A stretch of DNA of 64,000 nucleotides from Selaginella moellendorffii (GCF_000143415.4 NW_003314308.1:1399350-1463349); one strand, 5' to 3'; counted from the stretch's first letter, positions 1 to 64,000 are shown. The notes: a model not told the origin generated them from the letters alone. Numbers and translations: made by a program.

Positions 1-3000
1 AAATGCCGAAGCTAGAGACGACCACTGCGTGTCCATCGACGTCTCCTGGATTACGACCGAGCTCTCGACGATCTTTCCCAGGAACGCGTGCATGGGATAG
101 TTCAACTGGGCTCCAACTCGGTGGGATAAGAGCGAGGGAACCGAGAGCTTCTGGTGGAAAGATGCCGAGCTCGTCACATTCTCTTCGAGAAGCAACTGGA
201 AGACGATGTTGAGCGGCCTGTTGTCCATGACTCCCTGCCCGAGGCCTCGACCATCGTCTTGAGTGAGCCGTCTATCCAGCATCACTTCCAGCCAGCCGGT
301 CTGTAAGCTGGCAACTCCGAGAGCCTGGCGGCTATGGACCGAGAAGCGCTTGCCCCGAGAGTCCTGGACGAAGGCCAGCGACGGCATTGGATAGTAGTTC
401 CCTTGCAGCGGGATCTTGTCGTAAGTTTCTCGCCTGATGGTCTGGAAGCCGTTCAAGTCCGAGTGGAAAACTCTGCCACTGTCGATGCCGGTCTTGAAGC
501 GCGCTATGATCTCCTTGTTGTTGAAGCGGTGATCTAGAAGAGCTACGTGATAGTTAATCTCCACGCTCAAGGCCTGGACGGATTTTCTTCCCGTGGCTCC
601 GCTGTGATAAAGTCTGGCACTTCTCGAGAGCTCGCCGCCTCCAATGCTGGTCTTCAAGACCACATGAACTTCTTGCATCGCTCGGCCTTCTGTGACGAGC
701 ACCAGGCCTCCAGCTTGTACAAGAGACTTTGCTTCGCCGTCGGGCAAGAAGAGATAAGCACCGCTCCCGGCGCTCGAGTAGTAAGCAACGTCCTCCTCGA
801 CAGCAACCAAGGTTGACGGAGAGGCCGCCTTGGAGATCTGGATCGAGCGTAACATCCCGGTGGTGGAATCGAATCCCAGCGTCTGGAAGCCGTTGGTGAT
901 CTCGAGGGTCTCCACAGTCTCGAGCGAGCAGGAGTAGCCGTTGGGACAAGAGAACTTGTCGTCCGAGTTGAAAACTCTGATCCGGGCAGGCACTGCTCGC
1001 TTGCACGACGAACCATCTGCGACGCCTTCGGCCGAGCTGACGAAGAAAGTTGCGAGTCCCAAGGCAGGAACAAGAGCAGTCCAGTGCAAGCGATGCCTTC
1101 CGGTCGACAAGTTCGATCCTGTTTCATCCCATTCCGGAGAAATTTGGCTGTCAACCGAGGCCCAGCTTGGGCCGAACACACACACTGCCGGATCGTCGAC
1201 CACCACCATCACCACATGCTCCACCGCTTCCTCGAGAGGATTGAAGAAGACCACTCGACGAGCTTGGCCGCTCGCGAGTCTGACGGATTTCTTCACCGCT
1301 AGCATGTTAAACTTGGAGCGAGATTCCTCCGGCTCGTACCACTGCCGGAAGTTCTCGCTCTTGCACTGCTGCTGGAGAAGTAGCGCTTCGACACTGGCAG
1401 CCATGAAGGCCTGGAGCTCCACCAGCGACGTGTGCATCCGCGTTCCATAATCTTCCACAACGTGATCCCTCGCGGTGCCCGTGACTCCGTCGTGGTGCTG
1501 AAAGAGCGCGAGGTTCTGGCTAGCGGAGACGATGGCGTTGCTGTACGACGCTGGAAACGAGGAGGTGTCCTTCGGCCGGCACTTCGCGTGAGTGAAAACG
1601 TACAGAATGTTGGCAGCTCGGAGTGTGTGCTCGAGGACACGATCCACGGCCTTGTAAAACGGTCTTGATACGTAATAGCCACTCCAGTAGTCGTGCATTC
1701 TATCAGCATACGTGAAGAAGTCCCCAGAGAGCGAAGGGAAGCCCGGAACTTCGTCTTCGTTGGCCCTCGAGCTCGACTTTGTGCTTCTGGCAACCTCGTC
1801 TCGGAGCGTAGAGAAGTAATCCTCCAGAGTTCCAAACTGGACGCTAGCCTTGAGCTCCGGGTGAGCGCTGATATAGTCGAAGATGACCTGGTAGTTCGTG
1901 AACTGGAGCTCGGCCTCCTGCGGGGTCACGTACCGGAAGTCGTCACCCAGCGGCACCAGCAAAGTGTTGCTTCGATACAGCGTCGACTTCTTCCTGTACT
2001 GATCGAGCAGCAGCATCGCTCGCTCCCTCACGTTTCCTTCGTTGATCTCTTCCGGATTGTATCCCCAGGGACACCGCTGTGCCTGTCCAACTCTCACAAG
2101 CCTCCAGTAGTCGAACTGGCAGCACACAGCCGGCTCCGGGCCGCAGGTGTGAGGAATGTCGTAAGAATAGAACGGCATCATGTGGCAAAAGATGGCGGTG
2201 GAGTTTGCGGAATCCCAGCCTTGTCTCCACATGAACTCGAGGCTTTGCCGCTGAGCGAGCTCCTTCTTTACCTCGTAGTGTGTTCGCTGGATAAGCATGT
2301 TGGCGAATCCCATTCTCCGCAAGAGATACGCCATGGTGGCCGAGTGACCGAATGGATCAATCGCCCAAGCGTTCCTTGGAGTGACCCCGATGGTATCACG
2401 AAGCCAGAGGTTCCCTGCGGTTATCTGGAAGCCATGACCGAGGTTACTACCGAGTGCCAAAAGTTTGGATGCTTGCTTGTACGTACCTGTTCGATGATCG
2501 CGAAATGGTGTGAGTTCGCCTGGAGAGCAAGTTCTTACAAGTTCTTAGATGATTTACGTTCTTAGTTCTTAGCTCTCGTACCTCGTCGTTCATCACCCAG
2601 CCTCCTCCCACAACTTCGAGCTGTCCACTCTTGACTAGGCGGATGAAATCCTGCTTCTCCGAGTCCGAGGCGTCTTGCCACCAGCGATGGAGGTAGGACA
2701 TCTCCTCCCAGATGAACTTACGTCGAGGATCCTGAGCACGAGAGGAGACGATCAGGGAAGTTTTTCTAAAACTAAAAGTTTGATGCTCAAAGTTTGTCTA
2801 GGTAGAACTAAAAGTGTGAAGCTCGAGTACCTTGCGAAGAGCTCCAACCACAGTCGAAAGTATGTGTTTCGTGCGCTCCTGGTAGTACTCCTCCACCGTG
2901 CGAAGCCACCCTGGATCGTTGTGAGAGTGAGGCACCACAAACACCTTGAGCTTCTCGCGATTCCACTCGTCACCGCGGTACTTCACTGCCCATCCCTGCG

Positions 3001-3322
3001 TCCACGCGCCACCGTCCTTGTTCTCGAAGGCTATGGCGTCGTAGAGCTCCTTGGTGCTTATGTCCATCACCGCTTCCAATTGCACCCTCGAGGGACTGAG
3101 ATCGCGGGCGCCGCGGCGAATCATCGGCATTCCCGGCATCGAGACGATTGGGTCGGCGCTCCAGCTGTAGATCGCCATACCTACAACCAGGAGCAGCAGC
3201 GCGAGCACGATCCCTCCACGAACCCCGCAATCCAAAATCTCGTAGACGAGCCTGTGCCGCCTCTGGATCACTCTCACCTTGCGGCGGCCGCTGCTCGATC
3301 CCGAGGAGGACGATGCCGCCAT
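1..3322 (-). CDS. GMII: Golgi alpha-mannosidase II (GH38), multi-exon, 3' end runs off the window
   Basis: ATG at 3322 (the ORF-track start 3352 is GTG). N-terminal TM anchor, then DGGAWTQGW, VFVVPHSHNDPGW and LEVVGGGWVMNDE motifs, with short GT-AG introns. Confidence 0.95.
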
Positions 3323-3657
3323 CGCGCCGGCGAGGGTGGACGAACTATCCACTTCTCTTCTCGCTCGCTTTTAGAACATCCTCTATAGTAAAATAAACAA
3401 AACAATGTAGGACACGCGGCCGTACGCCGTGCATCCGGGAGGGGTACGGAAAGGGGAATGGTTGGCTATGGTGGGTGACTGCGCAAGAACGAGGGTTTGA
3501 TAGGGGAGGCGCTGTGGCCGCGGCGCTAGGGTGCGCGTATTGGGAACGCCGCGATGGCGATGGCGTAGCAGCAGCGCAGCAGCAGCGGCGCGGAATCATG
3601 CTTGTAAGGCGCTAGGGAGATCTCCTGTGGCCAGATTCTCCCCCAATCCAGTGAGCC

Positions 3658-5811
<2,154 letters not shown>

Positions 5812-6087
5812 CATCGAGTAAGTTTTCCCCCCGCCACCTTGTTTCATTTCCTCCATGGCTTTGGCTTTCTCACGCGAGACAAAAGCAAGCTTCCGCCGCC
5901 GCTGCTGCTACCGTCGTGATTCTTTCATTAACAGGAGTCCATGCTTACGTACGTAATGTGACTCGTCTCATCGGGAAGCTTGAGCTCTTGTCTCGACGCG
6001 TTCACTTTGTTCCGGGATTAACTTATCAGTGGTTTTGCGAAAGAGAGATGGATCATCGCAGCGCCGAGAGGGAGCGCGTCAAACTTC

Positions 6088-6893
6088 GTGCTGTGGCCAT
6101 CGGAGCACCGTCCGGGACGCCAGTTGCAAGGGATGGAGGAGGAGGAGGGCAGCGTTCGAGCTCCTCATTTCTCGCGGTGCCTGGGAAGCGCGGTGGGATT
6201 CCGGACGAGGTGTGGAGACCCGGTAGTGATCGTCTTCGTGGCCCGCAAAGTCCATGCGAAATGGTTGTCGCAGGATCAAGGTCCTCTCGATCGTTTGGAT
6301 CGATCCTCGCTCGCATTCTTGCTTGCTCGTCTAGGATCAATCCTTCTTCCAGGATTGATGCTTATGGTGCGATGATGTGGTAAGCGTATGGAACGCTCAC
6401 TGCTCGAGTAAGATTGGAGAGGGTTTCTCACAAACCGGCACGTCGTGGACATGAGCTTGCCCAGCCAGAAGCTCTACCACCCGAGCTTGGGGCCGGGCTT
6501 TACCTCCGCTCGGTGGAGAGGGCCGCGTCCTTCGTGCCCGGGGATCAATCTACGCCAGCACCAGTAACGTAGTTCTTCTCTTGCGATCTAGAGGCATTCG
6601 TGAGAGCCGATCGTTCCATTCGTGGGCATCTTCGATTGGAGCCAGCTGAGCACCGAGAGCGGAGGCCATGGAGGTGAATCTCGAGATCGGCGTGGAGAGC
6701 TGGGGAGGACCTCCGGCGTCACGCACGGTCATGGCCTACATCCTCATCGTCGGCGATGGTAACATCCAGGAGCTCCCCTTCGACATCGATGGCGATATGT
6801 GCGACGAATGCCATGGGGACGATATGGGGCGGCACGGCCAACGGGCGGGGTGGATCTGCGGCGGCTGCTCGAGCTCCTCCACCTGAAGATCAG
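6088..6893 (+). pseudogene. Degenerate NARROW LEAF 1-like trypsin-type serine protease
   Basis: Ordered fragments in shifting frames: LGSAVGFR..IVFVARKVH, YGTL, GFLTNRHV, VERAASF, AFVRAD, TVMAY, FDIDGD, IWGGTAN, GVDLRRLLELL. Frameshifts and deletions; catalytic GDSG reads GDMC. Confidence 0.8.
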
Positions 6894-6958
6894 CGCTTCC
6901 CAAGGAAGAACCCTAATTCTGTCTAAGAGTTTTGTATATTTAGGGCAAAGAAGGAGCT

Positions 6959-8862
6959 ATGGCTGCGATGGCGCAGCAAGCGGGAGGAGGTGATGGAGCC
7001 GGCACTGGTGGTGGCGGCGGTGGCGGCGGCGGTGGCGGTGCCGGGCCACGGAAGACGAGCGTCTCGTTCGGATCGCTCATGCCATTCCTCCAGACGCTTG
7101 TGGCGCCGGAGCAAAATCTCCAGCTCGTGGCGCTCTATGCGAAGATGAAGGTGTGTTCTTTCGCCGCTTTCTAGCTCCACTTGTCTTGATCGCCCTCCAC
7201 CACACCACAGGAGGAGAAGATCTCCCGCGAGGATTTCGTGAGGGGAGCTCGCGTCGTCGCGGGAGAGAAGGTGATTCTGGAAGCTCTCAGTCGGATGAAC
7301 TCGAGGGTATGGTGCACGAGAATTTCTACTCGATCGACCCGCGAATTTTTTCATTTTTGTGTCGCCAATGTAGCCTCCACAGGCGCTACACCCAGAACAA
7401 CCCCCAGCGCTTGGTGATGGATCATCACAGCAGCCACCATTTACTCCACCAGAACGAAAGCAGCTCGTGAGGAAAGCTTCTGATATGGCCATGACGTCGG
7501 GCGGACAAGCCAGGTTCCAAATTTGTTTTCTTCCCTCCTTTTGCTCGATCTCACGAGCTTTTGCAGTAAGAAACAAAAGGCTGATCCGGTCCAAAGCCTT
7601 GAGCAGATCAACGATGTAACTGCTGTTGGTGGCGTCAACTTGAAAGTAGAGTTTCTTTTCTTGCTCGCGTTTCGGTTTTCTTACTCTTTTGATTTCAGGA
7701 AGAAGAAGAGCGCTTGCTCACTGCTCCGAGAGAAGAAAGCCGGACTACACCTGAGATGCGAAGGAAGTTTATGGAGGAGGAAGGCCGATTTTTCTTGGAG
7801 AAAGGTCCACTACATACTAAAGTACAAGAAATTGGTATAAAGATTTTGGAGCCATATCGGTGATGCCATTGGTGCCTCTACTTGCAGCCGCGAAACATGG
7901 ACTCAAAAGCATCAGTGAGGACGTGGAGCGTTGCTTGTCGATGGTAAGCGTCCCCGTCGTGAAAATTGAGCTTATAGTTTGTGATCCAGAGTGCGGAGGA
8001 ATTGTTGTGGGGCTTTCTTCTCAAAACCATCAAAGTGTCCAAGCAGGTACCAGTTTTGCAAACTTCATTTTCAAGTCTCACTGCCCCGCTTCCAGAGATG
8101 CGACGTTGAAAAGGAACGGCACAGGGTTATGGCGACGCTAGATTTTCAGAAGCAAATCACGGCCATGAGGAAAGAGCAACGGGAATTTCGGCAAAGAAAG
8201 CAAGCCGAAGAAGCCGAGAGATTACGCAAGCTCAACGAGGTTAATGCATCACTCTTTTGAGTGATCCAAGCCCCAAGTTAACTTGTGTCGTGCAGGAGAA
8301 AGGACCACAAGCAACTGAAGAATCAACTCCAAAATCTCAAAAGGTGAGCACGCTCATGTATGCTTATTTATTTTTTCCTGATGCTTCCAGTGTGTGCCAG
8401 GCACAACAACAAAACGATGACAAGTTGAGAACCACGGCGGCAAACATTGCAGCTCGCAAGGCTGTGGGAGCCGACGACGTGCTCTCCAAGTGGATGCTAA
8501 TGGCCGAACAGAGACAGCAAAAGCAAGCAGCTGCTGGTAAGCTCTTGCAAGTTTGGAAAGCGGAAAAGAATACTTCGTGAGCTTGTAGATGGCTGGGGAA
8601 ACGCAGGAACACCAGTTGCCGGCAAGCAGCAGTTCGGTGGTAAGCTCGTTTCCGAGCGATGATGCGTTCCTGACAAACTTTCTTGATAGCTGCGACGCCT
8701 CGAGTGAATGCCCGGCGCTCTGCTCTACCTCAAGCCACCAGAGCTCGGTCGATCATACTCCGGGACCTGGTGGCCTGCCTGGAGAGGGAGCCGGGCATGT
8801 CGACGTCCCCTCTCCTGTACAGATTCTACGAGCGATTGTCGAGCGAGGAGGTGAATTACTAG
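6959..8862 (+). CDS. TAF4: TFIID subunit 4 (RST + TAF4 domains), multi-exon
   Basis: RST-like VSFGSLMPFLQ...KISREDFVR, then SLEQINDVTAVGGVNLKEEEE, LRTTAANIAARKAVG and RDLVACLEREP..SPLLYRFY. TAG at 8860-8862. Confidence 0.9.
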
Positions 8863-9738
8863 AGGAGCACACATTCTAACACTTGCGAGAGATCGAGAGC
8901 GTCATTTCTCTCCAGGAAAATGGGCCAAGCCTGCGTTTTTGCGGTGTTCGTGGCAGGCAAACAAGAGATCTTCAATGTTGACTTGAGGATAGGTCCCGGG
9001 ATCGATACCCGGCAAGAGAGGAATTTGGCCCGCCGCATGTCATGTCATGTCATAACAGACCTCGTAACGCCACCTAATCACACGAACGACCAAAAAAGAA
9101 AATCCCCCCAATTTATTTCTCGAAAACAAATAACCCCAAAATAGGCCCCCGGCGCCGCCGCCGTCCGATGCGGGCGGCGATCCGACGGCCCGGACCCCAG
9201 GCACCGCCATTCAATCTGGTTTGCGCAAAGAAAGAAAGAAGAAGAAAAGAAAAAACTCACGCCGAGAAACACACCACGCCGGTGGTGGTGTTTGTGTAGT
9301 ACCATATCATATCGTTAATGCCTGGCATTTGTTCCTTGTTGCGAGATCATCACATAAGCAAGAACATCCCAAAAAAAAAAGGAAAAAATTTACCAAGGGT
9401 ACGTTCTCCTCCTCCTCCTTGTTCTTCATCTTTGTTTAGCTCTCTCTCATTCTCAATCAATCAAGCATGCTTATAGCTCTAGCTCCAGCTCTTCCAGCTA
9501 CATTGGGCGAGCTCGGCTATGGTGCTGCCTGGTTTGCATTTGCATGCAGCATCATTTGCTAGGCTTGCATGTATCTTGCTCGCCGTCGCCTTGTCTCACC
9601 TAGACTGGAATTTTCGACTGTTCCAGGTGTTGGGCTGCTGAGTGTGGCGGCTGCCGGTCTTGGGTTGCCCTCTTTTCCGGGGGCAAGGCTCCCCCTTTCT
9701 TTATTCTTGTTGGTCTCCTCTTCTCGGGAAAAGAGAAG

Positions 9739-11650
9739 ATGCCCGATGATCACCAGAGCTCCGGGCTTGCTGACGCTGCCGCCACCACCGCCACCACCGC
9801 CGCCAGCGAACACCACCACTCGCCGCAAACTCCTCCTCCTCCTCCGCTCACTTCTCCATCGCCAGAGCACAGCAACAACAACAACGGTGGTCATGCACAA
9901 GCTCCCACAAGCTCGGAAGTCCACCACGCGCTCCTAGCCGCGGCCGCCGCCAGCGCCACCGCGCCGCCTCGCTCCTCGGAGATGCTCAATCTCCCCCGAG
10001 ACTTCCTGTCCCTCCGCCCGCAAGAGCCGCCACCCCTCTCACACTCGCGGCTTGTTCCAAAGTTCGAGACCAAAGACGCGCCTTTGATCACGGTACAAAT
10101 GGCGTCTCCTCCCCACAACTACAAATGCACCTCGATCACCACCACCACTAGCACGACTAGCACTGCCACTCCAGTCTTCTCGGCCGGTTACCCGCGAGCT
10201 CTAGCTTCTCACGAGGAGGTCTTGCGAGACAAGGAGCTCTTCCTCGACACGCTCCGGAGGCTCCACGGGAGCATGGGATTCAAGTCATTGACGTACGTAA
10301 GTAGACACTATGGTTGTCTCTCCCGCTCTCTTTTTGGTTTCTCTTTGGTTTCTCGATCGATCGATTGAACTCCTTTGACCGTTTGATGGATGGATGGGAA
10401 CTTTTTCTTCAGGATACCAACAATTGGAGGAACTCAGCTGGATTTGCACCTCTTGTACAGGGAAGTCACGGCCCGCGGAGGATTGCACCAGGTTGGTGGA
10501 GCGAAATTCTTGTTTCTTTGGCACAGGCACTCACTTCGCTCGTTGCTCGCAGGTGATCAAGGATAGGATCTGGAAGGAAATAAAAGCGGTGTTCCATTTC
10601 CCACCGACGACCACCAATGCGTCGTATGTTCTTCGGAAGTATTACTCGAGCCTTCTCCACCACTACGAGCAGGTCTACTTCTTCCGGAATCAGGGAGCTG
10701 TCGTATCTGCGCCCGGTTAGCTTTCTCTATCCGGAATTCATTCATTCCTTTTGCCTCGTTTTCTTCTTTTCTTTTCCTTCCTTTGACTGACTTGGAGTCA
10801 GGTCTTGTCTCTCCAGGCGATGCAGATGCTGCTGCTGATCCAGGTAGAAGAAAGGCAAAACAAAAACTTTACTCACAATACTTTGGTTGCTCTAAACAAA
10901 GTTATCTTTTTTTGTTCCTCGCAGGGAATGCCACCACGAACTGTATCGGTCAGACCGTGACAGGATCAATCGTTGGCAAGTTCGAGCATGGCTACCTCGT
11001 CAGTGTCACCGTCGGCAGCGAGGCGCTCAAAGGCGTCCTGTACAACGTCCCACCCGGCGAGTACGTGCCACAGTTCACGACCACGTCCAAGCTCCCGACT
11101 TCCAACGGAGCTCAGCTGTCCGAGTGCGTGAATGCTGATGGAGAGCTCCGGCGCAAGAGGAGGAGGAGGCTGGGATTGAGAAAAAAGGATCCCAACGCTC
11201 CAAAGCTCAACCGGAGTGCCTACAACTTCTTCTTTGCGGAGCAGAGAGCACGGATAAGGCTGTTGCAGCCCAACCGGGAGATCAGCAGGATGATTGGAGA
11301 TTCGTGGAGCAAACTAACTGACGAGCAGCGACTGGTAACAGCACAAAGTTCTCTTCTCTCTCGTTTTTTTTCTTGGTTTTCACATCAGTGACACCCTCTG
11401 GCAGCCTTACAAAGAGCGTGGACTCGTGGACAAGGAGCGGTATCGGAAAGAGATAAAGCAGTACCGGGAGAAGATGCGGGGATTGAAGGACGTGGACATG
11501 GAAGGCACGACTGAAGAAGCTCACGAGGAGGAGGACGTAAGCGATGATCCAGAGCAGGAGGTGGAGACGGAAGACAATGGCGTTCCGGCTGACGAAGAGC
11601 AGCGTGAGACTCTCGAGTTTAAGTCCATCCTCTCGGCTCAGGCCTCCTAA
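9739..11650 (+). CDS. ARID-HMG box protein (HMGB9/15-like), multi-exon
   Basis: ARID motif FPPTTTNASYVLRKYY, central VTGSIVGKFEHGYLVSV, HMG box KDPNAPKLNRSAYNFFF and an acidic tail. Confidence 0.92.
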
Positions 11651-12198
11651 CTCTTTAGCTCGTCACTCACTCACTCACCTCTTTAGTGTTGATGATCATG
11701 TACATTGCCTCACATCTCTCACAATTGTTGTCTAACATGGATAGATCGATTCGCAGCTCCTTTTTCTACTTGCAGCGTAGTAAATCTTAATCTTTGGTGT
11801 ATGCCATGATCGTAAATCCAGAAGATCCGCCAGGAAGATGATGGGAAAAGAGGGGCGACGGGGACAAATTGTTTTCTTCTTCTTATTTCTGTGTCTAAAA
11901 AGCAGTGTTTTCTGGCAAGCCAGGACGATATCCGATGGTTTCCAAGCTTTACAGAGAAACAAACCATCCAACCCAGCAGATTTCTAGTCTCCATCTCATC
12001 AACCTTATCACCAAACTGAATCAAGTCTTGTTAGAGACGAACAAAACAAATCCATGGCCGGTGTGGGGAGCTGTTTTCCTGCAACACGGCACTGCCATCT
12101 TCGAGGGACCACGCCAATAATATCTCGGACTTTAAAATGTTTGAAGCTCGATCGCAATGTAGCTATAGTTGTGTTTGTATCAAGTCGAGTGAGGAAGC

Positions 12199-14560
12199 AT
12201 GGCGCCCCCAGCTGCGAGCCTCGATGGTCTGCCAACTTCCACGCTTGCTCATCCCTTGCTCCAAGGAGGCCGCCCTCCTTATGCCCACAAGTTCTCCAAG
12301 GCGCAACTGGAAGCACTCGAGGCCCTGTGCTCTACATTCGTTCCGCAGGTTTCGTCCCCCGATGGCAGCCACAGAGAGTTTTACGAGCTCTCTGGGGAGG
12401 CAGACGCAGAGATGGTGAGCAGGCCGAGCTAGAAAAGCAAAAAAGATGGCTTTGCTTGCGTTTGTTTGTAGGTGGCGGGGAGGATGACACAGTTTATCCA
12501 TCCCAAGCTTTTGAGGAGAGCCGAGGAGGTGCTGGGCATGCTCTCCACGCCCAAGTCCACTCCGCAGTACCCCTACGACAAGAAGTTCAGTGAGGTGCCG
12601 CTCGAGGAGCGAGAGAAACTTATGTACCAGTGGGCCAACAGCGACGACGACGATTCCCGTCTCAACTTCAAGATCTTCAAGACGTTCATCCTCAACACTG
12701 TCTATAGCAAGGTGCCATGGTTTAAAAAGACGCTCTCTATATCAAGACATTGTACCTCTTGGCTTGCAGGTGGATGCTAAGGGCTACAACCCGACCTGGG
12801 AAGCCATCGGCTATGCGGGACCGGATCCAAACTCCATGAAAGCAACGTTGCCTCCAAAGCCGTCAGCTCTCAAGTCCGCCGTCTTCGACGTCAGAGAGCA
12901 CCCCGACCTGCGAGGAGTCCTCAAGCACACGGGTTACACTCTACTGGATGACATATCTCACCTCAAGCCGGCGCTCCTGCCTTCCAACAAGCTCGAGGAC
13001 GGAGAGGACGTGATTGGCATCAAATGCGACGTGATCATTGTTGGAGCTGGCAGCGGAGGAAGCGTTCCAGCTCAGGTCCTGTCCACTGCCGGCCTCAAAG
13101 TTTTGCTGCTGGAAAAAGGCCGCTACTTTGCGAGAGAAGATCTGTCCCTGCTCGAGCAACCGACTTTCAGCGAGCTCTACGAAGAAGGCGGATTTCTGGC
13201 AACTGACGACGTTGCTTACTCGCTCATGTCCGCTGCGGTGGTGGGAGGCGGAACTTGCATCAACTGGGCGGCATCCTTCCAGACTCCGCCTCACGTCCGC
13301 CAGGAATGGGCCGAGGAGTGTGGACTTCCCATGTTTACCAGCGAAAAGTACCAGCAAGCTCTGGATCTCATCTGCAAGAAGATCGGTGTTCAGCCCAATG
13401 CAACAGTGGAAAGCTTCCAGAATGCAGTCCTGCGCAAGGGATGCGTGGAGCTTGGCCTCCACAGCGCAAATATACCGAGAAACGCGAGCCCGGAACACTA
13501 TTGCGGCTGCTGTAACATGGGATGCCGACGGGGTATGAAGCAAGCGACCACCGAGACTTGGCTGGTGGAAGCAGCGGCAGCGGGAGCGACCATCCTCACG
13601 GGAACAAAAGGCTTGCAAGTGCTATTCACGGACGGGACCAAGAAGGAGAAGAAAGCCATCGGTGTGTTGGCCACCACCTTGGGTGACCAGCCAAAGAAGT
13701 TGATCATCGAGGCCAAAGCGACCATCGTGTCCACCGGCTCTATCATGACACCACCGCTGCTCATCAGGAGTGGACTCACGAATCCAAACATTGGGAAACA
13801 CTTCCACATCCATCCGGTGCTGGGAGTGTGGGGATACTTCCCGGACGAGGAGAAGAACCCGGGAGCTAGCTTCGAAGGAGGGATCATGACGGCCTTTAGC
13901 GCGGTGAGCGCACGCTGGGACACAGTCGGCTATGGTCCGGTGCTCATGACACCGAGCTTCCACCCCGGACAGTACGCTTCGGTGGTAACTTGGAAATCTG
14001 GAGCTCAGCACAAGGAGGCAATGCGGAGGTTCAGACGAGTCTCTCAGGTGGTGCTCTTCACTCGTGACAAAGGAGCTGGGAGTATCGGAGTGGACAAGAA
14101 GACGGACGAGATCACGATCGAGTATACTCTAGATCCATACGACGAGGAGGTTTGCCTGGAGGGAGCGGAGAAAGGACTTCGCGTGCTCAAGGCAGCGGGG
14201 GCAGTGGAAGTCGGGACGCACCACCACGACGCTGAAAGCTTCACGTTTGGCAAGTCGACAAGCTGGAAAGAAGAGAAGAAGCGATTCGAGGAGTACCTTG
14301 CGAGCGTGAGAAGCAAAGGGCTCAAGCCCAACCGGCTGCCAATGGTATCGTATCACTTGCTGGGATCGTGCCGGATGGGATCCAGCCCCGAGAACTCGGT
14401 GATTGATGCCAAAGGCGAGACTTGGGATGCTGAAGGCCTCTTCCTCACGGACGCCAGCGTCTTTCCCACACCCACTGGTCTCAACCCCATGGTCACTATC
14501 CAGTCCATCGCCTACTGCACTGCACAGAACGTTGTGGAGCATGTCAAGTCGTCCAAGTGA
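12199..14560 (+). CDS. FAO: Long-chain fatty alcohol oxidase (GMC oxidoreductase), 3 exons
   Basis: HPLLQGGR N-terminus, DVIIVGAGSGG FAD motif, HYCGCCNMGC, HLLGSCRMG and DASVFPTPTGLNPMVTI. Confidence 0.93.
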
Positions 14561-15293
14561 AAGAGCAGAGCTCTAAGCTCTAAGCAAAATCATACCAGAG
14601 TTTGTATTGTTTGTGAAGTACTGTGATGGAATAAGAACAGCGACGTATGCCTGTTTTACGAGAGGAGAAAGAAGATTTAGATTCTTCGTCCCAGCAAGAG
14701 ACAAACAGCTGCCAAGGAAAGATCAGCCACAAAACTGGCTTTGTCAATATTGCTCTAGAGACAAACAACTCCACCAAGAGAAAAAGAAATGCGTCCTAGT
14801 TGGATAGAGATGTCAGAGACTTACTTGGATAAGGCATCAGGACTGCAGCATCGTCCACAAAGCCAGTCTTTTGAGGACAAAATAAGTATTGCCCCACACT
14901 GGAAAACCAAGAAGGAAGCAGATCCCTGCTGGAAGGACAGGGACATCGAGAGAAAATGTGAGGTAGCCGGAGGTCGCTTTCCATCCACCCTAATAAAATC
15001 CCAAGAACCCTAAAAAGCAGCTATTTGCAAATTAGTGTAGACTTTACAATAAGTAAATGATTTTAACTCCAACACAAAAAGAAGTATAAAATTTGAGCTA
15101 AAAGAAATTCCCTAGGGGTAAATATCAGATTTTCAATCATGTGGAAAATGGGGCAAAATGTTTCTAGACAGTAGACAGGGCCCCATAGCTAACTGTTTAT
15201 GAGTAAAGATCCCTGGGCCGTGGATTCCTTTAGCACGTTCTCCCTCCTGGAAATTATAATGTTCCTTTAAATCTTTTTGAGTATGGTTCCCCA

Positions 15294-15325
15294 AGAACCC
15301 TAAAAGCAAGGAGTTTTAGGGTTCT
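15294..15325. promoter_or_regulatory. Perfect 12-bp inverted repeat of a telo-box-like motif abutting the rps10 ATG
   Basis: AGAACCCTAAAA-GCAAGGAG-TTTTAGGGTTCT followed directly by ATG 15326. A site II-like TGGGCC lies near 15214. Confidence 0.6.
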
Positions 15326-16027
15326 ATGGCGATGGCAATGCGGAGGAGCGGCTGCTCGGCCAGGATAAGGTGGGTGATGCCGCATTTCACTCCCTCGAGC
15401 TTCTGTAGCAGCAGCGCATCGTCATCGTCCGGAGAAATCGCCGCAAGCAGCAGCACGGAGATCGCAAGCGATGGAGAAACCGGGATTACTCCAAAGGCAA
15501 GGAGGAGGAGAAGGAGGTCCAAATCCAAGGCCGACGACAGCTGCGCTGCCAAGCTCACCATCAACATCAAGACCGCGATGCGTGAGTTTCGGCTGGGAGA
15601 CATCCCCAACGCCAAGGTGTGTGGGCTGCCCACGGAGAGGTCGCTCTTCACCGTCATCCAGGGGCCTCACATCGACAAGAAATCGCGCGAGCAGTTTGAT
15701 ATCCAGACGCGGAAGTGGCGCGTCACCATCGATACGGAGACGAGTAAGTTGCGAGAGAAGCTCGAGTTTCTCAAGGAGCACAGGATTCCTGGAGTGGAGA
15801 TCAAGGCCCGGTTCCAGTACAAGACGAGGATGGCTTGGCCGCTCAAGCCTACCCGGCTGTCCGATCAGGAGAAATGGAAGCTCTTGACGCTGCGCAAGAA
15901 AGATCCAAAGCTCTACACCGCTGCGAAGCTTGCCGAGGAGTTTAAGATCGAAGAAGAACAAGTGTATGACGTGCTCAGGTCCATGGAGGAGCGGCAAAAA
16001 CACGTCGATTTGTTTGGAGGAGAGTGA
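15326..16027 (+). CDS. rps10: Nuclear-encoded mitochondrial ribosomal protein S10 with C-terminal extension, intronless
   Basis: R/S-rich presequence and the uS10 signature GLPTERSLFTVIQGPHIDKKSREQF. Confidence 0.85.
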   Translation: MAMAMRRSGCSARIRWVMPHFTPSSFCSSSASSSSGEIAASSSTEIASDGETGITPKARRRRRRSKSKADDSCAAKLTINIKTAMREFRLGDIPNAKVCGLPTERSLFTVIQGPHIDKKSREQFDIQTRKWRVTIDTETSKLREKLEFLKEHRIPGVEIKARFQYKTRMAWPLKPTRLSDQEKWKLLTLRKKDPKLYTAAKLAEEFKIEEEQVYDVLRSMEERQKHVDLFGGE

Positions 16028-16066
16028 AGAAACGCTCCAACGCTCAACTTTCTTTCTTCCGTCTTC

Positions 16067-19000
16067 TTAAAGCAGCTCCATCGGCATTTGGATGACTGTG
16101 AATAAGAAAGAGTGCCCGGCTCCTTCTCCTACTTGTGCTACTCTATCCGTGTTACTGGCACCACCATCGCTACGATCAACCGGTGATAGTGCTGCTTCCT
16201 CGGCATAGTCGCCTGCTCTAATTGCTGGAGCCGCCACAAAGCTGCTCTTTTTTGCCTTCTCCGGGGCCACTACCACTGTCTCTGCCTGTTGCTTCCCCGT
16301 CTCTAGCAATCTCCACGAGATCCTATAGTTGCTCAAGTCGTACATTCCCGGCGCTAGCACTCCGACGCATAGCGGCACTCTGGTGGAAGCTCCGGGTGCC
16401 AGTTCCAGCGATGTCACGGATTTGGAGCAGCACCATACGTAAGGTCCGGATGATGCAAGCTTCCTGTCACTCCTTGCTGAGGATTCTGTTCCTGACAAAG
16501 CGAGAGCCTCTAAAGTTGGTGGAGGCGAGGCACTTCGCCACCCAGCTTTGGCACCACCATCGCCTGTGTCATTCCAGTCACAAGTCTCCACTTTCACGGA
16601 TGCTGTCAGCTGCGAGCAGTTTCTAAGAGCCAAGAAGACCGGGACTTCGCATAGACCTTGGGTAGCGAAGTCGTGGGCTAAACACCTCGGTCCCTCCATA
16701 GCCCAAACTAATGGTTGAGAGCCTTCCACCCTGCAAAGTTGAAGCTCGTAAGACCATAGGAAAATGGAGACAAATCGAACAAAACCTGCAATGACAGACG
16801 TGATGGCTTGCAATACGAAAATCCCGGTGACTACCCGCGGCTTTCTCGGTTATCATGTCGTCTTGTTGCCCAGTGATCAAAACTATATCGACAGTTTGAT
16901 ATCTAGCGTGCTGCTAGTGAAAACAGTAGTTGGAGAAATTAACAAAACATTCAAACGAAACCAAACCTGAGAAGTTTTTATCTGTACAATCTTCTCTTGC
17001 TGGTGAAAATAAGAAAGTGGACCTGAACTAATGTTGATTAGAGGCTCTTCGCTACTAGGAGGACCAAGTCTTACGGTACCACCTCCATGCTTTGTCTCCA
17101 CATCCCTCTGCACAGTCACTACGACTTAAACAGCCAGATACGCAAAACGGAGCTTACCCGGAGTTGGAAGAAAAAGGAGGATGATTGCGTAGCAGGCAGC
17201 AACTGAGATGGAGAGACGGAAGATGACAGGAATGCAGCCTTGAGTGTTTCATCATTATCTGCTTGCTCCAACACCTGCGGCTGAACGGCAGAGAAGCACC
17301 AATCATCTCCGATACTCGATGCCTGTCGCAACCAGAAACTGTCGGAAGGATGTACATTTGCTACGTCCATTCGTAAAAGGTACTGGTCCAGCTTCACTGG
17401 GCAGGACGATATTCCCACGGAGACTTGTAGCGACGGAATCACCTAAAAGCAAAGCGGTAAACAAAAGAAGTCTAAATAACAAGAAGTCAGCTTTACCTGA
17501 ACACTATGGACCATTCGCAAAGTCCGATACTTAAGGCTGGTAGTGTCTTCACACGGCTCAAAGTAGAGTACTGTCTTGAATGACACCTTTCCATCGTGGC
17601 TTGCATGCAACCATAACGGCCATAGGAATGTTGACACTCCTTCTAACAAAGTTTTCTGAGACCAATAACGACGGTCAGGAGCTTAACTTCGTAGTTACGA
17701 GAGCACCAAACCTCCGGAAAGTGAAAAATGGAGCTACCGTGTTCACATTGGATGTCTTTTGGCTGCCCATCATTTCGCACTTCCAAACAATTTGGAAATT
17801 CAAGGTCCAAATCTCCTTGTTCGCCAAACATTAAAAACGCAGGATGGCTGGTTTTAAGTTTGATATTCTACAAGAACAACTCAAAGGTTACACGAGTAAT
17901 GCAAAGGAGAGAATGCAGACCTTAATAGAGGCCTGAGACGGATTTTGAATCTCTAATACAACACGCCGAACTTCTCCTCTGTTAATCTTTGGTGGTAGCT
18001 CATGCATTGATATCTCCAGCCTTGGCATGTGCTGCCCACAGTAAATCAGGAAAAGAAAATGATACTCGAAATATTACGTACCGCCACTACGTTGAACTTC
18101 AACCGCTTATGGAATGGTACATCTATTTTAGACTTTCTTGGCTTTGATGATTTTGATTTCCCTTGCACTGGAAAGTCATAACGACATTGCACGATTCCAC
18201 AAAGGCCCCATTTAACTCCCACTACCTGCAGCAAACCTTCTTCGATAGGCTTCGTCTTCAAGCAAACCTGCACCCGGGCATGAAAAACAGAAAAAAATAA
18301 AAAAATAAAAATGTGACTAGCAAGTCTTACCTCCACCTCTTCTCCACCCTTGAGAGAAAATGATTCGTTTGAGAGAATCAACGAGGAGTTTTCACTGCAA
18401 AGTGCACACCTTGAAGAAAAATTCAAAGGAAAACGGCAACATACGGTTTTGAGCTCGTCATCTCTTCTGGTCCTACAGAGTCGGTAAGTAACACTAAAAG
18501 TTGATTCAGGAAATATCACCTCTCTTTTTTGGTTGAAACTCGCAAATAAGCTCCATAAGAAAGACTTCAATGGAGATTTGCAACGGATTGCTAACCTTAA
18601 GAAAGACACAAACATCCTCTGTCAAAAAGAAAATGTAAATAAATGTGAAATTCAATACAACCACAAGACTTACCTCCTGAAACGCACACGTTAAAATCCT
18701 GGATTTTCTTGTTAGATTTCCCTGCATCCAACCAAGTCGTAATTGGTGCTCCTGAGGACGGTGGAACAAGCTCCTCCTCTAAAAGGGCCCATTCCGCTTC
18801 CGGTACACTGGCCTGCAGAAACCTGCTTACAATATTCTGACATGAGAAATAGTTATCTTACAGCCATGGCGGAAGCATAGGTCCTGTGATCTTCAAAGCG
18901 TACATACACGTCATCGGAGCTTATTGCAGGCAACCTTACTCGTAACACCTCATCTTTCGTTTCCAAATTCTACCAAATCACGGTGTTTAACGATGCAAAT

Positions 19001-21563
19001 TAAAAGATAAACTTAAAATACCTGGACTGCATTGAGAAATTCTTTCAAGAACTGGGCTTGTGTCGGAGCAGACTGGTGACTGCAAGCCATGATGTTCATA
19101 AAATGTTGAACAGCAGCATCCACCTTCCCAAGAAGCAAGGATATCCTGAAAGCAATAATAGCCAGTTCAGTAAACTCATTAAAGCCTTTCACGTACCGGC
19201 CAAGGTAGACATTAACGTGATCACCAATAAAATTCCAGCCTTGCCCATCGTATACAGCTGAGGCTCTCGAATAGGCACGTAGCGCGTGTTTTCTCTAGAG
19301 TAGTTGAAGGATAAGTCAAAGCCAAAATGCTGTTGCAATTTACCTGGCTACTCATATGGTACCGGATACCTGCTAAAACAAGATGAAAACCGTACTTCCG
19401 CAGCATAGGTGGGACACAACGCAAGAAACAGTATGCTGACTGCTCTAACAATACTCCTGCTCGCAAAGTAGCATCCTTGTCCATCTAATTGGAAGTTTTA
19501 AAGCTTGTAAGCACGCGATCAAAACCAAACCTCTGTGCCCGCTCGAAAGAGGACGGATGCAGCTTCGGAATATTGAGCTCTCGTTTTATGCACTTCAGCC
19601 CACCACAAAGCTGTGCGCGTTGCGTACCTTATGGAGGGAGGGCCACAAGTCTAGAAAGGTAAAACAGCTCAGAATATCAAATAAGACGCACAAAGCTCGT
19701 TACTTGATATGTTATGTAGGCTGTCTCTAAGGAGTTATCAGCTTCTTTTCTTGATTGGTCCAACAGGCATAAACAAATTCCAAGCATCTCCTGTGTGCAT
19801 AATACATGTCAAGAATGAAATCACACAAAACTTTCAACTCACCATGACGCCGGCATATCTTTTCAGCGCTCTATCAGCTTTGTAATCGCTCGAGAGCAAG
19901 CGATAGTTTGATACCGCCAGATCGTAATCTTGCAACATAAAAGAGTAATCCGCAAGAACACGAATTTGTGATTCCACCGAATTGTAAGTATATCTGCCAA
20001 TACACAAAAAAAAAAAAAAAAAGAGAGAGAGAGAGAGAAGGATGAGAGCGCTATTTATGTTTCGTCTTACACATTCCCTGAAGGAGTATCCGGGTATTCG
20101 GAGTCTTTTTTCCGCCACCAAAGATTTTTTAATTGATTCTTTAAGCCTCGTCGTGTAGCTGCCACCTGCAACCACAATCTGTTCAGTAGCAGCAAATTTT
20201 GCAGCAAAAACTTACCTGCTGATTCAAGTAACGAACTTTCTGTTCCATATACGGTATAATGTGCTTCTGGCACAAATCGATCACAAACCTTTGAATCTGA
20301 AACAAGAAATAGCCTCAGGAGAAATGTGGATGGCTTTCAGACAAGTACCTCATCGACATCGTTAATTTGAAGACAGCATCCAGTTTTAAGATTGTCTGAT
20401 ATCTGCATGTCTCAAGTTATAGCCCAGAGAAGCATAAGCACAAAACATTTGCATACCTTATAATGCGGCATGCTAGAACTCCAGATATCTTCCACAGGGG
20501 AACCATTATCCAGTGGAGAAGAATTTATCCGGATTAAGCTGCAGTCGTTAACATCTAGTGTACCAGCAAAATTCTGAAGCATCTCATTTGCGCTGCCAGA
20601 TACCAGACAACGCAAAAAATTACAAGATGAAGGTAAATAATTGCTTGAGACTTACCGATCAGAAGGCCCATCCTGGTTGTCGTGCAATACAACGTAGTGC
20701 CTGAGGATTCTTGGATCCATGGCACCATCCTTGAGCAACGATGGCAGATTGGTAACGTCTGACAGGCTAGCAAAGACGTCGAGGGGGTTCTCGTCGTTTG
20801 AAGAAACAACAAGCAGACCTGCAAGTCACACACTCGCCATGAGTCAGCTTACGTGATCGAGAATATCTAGGACTATACAAGCTACAGGGTGATCAAAAGC
20901 TTCGTGTTCAGAGAATGCTAGAGTCCGGGCAAACGCGGTACTGTACTTTTGGAACCAAGACAGTGTCGACTCCGACTGCATCGCTAGCAGAAACAAGCAG
21001 CACAGAATAAGGAACTCAAAGAGAGAACAACTGGAACACAGCAAACCTCTGTGGACGGATTCAATACTGCTCTGAGCACGAAGATCGTCACCTTGGATCT
21101 CGTCCAGAGCAGCCTCATTCACCACATCAAGTAATTGCTGCTCGGCTAGCTAAGCAACGCAGAAAAGAAAAAGCATACATCATTCTTCACATGAAGAATG
21201 AATGAAAAGCTACCTCAATTGGCGTAGCTCGAATCTCCGAAGCGTAGAAGAGGCGGAGTCGAAACTCTTGCAGCCGGTATGGCGTCTCGCTCGCTGTCCG
21301 CACGGGTACTGATGGAATAATCACGGAGGAGAGATCGGATTCATTCACATTCCACGAAAACAAGCACACTCACCATTGACGCGGTCGAGAAAACAGAAGG
21401 GGCGCAGGAGATCCACGAATCCGAGATTGTTCTTCCGGCATGCCGCCTCCGCGCGGGGCGACGCAAGCACCATGACCACCGGCGACACGCTCTGGAGCAG
21501 GATCTGGGACAGCAGCGACGCAGCGCCATTGCCAGGAGCTGCCGGAGCGGGAGGACTCTCCAT
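16067..21563 (-). CDS. TRS85: TRAPP III subunit TRS85/TRAPPC8, many exons
   Basis: PVVMVLASPRAEAACRKNNLGFVDLLRPF, SEHEAFDHPVAC, RRGLKNQLKNLWWRK, ESQIRVLADYSFMLQDY and PPMLRKYGFHLVLAG. Confidence 0.93.
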
Positions 21564-21708
21564 CGAGAACCCTAAACCCGGTCCGATAGATCTCAAATTA
21601 AAATGTGGAGTGAAAGGAAAAATTCACTTTAACCATACTTTAACCATGGTACAATGCTAGCGAGAGAGAAGATGATCCTCGCTCGATCTCTAGAGATGAT
21701 CTAATCGG

Positions 21709-22944
21709 TCATGGAGTGTAGGATGATAAACACTGGTGTGGCGGTCTGGAGGAGAGCTTGCCAGCATTGAGAGGGCATGCCGATTGCGATGGCGGCGTGA
21801 GGCAATTGTATTGGAGGCAGAGGAGCGCGGCGGCGGGTAGCGCGGCGTCCGGCGGCGATAGATCGAAGCCCGTCAGGAAGTTGTGCTGGAGATAGAGATT
21901 GCGAAGATTTGCTGAGAGGAGGCCATCCGCGAATTCCTTTGGGACGGAGCCCGTGAAGTGATTGTTGTTGAGGAAGACGTTCTCCGAGAAGGCTAGCATC
22001 GGTGGAATGGCGCCCGAGAGATTGTTGTAGCTCAAATCCACGCGGCTCATCCTCGCGGGAGATTCGATCGCCACAGGCCCTGACAAGTGATTGCGCTGGA
22101 GCTGCACAGACACGAGATTTGGATTGCTGCTCCACAGCAACGATGGAATGGCCCCGGTCAATTCGTTGGAGCTTAAGTCAAGCGTGGTCAATGCGCGGAG
22201 GGACGCCAGCGATGGAGCCATGGAGCCCGATAGCCGGTTGTTCTTGAGGGAGAGATAGGTGAGCGAGGCGGGGAGCGAGCGGGGTATCTCACCCGAGAGC
22301 TCGTTCCAGCCTAGATCGAAATGGGTCATGGAGGCGGAGGTGAATCGATCAGGGATTGGCCCCGAGAGCTTGTTGTGGGAGAGCTCCAGGGCGACGAGAC
22401 TGGGCAGCAGAGCAATCTCGTGTGGAATGGCGCAGGCGAGAGAATTGGAGCTGAGGTCCAGCACCAGCAATCGTGTGAGGCTGGCAAAGCTGGCGGGGAT
22501 GCATCCGGAGAGCTGGTTGTGGCTGATTCCCAGGAACTGGAGGCTGCTGCCCAGATTCTCGCCAATGCTGGATGGGAGCTCTCCTCGTACGCTGCCCGCC
22601 GTGAGCGTGAGTTGCTGGAGCAGGCGGAGGTCTCCAATGCGCGGGCTGAGCGTGCCAGTGAGGCCTGGCGATCCGGCGTAGCCGTCGCCCAGGTTGAGCA
22701 TCACGACGTGGCTGCTGGCGCCGATGATAGTGCAAACGATCCCGGAGAAGCCGCTGCAAGGCTCGCGTTCGAAATCCCAGCTGGACAGGAAGGAGGAGCC
22801 CGGCAGATCCTTGAGCTGCTTCTTGATGTCGAGCAATGCATCGCGCTCATCCGGATGGAGCTGTTGCGCCATTGCCATGTAATGCATCGCAGCGAGCATC
22901 AAAGCTCCCAATCCCAAGCGAAGAATCGAAACCTCTCTCACCAT
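21709..22944 (-). CDS. Secreted leucine-rich-repeat protein, intronless
   Basis: Signal peptide, LRRNT (FLSSWDF..PC..FSGIVC), plant LxxLxLSxNxLSGxIP repeats and an LCLQYNC cap. No kinase domain. Confidence 0.92.
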   Translation of the reverse strand: MVREVSILRLGLGALMLAAMHYMAMAQQLHPDERDALLDIKKQLKDLPGSSFLSSWDFEREPCSGFSGIVCTIIGASSHVVMLNLGDGYAGSPGLTGTLSPRIGDLRLLQQLTLTAGSVRGELPSSIGENLGSSLQFLGISHNQLSGCIPASFASLTRLLVLDLSSNSLACAIPHEIALLPSLVALELSHNKLSGPIPDRFTSASMTHFDLGWNELSGEIPRSLPASLTYLSLKNNRLSGSMAPSLASLRALTTLDLSSNELTGAIPSLLWSSNPNLVSVQLQRNHLSGPVAIESPARMSRVDLSYNNLSGAIPPMLAFSENVFLNNNHFTGSVPKEFADGLLSANLRNLYLQHNFLTGFDLSPPDAALPAAALLCLQYNCLTPPSQSACPLNAGKLSSRPPHQCLSSYTP

Positions 22945-23189
22945 CTCTACAGTCGCGATTGGATTCTTCTTCTATGCTATCTTCTCTTTCTCTGAGCGAC
23001 AGCGTTGCTACAAACTAGGCTGGGGCGAGATAGGCGCGTAAGCTTGCGCTTGTCTGGATGCTATTTACAATCTCTCCCAGCGACAGGACAGGGAAGAGAT
23101 TTAACGGCTCCATGGCGTCCCAACGGATATCATATGAGCCCATTGAAGATGGGAATATTCGTGAGGCAGCAAGAGGCACGGATGCTCTT

Positions 23190-23198
23190 AAACCCTAA
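23190..23198 (+). promoter_or_regulatory. Telo-box
   Basis: AAACCCTAA located 14 nt upstream of ATG 23213, in a divergent promoter. Confidence 0.5.
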
Positions 23199-23212
23199 CT
23201 TACGAGCAAGAG

Positions 23213-25007
23213 ATGGGAAACAAGGACGCCGTGCACAACGAGATCCTCAGGCTCAAGAGGATCCTCTTTGAAAAGGTGAGCTTTTTCTCAGCTTCGCAGC
23301 TACCAGGCTACCATTTCTTTTCCAATCCGAATCGTCCCAGCTCACGGAGAGCACTGCCAATGCGGGAATCGGGCTCACCAATGTGTCCTTGACGCCGGCG
23401 CAAGAGCTGGGCCAGAAGATGCTCGTCGATGGAATGCCAAAGGCTTTTGTTGGTAAGCAAAGTGGTGATAGATTGATCTTTCTCTTGAGTTCTAACACGA
23501 TTTTAATTCAAGAGTTTTTCGAGCTCACCACCACCTTGGAGCCCGAGCCGACCAACAAAGAGGACGAGGAAGCTGGCATCAGGTTCCCCATCGCCGAAGC
23601 TCAGAGAACGGTAGAATCGATCGAGCACCACCATTTTTATCAAAACACTCGTGCTTATCTTCTTGCAGTTTAAGAAGAAGGAAGTCCAGAGCGTTTTGTG
23701 CGGCCATCTTGTAGCAGCAGAGCGAGCTGCAAGAACAGGTAAGTCAAGAAATCACATCGCCAAAGTATGAGCTAGAGAAATCTCTAAGCAGGGAACAATG
23801 AGAAGCTGTTCGTGGCACTGTCCGGCGTTGGAGCTCTGTTTGACAAGACGTGCTACTTCTCCACTGCGGTGGCCTACTTCGTGCGAGCTCTCGCCGCGGC
23901 CAGCAATGTGACGAGCACACGGAACACCTTTCACGTAGCACAGGTAAGCTTCTCCTCCTGTGACAACCACCTGATTGATCATCCGGATTGTTCACATGTT
24001 CTACAGCAATGTTTAGGCAAAATACAACCTTGGCAAGATCTACTGGAAGGTGCGAAACAGTGGCGACGCCATCAGCTGCTTTGAGGATTGCTTGGGCCTC
24101 GCAAGCTTCATAAACCACGGCCAGCTCGTCGTCATGGCTGCAACTGAGCTCCTCGAGGTGACGCTTTCTTTCTCTACCTTGGTAGCTTAGCTCGTCTTAA
24201 ATCCAGGAAGAAAACAGCATGGAAAAGCTTGCAGGTCTACTGGCATTGCGCCGAGGAGTGCCGACAAGAAGGCAACTACAGACAGAGCATTTGCTACTTT
24301 GAAAAGGCAAGCCAGGAAAAACTATAGAAAAACTTTGGAGATGTGTGAATTTTTCGTCGTGATCACAGTGCGTGCGAGCTGCTGTGGCATGTAGTAATCC
24401 TGTTCAGGGAGGTGAAGCCAAGTACAACATTGGACTCGAATATGGGATGCTCAGGGAGACGCAAAACGCTGTGAAATACCACAACGAGTACATCGATTTC
24501 TCAAGGAAGATCAGGAACAAGGTACGCACGCGCGAGCCATGCGTTAAGATTGTCTTCGAGATTTTTCTTCTCGCTCTCTCAGGCAGGAGAGTGCAAAGCT
24601 CACGCAGCTATGTCGGAAACTTATGAAGCCGCTGGCAATATATCTGCAGCTGTGCACCATCTCAAGGCTTACTTGCAAGCAGCGGCATTTCTAGATCCCG
24701 TCACTCTGGTATTCCATTCGTGCAAGCAATCCATGAGAGATTTGGCTAGAAATCCTTGTTTTTCGTGTCTTACTTGCAGGCCGTGGGACACTGTTTGCTC
24801 GGCTCGCTCTACAAGAGACAAGAGAATCGCGAGGAGTCACTGGAGCAATTCGGGAAGTATTTTGCGATTGCTCGGCAGCTCAAGGATCCAGATTTGCTGG
24901 ACGTGAGTCGCGTCAACATTGGAATCGCTCGGGAGCTCAAGCCCAAGAGGGCGTCCATTAGCCAGTTCATGCTGGGCGAGTGTTCCACATACTGGAGCCT
25001 CCTCTAG
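23213..25007 (+). CDS. TPR protein, TTC29-like (flagellar), multi-exon
   Basis: ELGQKMLVDGMPKAFVEFFELT resembles the TTC29 N-terminus as recalled. TPR-like helices follow, ending in FGKYFAIAR..DVSRVNIGIA. Confidence 0.65.
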
Positions 25008-25323
25008 TAGCGGGGAGGGGAATATACGCTACCTACGGTGGAAGGGATATTCTCCGGCATTATTCCATTCGTTGTGCCAATGGGGTTGGCTATGGCGGAC
25101 GCGGAGCTACGAATGATCCGGGATTTCTCACCACTCTCATGGTAAAGCCATGGCATAAATGCGGCAGCGCGCGTAGCTGCTTGGCGCTCGAGGGTTTGAA
25201 TTGGAGCAGCGGGAGCTGGAGCGTCCAGGACGAAATTCCGGCAATGCAGATGATGATCCGACTCCACGGCCAATTCTGAGCGAGGATCGAGGTGGGCGGA
25301 GCTGCTGAGCTGAGCTGCTGGAG

Positions 25324-26367
25324 ATGATCGAGGTCGATTGCTCTTCCTTCCCGGATCATGGGGTTATGGCTAATCATCCCTTGCAAGGTAACTCTAGAGC
25401 TTTTTTTTGTAGTTCTAGTCGCTCTATGGAAGCTCGAATTGATCATACGCTTGGGTGCATTGTAGAGGGTGATCAAGCTCTTGGTCCTGGAAGTAGCAAT
25501 GGAGGATTTGCTCGAGTTGCGCTACGCGGGGCCAAGCGCGTGGAGCTGCCCGTCCAGCACTGGCGCATCAACTTAATCGACTTGAAATCCAAGCTTTCCA
25601 AGATCTTGGGTCCCAGCAAGGAGAAAGAGTACTGCAACATCTTTAGCAGCTTTCTAAGCCACCGATTGAGCAAAGCCGAGCTCGACAAGAGGCTGCTCCA
25701 GACGCTGGGCAGCAAGGACAGCATCGTGCTCCACAACCAAATCGTCCGAGCAGTCCTTTCCAACGCAAGGTGTGGACAGCCGCCACCCCGCGGAAGACCA
25801 TCTTCCGGACTACTAGCAAGCGATGATCCGCGCAAGAACAAATCGGACTACCACGCATTGCCTGCTGCCAAGCGGTTCAAGCAAAGCTCCGGCATGGCAG
25901 TGCTTAAAGCTATGGAGGACGAGAAGGAAGAACTGGACGAGGATGGCGAAGATAATGACGAAGAAGAGGAAGAAGTGCAAGCACCACTTGGCGTGCCTCT
26001 TTGTCGCCAGAGCGTGGGTGGCGCGTCGCAAAGATCATCCTCGCCTGTGTCGATGGTGAGCAGCGCCGAGATGATGATCATGGAGGCGAGTGAATTGCCC
26101 GACGCTAGCAGCATGCAAACGCGAATGACGCGATTTGCAGCGGGGCTCGAGGTGGAGCACGAGTGCGCCAATCTCGTCAACCATGCGCTGGACATCCACT
26201 TGAAGCGATTGATCAAGGCTTGTATCCAAACGGGAAGAAGAAGATCGAGCAATCACCGGATCTCGGCTCTCGACTTCCGGGTAGCCATGGAGAATAGCAG
26301 GCAGCTCCTGGGAGGGAACTGGCCAATCCATCTCGAGACACTCTCGCTGCTCGATCACCATTACTAA
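25324..26367 (+). CDS. SAGA subunit ADA1/Tad1-like, intronless (start uncertain)
   Basis: RINLIDLKSKL..LG, LSKAELD, LHNQIVRAVLSNA, APLGVP, ECANLVNHALDIHLKRLI and ISALDFRVAME..LLG.NWP. Confidence 0.85.
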   Translation: MIEVDCSSFPDHGVMANHPLQGNSRAFFCSSSRSMEARIDHTLGCIVEGDQALGPGSSNGGFARVALRGAKRVELPVQHWRINLIDLKSKLSKILGPSKEKEYCNIFSSFLSHRLSKAELDKRLLQTLGSKDSIVLHNQIVRAVLSNARCGQPPPRGRPSSGLLASDDPRKNKSDYHALPAAKRFKQSSGMAVLKAMEDEKEELDEDGEDNDEEEEEVQAPLGVPLCRQSVGGASQRSSSPVSMVSSAEMMIMEASELPDASSMQTRMTRFAAGLEVEHECANLVNHALDIHLKRLIKACIQTGRRRSSNHRISALDFRVAMENSRQLLGGNWPIHLETLSLLDHHY

Positions 26368-26590
26368 GAGATCTTTACTACAGGCTTTTTGTTTTCCATA
26401 CCATTTTTTTTACAACTTTTTCCACCTCGGTAGAGTTGGGTGCTGAGAGGTAAATTTACAAGAACTCGTCGAGCTCGCTATAAGTCAAGCACGACGAAGC
26501 AAACGATGAGAAAGAGGAACGAAAGGAAAGAACACCAACAAAAAGAGAGATGAGAGATCATGGTTTTTCTATGGATCGATCGTTCTTCGC

Positions 26591-27124
26591 CTACCGGGGC
26601 TGCTGGATCCGGGTCGACAGCGAGCCCTTCCTCATCTGCGCCGCCGCCAGCTTGGGAGGAACCTTGACAAGCTTGTTGCGGGGGTCTCGAGGAGCGTAGA
26701 TCTTGGCGGCCGCCGGTGGCGGTGAAACCAGATCTATCACCTTGACGGCCCGCGGCGCGGGGCACAGATTCACATCTACAAACCCATCGCATGAATCGAT
26801 CAAAACCAGCGACAAGAAAGAAATCTCGTTACCTTGTTCTTTGAGGGTGTCCGCCTCGTCGAGCGCCCTCACATCCTCAAGATCCACGTCCTCGAATGAC
26901 ACATCCTCCTCGTCTTCCTCGGCGTAGTCGTCGAGCGTGGCGGACGCTTCCGAGACAACGCTCTCCCACTTCTCGCGGATCCAGTAATCACGGAAGGCGG
27001 GCGTGCTCTTCACCAGATTCCACCACTCGGACGAGAAATCCTCGACGCTCTCGAAGAAGGAGGGGACGAAGTGGGGAGCGTCGGGGTTGAGCGAAGAAGA
27101 AACGCAAGGCGCCTTGACAGCCAT
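26591..27124 (-). CDS. ERD15: ERD15-like PAM2-motif protein, 2 exons
   Basis: PAM2 motif [34 protein letters not shown] and C-terminal IQQPR. Confidence 0.92.
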
Positions 27125-27208
27125 GGCCACGAGCAATCTGACAAGCCCTACCTCGGGACAGAAGAAAACCAAAGACGATAAGCTCGACGGCTAGCAAATA
27201 CAAGCTGC

Positions 27209-27216
27209 CCACGTGT
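27209..27216 (-). promoter_or_regulatory. G-box/ABRE in the ERD15-polygalacturonase divergent promoter
   Basis: ACACGTGG on the minus strand, about 85 nt upstream of the ERD15 ATG. Confidence 0.45.
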
Positions 27217-27377
27217 GCCATTGTCCGCCGTCGATTGTGGGAGTGCAAGGGCTCGAATCCTGCGGCCTCGCGTAGAGCTACGCAAATGCAAAGCTTGCTA
27301 ATGCACGGATCAAGAAACAAAATGCTTTGCTTGCTTGCTTGTTCCATGCTTGTTCTTGCTCGAGCACTCTGGAGAGC

Positions 27378-29214
27378 ATGGAAGAAGCTCGTCTCCGCCA
27401 TCACCACCACCGCGTCGCCCTCATGATCGTGCTAGTACTGTCAATCCACCACGCTCACTGCACCACTGTAGAGACGATTGTGTCTAGCGTCGTGAGCTAT
27501 GGAGCCCGTGGAGATGGACAAACAGACGACACAAAGGTTCTCTCTTTCATAGAATGTGACGCGCCACGAACTTATATTTTTGGGAGTTTTGCAACTGACA
27601 GGCTCTGCTAGATGCATGGAATGCTGCTTGTAGCGGTGGTGGAGCGAGCAGGCGGTATGGATCCAGCAGCTATGCGTCCATGGTTCTTGTCCCCGGCGGC
27701 AGAACTTTTGTGATCTCGCCGGTGCAGCTCAAAGGTCCTTGCAAATCACTTATCACCCTCCAAGTAAATCCTTGTCAATCTCAGTCGCTAGCAATTCCAA
27801 CTTTGCTCGAGTTACATGTCTATAGGTGGCTGGAAACCTGGTCGCAAGCACTAGATTTCTCACGAGCGACGAGACAACTCGCGATTGGATTGTGATTCGG
27901 AAAGTTTCGGGACTGACGATCCAGGGCGGGGGCGTTTTGGACGGGAGAGGAAAACAATGGTGGCCCAAATCATGCAAATTCGACTCGACCCAAGTAAGTT
28001 ACATCACAACTTCTACTTTCCATTCATCACTCGCCATCTTGACAAGTTCTTGCAACTTGATCGATCGCATTTGCACGGCGAACTCGCGGAAAATTTAAAT
28101 GTGGCCACGCGCGGCAGCCCTGTCACAGAGCTCCTACGGTACCGTATAATAACCTCTCTTCCATGATCCAATTTATAACTTGGGTGCTATGTACGTGTGT
28201 ACAAACAGTCGCTCGTCCTTCACGACTCGGAAAGGGTCCTTGTCGACGGCTTGACCCTTGTCAACAGCCAACAGATCCATTTCAGTATCTTTCACAGCAG
28301 CAACGTGACCGCCACCAATTTGATCGTGTCTGCCGCAAGAAAGAGCCCTAACACCGATGGCGTTCACGTCCAGGGCTCCAAGTTCGTCAACCTTGGCACC
28401 ATCACCATAGACACAGGCATGCCAGCAAGCTTTTCTTTCTTTCTTTCTTTCTTTCCCTTTCTCACTTTGTTTGCTTTGCTTGATGGTACGAATTATATCC
28501 AGGGGACGATTGCATCTCCATTGGAGCCAACACATCTCACGTCTCCATGCGTGACATTACGTGTGGAGCCGGACATGGAATCAGGTACAATTTCGATCGA
28601 TGATTTTGCGCAAGATTTCAATTGTGATGTGATTGAAGCATCGGAAGCTTGGGAAATTACAAGAGCGCGGCATTTGTGTCCAACATCTCACTGGACGGGG
28701 CCCTCCTCGCCAATACAACCAATGGCCTCCGGATTAAGACATGGCCGGCAAGTGTATAGCATAGCTCAATTACCTGGACATTTACGTAGCCTCCATGCAG
28801 GGTGGCGTTGGCCTCGCTACAGGCATTAGCTTTCGAAATGTGCAGATGGACAACGTCAAGAACCCTATAATCATTGACCAGTTCTACTGCGACATGGAAT
28901 CATCTCCACAGGGATGCGTGAGTACTCGACTTTAGAAAGTCTGGCCGATTTTTTTTTTTATCTTCCTCTTTTGGTCGCAGGGAGAGGATCATGGAAGCGG
29001 CGTGGAGGTGCGAGACGTGGTGTATGAAAACATCAGCGGGAGCTCTGCCACCCCGGTGGGGGTCAAGCTCAACTGTAACCATCCTTGCACAGAGATCGTC
29101 ATGAGCAATATCCGGCTGATTCAAACGAGGGATGGCTCGCCCTGCACTGCCCAGTGTAGTCACGTCTATGGAAGGGCCTACAATGCCACACCTCCTCCCT
29201 GCTTGCTTGTTTGA
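27378..29214 (+). CDS. Polygalacturonase (GH28), multi-exon
   Basis: [41 protein letters not shown] and [10 protein letters not shown], plus a 21-nt mini-exon PCHRAPT. Confidence 0.95.
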
Positions 29215-29298
29215 GTTTGATCAATCTTGGTGGAGCTCATTGAAACTCTTGTGCTCATTATATGAAACGTGAAAGGATCGGGTCTTGCCCGGTGAATC

Positions 29299-32214
29299 TT
29301 ATGACCCGCATCGACGGTCTTTGTTCGAAATGCCCGAAGAGAAAACACCAAACTTGGCTGCCATGGTTTGCAAAACGAATGATTGCTCCTTCCACAAGCC
29401 TGAGCTGCCATAGAGCTTGACCATGAGCATGTAACCAGCCGAGTCCCTGGAGCCAAAGTCCGACTCCACGAAGCGATCAAACACGGCCTTTCCCACCGCC
29501 ACATTGTTCCACTTGCAACAGGCGGCCAGCAGCGTCGACCATGTCACTCCACTGGCGGTGAAAGGCATGCTTTCCACCAGCACCATTGCCTCCTCCAGAC
29601 GGTTGGCTCGTCCCAGCGTGTCGATCATGCAGTGGTAGTGCTCAGCAACGGGCTCCACTGTGCTTTCACCGCCGGCACCGCGTACCAGCGCCTCGAAGTG
29701 TGACTTGGCCATCTCAACCAGTCCCGTGTGGCTGCACGCCGAGAGGATGGAGACGAGAGTGATAGCGTCGGGTTTCAAGCCTTCGTCTTTCATACTCTGG
29801 AGAGCACCAAGAACTCGATCGCTCTCTCCTCGAGCACAGTAGCCTGTCATGAGTGCGTTCCAAGTGATGACACAGAACGACTGCTGTGTGCTGTCGAAAA
29901 CTTGCTGCGCGTCCAACGCAAGCCCGGACTTTGCATAGGCGTCCACCATGCAAGAGACGAGCACCGCGTCACCGATGTCGAGCAGACCATCTCTGCACAG
30001 CACGGCATGGATGGACTTGGCTAAGGTGGCCGCGCTGCAAGCACTGCACGCCTTGAGAGCAGCGGCATAAGTCCGTGCGTCACACACCTCCCGGTGATGA
30101 TGCTGCAAGTGTGCAAACAGTCCGAGAGCCACCTCGCTCTCCCCGTTGCCAGCGTAGCCCAGTAGCAGCGAGTTCCAAGACACGATGCTGGAGCACGGCA
30201 TTGTGTCAAACACCCTGCGAGCGTCCACAAGGCTCCCACACTTTGCGTACATATCCAGAACGCTGTTTGCCACCTCGTATCCACGCCTGGAAGCTCCGCA
30301 ATGCAGTTCCATCCCTTTCTCCAGCGACCTCAGCTTCACACTCGTCCCGTCCTCAATCTGCGTCGCTTCTTCTCCGGATGAAAGGCTCGCGCAGGCTTTG
30401 AGAGCTGCCGTGTATGTTACATGGTCTGGTGTTCCAGCGGCAGCAAACACCTCCAAGGCCAGTTTTTCCTCCCCGTTTTCGGCATAAGCTTGAACTAGAG
30501 AGTTCCACGACACCATACTGTGTCTTGGCATGCTGTCGAAGACCATACGGCTGTCCAGAATGCTTCCACACTTTGCATACAGATCCACCAGAGCGTTTGC
30601 AACAAATGTGTCACCGTCACAGCCAAATCTTCGAGCCCGAGTATGAATAGCCATGCTTCTCTCGAGAACTTCCAGCTTGGAAAGTTTGGATCCGGCTGCC
30701 AGGCTCGAGCAGGCTTTCAGAGCCGCAACAAACATTGGAGGATCTGGCGTAATATGGTTCTCCGATTCAGCCAGGAGGTCTAGAGCCGCCTCCGCTTTCC
30801 CGCTCTCGACATATCCCAGAAGGAGCACTGTCCAAGAGATAGCATCCCGGCGTTTCATCTTCTCGAACACCCTCACCGCGTCCTCGACGCTCCCACACTT
30901 GCAATAAGTATCCAGCAGAGAGTTCGCCACGAAAGCCTCCCGATCACAGCCGCGGCTTGCAGCTTTCCTGTGGACTGAACTGGCTCTCTGCAAGCACCCT
31001 GACTTGACCATCCTGCCATCGACTAGCGCTCCCTTTTCAGTAGCTGCTAAGCTCGAGCATGCCTTGAAAGCAGCAACAAAAGTTCTTGCATCTGGTGTAT
31101 ATCCCCTGTGTTGCATGGCCTCAAAGAGCTCCAAGGCAACCTCTTCCTGGGCATCTTCTACGTATCCCAATATCATGACGTTCCAAGACACCACAGTCGG
31201 GCAATTCATTCTGTCAAACACCTTCCTGGCCTCGGTGACACTTCCACACTTTGAGTACATGTCGATCAAGCTGCTTGTCACGTAAGGATCGGTGTCTAGT
31301 CCCTGGCTTGCCATCTGCGAGTGGATGGCCATTCCCAGCTGCAAGGACTTCCATTTTACGACCTTCCTATCGTTGAGAGAGTCCAGAAAGCTGACAGTGC
31401 CTTCCTCTTCCCCAGCAATGCTGCCACAAGCCTGGAGCGCTGCCACGAACGCTCGAGCGTCCGGAACACACGAGCCTTGCGCTTGCATGCACGAGAAAAG
31501 CTCCAGAGCAAGCTCGCCGTCTCCATTGTCGACATGGCCCAGGATCAAAGCTGTCCACGACACCAAGTCGTGGTTCTTCATCCGGTCGAACACCCTGCGA
31601 GCGTCCGCCATGCTTCCACACCTGCCATACAAATCCATGAGTGAGCTCGCCACGAAAACATCCAACTCACAAGTTCCTTTGGCGCTAGAGTGGAGAGTCA
31701 TGGCATCGTCCAATCCCCGGAGTTTGATGCCTAGACTGTCTCCAGTTTCCTTTGCTGCTCGCAAAGTGATGGCCTTGACCGCTGCCAGCAACGTCCTCGC
31801 ATCTGGAGTAGCACCTTGTGATCGCATGAAATCGAAGAGCTGGAGAGCTTTCTCTTCTTCCCCATTCTCCACGTAGCCCAGCATCAAAACATTCCAGGCG
31901 ACCATCACATTGGCGGAACCGTGTGCCAGTCTCATGCTGTGGAAGGCATCGCTCGCAGCAGCCAAGCTTCCACACCGAACATACATCTTGACGAGAATGC
32001 CGGAGAAGTAAATGCTGCTGCTCCATGCCTCACACTGGCTCCCATCGGCGTGGATCTTACTCCCCAAATCCACGTCTCTGGAATCGCCAGCCGCTTCCAG
32101 CGCCGCCAATGCGATGCCTAGGCTATTCACATTACCAGTGCTGCTGTGCTCTGGCAATCGACGCTTCAGGCAGCCCGCGATCCAGAAGCGCCGCGCAACC
32201 GGGGATCCACGCAT
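29299..32214 (-). CDS. PLS-class PPR protein with E domain, no DYW, intronless
   Basis: Repeated LxDxYxKCGSxxDARRVFD and VSWNxxxxGY motifs, ending EHYHCMIDTLGRA..TWSTLLAAC. Confidence 0.95.
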   Translation of the reverse strand: MRGSPVARRFWIAGCLKRRLPEHSSTGNVNSLGIALAALEAAGDSRDVDLGSKIHADGSQCEAWSSSIYFSGILVKMYVRCGSLAAASDAFHSMRLAHGSANVMVAWNVLMLGYVENGEEEKALQLFDFMRSQGATPDARTLLAAVKAITLRAAKETGDSLGIKLRGLDDAMTLHSSAKGTCELDVFVASSLMDLYGRCGSMADARRVFDRMKNHDLVSWTALILGHVDNGDGELALELFSCMQAQGSCVPDARAFVAALQACGSIAGEEEGTVSFLDSLNDRKVVKWKSLQLGMAIHSQMASQGLDTDPYVTSSLIDMYSKCGSVTEARKVFDRMNCPTVVSWNVMILGYVEDAQEEVALELFEAMQHRGYTPDARTFVAAFKACSSLAATEKGALVDGRMVKSGCLQRASSVHRKAASRGCDREAFVANSLLDTYCKCGSVEDAVRVFEKMKRRDAISWTVLLLGYVESGKAEAALDLLAESENHITPDPPMFVAALKACSSLAAGSKLSKLEVLERSMAIHTRARRFGCDGDTFVANALVDLYAKCGSILDSRMVFDSMPRHSMVSWNSLVQAYAENGEEKLALEVFAAAGTPDHVTYTAALKACASLSSGEEATQIEDGTSVKLRSLEKGMELHCGASRRGYEVANSVLDMYAKCGSLVDARRVFDTMPCSSIVSWNSLLLGYAGNGESEVALGLFAHLQHHHREVCDARTYAAALKACSACSAATLAKSIHAVLCRDGLLDIGDAVLVSCMVDAYAKSGLALDAQQVFDSTQQSFCVITWNALMTGYCARGESDRVLGALQSMKDEGLKPDAITLVSILSACSHTGLVEMAKSHFEALVRGAGGESTVEPVAEHYHCMIDTLGRANRLEEAMVLVESMPFTASGVTWSTLLAACCKWNNVAVGKAVFDRFVESDFGSRDSAGYMLMVKLYGSSGLWKEQSFVLQTMAAKFGVFSSGISNKDRRCGS

Positions 32215-33120
32215 TCATTTTTTTTAGGGTTCTTGGGGAGTAGACCACTGCCTTTATTATAACCAAGCAAAAAGCACACTTCCAGCAAGAATGTGCACTA
32301 TAGCGTTTGTTCAATTTTTCCGCGACAAGGTAGTAGCGAACTGCTCTTTGCAAGCTCTGGGAACAAGTAGATGAACAATTGCCACGACAAATTCCAGAGC
32401 GAAGACTTGAAGGAGAAACGAGGCTGAAAATGAAACGACGGGAGTAAGCCCATGCATTGTCTGTCCTTTTTGATTACGAATGCCAATCTGGCTCCTTAGC
32501 TACAATAGAAAATGCAAGCTCTCCTTCGTGAGAGCATTCACTTTTCATTACCGCCACTGCCTTCACTATGCAATTTCGCAGTTTGTTGTTTCCAACATAG
32601 CTAAACATCATCTCTGGCTTTCATCCTCTAACTTCCTCATCCCTGAAGTGGAATTCAGAGACATATCGACCAAGCGTTACTGGCTCCCTGGATGAACCTG
32701 AAAAAGCAAGTTTAACCGTGGATCCTGTCAATATAACACAAAACTCTGCTGGAGATTGTGATCCAGTCGAGCAAAAATATCGTTTCCATGCCTCAAGCAT
32801 CTGTGAACAATACGACAAGCGATGAACAATGGTTCCTGCTCCTGGACAAGGTTCCTTTCTCCTTCACCCACAGCTCAACACCTTTGCAACCTGGATGTAC
32901 TTCGTTTGAGTGCCGAAACATTTTCAGGCATTTTCTTTAGTAATGCTTCTTTTACCACATTCCCACTTCTGACAGTATTGAAGCAGCAGCATTAGACCTG
33001 TGTTTAGGGTGAACAGCTATGTTGCAAAGTGATTTATTTGCTTTACTACTGGTCAATGCCATGACGGGGTCGCGGCCGGGTTGAAAATCTTTGCCGCGGG
33101 GAAAAGAGTCCTGGGCGCAA

Positions 33121-35378
33121 ATGCAGGCTGTGACTGTGCTTGTGCACATCCGGCCCTTGATCGGAGAGGAGCGATCGCAAGGAAACGATTGCGTGTCTGT
33201 TGTTCCTGGAGAGCCGCAGGTAAAATCTTGTTTAGGAAGTTTCGATCGATGTCTTTCTTTGTTTGATCAGGTCCTTACTGGGGAGCATCGTTTCACGTTT
33301 GATCGAGTCTATGGAGGCGGTGGAACTGCGCCGCCGTTTATCTTTGATCAATGCGTTCTACCGCTCGTGGAGGGATTGTTCCAAGGTTACAACGCCACCG
33401 TCTTTGCCTATGGTCAGGTGAGTGCTCCTTTCTTCTTCTTTTGTGAGCTCGTTTTTCTTTGTGTTTTTCTCTAGACTGGATCTGGAAAGACATATACAAT
33501 GGGGACAGGATACGGCAGCAAGGAGGGCGTTATCCCTCGAGTCATGGACACGCTCTTCCAGAAGATCGACGCTTTGAAGCACAAGGCGGACTTTCAAGTC
33601 CGGGTTTCTTTTATCGAGGTGAGGGGATTGCTGTTTTCTCTTTCCAACATTCTTCAGCTTCTCAAAGAACAGATTTTCAAGGAGAACGTGAGAGACCTCC
33701 TCTCTTCAAGCTCTTCTGAGTCTCATATAAAGATTCGAGAGACTGGGAGTGCAGGTGTTTTTCTCACTGGCGTCACCGAAGTGGACGTGAAAAGCTCGCA
33801 GGAAATGACTGCTTGCTTGGACAAAGGCTCGCGGTGTCGAGCGACAGGCAGCACAAGCATGAATTTGCATTCAAGGTCTCGTTGGCCGTAGAATGTTTCT
33901 TATAACACCTCACGCTGTGCATGCGCAGCCGATCCCATGCGATTTTCACCTTAAACGTCGAGCAGCGTCCAAAACTGAGTGGTGATGCGTCACGAGCTAC
34001 AGTCGATATTCTCCGTGCGAAGTTCCACCTGGTCGATCTTGCCGGCTCCGAGCGAGTAAAGAAAACAAGAGCTGACGGGGATCGTTTCAGTGAAGGTAAA
34101 CGTTCTTTCTTCGCATAACACAAATCAAGTTTGATGTGATGCAGGTGTACATATAAACCGTGGCCTTTTGGCGCTTGGCAACGTGATCAGTGCTTTAGGA
34201 GCTGACAAGAAACGAGGCCATGTCCCGTACAGGGATAGCAAACTTACACGCCTCCTACAGGTAAGATTTGAGAAGCATGACGTTGTGGTGATCGATTGTT
34301 TTTGGATGCAGGATTCACTGGGTGGGAACAGCCACACTACCATGATAGGTGAGTGAGTGGAACCTCACTTTTTCGTTCTCCTTACTCGATGTTCAGCTTG
34401 CATTAGTCCGGCCGCTTCAAATGCGGAGGAAACTCTGAACACGTTGAAGTATGCCAATCGTGCACGCAACATCCAGAACAAGCCGGTGGTATGTCTTCTC
34501 ATGTTGTATATTACATCTTTTATCCACTCCTGACGTTTTTACTGTGACAGGTTAATCGTGTAGTTGCTGAGATCCAAAAAATGCGACAAGAAGTAGAGCT
34601 GTTAAAAGGAGCAAATCAGGTAATGTCTTCTTTGGTTTCTTTGGTTGCTGACTGGGTGTGGCGTTGCTACAAGCTTAGGCTCTTGAGCAAAAGGTTGACC
34701 TCCAAGCAAAGGAGCTGGACTTTCAGGCAATGGAACTGGACGAGGCAGCAAAGCGAGAAAATGTAAGCTTTTTCCTCATAGTGGTGTAACTCTTGACAAA
34801 CTAATTTGTGTTTAGATTCTGGAGAAGAAATTGAGCTTTCTAGAGCAAGAGCTGCAAGACATCAAGGAAAGCAAAGCATTCCGCGTGCCAGAGAATCAGC
34901 AGAGTGTAAGTCGTATTTGTATCTCTGCCAACTTTGAAGGTGATTTTTGGTATCGTAGGCTGGTCAAGAAGTGGTGGAAGTGATCGTGAAGTGGGAATTA
35001 AATGGAGAGCTTATCGCCATCATCAGTATTGGAAAGAGAGCCAAGCTTTCGGAGCTACGAGCCCAGGTCACTCCAAGAGTTCCTCGTCTGAAGCGGGGTT
35101 TTACTTTCATTTTGTGTGAGGGACCTGTCGGCCAAGATCTGGAAGATCAAATCCGTGTGGTGTCGTTCAAGAACGACACTGGCGCTTTCGTTGTGGTGGT
35201 TCGTCCCCCAGCAACGCGAAGTTTTGCAAGCTTGAAACGAACCCCGCTCGTAGAAGTGACCAAGAATGACGAGCCGGTGAAGCTTGTGAAGACGAGCGCT
35301 CCGAGAAGAGAGAAAATATCGCTGGCCCAGAGAGCCAAGATGAGCGTCGTTGATGATATACTAGCTAAGCTTCACTAG
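33121..35378 (+). CDS. Kinesin with kinesin-4-like motor and short atypical tail, multi-exon
   Basis: [14 protein letters not shown]|[51 protein letters not shown] and [15 protein letters not shown]. Confidence 0.92.
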
Positions 35379-35393
35379 GTGATTATAACTTTG

Positions 35394-37979
35394 ATGTTCT
35401 GCCATGCTCCAAGTGGACTACTGGTCACTGCAGATCTCGAAGAAGATCGTCTTCGCATTTCAAGTCCAACCACAGGCTCAAAGGATTGGTATGCGTCTCG
35501 GCTGAGAAGTTGTCACGGGTTAGACGAAGGTAGAAGCATCCATGCCAGCATTCGTTCCAGCGGCCATGGTGGAAGCCGTTTCCTGGGGAATCTCCTGGTC
35601 CAGATGTATGGTAAGCATGGTAACTTCGATCTCGCGCTTGAAACGTTCGGCCACATTCAAGAGCCAAACGTTTTCTCTTGGACCATCTTGATTGCAGCAT
35701 TTGCCCGGAATGGCCATTACCAGCGGGCATTTGAGCTCCTGTGCAGAATGCAAAACGAGGGAGTGAGATTCAACGCGGTGACAATCTCGAGCGTGTTGAC
35801 GGCTTGCAGGGACATCAAACAGGCTCGAGAACTGGAAAGGCTGGCAGCAGTGGCTGGTTTTGGGGGCGAGGAGAGGATACTTCGCAGCCTCATCCATGCG
35901 TATGGAGAATGTGGTAGTGTGGACGACGCTCGGGAGGTTTTTGACGCCATGGAAGCTGCTGGAGACCTTGTCTCTTGCACGGCTTTGATGGGAGCGTATG
36001 CTCGAAACGGGTATAGCGTGGAAGCTCTGAGGCTGTTCCAGAAGATGAGCTTGGAAGGCGTCAGGCTCGACAAGATCAGCTTTGTGAGCGTCATAAACGC
36101 ATGTGCCTGTGCTAGAGACTTGCGGCGAGGTAAGCTCTGTCACGAGCTCTTGACACAAACTGGTTTGGACACTGATTTGACTTTGCAGAACACTCTCCTG
36201 AGCATGTATGGGAAGTGTGGAATGCTCGACGAGCTGCACGATATGTTCTGCATTATACAAGCTCCAGACACTGTTTCCTACAACTCGATCATCTCGGCTC
36301 TTGCTCACAACTCCCAGCCTAGGCAAGCTCTCTTTTTATTTCGATGTATGCTGCTTGACGGCAGTCTACCAAGTCTAGTCACATTCATCTCTGTCGCTCA
36401 CGCTTGCGGGTGCATAGGTGATTCTAGGCCAGCTGCGGTTATCTGTTCGCTGATTCGAGAGTGTTGTGGAGTTACCACCAGCAATTCGGTTTTGAGATCG
36501 GCTATAGTTGTGATGCATGGAAGGTGTGGAGACGTGGAAGCAGCAAGGGAGGCTTATGAATCTTACGCAAAGGACGAGCTAGGCTGCACGTCAATGGTTG
36601 CTGCATACGTTCAAAACCACAAATTTGGTCGAGCTCTGGGCTTGTTCCGACGCATGCACCTCGAAGGCATTAAGCCCAACAAGGTAACCTTTCTCAGCGC
36701 TCTCGATGCATGCAGCAACACTGGAGATTCTTCTCAAGCGAAAACTGTCCATGGTTGTGTTATTGACGCAGGATACGAGACGGACCACGAGATTGGGAAC
36801 GCGAGAATCAGCATGTACGGGAAATGTGGGAGTTTGGAGCAAGCCAGAAAACTCTTCGACATGAAAACGTACAAGGACGTGCTCACTTGGACAGGAATGG
36901 CGGGAGCTTATGCACGTAACAAGGAAGAAACTCAAGGTCTGAAGCTCTTTAAGGAGATGCAACTCAACGGGATCAAGCCGAACAAGGTAGCGTTTGTGGT
37001 GGCATTGGATGCCTGTGCTAACTCGGGCAGCAGCTTCGTTCTGTCGCAAGGGAGGAGACTTCACGAACAGGTTAGCGAGAGCGCGCTTGAAAGGGACACT
37101 GCAGTGGGAAACTGCCTTATAAACATGTACGTCAGCTGCGGGAGCTTGGAAGACGCAAGGACGCAGCTAGAGAAGATGGAGAACCAGAGGAACTTGACTT
37201 CGTGGAACACTATGGTGTGTGGACTCGCCAGGAGCAGCGGGCACGAGGAGCAGGCTCTGGACCTGATTTCCCTCATGGACTTGGAGGGAGTAGCACCCGA
37301 TGTCATCACCTTTTCCAGCGCTCTTGAGGCTTGTGCTAGCACCGCAGCTCTAGCTCGCGGCCAAATGATCCATGCTCGGATTGTCGAGAGTGGTGATGCG
37401 CTCGATCTTCACACGAATTTGGTTCTGGGGACTTGCCTCGTCAACTTATACGGCAAGTGCGGCAGTCCAGAGAGAGCAAGACAGGTGTTTGAGGAAATTC
37501 GTAGTAGCGGCGACACCGTCTTGTGGAATGCAATGATCGGAGCTTATACTCGGCACGGGCGTGTCGGGGAGGCAGTGGAGCTGTTCCAGGCTTTAGTTGT
37601 CGAGGGCGTTGCTCCAGACAAGGTGACCTTCGTCTCCATCCTGGCTGGCTTTTGCCATGGCTGCCATCAGCAGGAGGAAGCTGCGGCCGCGGAGCATTTT
37701 CTTCTTATGGACGAGTTCATGATTAACCCGGGAGTCGAGCACTTCACTTGCTTGATGGATCTTTTGGCGAGGAAAGGGCGGCTTCTTGAGGCCGAGGAAC
37801 TGCTCAAGGCAATGCCGTTTCAACCCCAAGGAATCAACCTGGTGTCGCTCTTGGCCGCGTGCAAGCGCTACCAGGAGGTCGAACGAGCCGAGTCAACCGC
37901 CGAGTTTATCATGAAGCTTGATCCCACACAAGCACCGGCTTACGTGCTCTTGTCCGATGTGTATGCTGCTGCAGCCTAG
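35394..37979 (+). CDS. PLS-class PPR protein ending in an E domain, intronless
   Basis: First in-frame ATG at 35394. Many MYGKCGS and WNxMI motifs, ending EHFTCLMDLLAR..AYVLLSDVY. Confidence 0.93.
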   Translation: MFCHAPSGLLVTADLEEDRLRISSPTTGSKDWYASRLRSCHGLDEGRSIHASIRSSGHGGSRFLGNLLVQMYGKHGNFDLALETFGHIQEPNVFSWTILIAAFARNGHYQRAFELLCRMQNEGVRFNAVTISSVLTACRDIKQARELERLAAVAGFGGEERILRSLIHAYGECGSVDDAREVFDAMEAAGDLVSCTALMGAYARNGYSVEALRLFQKMSLEGVRLDKISFVSVINACACARDLRRGKLCHELLTQTGLDTDLTLQNTLLSMYGKCGMLDELHDMFCIIQAPDTVSYNSIISALAHNSQPRQALFLFRCMLLDGSLPSLVTFISVAHACGCIGDSRPAAVICSLIRECCGVTTSNSVLRSAIVVMHGRCGDVEAAREAYESYAKDELGCTSMVAAYVQNHKFGRALGLFRRMHLEGIKPNKVTFLSALDACSNTGDSSQAKTVHGCVIDAGYETDHEIGNARISMYGKCGSLEQARKLFDMKTYKDVLTWTGMAGAYARNKEETQGLKLFKEMQLNGIKPNKVAFVVALDACANSGSSFVLSQGRRLHEQVSESALERDTAVGNCLINMYVSCGSLEDARTQLEKMENQRNLTSWNTMVCGLARSSGHEEQALDLISLMDLEGVAPDVITFSSALEACASTAALARGQMIHARIVESGDALDLHTNLVLGTCLVNLYGKCGSPERARQVFEEIRSSGDTVLWNAMIGAYTRHGRVGEAVELFQALVVEGVAPDKVTFVSILAGFCHGCHQQEEAAAAEHFLLMDEFMINPGVEHFTCLMDLLARKGRLLEAEELLKAMPFQPQGINLVSLLAACKRYQEVERAESTAEFIMKLDPTQAPAYVLLSDVYAAAA

Positions 37980-38534
37980 AGAAACCATGGTGAGGTCTAA
38001 GGTGTCTGACCAAGTTACAATCGAATATTCAGGGAAAAGATGCCACTGGGTTCCAGACATCGCATAGAGGAATAAAAGGCAGCCATGGAAAGGAAGAACC
38101 TCTTCCTCCAGCTGCTTTGAAGCAACCTGGAATCCAGGATTTCAAGGATGAACACTGGCACATAGTAGATCATCTAGTAGATTGAGAAGTCCATTTTGAA
38201 AATATTACGGTTGATAGCTTGGTACATGATTCTTGTTCAGCCTTGCTTTTACGAATCAGCTGAAAAGAGTTCTTCAGGGCGACGCTCTGTTTGTTTGGAA
38301 AATAATCATCGATTATCAGATCGAAGACCGGATTTGTTGGCGAAGGCAGAATAGCGATTGAAGTGACATGCTACAGAATGAAGATTTGCCACAACATGGT
38401 CATTGAAAGATTGCATCCTTGCTGAATATCAGAAGCCTTTGCCGCTGAGCAATTAGGTGTTCAAGGTGTCTTTGGTCTAGAATTTCCTTCTTATGGGGCG
38501 TGTTCAAACCGACTGCCTGTTTATCATTCAGCCT

Positions 38535-38569
38535 CAGGCACCGCCTTACGTGCTCTTGTCCGATGTGTA
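38535..38569 (+). repeat. Short duplicate of the PPR 3' end
   Basis: CAGGCACCGCCTTACGTGCTCTTGTCCGATGTGTA matches 37929-37963 with 2 mismatches. Confidence 0.8.
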
Positions 38570-39039
38570 ATCTGAGCTTCCTTCTAGAATCATGGTGGCC
38601 AAAAGCGAGACCATGTATAGATTAAAAACTTCACCCCTCCGTTTGCATGCACGCTACTATTATAAGAGGCCAGTTTTCAAACTTTCATACCGTTAGCTTG
38701 CTGGGAAAAAGAAGAACACAAAGGCTGGTACAAGTTTCAAAAGGCGCCCCTGGATACATTATTGATTGACTTGCAAACAACGGGAGACCGGAATGTCGAA
38801 TCGAATTCAAATAGACAAAAGAATTCGGGCTTTGCAGCTGGTAGATTAGAGAAACGGTGGAAATTGAGAGAGGAAGACCAGGGAGATAGACAAGAATGTA
38901 AATCGGTCGTCATGCATGCAACGCTGCTCAGGCTGCTGCTCTGCTGACAAATTGAAAACATAATCAGTAAGGTTTTTAGTGTGTGGGTTGTCCCGAGCGT
39001 CGTGTTTTAAAACGCGTATGGTTCGGATGAAATATATCA

Positions 39040-39625
39040 TCAGGGCTGCTGCTGATGTTGGTGTAGAGGAGAAGGATTGAGCACCGAAGCTGGATCGGAG
39101 AGAAGATGGTGGTGGTGGTGGTGGTGCTGCATATCATGAGGCGGCGGAGGAGGCGGAGCAGCAGCGCCACCAGCAGCACCGCTACCTGGACCGGGTGGAA
39201 CGTTGGCACCACCAATAGATGAGGAGGAGGGACTGCCGAGAGACGACCTCTTTCCAAACGTATGCTTGTTGTTGTGCATCCACACCTTGAGGACGTGCCG
39301 CTTGACCCCGACCTCGGCACAAAAGTGCTGCACCGCCGCCTCGTCATGCTTCTGGATCCTCCACCCCACCTTCTCCGCAAACATGTACATCTTCTCCTTC
39401 TGGTCCATGCTGAACTTGGTCCGGAACCGCTTCTTCATACTCAGTGGCGACATGTCGTGGTGATCGCCCTCGCCCCGGCTGCTCAGCGCCAACAGGCTCA
39501 TGGGGGCGTTGCCTGTTCGTGGCCCCAGCGACGCCGCCGAGGATGCTGCAAGCGGCAAGGCGGAAGCAGTAGCAGCAGCAGTATTGCAAGTGGTCTGTAG
39601 TGCGCTTGGAGTGTGGCCACCACCT

Positions 39626-39660
<35 letters not shown>

Positions 39661-40188
39661 GAGAACACCAGCAGCGATGGCGGCGGCCTTGCGGTTGCGT
39701 TCTCTCCTGTTCATGTGGCAAATGTCGCAGACGAGGGGCTCGCCTTCCACCTCGCGCTTGTGGAAGTTGCGGTGGCAGTCGCAAGCGGCGCACTTGAGAG
39801 CCTCCATGGTGCCTTCCTCGCCGCAGGGCATGAATTCGCCGCACCCGTCCAGCGAATGGCCGCCGATGCTGGCCGCGTGGTTCTTGAGACACTCGCGGTA
39901 GTGTACCGTCTTGGATTTGGCGCCGCCGGCGCCGCCGCTGCTCTTCCCAGGCGGCACCATCACCAAGCTGCCGATTTGCTGCTTGCCATCGTCTCCTTCT
40001 CCTCCTGGCATCCCGTTTGTGGGAGTGCTTGCGAGCCTTCCCACCAGCTTGTCGTGGAGAGGTGGAGGAGGAGGCTGTGGTTCCTGACCTGGCGGCGCTG
40101 CTGCAAATGCAAGAGCGTCACCTCCAGACTCGGCCTTGAAACTGTCGGGCTGCATCGATGCTAGTATCCGCGAGCCACCCAGGAGCAT
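39040..40188 (-). CDS. ZF-HD zinc-finger homeodomain transcription factor, intronless
   Basis: YRECLKNHAASIGGHSLDGCGEFM, CAACDCHRNFHKRE, KKRFRTKFS and VLKVWMHNNK. Start is ATG 40188 or 40155; a CAG/polyQ tract lies near 39626-39660. Confidence 0.96.
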
Positions 40189-43100
40189 GAACACTGCTCG
40201 AGAGAGAAAGAGCGAGCGTTGTTGTGGCCGCGCGGCCCGTGGCGAAGCTAGTTAGGAGCGCTTACTCCTCCCTCGGACTGGAAGCAGCATATATAGCGCA
40301 TCTGTGTGTGGTTGTGTGTAGAATTCCGCACCGCTATTATATTCAGCTGCCGCTACCGCATTTACCCGGTGACGAGCCCTGCCTCTTGTTCTTGCAGCCG
40401 CCACCACGACGTTGGAGATCTGCTTGGTTCATCACCACCACCCTCTCGGATCCGGATTGGCGGCTGCTGCTGCTGAAACACCACGATTCCTCCGTCGCCG
40501 CTGCTGCTGCTCCAACACCGCACTGGATGCCTGCTCCATAAAAACCCCATTCATGAATCAGTTAGTGCCCGGCTTTCTAAAGAAATCTCCCTCTCTCTTC
40601 CTCGAGCCCTCTAGAGCTCTCCCTCTCTTCTCTTCTAGCGCGTTGATCCTCTTGACACATTCTTATACTTGGAGGAAAAGGAAGGAAAACTACAACAGGA
40701 AACTGTGGCCGGGGTAAAAGGAAGAACCTTTTGCTTCTACCTAAGCTAATGAACATATTGATCGATCATCATCATCAAGAGATTCATGGGAAGCGTGATC
40801 AAGGAGAAGTTACCGACCTAGTAGCAATGCAGCAGCCGTAGCAGCAACAGCGGTCGAGAGGAAGATAGAGAGCGAGAAAGAGATGGATGAAGCAGCTGCT
40901 TCGAGAGAAAGAGAGAGAGATGGGGAGGATGATTTCAAGAGAGATTAGAGCTGGAGATGAGAGGCGAAGAGGAAAAGAAGTGATTTGAGGATGAAGACAG
41001 CCTGCTGCTGGCCATGGGCTGCTGCTGATGCAACAACAACAATGACCACTCCTCGTTGTTTCGTCGGAGCACAAATCCAAAAGATGCTTCTTTTGTTCCC
41101 GTGTGTCAAAGATAAAAAGGAAAAAGAAAGAAAACATAAACCAAGCTTTTTTACCGCGCCATGTGTACATTCATCGGACAGCCGAGTTGCTCGCTTCAAG
41201 CATTGCCATGAGAGAGAGAGAAAAAAAAAGGAAAAGAAAGCAAGCAGACGAAATGATCCCTCCTCCTGACTCACGGGAGAGAGAAACACTGGTAGTAGTA
41301 CCACAGACATTTAAACAAGGTTACTTAGCTGCGTCAAAACCATAATTGGTCGCCATGATAAAGCCATGGCAAGCAAGCTCCATACCATGGGTGTCCGGAG
41401 CTCGATTCCAACTCGCCGCCCCACCAAAAAATACCGTTAGCATGGAAATCACTCCCCACATTTTCTATACAGTTTGGCATTATTGTTCTGGCTTCATGTC
41501 GAGCTCGTTTAGTTGCAACATAACGTACTCAAACCGCAAAAACAACCCTTGGCTAGCTTGGTGTGTGAGGCCAGTCAAAGATTAAAGACCCAAGGCAAGG
41601 TCTGTAGAGTCAACTCCTGGAGATGGTATACAGAGTATGTAACGCGTCGAGCTCTTTGATTTTTTGTTGTAAAAGAAGAAACTTGTGGAAGAATTACATG
41701 TAGTTGTAGTAGTAAGAGAAAGGAGTTGGGCTTTTAGTCCGTCCGTGGGCGCGCGTACAACGTTCCTCTCGTGGGTCCCGGGCGCCCCGTGAGCTTCTGC
41801 CAAGCCAAAGCCACCCCACCACCAGCTTTGCATTTGCATTTACATTTACATTTGTCAAAGAGCAAAACAAGCGCAAAATCACAACACTGATCAATCATGG
41901 CATTCATGAATGGAACTTCGCTCTTTTGCTGTTATAAAAAGTTGGTGGCCTATTTAATGAGGGGCTTGACATGCCATGGCATGGTATATACAAGATACAG
42001 AGCATGGATTCCAGCAGCTAGTGGTCCATTCCATTCCAGAAAGGGCGAAGAAAGGATCACAGGGTCTCCCCTCCTCTCAACTTGTGCTGAACATTTTCTT
42101 AAATGCTGGGTGAGTAAGCCTGTGAGTAAGTGAGTGATCTGCACGATTCAGGAGGCAGCAGCAGCAGCAAGCAGGGCAGCAGCAGCACTTTTGCTTCTTT
42201 GCTGATTTGATTTGAAATGATGATGATGGAGTGACACCATATATATATATGTATATATATATGTATACTAGTAGCCATGGAGGAAGTGCTTGTTTGTGGA
42301 CCCCTCTTCCTGAATCACTGCCCGTCCCGTTTCTATCATCACTCGTTGGAAGCAAAAGCATTTGAATTGAAGCGAGAGTCTATGTGTATGTGTGTGTCAT
42401 TCCACTGAGAGCAGCTGCCCTTTATAAGTTTTTGGGGAGACTTGCTGGGGACTTGCTTTCTGCTGCTGCTGCTGCTGCTGCTGTTGCTGGGCTGCTGAGC
42501 ACTGCTGATGCTGTGTTGGCGGTGTCGGTGTCTGTATGTGTGCTGTGCGGTGTGGTTTGTTGTTGCTATGCTTTCATAAATCACGGGTAAGAAAACAAAC
42601 AAGCAATCCGCCCTGCAACAACTGCTGCAACAGCAACAGCTGCTCCTCTATGTAAAGTGCACCTCTATTACAGCTCCTCTTTACATTCCAACCAAAGAGT
42701 GGAGAAAAGAGTGTATAATTGTATGCATGGCACTGCATGGCAGGCATCACACCATACAAACAAACAAACCATCGATTTATCTCATCACGGGGTCCTCTCG
42801 CCTAGTAATTATCCATGATCCACTACAAACAACGACACAAACAAGAGCAAGATATCATCTTATAAGCCAAGCTTTAAATTAATTTAGTCCACCTTCGTCT
42901 GTCTTCTCTCTCTCCGATTGTTTGACCGCATTTACTAGTGTTCCTAGTGTCTGTGAGCTAGTGTCTGCGAGCGACTTCACTTTATAAATTTTTTTCTAGA
43001 ACCCAGCAAGGTACATAGAATATTCTGGCCCTTGAGGCCAGTGCCAAGGATGGATCATGGATGGATGGAGGGAGCTCTTAGAAACTGTACCGCAACCAAG

Positions 43101-43582
43101 TAGCCGAGAAGGAATGATATGATGACCCGCAAGAACTCAAGCGTGGTGTGTTGGCCACTGGCTAGCTAGCTAGGCTAGCTAACTTATTCTTTAAACTTGA
43201 AAGTGGAAATGGATCGATCGAGATGGATGCATGGATGAGTGGATGGATGGATGAATGGATCGAGAGAGATCGATGGCTGCAAGATCCAAGCAAGTGAGCT
43301 ATACATAAGCTACGCGTACAAACAAACCACCAAAAACGATCAAAGCGTATTGCACGCGACCTGGTGTTATGACAGAGGTGGTGGTACCGTCAGGACGCCG
43401 TATGGCTCGACCGATAAGTACCGGACGGACGGAGGAGACTGAGCAAGCACAGGCAGCCCCCGGCGCGTGAGGCCGGACGGACTACGACACTCGTCGATTC
43501 GGTCCGTGAGACAAGCTCCCTCCCAAAAAGCATTTGTATTTACCTTTCTTTCCTTGGTGAGCATGGCGCACTAGGATCATTG

Positions 43583-45648
43583 CTATTGCCTCCGTGACCG
43601 CCGGTCGTATGGATCGATCCAGCATTTGTCGTCCTTCACAGCTGCCGTCCACCTCTTCTTGAACAGCCTCATTTCAGCCTGGGCACGCCTTCTTATCTGA
43701 AACAAGCAAACGCCCCGAGTAAGTGGCGGAAAGGTAGGCAAGACAAGATTTTTCTTGCACTGCTGCACAGACTCACCTCCTTTCTTGCGTCAACTCCCGA
43801 CCCAGCAGCCGGCTGCACGACGAAGTACCACGGTCAGCCACAAAAGCAGCGGCGATTCTAAAAGGGAGCGGGCGGGCGACTTACCGGAGGAGTATGGTCG
43901 TCGGCGGAGTTCTGCATGAACCAGGTGAGGTTAGACAGACTTTAATACCAGATTCTGACCTTGTTTATGGGGATGACTCCACCACCGAGCGATGGAATGC
44001 CGCGGTGTATGAGATACTGAGTGTCGACAACGCCAACATTCCTAGTTGGATCGCCCTGGAAAACGCTCTTGAGAATCACAAACAACCACATTTACTGCGA
44101 CAGACCTCCGCACAGTAGCCGAGCTTCATATCCATGCCCCATCCATGAACGAGGTCGTTCTAGAGGAGCACAACATTTTCGGAATCAAAATTACTCTCTG
44201 GTCCCCCACGAAATTAAATGGCCAGCTGAGGTACCTGAATGAGATGCCAGGCACATCGCCATGCAGAACGACTAAACACGGGAGCCATCATCTCCACCCA
44301 CCTACATAAACAGCGGACGAATAAAGAAAGTTTATACCAGCAGCTCTCTTACAACGACAGTACCCTGTACATGGAGGTTGTGTACTGTTGTTGCCACAAT
44401 ACTCTCTTCCTCGATTCATGTAGATCCTCCTGGAAACAAGTGAGAAGGCGTGAGTTTTCCACACACCAAGTTCCTGTCCAAATACTCACCGGTGGACCCT
44501 CGTCTTCTTGTTCCGGATAGTGATTCGATGATGGACTTCGGACGAAAGGGATGGATCCAAGGCCGGTTGCGATATCTGCAGCCCTTCTTTCCTCACGATT
44601 TCGAGGTATCTGGAAGCAAACAAACTCATCACTTGTCTTGAAATCCAAAAGCAAATAATAATCTAGCGAGAAACCTGTCTGCTCGGAAGTGATCCACTCC
44701 AAGGTCTTCATCCCACACAAAAATAAACTCGTACGCCGAAACAACATCTGGATGCATGAACCGTTTGGCAAACCACCTGAGCCAAGCAGCACACAAAAAC
44801 ATATTCAAAACAAGAAAGAGTGACTGTGAGCGACAATTGCAAACGAACCACTTTGTCTGGTTGATGGCCACAATATGGATGGCACTGCCGAACCAGGGAA
44901 GATCGCTCCAACGATCTACGACACCGTCGTAATGGAACAGCATTATCGTGAAGTTCGTCACCGGAAACTAGAATTCCAAAATAAAAGGTATGGTTCGCTT
45001 TGAGCATAAGAAGCCAAGGAACGTACTTTTCGAACGATTTGATCCACGCCTCGTTTCTGCTGGATTCCAGCTGCGATTGCTAACAAGCTTTTTTGCAAGG
45101 CCTAGGCAGTCACAAAAAAGAAAGGTACAGTGTTTCATAAAGCAATAGCTTGCTACCTTTTTCTTGGACGATCTCCACAGTGGTTTTAGTTCCATGTCCG
45201 ACGCTGCCTCTACAATTCCGCGTGGTAGCGCCTCGCTCCCTCGCGGACATCTCTTGCTCTGTAAGGTAAGGCACGCTCCAGCGGGCTGAGAATAAAGGAA
45301 AATATTTGATACGTACTCGGCATGCGATCGAGCTGGAGACAAACATGAGCGTGGAGCCATCCCAAATGCCATTGATCTGTAGCCAAAAAGATAAGCAAAA
45401 ACGCGATTTGGTCGACGATCAGAGCTTTGCTTACGTTGGTGTATTGGTCGCTGACGAGCAAACTACAGAGAAAGAGTGTGATCATGACGAAGGAAACAGT
45501 GACCAAGACCGTTCTCGGCTTCCAGACTCTGGCGATGGACTTGGCGCAAGCATCCGGCTCGACCTTCTGGCGATCGATCAATCCAAATGCGAGCACATCA
45601 GCGATCCGCTAAGAAAAGAAAAAAGAAAGAAAGTATAGGTCTTGCCAT
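43583..45648 (-). CDS. DUF707 family type II membrane protein, multi-exon (start uncertain)
   Basis: PRGSEALPRGIV..SDMELKPLW, NFTIMLFHYDG, KRFMHPDVVSAYEFIFVWDEDLGV and RRRAQAEMRLFKKRW..WIDPY. Confidence 0.9.
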
Positions 45649-46013
45649 TGCCGCGCCTGGATCGCTCCCCGGATGGATGTAGCAGCAAGAATCCAACGAT
45701 TAGGGGTCGCGCGAGAGGAGCACACAGCACTGTTGCTGGGCGGTGACCTATCAAGAAGAAAGAAGAAAGAGGAATAAAAGAAAAGAAGCTCCGCCTACTT
45801 CAAGACCACCCTCTCACGGCACTTGATCGTCCGTGTCACACACACATACACACATTTTTGCTTTCTTTCTCTCTTCTCTCTCCTTTCTGCTGGCCCGCCC
45901 TGCCACGCTGGACGCCAGCTCGGACGCCTAATTTGGGCGCGCTGACTGGATCGCGATCTAGCTCAAGTGGAGTGAGAGATGGGCAATGTCGTGTGATTCG
46001 TGGGCGAGCCGCG

Positions 46014-47261
46014 ATGGAAGGCAGCGGCGACAGTGGCAGATCTTGGATGGTGCGGGGTTTGCTGGTATTGGGAGGGGTGGCGGCGGCAGCTATGGCGTGG
46101 CGGCGAGGAATGTGGTGGCGGAGCCGGTCGCGCGTCGTTGGGATCATTCCCGCGCGCTATGCTTCCTCGCGCTTCCAAGGCAAGCCCTTGGCTCTCATAC
46201 TTGGCAAGCCCATGATCCAGGTGAGAGCCTTTAGTTAGATGGATTTGATCTCATGATGCGTGAGGTGATAGAGGACCTGGGAACAAGCCAGGCTCGCGAA
46301 GACTCTCGACGCTCTAGGTAGGCAGAAGAGAAACAATGCTTGCAATGCAATTTACTTCTCCTCTCGTGTCCATAGTTGTGGCCACCGACGACGAAAGGAT
46401 TCGACAATGCTGCGAGGAATTTGGCGCGGAGGTTGTCATGACGTCGGAGAAGTGTCCCAACGGTAGGCCGAGGTCTCTCTTTTGGGTTTGAGGCGATTGA
46501 GCAGTGAAACCTTAGGAACCGAGCGCTGCAACGAGGCTGTCAAGAAGCTCAAGCGCAAGTTCGACATCGTCGTCAACATCCAAGGCGATGAGCCGCTTAT
46601 CGATCCGGATATCATCGACGGGGTGGTGATGGCGTTAAAGGTAGACGCAAAAGAGATGCTTTGCTTTGAATTCATGGCATTCAGCAGGCTTCGCCGGATG
46701 CCATGTGTAGCACCGCAGTCACGTCGTTAAAGCCTCAGGATGCCTCGGACACGAACAGGGTCAAGTGCATTGTGGACAAGCAAGGCTATGCCATATATTT
46801 CTCCCGAGGTTTGCTACCTTTCAACAAGTATGGAAGAGAAGCAAGGATCCTGTACGTCGTCCTGACCTTTTCGTCTTCTCTGTTTCACAGGAAAGGAGTG
46901 GCCAACGACAAGTTTCCTTACTTACTACACCTTGGCATCCAGGTAGCTCTCTCGGTGATGCTGTACTTCCGCGATCTGAATTTCTGTCTGTCTTGCATGG
47001 CAGTGCTATGACGCACACTTTTTGTCCATGTATCCCCTGATTGCGCCAACCGCTCTTCAGCTGGAAGAGGATTTGGAGCAGCTCAAAGTCATTGAGAATG
47101 GCTATAAAATCAAGGTTCGTTTGCTTCCTGTTCTTGTCTCTAGCGGCGCTTCTGTTTCCTTCCTGCAGGTGATCAAGGTGGATCACGATGCACACGGTGT
47201 GGATTCCCCTGGCGACATCGCCAGCATTGAGTCTCTAATGCGGGGGAGGAACATCGCCTAA
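46014..47261 (+). CDS. kdsB: CMP-Kdo synthetase (3-deoxy-manno-octulosonate cytidylyltransferase), multi-exon
   Basis: [50 protein letters not shown] and [12 protein letters not shown]. Confidence 0.96.
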
Positions 47262-48233
47262 AGAGAAGCGATAAAGATTTAGATGACAAACAAAGGTAGC
47301 TATCTCCTTTCCCTGTCCTTTAGGAATACTCCCCACAGAAATCTCTGCTCGTGCGTAATATTGTCTCGCAGGGCAGCCAGCCACCGCCATCCAGGTCAAG
47401 CGTGAAAATGACACCAAACGCTTGTGTGCTTGGACAAGACAAGTTATTGCAGAGCCAGCCAGCCAGCAAAAGTCGTTTGTCCGGCCAGGATAATCGCAGC
47501 AGCAGCATTGCAAGTCGGCGCGCAGGGGAAGAGAAAAGAAAAGAATGATCTGATCCCTGCGTCAGACGATTCATAAGCCCTCTTTGTACTTGCGCAGGCA
47601 GCCGCGCAATCCTCTCTTGCTATTCTCCACGGCTCGCTGCGACTTTGTGGTGACATGAACCTTTGGCGACGCGCCAGCCAGGCAGCGGCCAGCATACAGG
47701 CACACAGTGATAGCAAAGCAGCATGCAGGGATTTTATTCGTCCTCCGCTTTCTCGTCGCTCCCTCCATCTTCTCAGATGATGCAGCGCCACTGGCCATGG
47801 ACGACGAATGTACCGCAAAGACTCTTGAATGCAATGGAGCAGTGGCCCGTGAGGTGATGAGGTGTTGATGGCGATTTATCTGAGCGAGGCGGCCAGCAGC
47901 ACTCGCTCGCATTTTACGAGCATTTTTATCTCTCGGACTTCCCTGTGACTTGTGGCTGGCTGGCTGGCTGTGGCTGGCTGCCTCAAACTGGTAGTCAGAT
48001 AAGATTTTGATCTGTGAGTGAGTGACAGCCAGCTATGTCTGTCTACAAACACGGTGATGCGTGTTGATCCAATCACTTCTCCCATTCATTTCTCTTTCTC
48101 CTTGTCCGGTAGTTGTCTAGCAACAAGCACTAGCGAGCAAAGCATCTGCATTTGCTACTGGGCGGACCGGACGCCACAACTCACGGGTGAGTAGGGCTAG
48201 CGGCGAGCTTGGCAAAGGAACTAGAACACAGGA

Positions 48234-49547
48234 ATGCTGGCCGGGACGAAGAACAAGAGTCGCGAGAGGAAGATGGTGGCACTGGGCTTAGTTCTAGAAT
48301 CGGTGATGTTGCTCAGCATCGCCACGTCGTGCGCCGCCAAGACAGCCGCAGTGGACATCCAAGCGCTGCAGCAGATCAAGTCGTCCATCGACCCATCCAC
48401 GCTGCATTCCTCGTCGTGCCTGGGCAGCTGGGACTTCTCGCACGATCCCTGCGACGCTACCTCATCCACATCCTTCGTCTGCGGCATCCGCTGCGACGAG
48501 GAACTGCAAGAGGAGGGCGCCTCGACCCGGCCTCCAAGGCGAGTGACGAGCATCGTGCTCGACGGCTATGGCTACCGCGGCTTCCTCTCGCCCTTCGTCG
48601 GCAACCTCTCTGCATTGCAGGCGCTGGACGTGTCCGGGAATGCTCTATCCGGGGCGCTGCCGGCGTCGCTGGGGAAGCTGGCACGCCTCCGCCGCCTGGA
48701 CGTGAGCGGCAACGCCTTCTCGGGTGGCATCCCGGAGTCACTGGGCGAGCTACGCTCCCTCGAGCACCTGGGCCTGGCGCGCAATGCGCTGTCCGGCACC
48801 ATCCCGGCCTCGCTTTCCCGCCTCTCGTCCCTGCGCCGTCTCGACCTCTACTCCAATCTCCTGTCGGGCGAGCTCCCCATCGCCATGCCCGCCATGTCCA
48901 GCCTCTTGTACCTCGACGCCAGCAGCAACAGGATCACAGGGTCGTTCCCGGGCCGCTTGCCGCCATCGCTCGTCCGCCTCTCCCTCCGCGACAACCGCCT
49001 GTCGGGACAGCTGCCCTCCAACTTGGGCGACATGGCGGCCCTCGAGGTGCTGGACGTGAGCCGCAACGGGCTGTGGGGCGCCCTCCCCGACTCCATCTTC
49101 CTCCATCCCTCGCTCCAGCAGGTGAATGTGGCGGGCAACGCGTTCCAGTGGATCCAGACGCCCGGCCTGGCGGCGATGCCGCTGGTGGTGCTGGGCAGCA
49201 AGATGGTGGCGCTGGATGCCAGCCACAACAGGCTGCGCGGGCCGCTGCCGCCATTTCTGGCGGAGCTGCCGCGCCTGTCGTCGCTATCGCTCACTGGCAA
49301 CATGCTGGGCGGTACCATCCCGCTCCAGTACGCGATCAAGGCGGTGGAGTCGGCGGTGGGCATCCAGCCACTGCGGCGGCTCTTCCTGGATGGGAATTTG
49401 CTGGTGGGGGCACTCCCGTTTCCCTTCCTCACCTGGTCGCCCTCCGCCACCCTCATTTCTGCAAGCTTTGCTAACAATTGTCTCCATAGCTGCCCACCAA
49501 GCCTCCCCTTCTGTGGAGCTCAAAGGCCGGCCACCCAATGTAGCTAG
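48234..49547 (+). CDS. Secreted LRR protein, intronless
   Basis: Signal peptide, SCLGSWDFSHDPC..FVCGIRC, LRR repeats and an SFANNCL..C cap. Confidence 0.92.
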   Translation: MLAGTKNKSRERKMVALGLVLESVMLLSIATSCAAKTAAVDIQALQQIKSSIDPSTLHSSSCLGSWDFSHDPCDATSSTSFVCGIRCDEELQEEGASTRPPRRVTSIVLDGYGYRGFLSPFVGNLSALQALDVSGNALSGALPASLGKLARLRRLDVSGNAFSGGIPESLGELRSLEHLGLARNALSGTIPASLSRLSSLRRLDLYSNLLSGELPIAMPAMSSLLYLDASSNRITGSFPGRLPPSLVRLSLRDNRLSGQLPSNLGDMAALEVLDVSRNGLWGALPDSIFLHPSLQQVNVAGNAFQWIQTPGLAAMPLVVLGSKMVALDASHNRLRGPLPPFLAELPRLSSLSLTGNMLGGTIPLQYAIKAVESAVGIQPLRRLFLDGNLLVGALPFPFLTWSPSATLISASFANNCLHSCPPSLPFCGAQRPATQCS

Positions 49548-49756
49548 AGCTACCTAGTAGTATACTTTTTTACTTCTTCCAAGTTACCACCACCACCACC
49601 ACCACCCGGCCGCCACCACTGCGCCACCACCGTCGCCACCGTGGATGTTGTAATTTTTCTAACAGGAATCGAACACCTCTCCTGTGTCGCGGCTACCTAC
49701 GATATAGTGTAGTCTTGTCGGTGGTGGACGTCCGTCGCGCGCGGAGAGATCCATTC

Positions 49757-50493
49757 ATGGCGCTTGCATCACCTGCATTGGCGCTTCCCCTGCTGCTGCT
49801 CGCTTCTTCGTTGGCGCTGCTGAGAGTTCGCTCGGACGGTAAGTTCTTCCTGTCAAGCTCTAGATCTGCTCGCTACTTCTTGCAATACGCCCTCTTTCTA
49901 CCGCTAGAAGAGCTCAAACTTGGGTGTTTTGGTCTCATGCCTCCTGGATGATATGGATGATCGCGTAATGCGCAGATGCGGTGGAGAGCCAGCTTCTCAA
50001 CGACATCAACATGTACCGGAGCAACTTGGGGGCGCCTCTCCTGTCGCCCAACCCGGGAGCTTCGTGTCTGGCGGACAAGTTGGCTGACCACTTCCAGCAC
50101 ACGCCATGCGACAACGTAACCGAGGCACAGACATCCCCGGGCCTCACGCCCGATTTCCCCGACTACCCCTCCATGCTCGCTGACTGCCGCCTCGACCTCG
50201 CCAACACCACCGGAGGCCAGGTCCTCGTCGACTGCATCCCCGCCTCCTCTGACGCTGCCGGCACGGCCTTCCAAAACTTCACGCGCTCGCAAGAGTACCA
50301 GAGGTTCATCAACTCGTCCGAGTTTTCCTCCATTGGAATCGCCAACGAAGACGCCTGGTTCGTTCTAGTTCTGGGAACCAAGGCTAGCAACGCCAATTTC
50401 AACCAGTCATCGGCGGCCGCAGCAGGAGCACAGCTACTGTCGATCGTGCCGATTATTGCCGTGGTTGGGGCAGCTCTCCTGTCTCTCTCGTGA
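49757..50493 (+). CDS. Uncharacterised plant GPI-anchored protein, 2 exons
   Basis: Signal peptide exon, then LLNDINMYR..L, NPGASCLAD.LA and GIANEDAWFVLVL, with a hydrophobic C-terminal GPI signal. Confidence 0.85.
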
Positions 50494-50692
50494 TTGGAAT
50501 ACACTCGTCCAATCTTGTTATTGTAATCTAAGCTATAGAGCGAGCGTAGAAGACGGTTAGTGATTCTGGTGATGACGAAAGAACGAACCTGTTTAGCTTT
50601 TAGTGTTGTTTGGTGATCCATCGCCACCTTTCTCAGGGTGGTGGAACATCTTGCCGTGTGTTTGTTTATACCTGCCGGAATAGACCGATGTA

Positions 50693-51300
50693 TCAGCTGC
50701 CAGAGACGCTGATGTGGTTGTTGCTGTTGTCTTTGCTGCTGCTGGTGCTAGATTTGATCTTCTTGTGGGGCACTCCAAGCCCTGTAGTAGCTGTGGCTGA
50801 TGGCGGAGTCGTCGCACAAGCAGCAATGGCCAGAGCTGTCTCAACCGCGCTCATGTTGTTGCTGTTGGTGTTGGTGGCGGTGTAGCTTTGTCTTTGTCGT
50901 TGGTGATGATCCTCCGCCACCATCAACTTGGACCGGGTGCCATAGAAGCTCTCGAGTAGATCAATCAGCCGGGTGTCAAACAGGGCGGGCAGCTTGTTTT
51001 GCTTCTTCTGCTCCTTGGTGAGGCATGTGTAGGGAGTTGCCTTGACGCTGCGGTGCCATTCTTTGATCGTCTTGAAGTCGGACAGCAGATTGTCCCACTT
51101 CCCCCTGCACTGGTCCAGGTCCCGGTCCATGATCCCATTTTCCCGCAGAAACTCCACCACCTTGACCCATTTGTCCACCGCGCTCTCGAACTTGCTGCTC
51201 TTGCTGCTCTCGGTCCTCTCCCACTCGTCCTTTTTGGCTTGCACCAGCAGCAGCACCTCGTGAATGTTCCAGTTCCTCGATCGCTTGCGCTTCTCGGCTG
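50693..51300 (-). CDS. Trihelix (Myb/SANT-like) DNA-binding ORF; start exon unresolved
   Basis: RSRNWNIHEVLLLVQAK, KWVKV, RDLDQCRGKWDNLLSDFK and LTKEQKKQNKLP. Confidence 0.8.
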
Positions 51301-51396
51301 CTGCAAACAACGGTGTAAGCACCACAAGCCAAATCCTCAACAGCTCACCTCCACAACTTATTTACGTGTTCATGAGTGACTAGGGAGAGAGTTTCA

Positions 51397-52097
51397 CTAC
51401 TTAGCGCTACTAAAATGTTGCCAGTCTAGCAGTGGTAGAATTTCTAGCAAGTATATTAGAGCCGCTGCAAGCAGCAAGCCCAAAGCAAGAGCTGTCAAGA
51501 CCTTGCCAATGTACTCACTTGAGAATTCTGGCCTGGAGCCTCGGGGAACTTTGCCTCCGGGATAAAACTCGGCAATCAAGTCGTGCATCTGTTGGTAGCA
51601 GCTTAAGTGCGCAAGTTAAGAAGCCAAAGGGAAAACGAAGAAGAAGTTTGGACTTACTTTGGCATGTTGCGGGACAGGATTGTCATCGAGTGCGCTTTTA
51701 GTGTCTTGAGCGGCATCTATCTCCTTGTGCCCTGGATCTATTCGAGCTTGTTAGTTTTGTCAAGGAAGGAGCGGTAACTGACCTTGGACAAGTTTTAGTT
51801 TCCAGTTATCGCCATAGACGACGAGCTCCGCGTCGGGGCCAAACTCCACGGGCTCTTCGTTCTCCTTGAACGCCGCAATGCAAAGGATGTGGTGCGCAGC
51901 TTCGCCTAGCTTGCTTCGAATTCGCCGCACGGCAAATCCCGCCTTGGTCCCAGCAGCAAATCGCCATGTCTGCCCGTTTGACCCAAACACCTCGACGTAC
52001 TGCCAATGCCAAGCAAACGGCGATGACTTGATGAATATAGAGAGATGATTACCGCCGGCGATCCTCCTCCGGATGAAGTGGTGGTGTGCTCGGGCAT
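51397..52097 (-). CDS. Conserved plant protein of unknown function with C-terminal TM helix, 4 exons
   Basis: RFAAGTKAGFAV..KENEEPVEFGP..LVVYGDNWKL and C-terminal YIGKVLTALALGLLL..LE.LP. Splice phases are consistent. Confidence 0.8.
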
Positions 52098-52210
52098 CCC
52101 TTGGTGTTCTAAGACGGAACCCAAAAATTTGCTACCTAGTTGGGGGCCCTAAAAAGGAGTAAAAGGAGTTAGACGAATATTCTAGCCTTTAACCGCGCTG
52201 ATATTCAACC

Positions 52211-53137
52211 ATGAATGGCCTGCGTTACCGTGAAGTCTGCCGATGGTAGGGTTCTGGGCGAGGAAAGATTCAATCCGCAAGAGCCAAGGAAGGTGGTGCT
52301 CCAGGTCTATGGGTCTGGATGTCTTACGGGCATGCATTTCTGGACGAGAGTGTGGAGGCCGGCAAATACATCTACGAACTAGGTGAATGTGAAAGCATCG
52401 ATTTTGCGTGGCTATGGCGTTGCACTGACTATTTGTTTCTGTGACAGTGCCTCCTCTAACAACACTTCATGCTGTAGCATGTAGGCCCTTTTTTGAACGA
52501 ATTTCTGGTAGGTGCTATGATCTTATCTTATCCTTCGAGTGTTTGCGTGGCCTGTGTGTATAGCTCGTCGGTGTGTTTATGATGCGGCTGGTTTTTGTTG
52601 ATAAGTGTACGAAGGGAATTTCGTTGGTTAATGTTTTTACTCTAAATTGTTCTCAATGTTGTGACTGCTGATACGTCAGTTGGGTTCACAAAGTGTACTT
52701 GTTTTAGTATTTTATTGGGGGCCATGGTTTTTCACATGATAAGTGTGCACCTGTTTCTGCAGTTGCTACCGCTGCTGCTCCTGTTGTCCCTGCTGGCAAG
52801 TATCTTGTCTTGCTCCTAAGGACGTTCGTCATTTAGTTGCCTGGGTGGGTTAATTTCTAAGCGTTGTTGCTGTGGGAATGCAGATGCTATTCGACAATTG
52901 ACTGAGTTTTGGAGAAAGTGTCAGACAAGTAGGCCGGAGCCTGGTGGACATGTGGTGAGTTTTGAACAAGATGAGCATTGGAGCGCCATGCTGGAATGGT
53001 ATCTATGTGCGTAAGTGCTTTAAGGCCTTCCGGGAAAGAGCGCTGGCTGCATGGGAGGGCTCACATGTTCACGTAACTGGGCCACCATGGATAGGCAAGT
53101 CGATGTTCCTGTGGTACATGATCATGGAGGCTGCTGC
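52211..53137 (+). pseudogene. 5' part of a Crinkler/RHS-type P-loop NTPase gene interrupted by the retrotransposon
   Basis: LTEFWRK, a frameshift near 52990, then GIYVRKCF...VHVTGPPWIGKSMFLWYMI. The LTR begins at 53138. Confidence 0.6.
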
Positions 53138-53510
53138 TGGAAACCTCCCCTAACACATGCACGCCCAGGAGCAGCTACACTCACGACTGAAAGCCAGGTT
53201 CAAACGGCTACTAGTTTATTTTCTCTATTCTAGGCATATACTGGCGGTTAGAACCGCCAACAGGAGAGTGGTTTTGAGAGACCCCAGCGCAGCTAGGGTT
53301 CCCCATCTCCTTTCCCATTCCATTGTACTTCAAGACTCCTGAATCGCATCCCCTATTTGCATTATCTTTGACTTGAGTCTCTCTCCCCGCCGATCCACCA
53401 CTTCTTTCACCCCTCCTCAGCTGGCGACCTCTGGAGATCAGGCGCCAGTTCTCAGATCGAGTTCTAGCAGTAGCAGCATTCTCATCCATCTCACATTTTC
53501 CCATTGAACA
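53138..53510 (+). repeat. 5' LTR (373 bp, TG...CA)
   Basis: TGGAAACCTC...TTGAACA, repeated from 63670 and followed by TT and the PBS. Confidence 0.93.
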
Positions 53511-53512
53511 TT

Positions 53513-53529
53513 TGGCGACCACGGTGGGA
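53513..53529 (+). other. Primer binding site, probably tRNA-Arg
   Basis: TGGCGACCACGGTGGGA is complementary to a tRNA 3' end TCCCACCGTGGTCGCCA, which resembles plant tRNA-Arg(UCG) as recalled. Confidence 0.8.
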
Positions 53530-53646
53530 TGGATCGCTGAGAGAGATCAAGGAACGAGAACCCGGTAACTATTTGCATTTTTCGAAATTTTCTTGTTTGC
53601 AGAGATTCAAGAACTTCAAGAACCACTCTTTCTCTCCACATCGAGT

Positions 53647-54681
53647 ATGCCACCACCAACATGGGTACCCGGAACACGCCTTGCTGCAGCGACCACTAGA
53701 GGAAGAAAACTACACCAGCAAATTTTCGAAGAAATTAAAGATCTTTCAACGAGACCTCCTAGCGCTCTATCCGAACGAGGAGAAGAAGACCTTTGCGATC
53801 AACCCCAACATCAGCACCGAACTCTTCACCGGCCAGCACCGAGGAACCGACAGCAAGCCCGAGCATCTCCTCCGAGATCTTCTCCGACCAGCAATCTGAG
53901 AGCCCAACTCCGAATTCGAGCAGAAGAACACCGGCTGCAAGCCAGAGAACTCGCCGGCAGAGCCTCCGAACTCTTCTCCGACAACAACTCTGCTTTACCG
54001 ACCAGACAACAGAACAGCAAGAATTCCGGCAACAGATCTTCCCGACCAACGCTTCTTCCACACATCAGCCGCACGTTTTCCTACGACGAGCCTCCGACAC
54101 TCTATCCCGGCATCGCCCAAGTCACCGAAGGAAAGCTCCCGAATGCACCAACAATCTTCCGACAGACTCTCCGACTGAGCGCCCAAACCAGCACCGAAGA
54201 CATCATCCGACGACGACACGACGCTAATCTCCACGCTGCCAAGACTCTGTTCGACCACGCCATCGAGTACGCTGGCCTAGAGACCATTGACGACGAAATT
54301 GGGTCTGATCACCCCAACCAGTCCGACTATCCGAAACTCTTCGTCGAGCTTCATCTCGGCACCGGCACCTGGAAGACCAGCCTGCACTCAGCACCTCGTC
54401 ACGACAAATCGATTGGAAACTCCACCAACAAGCCCAAGCCGAAGAAAGAAACGAAGAAGAAACTCCTGGAGTACGACTGCTACCCACTTCTGGACGAGTT
54501 TTCCTCTGAGTGCCCGAACACCAGCCCGGACAACATCCAGACAACTTCTTCGACCGACCTGCATGACAGCTCTCCAATCACTGCTACACCGAATCAGTCA
54601 ACTCCCCGACGAGCTCCAAGAAATCATCCGGCAGAAGACTCGCGACCTTCTTCCGGCAACACACTTTGTTCAATTGACTGA
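53647..54681 (+). CDS. Extra ORF upstream of gag, unknown function
   Basis: Open frame of about 344 codons from ATG 53647 between the PBS and gag. No recognised motif. Confidence 0.45.
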   Translation: MPPPTWVPGTRLAAATTRGRKLHQQIFEEIKDLSTRPPSALSERGEEDLCDQPQHQHRTLHRPAPRNRQQARASPPRSSPTSNLRAQLRIRAEEHRLQARELAGRASELFSDNNSALPTRQQNSKNSGNRSSRPTLLPHISRTFSYDEPPTLYPGIAQVTEGKLPNAPTIFRQTLRLSAQTSTEDIIRRRHDANLHAAKTLFDHAIEYAGLETIDDEIGSDHPNQSDYPKLFVELHLGTGTWKTSLHSAPRHDKSIGNSTNKPKPKKETKKKLLEYDCYPLLDEFSSECPNTSPDNIQTTSSTDLHDSSPITATPNQSTPRRAPRNHPAEDSRPSSGNTLCSID

Positions 54682-54926
54682 TGGCATCCTCCTACTAGCA
54701 TAGTAACCCTTAGAAGATTCTACAATAGAAGACTAGCTTCGAAGCTGCAGGCCCGAAGATATTTCCGGAGCCTTGAGATTATCGTCGACACCGATTCGAC
54801 ATTCAGCCAGATACCCGACAACATCACCGACAACCAAGTTAAGAGTTTGATGAAGACCTTCATCCCCGAGATACCAACATCCAAGATAATTTTAGTGTAC
54901 AAGAACCCACGGCCGTAGAGAGCCGC

Positions 54927-57900
54927 ATGAACAAACCGAGGAAAGCAGCCAGCAAACAACAAGAAGACACCGAAAGACTTCAACGATACCTCCAGCGAGA
55001 GTTGAAGAGACTAGAGAAAGAGAGAAAAGAAAAAGCCACCCAGTGGTCCCACTTTGTACAAGTTTCTGAAAGAGAAAGGTACATTACTGATGAATTGTTT
55101 CCCAAAATTGCAGCCGGCGAAGATGCCGGAAGGGTTTTAGAAGGCTACCAGAATTTTAGGACACCACCTGCTTCTCCGACTGCAGCACCGGAGAACCCGC
55201 CAGAAACCCAGCCAGAAGTTCAGCACACTCCCCAGCACAGCTTCCACAATCCACTCTTCCAAGGACAGACCGACCCAAGAACTTATTTCTCCTGGACTGT
55301 ACCGACAGCTTCACCAGCAGTCCTCGGCACATTGTTTTCGACACCAGTATCAGCTTCTACCTCGACCACACCGTTCGCCTCCGCACCGGACTTCTATAAT
55401 TTCCAGCAACAACCAGACTCCCCGAAGCTCAACTCAGTCGAATACGGCCTCCGACCTATATACATTGTCGACCCAGACGATCGACCAGCACATCACCAGC
55501 AATACGAGTTCGGCCAATCCTCCGAATACACACTCAACCAACTTTTTGACCAGGCGTTCAGCAGACCCCACCAACAACCAGAACCAGACATCAATCTTCA
55601 GCAACCAGACTTACAGGTAATACTCCGACAATCCTCTCCGGAGACCTTGCTGCAGCCTGCCGAAGAACCTCTGCTACCATCAACATCAACACTGCCACCA
55701 CAAAACACTCCAACAACTGCTCCGTCAAACGTCCCGCCAAACGCTCCACCGAACACTCTGCCACACAGTCTACCAGACATTCCCCCAGACATCATCACCA
55801 TGACAATGGTACTCCCCAACACGGTCATCGGCAAGCTTGTCACCTACCCACAATTCAAAGGGAAGAAGACCGAAGATCCAGAAAAGCACGTCATTCGCTT
55901 CAAGGAGGCTGCCCGAGTCAACGGCCAGCAAGACAACCTCGCATTCCTCTTTGGCTGCACCCTCAAAGGACGCGCCGGAGAATGGCTCCAGACGACCGAC
56001 TCGAAACTCACCTTCGACGAGCTTACCAAAGCCTTCACCGACCACTTTAAGTCAGCACTCAGCCAATCAGAGAAGCTTCAGAAGATACAGAACATCAAGA
56101 TGCGTACTGGTGAAACTCTCGAAGAATACACCGAACGCTTCACCAAACACGCCAACCGCTGCAAGAGCTCTTCTACTGACATACTTTTATACCAATGGTA
56201 CATGCAGGGACTAGCTTCACACTTGAAGAAAGCTGCCACCAAAATCGACACCAGCGATTACAAGACTCTTTCCAAAGACTTGAAAGAAGTTCAAATCCGC
56301 CGACAAACTGCCCGAGTTGATGAACCGGAAGACTTCGACTCCGAGGAAGATGAGGACGACCTCCTCGACAGCCTCACCGGCAAGTCAAAGGACAAAGTCG
56401 GCATCCGAAAGATCCAGAAGCTCCTCACCAAATTCACTGCATCCAGCGACAAATCCGATGTCCGAACCGGCGTCTGGTGCACAAAATGCAAGAATGAAGG
56501 ACACTCAGCCACCGACTGCAAACTCCAGCTCGTTAAGTGTCAAATCTGCGGGAAAGACAACCATGACGCCAAGACATGCAGATTCCGTAGCCAACCTGAA
56601 GTCCGACAAATCTCCAATTTCCCCCGGAGACCTCCCCGACAGCCTGAGTATTCGACCCAATATCCGGCCGCACCTCCAAACAACTGGAGACCGCCCCGGA
56701 ACAACTACCTGCCGCGACAATGGAACGCACCACCGAGATTCAACAACAACTACAACAACCGACCCTACTACAATGACCGATACCAACAACCCGACAACCG
56801 GCCATACCAACAATACCGACAAAACCAGATGGACTACAACAACAGCCAAGCCTATCCACGCTACCAGAATCAAGGGTATCAAGGCTACAACCGATATCAA
56901 GGCTATCAAGACCAGAGATATCAAGGCAACTACAACAGCCGCCCATGGCAACCCCGAATCCCAGACCAGCCCGGCCCTCCAAGACTCGGACCACCGCCGC
57001 CTAGACAGCCAGACCAACAGCAACAGCAACCACCGGCAACCAGACTCATCGAAGCCGACGAACTCCCATTTCCCGAAGAAGACCCAGAACCACAAGTTCT
57101 GGCAGTCCAGACTCGAGCACAACTTCGAGCACAGCACCAACAACAACCGGATAAAGACTCAAACACCGAAGATGACACGAGCTCAGAGCGCTCGAAACAA
57201 ACCCCGGAGTGGAAGAAACGCCGACAGCTAGCTGCCAAAGTACAAAAGCACCTTACTCAACAGCCACCCGAACTAGTCATCCTCGACTCCGAAGACGAAG
57301 AACAGCCCGAGTCAAGCACACAGCAACCGAGAAACCAGCCGACAGCTTCACCGGCACAACTTTTGGCCAACTCGATTGGAGATACAACTGTCGCTGAATC
57401 CATCCTCACCCAGAACATCCAGATCACTGTTGGCCAACTTCTGAAGATCGCTCCATATCTCGTCAACCAACTGGTAAGTCTGACTAATCCTCTGGACACA
57501 CCTCCAATGGACGCCCCAGCACTGAATACCAGTAAGGACACTGTTGACGCCTTTCAAGCTGAGATACAACCCGGAGACTGCGACAATGAAGTTCCAACCA
57601 TCGACCTCCGAATCGGCCGACACCAAGTCCGAGGAGCCATGCTTGATGGCGGCTATGGCGTCAACATCATCGAAGAGAGTCTTGTCCGACAAATCAACCT
57701 CGGTCCAGTTGAGCCAGCACCGTTTAACGTCCGAATGGCCGACCACCGATCAGTCCGACCCCGAGGAATTATCCGGAATGTCATCACCAATATCAGAGGC
57801 ATCAGAGTTCCAGTCAACTATGTCATCCTCAAGCTTCCGAAGAACTCCGACGGCTATGCAGTCCTCCTCGGACGCCCGTGGCTCAAACACGCTCGAGCAA

Positions 57901-60900
57901 TGCACAACTGGTCGACCAACCAGATCTTTCTCCAAGGCCCGCAAGGTCCAGTAACAGTCTCGACAAACTCGTCGAAACACCTTCCGACGAACATACGACC
58001 GGTCGACCTCGAAGACTATGACCTCGAAACCGGCCTCGACGACTATGAAGAACAGCAAATACTCCAAGCCTACCCCGACCTCGAACCCCTCGCCGAAATC
58101 GACATCTTTAGAGTAGCAGCCGACTTCAGCCGAGAGCGACCCCAGCTTACCGAAGCATTGAAGAACCCGACAACCAGAGACACCACCATCGCCACTCAGC
58201 CAGCATTCATTGTCGACTCCGACCAGAAAGTCGCCTATGTCCCGACAATACCGACCAACCAACCTCTCGAGAAGATCAACCTTGCCACCGACCAGAATCA
58301 GCATCACATCATCCTCGCCAAAGACATCTCTGAGAGTTTCCGGAACAAAGGCCTGAGACTCCTCCAGAAGAAAAAGCACTTGTTTGCTTGGAGCTACAAA
58401 GACCTGAAAGGAGTCTCACCGGACTTATGTCTCCACACCATCACCCTCCTCCCGGATGCCCGGCCGAAGCGACAGGCACCTTACCGGATGAACCCAAACC
58501 TCATGGAGCAAGTCAAGAAGGAGCTCGACAAACTCCTCGAAGTCGAATACATCTACCCGATCCAGAATCCGATCTGGTTGTCTCCTCTGGTCGTTGTGCC
58601 GAAGAAAAACGGCAAGCTCCGAATCTGCGTCAACTACAAGCAGCTCAACGACGTCACCAACAAAGATATCTTCCCGATACCCTTCACCGACGAAGTTCTT
58701 GACGCAGTCGCCGGACACGAAATGTACTCCTTCCTCGACGGATTTTCCGGCTACAATCAGATCACCATCGCCCAAGAAGACCAGCACAAGACAGCATTCA
58801 TCAGCCCATGGGGAGCATACGCCTACCGAAGAATGCCTTTCGGCCTCTGCAATGCACCCTTTACTTTCCAACGACTCGTCACCAACACCTTCCGAGACTA
58901 CCTCACCGACTTCATGCGAGTCTTCATGGACGACTTCAGTGTCTTCAGCTCCGAAGACTGCCATCTCGAATGCCTCGAGAAATGCCTCGAGAAGTGCGAA
59001 GAAAACAACATCGCCCTCAACCCCGAGAAATGTGCCTTCTTCGTCAAGTCCGGAGTACTTCTCGGCCACATTGTCTGCAAAGATGGCATACTCATCGACA
59101 AAGACAAAGTCGAAGTCATACTTCAGCTCGACCCACCAAAGAACCAGAAGGACCTTCGAAGATTTCTCGGCAAGATCGGATACCACCGAAGATTCATCCA
59201 CAAGTACGCTGACATCGCCAAACCTCTCACCGATGGCCTCCGGCTCGACGCCCAGTGGATCTGGTCGGACACTCAGCAGACAGCATTTGACAACCTCAAG
59301 CTCAAGCTCACTACCGCACCAATACTCGCCAAACCAGATTGGACCAAAGAGTTCCATATCCATGTCGACACCTCTGACATCGGCACCGGCACAGTGCTTA
59401 GCCAAGCCCAGAGAGACAACCGAGACCAGCCGATTTACTACGCAAGCAGACTACTCACCTCGACAGAACGCAACTACACCACCACCGAGAAAGAAGCCCT
59501 CGGCATGGTATACGCCCTCCAGAAGTTTCGGCACTACATTCTTTCGAGCAAAGTCATCATCTTCGTTGACCACAAGGCCCTCCTTTACCTCATCAACAAG
59601 CCCATACTCTCCGGCCGAATTTCCAGATGGTTCCTTCTACTCCAAGAGTACAACTTTGAAATCGTCCACAAGCCCGGCCGACAGCATGAACAGGCCGACT
59701 TCCTCAGCCGCATCACCACAGGAGAATCGCCCGATCGACTCGCCGACGATTTGCCCGACTCCAACCTTTTCCGAATTTCAGTACCAGCAACATGGCTCGA
59801 CGACATCTTCGCCTACCTCAGCTCAGCAAAAGTCCCAGCTCAACATACAACACCAGACCAGAGAAAAACTTTTGTCTCGAAAACCCGCCGGTACTCCATC
59901 ATCGGCGGCAGCCTTTACAAACTCGGCATCGACAACATACTTAGACGATGCATCAAAGTTCCAGAGACCCTCCGGATTATAAACGAAGCACATTCTGGAC
60001 CGTCCGGCGGCCACTTCGCCTCCGACACAACCGTCCGGAAGATTCTCCAGTCAGGACTCTGGTGGCCGACAATGTGGCGAGACACCGAAGACTTCTGCCG
60101 GAAATGTGACACCTGCCAGAGGAATCGACTTCCGCCGAAAACTCAGAGTCAACCGCTCAACCCAACCTTCCCGGTCGCGCCTTTCCAGAGATGGGGGCTC
60201 GACTTCGTCGGACCCCAAATCACCACAGCCCGGAAGAACCAGTACATCATTGTCGCCACCGACTATGCCACCAAATGGGCCGAAGCAGCTCCCCTCAAGC
60301 AAGCAACCGCCAAGGCAACAGCCAAGTTCATCTACGAGAACATCATCACCCGCTTTGGAACACCACTCGAACTCGTCACCGACCGCGGCAGCCACTTCAT
60401 CAACGAAACCATCACACACCTTACCGAAGAGTTCCAGATCCGACACAAAACATCAACGCCCTACTACCCGCAAGGCAATGGCCAAGCCGAAGCCACCAAC
60501 AAGACGCTCAAGACAATTCTCAAGAAAGTCATCAGCGATTCTGGCAAAGATTGGGACGAGAAACTCGGAGACGTTCTCTGGGCCTACCGGACAGCATACA
60601 AGATCACCACCGACATGACACCGTTCAAGCTCGCCTTTGGAATAGAAGCCATAACACCAATCGAGTTCATCATTCCTAGCATGCGTGTCGCGGTGAAGTA
60701 CGACCTGGATCCCCGGCACATCTTCCGGCAACGACTGCTCGAACTCGAGAAACTCGACGAGCTCCGACTCAACGCCTTGTGGACCCTCCACACCATCCAG
60801 AAGCAAAGAAAAGCCCGGCACGACCGAAGACTCGCTCGAAACAAGACTCCGAAGTACTCTCCCGGCGATCATGTACTCTGGTATCGAGGACCAATCACTC

Positions 60901-63653
60901 AGCTCGGCAACAAGCTCAAAACCAAGTGGCAAGGACCTTTCATCATCACCGAACTCTACCCCAACTCGACAGCGAACGTCGCCACCCTCGCTGGAGACTT
61001 CACCGAAACTGTCAACCTCAACAAGCTCCGACCATACTACGTAGACCTCTGCAACATCCAGACCACATTTCAGCAACACTTCCGACCGCAACTCATCACC
61101 GGAACCGAGAGATTCCCCGAACACTCTCCCGGCCACTCGAACCGAACACTCGACACCAGCCGTCCGTATCGAGAAGCAACACCAGATGATACCACAATGA
61201 GCATCATCGACAATCAGCAAGCCTTGTGGCATCAACAATGGCCAACACGCTACTCAGAAACCATCACCACCAACTTCTCCTGGACAACCCTTCAGTTGCC
61301 ACTCAATTTGGCACAAAACGCTGAGTCCCAAGCTACCGTCCGATCAACTCCACGAGATCAGATCTGCACCGTCCAACAGCGCTCAATCTCAGCCGCCAGA
61401 TCATCATCTCCACAACAGATCACAGCCCTCAGATCTTGCCACGCAATCGCCACCGTTCAAACTAAACCCCACCAAGTTTCACAGGACACAAACCTAAGTC
61501 GCCAACAGCAGCTCGCCAGCACCCTTTCCAGCGCGCCACCAGCTCCAACAACGATGCCCAAGCGCAAGATGAGAGCCATTCCCCCAAGACGCCTCAGGTA
61601 TGTCCGCCACAGCTTGCCCAAGCTTCCGACCGAGGCAGTCACGGCATGGCTGGTCGAGCAGGGGTTCGGCCAGCTCCTCGAGATCTTCAAAACCCCATTT
61701 GATCACCACCTCGCCCGCAAGCTTGCCAAGAAGTATGACGAGAGCCGCAACACGATCTCGGATGACGTCAACACCATCGCCATCACGCCGGCCCTGCTCA
61801 GCAAAGTTTTCAAGATCCCTCGAAAAGGACTCGACAAGTTCCCCAAAGAGGTTCCCAAGGTCATCCTCAAGCCAGGTGCATCCCCAACCACAGAAGGGCC
61901 CAAGTGGGAGGATGTTCTTTCTGAACACCAGGAGAAGCTGCGTGCCCTGCTCCTCCTCTACGACCTCCGCCCCACTGACAAATCTATCAGCAAGCTTACC
62001 ACCCAAGCCTATCACGCCATGGACCGAGGAGAGCGAGTCAATGTCGCCAGCCACTTGAACACTATGCTGGCAAAGCAACTGAAGAAAATCAATGAGAAAC
62101 CTACGAGAGGCCAAACCATCTCCACCGTGATCTTCCCGATGCTCATCGCTTTGCACGCCGCCCACCCCAACAAGCAGCCCTGGTCTACCAGCTCCTCAAC
62201 TGAACACAGCCACACTGACGACGACGACTCAGCATCGACCGAGACCCTGCCCTCACCACCGCACAAGAAGAAAGCCCAACCCTCCTCATCGAAGCATCAT
62301 ACGCCACCCAGCCCCACCCCCAGCAAGACCAGCAGCGAAGAAACCTCATCCGACGAAGAATCTCCACCACCTCGCCGCCACAAGCTTCGTCAACCTCCTC
62401 AACGTAAGAACTGCCACCGCAGCACGGAGTACGTCGTCCTCACCAGCAGGGACACCACAAACACCACACAACCCCGCCAGCACCAGCACCAATCAATTCC
62501 AAGCCAACCCCGAGCTCGTTCACCTTCTCCAACACCAATCTTCAACAACTCACAAGCTTTCACTGACGACCAGCACCACGACAACAATGATTCCCATCAC
62601 CCAGACAATATCACCGCCAGCAACAGCAAGATTTCCAGCGGGCACGTCAACTCCGGCAACGTTAAACCTCTCCATCCATCAGCAGCACATCCGACTCTCA
62701 ACACCACACAAGATGCCCCGTTGAACTTCAACAAAAATCCGAGCTCTTCATCAAATATTACAGCGCCTCATCTCGACCATCCATCTTCAACGACCATAAT
62801 TAAATTTGCGCCATGTCAAATCTTAACAAACTTGACAAATCAGCGCAGTCCATCTGCATCCGCTCAGCCTCAGCCACCTCAGCAGCAATCAACGCCCCAA
62901 ATCACGCCGGCCGACCCCATCAAGAACCCAGCTCCCGACTCAGTTTCAGCGCCCTACGGCTCGCCTTTCGCGCCTTCTCCACCAGTCCAAGCATCTCAGC
63001 CGCACCAGCAATCCACCATGCCTCCACTCCAATCCCAGGTACGCAAAGACAGAGCCTCCTTCGACCACGAAATCCGCCAAGAACACGAAGACAAGATGCA
63101 AGATCCCGGATACCTCCATCGCAAGCTCTTCGAGGCTCTGGAGCGCCGCGCCAGTCATGACATCAGCCAGGCCATCCGAGGCCGCGTCCCCCAGGCTCAG
63201 GACATCGCCCAGCACCTCTCCCGCGATGGTGCCTTCATCAACACCAGGAACGCAGTCCGCGCTGAGTTCTACGAGCCGCTCGTCGCGGAGATTGGCAACC
63301 TCCACAACACCATTCACCACCTCCAGGGCGACATCCAGAGCATCAAGACAACGGCCGCCAGCTCTTCTCGCGCCAACAACAACCCCACTGGCCAACAGAA
63401 CTACTGGCGAGACAAGTACCACCACGGAGTCACCGTCATCCAGGAGCACCAGCAGCGCATTGACCATCTTGAAGCGCTCCTTGCCGAGTATGAGGATGAT
63501 GATGGCTCAGACCCGCCCGACAGTGAGCCCAACGATAACCTAACCCTCCCCCAGCAGCGCCGCCGACTGCGACGCCTGCAGCGAGCTCCGGAAGCGAACC
63601 AACTCCACCACCAAGCAATGGACACTGATCATGGCCCCGAGGACGGAGCCTAG
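54927..63653 (+). CDS. Gag-Pol polyprotein (2908 aa) with C-terminal PMD-like extension
   Basis: Two CCHC knuckles (56478-56579), protease MLDGG (about 57640), RT FMDD (58923-58934), RNase H VDTS/TEKE/DHKAL, integrase HHCC with WGLDF, TDRGSHF and NGQAE, and GPF (about 60935). Confidence 0.96.
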   Translation: MNKPRKAASKQQEDTERLQRYLQRELKRLEKERKEKATQWSHFVQVSERERYITDELFPKIAAGEDAGRVLEGYQNFRTPPASPTAAPENPPETQPEVQHTPQHSFHNPLFQGQTDPRTYFSWTVPTASPAVLGTLFSTPVSASTSTTPFASAPDFYNFQQQPDSPKLNSVEYGLRPIYIVDPDDRPAHHQQYEFGQSSEYTLNQLFDQAFSRPHQQPEPDINLQQPDLQVILRQSSPETLLQPAEEPLLPSTSTLPPQNTPTTAPSNVPPNAPPNTLPHSLPDIPPDIITMTMVLPNTVIGKLVTYPQFKGKKTEDPEKHVIRFKEAARVNGQQDNLAFLFGCTLKGRAGEWLQTTDSKLTFDELTKAFTDHFKSALSQSEKLQKIQNIKMRTGETLEEYTERFTKHANRCKSSSTDILLYQWYMQGLASHLKKAATKIDTSDYKTLSKDLKEVQIRRQTARVDEPEDFDSEEDEDDLLDSLTGKSKDKVGIRKIQKLLTKFTASSDKSDVRTGVWCTKCKNEGHSATDCKLQLVKCQICGKDNHDAKTCRFRSQPEVRQISNFPRRPPRQPEYSTQYPAAPPNNWRPPRNNYLPRQWNAPPRFNNNYNNRPYYNDRYQQPDNRPYQQYRQNQMDYNNSQAYPRYQNQGYQGYNRYQGYQDQRYQGNYNSRPWQPRIPDQPGPPRLGPPPPRQPDQQQQQPPATRLIEADELPFPEEDPEPQVLAVQTRAQLRAQHQQQPDKDSNTEDDTSSERSKQTPEWKKRRQLAAKVQKHLTQQPPELVILDSEDEEQPESSTQQPRNQPTASPAQLLANSIGDTTVAESILTQNIQITVGQLLKIAPYLVNQLVSLTNPLDTPPMDAPALNTSKDTVDAFQAEIQPGDCDNEVPTIDLRIGRHQVRGAMLDGGYGVNIIEESLVRQINLGPVEPAPFNVRMADHRSVRPRGIIRNVITNIRGIRVPVNYVILKLPKNSDGYAVLLGRPWLKHARAMHNWSTNQIFLQGPQGPVTVSTNSSKHLPTNIRPVDLEDYDLETGLDDYEEQQILQAYPDLEPLAEIDIFRVAADFSRERPQLTEALKNPTTRDTTIATQPAFIVDSDQKVAYVPTIPTNQPLEKINLATDQNQHHIILAKDISESFRNKGLRLLQKKKHLFAWSYKDLKGVSPDLCLHTITLLPDARPKRQAPYRMNPNLMEQVKKELDKLLEVEYIYPIQNPIWLSPLVVVPKKNGKLRICVNYKQLNDVTNKDIFPIPFTDEVLDAVAGHEMYSFLDGFSGYNQITIAQEDQHKTAFISPWGAYAYRRMPFGLCNAPFTFQRLVTNTFRDYLTDFMRVFMDDFSVFSSEDCHLECLEKCLEKCEENNIALNPEKCAFFVKSGVLLGHIVCKDGILIDKDKVEVILQLDPPKNQKDLRRFLGKIGYHRRFIHKYADIAKPLTDGLRLDAQWIWSDTQQTAFDNLKLKLTTAPILAKPDWTKEFHIHVDTSDIGTGTVLSQAQRDNRDQPIYYASRLLTSTERNYTTTEKEALGMVYALQKFRHYILSSKVIIFVDHKALLYLINKPILSGRISRWFLLLQEYNFEIVHKPGRQHEQADFLSRITTGESPDRLADDLPDSNLFRISVPATWLDDIFAYLSSAKVPAQHTTPDQRKTFVSKTRRYSIIGGSLYKLGIDNILRRCIKVPETLRIINEAHSGPSGGHFASDTTVRKILQSGLWWPTMWRDTEDFCRKCDTCQRNRLPPKTQSQPLNPTFPVAPFQRWGLDFVGPQITTARKNQYIIVATDYATKWAEAAPLKQATAKATAKFIYENIITRFGTPLELVTDRGSHFINETITHLTEEFQIRHKTSTPYYPQGNGQAEATNKTLKTILKKVISDSGKDWDEKLGDVLWAYRTAYKITTDMTPFKLAFGIEAITPIEFIIPSMRVAVKYDLDPRHIFRQRLLELEKLDELRLNALWTLHTIQKQRKARHDRRLARNKTPKYSPGDHVLWYRGPITQLGNKLKTKWQGPFIITELYPNSTANVATLAGDFTETVNLNKLRPYYVDLCNIQTTFQQHFRPQLITGTERFPEHSPGHSNRTLDTSRPYREATPDDTTMSIIDNQQALWHQQWPTRYSETITTNFSWTTLQLPLNLAQNAESQATVRSTPRDQICTVQQRSISAARSSSPQQITALRSCHAIATVQTKPHQVSQDTNLSRQQQLASTLSSAPPAPTTMPKRKMRAIPPRRLRYVRHSLPKLPTEAVTAWLVEQGFGQLLEIFKTPFDHHLARKLAKKYDESRNTISDDVNTIAITPALLSKVFKIPRKGLDKFPKEVPKVILKPGASPTTEGPKWEDVLSEHQEKLRALLLLYDLRPTDKSISKLTTQAYHAMDRGERVNVASHLNTMLAKQLKKINEKPTRGQTISTVIFPMLIALHAAHPNKQPWSTSSSTEHSHTDDDDSASTETLPSPPHKKKAQPSSSKHHTPPSPTPSKTSSEETSSDEESPPPRRHKLRQPPQRKNCHRSTEYVVLTSRDTTNTTQPRQHQHQSIPSQPRARSPSPTPIFNNSQAFTDDQHHDNNDSHHPDNITASNSKISSGHVNSGNVKPLHPSAAHPTLNTTQDAPLNFNKNPSSSSNITAPHLDHPSSTTIIKFAPCQILTNLTNQRSPSASAQPQPPQQQSTPQITPADPIKNPAPDSVSAPYGSPFAPSPPVQASQPHQQSTMPPLQSQVRKDRASFDHEIRQEHEDKMQDPGYLHRKLFEALERRASHDISQAIRGRVPQAQDIAQHLSRDGAFINTRNAVRAEFYEPLVAEIGNLHNTIHHLQGDIQSIKTTAASSSRANNNPTGQQNYWRDKYHHGVTVIQEHQQRIDHLEALLAEYEDDDGSDPPDSEPNDNLTLPQQRRRLRRLQRAPEANQLHHQAMDTDHGPEDGA

Positions 63654-63656
63654 ATC

Positions 63657-63669
63657 AAGCAGGGGGCAG
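63657..63669 (+). other. Polypurine tract
   Basis: AAGCAGGGGGCAG immediately before the 3' LTR. Confidence 0.8.
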
Positions 63670-64000
63670 TGGAAACCTCCCCTAACACATGCACGCCCAG
63701 GAGCAGCTACACTCACGACTGAAAGCCAGGTTCAAACGGCTACTAGTTTATTTTCTCTATTCTAGGCATATACTGGCGGTTAGAACCGCCAACAGGAGAG
63801 TGGTTTTGAGAGACCCCAGCGCAGCTAGGGTTCCCCATCTCCTTTCCCATTCCATTGTACTTCAAGACTCCTGAATCGCATCCCCTATTTGCATTATCTT
63901 TGACTTGAGTCTCTCTCCCCGCCGATCCACCACTTCTTTCACCCCTCCTCAGCTGGCGACCTCTGGAGATCAGGCGCCAGTTCTTAGATCGAGTTCTAGC
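63670..64000 (+). repeat. 3' LTR (partial)
   Basis: Matches 53138-53468 with one visible mismatch (C53453/T63985). Confidence 0.95.

What the first reader, a model, noticed from the sequence alone, without database searches (positions are those of the whole stretch)
61554..63653. Plant Mobile Domain-like cargo fused in frame to the C-terminus of a retrotransposon polyprotein
Seen: the ORF does not stop after integrase. It continues for about 870 codons up to 3 nt before the PPT. At ATG 61554 a self-contained 699-aa unit begins: basic NLS-like MPKRKMR, a globular block WLVEQGFGQLLEI..FDHHLARKLAKKYDESRNTI..IAITPALLSKVFKIPRKG...ERVNVASHL, an S/P/H/Q-rich tract and heptad coiled coils. Known: the GF..L..D..L...IT......LP..G spacing is that of the PMD (PF10536) N-terminus. 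PMDs occur as separate extra ORFs in some Ty3/gypsy elements, and host MAIN/MAIL1 PMD proteins act in silencing control. Inference: this could be an element-encoded chromatin or anti-silencing factor, made either tethered to integrase in place of a chromodomain or from a subgenomic RNA. Caveat: this strand is T-poor, so stop codons are rare and the linker may be open by chance.
Basis: partly seen in the sequence, partly recalled or inferred. Interest (0 to 1): 0.8.

Follow-up and report, generated by a model that had tools for sequence, protein, structure and literature searches.

The report
Retrotransposon integrase fused to accessory protein
A young Ty3/gypsy retrotransposon of the spikemoss Selaginella moellendorffii encodes one 2,908-residue protein whose last ~870 residues are real coding sequence; they show no Plant Mobile Domain and instead look like the extra 3' ORF protein of Athila-like elements joined in frame to integrase.

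Summary
One ORF (54927-63653, 2,908 aa) runs gag-PR-RT-RNaseH-integrase and then continues about 870 codons to a stop directly before the PPT-like tract and 3' LTR. LTRs match at 330 of 331 bases. Zero stops against about 15 expected excludes chance for the whole extension, though not for the 171-codon linker alone.

The PMD reading is not supported. Pfam gives no PMD, DUF1985, Transposase_28 or Transposase_32 match, and 1.84 billion protein representatives give no relative. AlphaFold without an alignment failed, so the fold is untested.

Relatives explain the region:
- Nearly all related polyproteins stop 0-25 residues after integrase, but their contigs carry large sense ORFs between integrase and the 3' LTR.
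- In the closest clade these ORFs hold a ~200-aa helical domain followed by coiled coils.
- The window's basic block (aa 2229-2427) matches a profile of that domain (hhalign 74%, E 2.8e-5; controls ≤2.7%).
- One clade member touches Transposase_32 below Pfam's cutoff.
- More distant relatives carry true Transposase_32 or ATHILA ORF-1 in the same position.

So this is an Athila-type 3' accessory ORF fused to integrase, as in 1 of 8 relatives. Its function is unknown. I could reach no sister copies of the element.

The parts
53138..53510 (+). 5' LTR. The start is defined by identity with the 3' LTR. The end is inferred from a CA two bases before the PBS-like TGG.
   Evidence: 330 of 331 compared bases are identical to 63670-64000.
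53513..53529 (+). Primer-binding-site-like sequence starting with TGG. The tRNA was not identified.
   Evidence: sequence read; one search found no tRNA gene in the window to compare with.
53593..54681 (+). Extra 5' ORF (362 codons from TTG; first in-frame ATG at 53647). No family match.
   Evidence: Coding-frame signal is positive only in its middle.
54927..63653 (+). A single uninterrupted gag-pol-extension ORF of 2,908 aa, with no stops or frameshifts.
55950..56579 (+). Capsid-like gag domain (aa 342-452) and two CCHC zinc knuckles (aa 518-551).
57570..57935 (+). Aspartic protease (aa 882-1003).
   Evidence: a profile of protease-like domains hits here, E 2.7e-27.
58596..59651 (+). Reverse transcriptase (aa 1224-1382) and RNase H (aa 1446-1575).
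59967..61040 (+). Integrase: zinc-binding domain, catalytic core and C-terminal region (aa 1681-2038). Relatives' polyproteins end 0-25 residues after this point.
61041..61553 (+). T/Q/S-rich linker (aa 2039-2209) with no coding-frame signal. Its openness could be chance.
61554..61610 (+). Internal Met 2210 followed by basic, NLS-like clusters (aa 2210-2228).
   Evidence: That it acts as an NLS is inference only.
61611..62207 (+). It is a divergent member of the domain family found in the 3' ORFs of the closest relatives.
   Evidence: BLASTP E 7e-4; hhalign 74.2%, E 2.8e-5; hmmsearch E 0.02 over the full domain; coding-frame signal; helical, low confidence.
62208..63032 (+). S/P/T/Q/H-rich spacer predicted to be unstructured (aa 2428-2702).
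63033..63494 (+). Long alpha-helices, coiled-coil-like (aa 2703-2856), with a strong coding-frame signal.
   Evidence: 10-residue block means of pLDDT up to 94; weak ZapB-type coiled-coil hit.
63495..63653 (+). Acidic/basic C-terminal tail (aa 2857-2908) and the stop codon TAG.
63654..63669 (+). Purine-rich PPT-like tract directly after the stop.
63670..64000 (+). 3' LTR, cut by the end of the window, which is also the end of the scaffold.

Best explanation
The window ends in a young, unbroken, non-chromovirus Ty3/gypsy LTR retrotransposon of Selaginella moellendorffii. Its last ~870 codons are the counterpart of the 3' additional ORF that related elements carry between integrase and the polypurine tract.

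That module has three parts: a basic ~200-residue helical domain (aa 2229-2427), a ~275-residue disordered S/P/T-rich spacer, and a ~150-residue coiled coil. In most relatives the module is a separate ORF. Here, and in one relative, no stop separates it from pol, so it is translated as a C-terminal extension of integrase within one 2,908-aa polyprotein.

Shown:
- The frame is open beyond chance.
- The domain and the coiled coil have the codon-position pattern of the element's pol genes.
- The domain matches a profile of the relatives' domain.
- In a pair of relatives that domain and coiled coil evolve under purifying selection.

Inferred:
- The domain family is a far-diverged branch of the Transposase_32 / ATHILA ORF-1 kind found in Athila 3' ORFs.
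- The protein is an oligomerising, nucleic-acid- or chromatin-binding accessory factor. In this element it enters the particle in equal amount with integrase.
- It acts in the nuclear steps, meaning import or tethering of the integration complex. It may stay attached to integrase or be released by the element's protease.

The biochemical function remains unknown.
For: Open frame. There are 0 stops in 878 codons against 12 and 26 in the other frames. Shuffles gave a mean of 14.7, with 0 of 2,000 reaching zero.

Coding signal. The codon-frame likelihood is 0.17-0.30 per codon over the domain and 0.39 over the coiled coil. Gag scores 0.25-0.32 and integrase 0.37-0.49.

The extension is extra. Of the 120 listed pol relatives (out of 1,171 hits), nearly all end within 25 residues of aa 2037-2047.

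Relatives hold large sense ORFs after integrase.

The domain family:
- Groups A and C are related (hhalign 86%).
- The window's domain against the A+C profile built without it gives 74.2%, E 2.8e-5 over 141 columns.
- Thirty shuffled controls scored at most 1.0% and 60 natural controls at most 2.7%.
- hmmsearch puts the window at E 0.02 over the full domain length, the best hit outside the training set apart from L008, a known family member.
- Pairwise BLASTP to the L002 ORF is colinear over ~180 residues, E 7e-4.

Shared architecture. Relatives' ORFs also have coiled-coil-type weak hits after the domain.

Selection in relatives. For L009 against L010, dN/dS is 0.12 in the domain, 0.17 in the coiled coil and 0.05 in the integrase C-terminus.

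Link to known families:
- The L007 domain hits PF20167 at E 3.9e-5 over almost the whole profile, and scores 70.6% by hhalign against 11 Transposase_32 domains.
- Seven more distant relatives have Transposase_32 at 100-154 bits in the post-integrase ORF.
- Three have ATHILA ORF-1 at 88-100 bits.
- A sunflower Athila 3' ORF with Transposase_32 and an NLS is described in PMC11728184.

Placement. The integrase tree puts the window inside the A/B/C clade.
Against: - The window's domain itself has no significant match to any Pfam family. Directly against Transposase_32 alignments it scores only 2-5%.
- The link to Transposase_32 rests on one bridging sequence, L007, which is below Pfam's cutoff. 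Group C alone scores 0.3%.
- The link between the window and the A+C family is moderate (74%; E 0.02 in a small database), not conclusive.
- No relative of the 869-aa extension was found among 1.84 billion representatives or by the word searches.
- No sister copy was available, so selection on this extension and the constancy of the fusion are untested.
- The linker and the spacer carry no coding-frame signal.
- No structure of usable confidence exists for the domain.
Confidence: 0.55

Rival explanations
1. The block is a Plant Mobile Domain (PF10536) cargo, related to the PMD extra ORFs of Ogre elements and to host MAIN/MAIL1.
For: PMD is a known extra-ORF domain, found in 57% of Ogre elements (PMC6317226). 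The block is helical and basic and lies in an accessory position. A very remote superfamily link between PMD and the Transposase_32-like domains cannot be excluded with these tools.
Against: PF10536 does not match the polyprotein, the 699-aa unit, the 215-aa or 111-aa pieces, or any of six relatives' domains, even at E<=10. No relative's post-integrase ORF hit PMD, whereas Transposase_32 and ATHILA ORF-1 did. No archaeal-type RNase H, the mark of the Tat/Ogre clade, was found.
Confidence: 0.06
2. The extension is not functional protein. The T-poor strand makes stops rare, and a former 3' untranslated region simply reads open in a young copy.
For: T is 15% on this strand. The linker (aa 2039-2209) and the spacer (aa 2428-2702) have no coding-frame signal. 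The linker's openness has P about 0.05 by the off-frame stop rate. No relatives were found in the protein databases.
Against: The whole extension is open against an expectation of about 15 stops (0 of 2,000 shuffles). The domain and the coiled coil have pol-like codon structure. The domain matches a family under purifying selection in relatives. Low-complexity parts of the bona fide gag region show the same lack of frame signal.
Confidence: 0.1
3. The module is the same accessory protein, but it is mainly made on its own from ATG 61554 through a spliced or subgenomic RNA. The in-frame joining to integrase would then be incidental.
For: In 7 of 8 relatives the domain is not in the same stop-free frame as integrase. 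Three are in the same frame with stops between and four are in another frame. A Met followed by basic clusters sits 19 residues before the domain. Separate 3' ORFs are the norm in Athila-like elements.
Against: There is no stop between integrase and the domain here or in L008. Nine Met codons lie in the extension, so the one at 2210 is not special. No transcript data were available, and no splice or promoter evidence was obtained.
Confidence: 0.17
4. The extension is an envelope-like protein, as proposed for some Athila 3' ORFs.
For: It sits after integrase and has a coiled coil.
Against: There is no hydrophobic segment of transmembrane strength (maximum 19-residue Kyte-Doolittle mean 1.12). 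There is no signal-peptide-like N-terminus, since the start is strongly basic. The domain has net charge +16.
Confidence: 0.02
5. The block is a recently captured host gene fragment or a lineage-specific de novo sequence with no kin in other elements.
For: There were zero hits in 1.84 billion representatives. No Pfam family matched.
Against: The annotated Selaginella proteome is part of the databases searched and gave no hit (the host PPR gene of this window is on record). The profile match to relatives' post-integrase domain is in the right place and covers its full length.
Confidence: 0.1

Closest known systems
3' additional ORF of Athila-like Ty3/gypsy elements carrying Transposase_32 (PF20167) / ATHILA ORF-1 (PF03078), for example the sunflower Athila 14 ORF(+) (PMC11728184)
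   Same: It is the first coding module downstream of integrase on the sense strand. The helical domain of about 180-200 residues starts 20-130 residues into the module. Basic NLS-like clusters are present. Distant relatives of the window's element found here carry exactly these Pfam domains in that position. One close relative (L007) touches PF20167.
   Different: The window's domain does not itself match either Pfam family. It is fused in frame to integrase rather than being a separate ORF. It is followed by a long disordered spacer and a coiled coil. The host is a lycophyte rather than a seed plant.
Plant Mobile Domain (PF10536) extra ORFs of Ogre elements, and host MAIN/MAIL1 (PMC6317226, PMC7156037, PMC5418596)
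   Same: It is an accessory, non-enzymatic domain carried by a plant Ty3/gypsy element.
   Different: No PF10536 match was found in the window or in any relative. The element has no Tat/Ogre-type second RNase H.
Chromodomain fused to the integrase C-terminus in chromoviruses (for example SM2-Galahad of Selaginella, PMC3350952)
   Same: An accessory module is translated in frame after integrase. That arrangement in chromoviruses serves target choice (from general knowledge of the family).
   Different: There is no chromodomain match here. The module is about ten times longer and of another kind. The known Selaginella families are 4.9-7.5 kb with polyproteins of up to 1,577 aa, against about 10.9 kb (counting a full 3' LTR) and 2,908 aa here.
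The unnamed post-integrase domain family in metagenome contigs (groups A and C of this report: L002, L004, L007, L008, L009, L010, L011, L012, L044, L050, L062)
   Same: The profile match covers the full domain. The position after integrase is the same, a coiled coil follows, and the elements fall in the same integrase clade.
   Different: Identity is only 16-19%. Most members hold the domain in a separate ORF.

Membership tests
Plant Mobile Domain (PF10536) | Match to the Pfam PMD profile at or above its gathering score | tested here: not met
   There was no PF10536 hit at E<=1 on the polyprotein, the 699-aa unit and a 500-aa piece (aa 1992-2491) spanning the linker and the domain. There was none at E<=10 on the 215-aa and 111-aa pieces or on 7 aligned domain sequences.
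Plant Mobile Domain (PF10536) | PMD fold | tested here: inconclusive
   The single-sequence AlphaFold2 models had pLDDT 38.9 (215 aa) and below 50 over the domain in the 699-aa model. They were too poor for a fold search.
Plant Mobile Domain (PF10536) | Carried by Ogre/Tat-clade elements, which have a second archaeal-type RNase H | tested here: not met
   Pfam finds only the ordinary RT-linked RNase H. The integrase clusters with elements whose post-integrase ORFs are of other kinds.
Transposase_32 (PF20167) / ATHILA ORF-1 (PF03078) | Match of the window's protein to the Pfam profile at or above the cutoff | tested here: not met
   No hit. hhalign of the window's domain against Transposase_32 alignments gave 0.7-4.7%.
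Transposase_32 (PF20167) / ATHILA ORF-1 (PF03078) | Homology through intermediate sequences | tested here: inconclusive
   The links are: window to A+C profile 74.2%; group A to group C 86%; L007 to PF20167 E 3.9e-5, 21-24 bits against a cutoff of 45; L007 to 11 Transposase_32 domains 70.6%; A+C to the same alignment 28.9%. The local hhalign set-up is insensitive. It gave 1.0% for ATHILA ORF-1 against Transposase_32, although Pfam shows those two overlap.
Transposase_32 (PF20167) / ATHILA ORF-1 (PF03078) | Located in the first sense ORF between integrase and the 3' LTR of a Ty3/gypsy element | tested here: met
   That is the position in L036, L038, L041, L042, L048, L068 and L070 and in L060, L061 and L065. 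The window's domain lies 190 residues after integrase.
Chromovirus integrase chromodomain | Chromodomain after the integrase C-terminal region | tested here: not met
   No Chromo-family hit in the extension.
Envelope-like 3' ORF | Transmembrane segment(s) and a signal sequence | tested here: not met
   The maximum hydropathy is 1.12 over 19 residues, and the N-terminus is basic. No dedicated predictor was available.
Post-integrase helical domain family of groups A and C (unnamed) | Profile match over the full domain, placed after integrase and followed by a coiled coil | tested here: met
   hhalign 74.2%, E 2.8e-5. hmmsearch E 0.02, HMM positions 25-204 of 222. Controls scored at most 2.7%. 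Coiled coil. The support is moderate, not conclusive.
Ty3/gypsy LTR retrotransposon | LTR pair, PBS and PPT, and gag-PR-RT-RNaseH-IN in that order | tested here: met
   The target-site duplication cannot be read because the 3' LTR is cut by the scaffold end.

The most novel reading that the evidence does not exclude
In this lycophyte lineage an Athila-type accessory protein has become a permanent C-terminal arm of integrase. It would take the place that the chromodomain holds in chromoviruses. A basic DNA- or chromatin-binding domain, held on a long flexible spacer and joined into oligomers by a coiled coil, would steer where the element integrates or shield it from silencing. This would give the first handle on what the Transposase_32 / ATHILA ORF-1 class of retrotransposon proteins does. 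It would also show that the class dates back to before the split of lycophytes and seed plants.
Probability: 0.15. Interest if true: 0.7.

Novelty: new variant of a known kind. Interest (0 to 1): 0.45.

Why it matters
Extra ORFs of plant LTR retrotransposons are widespread, very divergent and of unknown function. This case matters for three reasons.

- The module after integrase in a spikemoss element is probably the same kind of module as the Athila 3' ORF of seed plants. That would make the accessory protein ancient rather than a set of repeated independent acquisitions.
- The fused state, one 2,908-aa gag-pol-accessory protein, fixes the module's amount and location relative to integrase. 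That narrows the range of possible roles.
- The family alignment made here gives a starting point for structure prediction, which single sequences could not support.

The PMD and anti-silencing story that made the finding attractive is not supported.

Tried and rejected
Searches that found nothing:
- Word-index protein searches with the domain region inside the polyprotein and with the 699-aa unit returned nothing.
- The exhaustive HMMER search of 1.84 billion representatives with the 869-aa extension returned 0 hits.
- PDB sequence searches with the unit and with the family profile gave only chance-level hits.
- The exact polyprotein is not on record.
- A metagenome scan with the L002 post-integrase ORF found nothing.
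- Rfam found nothing and Tandem Repeats Finder only six short, low-scoring arrays across 53000-64000, none in the domain or coiled coil. There are no tRNA genes in the window.

Structure:
- AlphaFold2 without an alignment on the 215-aa block gave pLDDT 38.9, and on the 699-aa unit only the C-terminal helices were confident.
- I therefore ran no fold search, because matches to such models are meaningless.

Other frames and internal similarity:
- Antisense and off-frame ORFs across the extension have no family match.
- There is no internal similarity between the extension and the rest of the element, and none to the tails of P0005, P0007 or P0097.

Weak hits rejected:
- The PuR_N winged-helix hit (E 0.012-0.15, below cutoff) is treated as chance.
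- The group B post-integrase domain turned out to be a second protease and does not match the window's extension.

Steps left out under the rules:
- In relatives whose domain is interrupted (four copies, once each: three by a change of frame, one by a stop) I used the pieces separately and joined nothing.

Full report
**1. What is there**

The last 10.9 kb of the window is an LTR retrotransposon.
- A direct repeat starts at 53138 and at 63670. It is identical at 330 of the 331 bases that can be compared before the window ends.
- A PBS-like TGG sequence lies at 53513-53529.
- A purine-rich tract (63654-63669) lies directly between the stop TAG (63651-63653) and the 3' LTR.
- One ORF, 54927-63653, encodes 2,908 residues without interruption.

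Pfam finds these domains in the ORF:

| Domain | Residues |
|---|---|
| Capsid-like gag | 342-452 |
| Two CCHC knuckles | 518-551 |
| Reverse transcriptase | 1224-1382 |
| RNase H | 1446-1575 |
| Integrase zinc-binding and core | 1681-1848 |

The protease at aa 882-1003 was located with a profile of related proteases.

The host genes in the rest of the window are those of a land plant: PPR proteins with an E motif, ZF-HD, LRR receptor-like proteins, a GMC oxidoreductase and a SAGA subunit. One PPR protein is on record exactly in Selaginella moellendorffii GCA_000143415.2, scaffold GL377612.1. The coordinates show that the window is the last 64 kb of that scaffold. That is why the 3' LTR is cut and no target-site duplication can be read.

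**2. Check of the observation**

The integrase C-terminal region aligns with relatives up to about aa 2038.
- ATG 61554 is residue 2210, and 699 codons follow it.

The strand is T-poor (15.4% T in the extension), but that does not explain the open frame.
- The other two + frames hold 12 and 26 stops over the same 2.6 kb.
- Dinucleotide-preserving shuffles average 14.7 stops per frame, and none of 2,000 had zero.
- Taken alone, the 171-codon linker (61041-61553) could be open by chance. It has 0 stops against 3 and 3 in the other frames, P about 0.05 by that rate and 0.007 by mononucleotide shuffles.

A codon model trained on PR-RT-RNaseH-IN gives this frame-specific signal:

| Segment | Signal per codon |
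|---|---|
| Basic block (domain) | 0.17-0.30 |
| C-terminal helices | 0.39 |
| Gag | 0.25-0.32 |
| Integrase | 0.37-0.49 |
| Linker | none |
| S/P/T-rich spacer | none |

The low-complexity parts of the undoubted gag region also lack the signal, so its absence does not argue against coding.

**3. The PMD claim**

Pfam gives no PMD, DUF1985, Transposase_28 or Transposase_32 match. This holds for the polyprotein, the 699-aa unit, the 215-aa block and a 111-aa core, at E up to 10. The only hit is a sub-threshold winged-helix family (PuR_N, E 0.012-0.15), which I treat as chance.

No solved structure is related by sequence.

AlphaFold2 without an alignment gave pLDDT 38.9 for the block. In the 699-aa model:
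- The block is helical but of low confidence.
- Residues 203-493 have no structure.
- Residues 494-647 form long helices with 10-residue block means of pLDDT up to 94.

I ran no fold search on these models. At the level of sequence profiles, PMD membership is not met.

**4. No direct relatives of the extension**

- The two word-index searches returned nothing.
- The exhaustive search of 1.84 billion representatives returned nothing.
- The exact polyprotein is not on record.

Transposon genes are often left out of plant annotations, and none of the DNA collections on hand holds plant genomes. So this absence says little about sister copies in Selaginella, which I could not reach.

**5. Relatives of pol and what lies after their integrase**

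The RT-IN part finds 1,171 proteins, the best at about 50% identity. Of the 120 listed, nearly all end 0-25 residues after the position matching aa 2037-2047. The extension is therefore extra.

The contigs of the closest relatives nevertheless hold large sense-strand ORFs between integrase and the 3' LTR.
- L002 has three ORFs of 369, 672 and 317 aa inside an LTR pair.
- L003 has a 402-aa in-frame tail and a 1,134-aa ORF.
- L004 has a 682-aa ORF.

A metagenome scan with an alignment of the integrase C-terminus added 80 loci. In most loci with enough downstream sequence, sense ORFs of at least 100 aa follow integrase, including nearly all of the closest relatives.

Among the closest relatives (whole-integrase tblastn identity 41-49%), three kinds of post-integrase content appear:
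- **Group A**: L002, L004, L007, L008.
- **Group C**: L009, L010, L011, L012, L044, L050, L062. It carries a conserved ~200-250-aa domain followed by coiled-coil-like sequence.
- **Group B**: L003, L013, L014, L015, L016, L017, L019. It carries a second aspartic-protease-like domain directly after integrase.

A neighbour-joining tree of integrase puts the window's element inside this A/B/C clade. It is about equally far from all three groups and apart from the Transposase_32-bearing elements.

**6. The block belongs to the A/C domain family**

- BLASTP of the block against the first post-integrase ORF of L002 gives a colinear alignment over about 180 residues (23% identity, E 7e-4 for the single comparison).
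- Groups A and C match each other by hhalign (86%, E 5e-6).
- A six-sequence A+C alignment made without the window matches the window's block at 74.2%, E 2.8e-5 over 141 columns. The local run and the comparison tool agree.
- Thirty shuffled versions of the block score at most 1.0%. Sixty natural 221-aa segments from the same loci score at most 2.7%.
- An HMM of the same alignment, searched against all 6,775 six-frame pieces of the loci and the window, ranks the window's polyprotein (E 0.02, HMM positions 25-204 of 222, aa 2236-2427) directly after L008, a known member. It ranks above the fragments of L004, and noise starts at E 0.5.
- The register is consistent across the pairwise, A-only, C-only and A+C comparisons.

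I regard the homology as probable, not proven.

The architecture agrees as well. Relatives' ORFs have coiled-coil-type weak hits some 200-400 residues after the domain. The window has a spacer and then confident long helices.

The family is under selection in relatives. For L009 against L010:

| Region | dN/dS |
|---|---|
| Domain | 0.12 |
| Coiled-coil part | 0.17 |
| ORF ends | 0.51 and 0.74 |
| Integrase C-terminus | 0.05 |

**7. Link to known families**

- The domain of L007 (group A) hits Transposase_32 (PF20167) over almost the whole profile, at E 2.5e-4 to 3.9e-5 and 21-24 bits. That is below the 45-bit cutoff.
- Against an 11-sequence alignment of Transposase_32 domains taken from the fetched loci, L007 scores 70.6%.
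- Against the same alignment, the A+C alignment scores 28.9%, the window's block alone 2.2% and group C alone 0.3%.
- In more distant relatives (integrase C-terminus 32-36% identical), the first large ORF after integrase carries a true Transposase_32 domain (100-154 bits in seven loci) or ATHILA ORF-1 (88-100 bits in three loci). In those three, Transposase_32 hits the same stretch below its cutoff.
- The local hhalign set-up is insensitive. It gives only 1.0% for ATHILA ORF-1 against Transposase_32, although Pfam shows they overlap. Low scores there mean little, and L007's score stands out.

A paper on sunflower elements describes an Athila 3' ORF with Transposase_32 at residues 133-312 and a predicted NLS. 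It calls the domain related to Athila ORF-1 (PMC11728184). PMD is instead the extra-ORF domain of Ogre elements (PMC6317226).

The nearest known kind is therefore the Athila-type 3' additional ORF, reached by a chain of moderate links plus equivalence of position.

**8. Fused or separate**

Among eight relatives with the domain:
- One (L008) has it in the same stop-free stretch as integrase.
- Three have it in the same frame with stops between.
- Four have it in another frame.

L009 and L010, which are 86% identical in the 3' ORF, both have pol ending 20 residues after integrase, so a separate ORF looks like a kept state there.

The fusion in the window is therefore a minority state and probably derived. 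Four relatives have the domain interrupted once each (three by a change of frame, one by a stop). I used their pieces apart.

The known Selaginella gypsy families are 4.9-7.5 kb with polyproteins of up to 1,577 aa, so none of them is this element (PMC3350952). The Selgy clade is described as short.

**9. How it most likely works**

Shown: a real coding module of three parts.
- A basic helical domain.
- A ~275-residue spacer without predicted structure.
- A ~150-residue coiled coil.
- There is no membrane segment (maximum hydropathy 1.12).
- The module is translated in the same frame as integrase.

Inferred:
- It is an oligomerising accessory protein that binds nucleic acid or chromatin.
- Because it is made as part of Pol, it enters the particle in equal amount with integrase.
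- It then acts at nuclear import or at tethering of the integration complex, whether attached to integrase or released by the protease.

An anti-silencing role is possible, but nothing here supports it. A separate mRNA from Met 2210 cannot be excluded. The extension has nine Met codons, so that one is not special.

**10. Both strands and other checks**

- Antisense and off-frame ORFs across the extension have no family match.
- There is no Rfam family and no tRNA gene across the element; Tandem Repeats Finder lists only six short, low-scoring arrays, one of them in the linker.
- The protease motif reads D-G-G, which 10 of 49 aligned related protease domains share. It is no defect.

**11. Limits**

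- No sister copies, no transcript data and no usable structure were available.
- The link to Transposase_32 rests on one bridging sequence.
- The relatives come from metagenome contigs of unknown organisms.

**13. Verdict**

The PMD reading is not supported. The best reading is an Athila-type 3' accessory ORF, far diverged, fused in frame to integrase in a young spikemoss element. That makes it a new variant of a known kind, of moderate interest.

Noticed in passing
L003, L013, L014, L015, L016, L017, L019 (for example L017:5792-7150): A subgroup of the closest relatives carries a second aspartic-protease-like domain directly after integrase, in frame where the copy is unbroken. A profile seeded on it retrieves the ordinary proteases of about 40 elements. 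Pfam Asp_protease_2 just passes its cutoff (25.2 against 24.3 bits).
   Followed up: partly
window 56583-57026 (polyprotein aa ~553-700) and 54927-55949 (aa 1-341): There is a Q/N/Y/P-rich, prion-like stretch between the zinc knuckles and the protease, and a 340-residue low-complexity N-terminus before the capsid-like domain. The polyprotein is inflated by low-complexity linkers throughout.
   Followed up: no
window 53593-54681: An extra 5' ORF (362 codons; first in-frame ATG at 53647) lies between the PBS and gag. It has no family match, and its coding-frame signal is positive only in the middle. L002 also has a small ORF in that position.
   Followed up: partly
window 64000 = end of scaffold GL377612.1: The window is the last 64 kb of a Selaginella moellendorffii scaffold. 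The assembly breaks inside the 3' LTR, so the element's 3' end and target-site duplication are missing.
   Followed up: yes
L060:3052-4401, L061:1675-2568, L065:1249-2505: ATHILA ORF-1 (PF03078, above cutoff) and Transposase_32 (PF20167, below cutoff) hit the same stretch of these post-integrase ORFs, so the two Pfam families overlap.
   Followed up: partly
window 1-53000: This is a gene-dense host region: two long PPR genes without introns (29299-32214 on the minus strand, 35379-37979 on the plus strand), a ZF-HD gene, two LRR receptor-like ORFs, a GMC oxidoreductase and a SAGA-Tad1 gene. The element sits next to an LRR gene cluster.
   Followed up: no
P0098, P0099, P0120: These annotated seed-plant 'proteins' mix duplicated or reordered RT, RNase H and integrase parts with a Transposase_32 domain. 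They look like gene models drawn across nested or adjacent elements.
   Followed up: no
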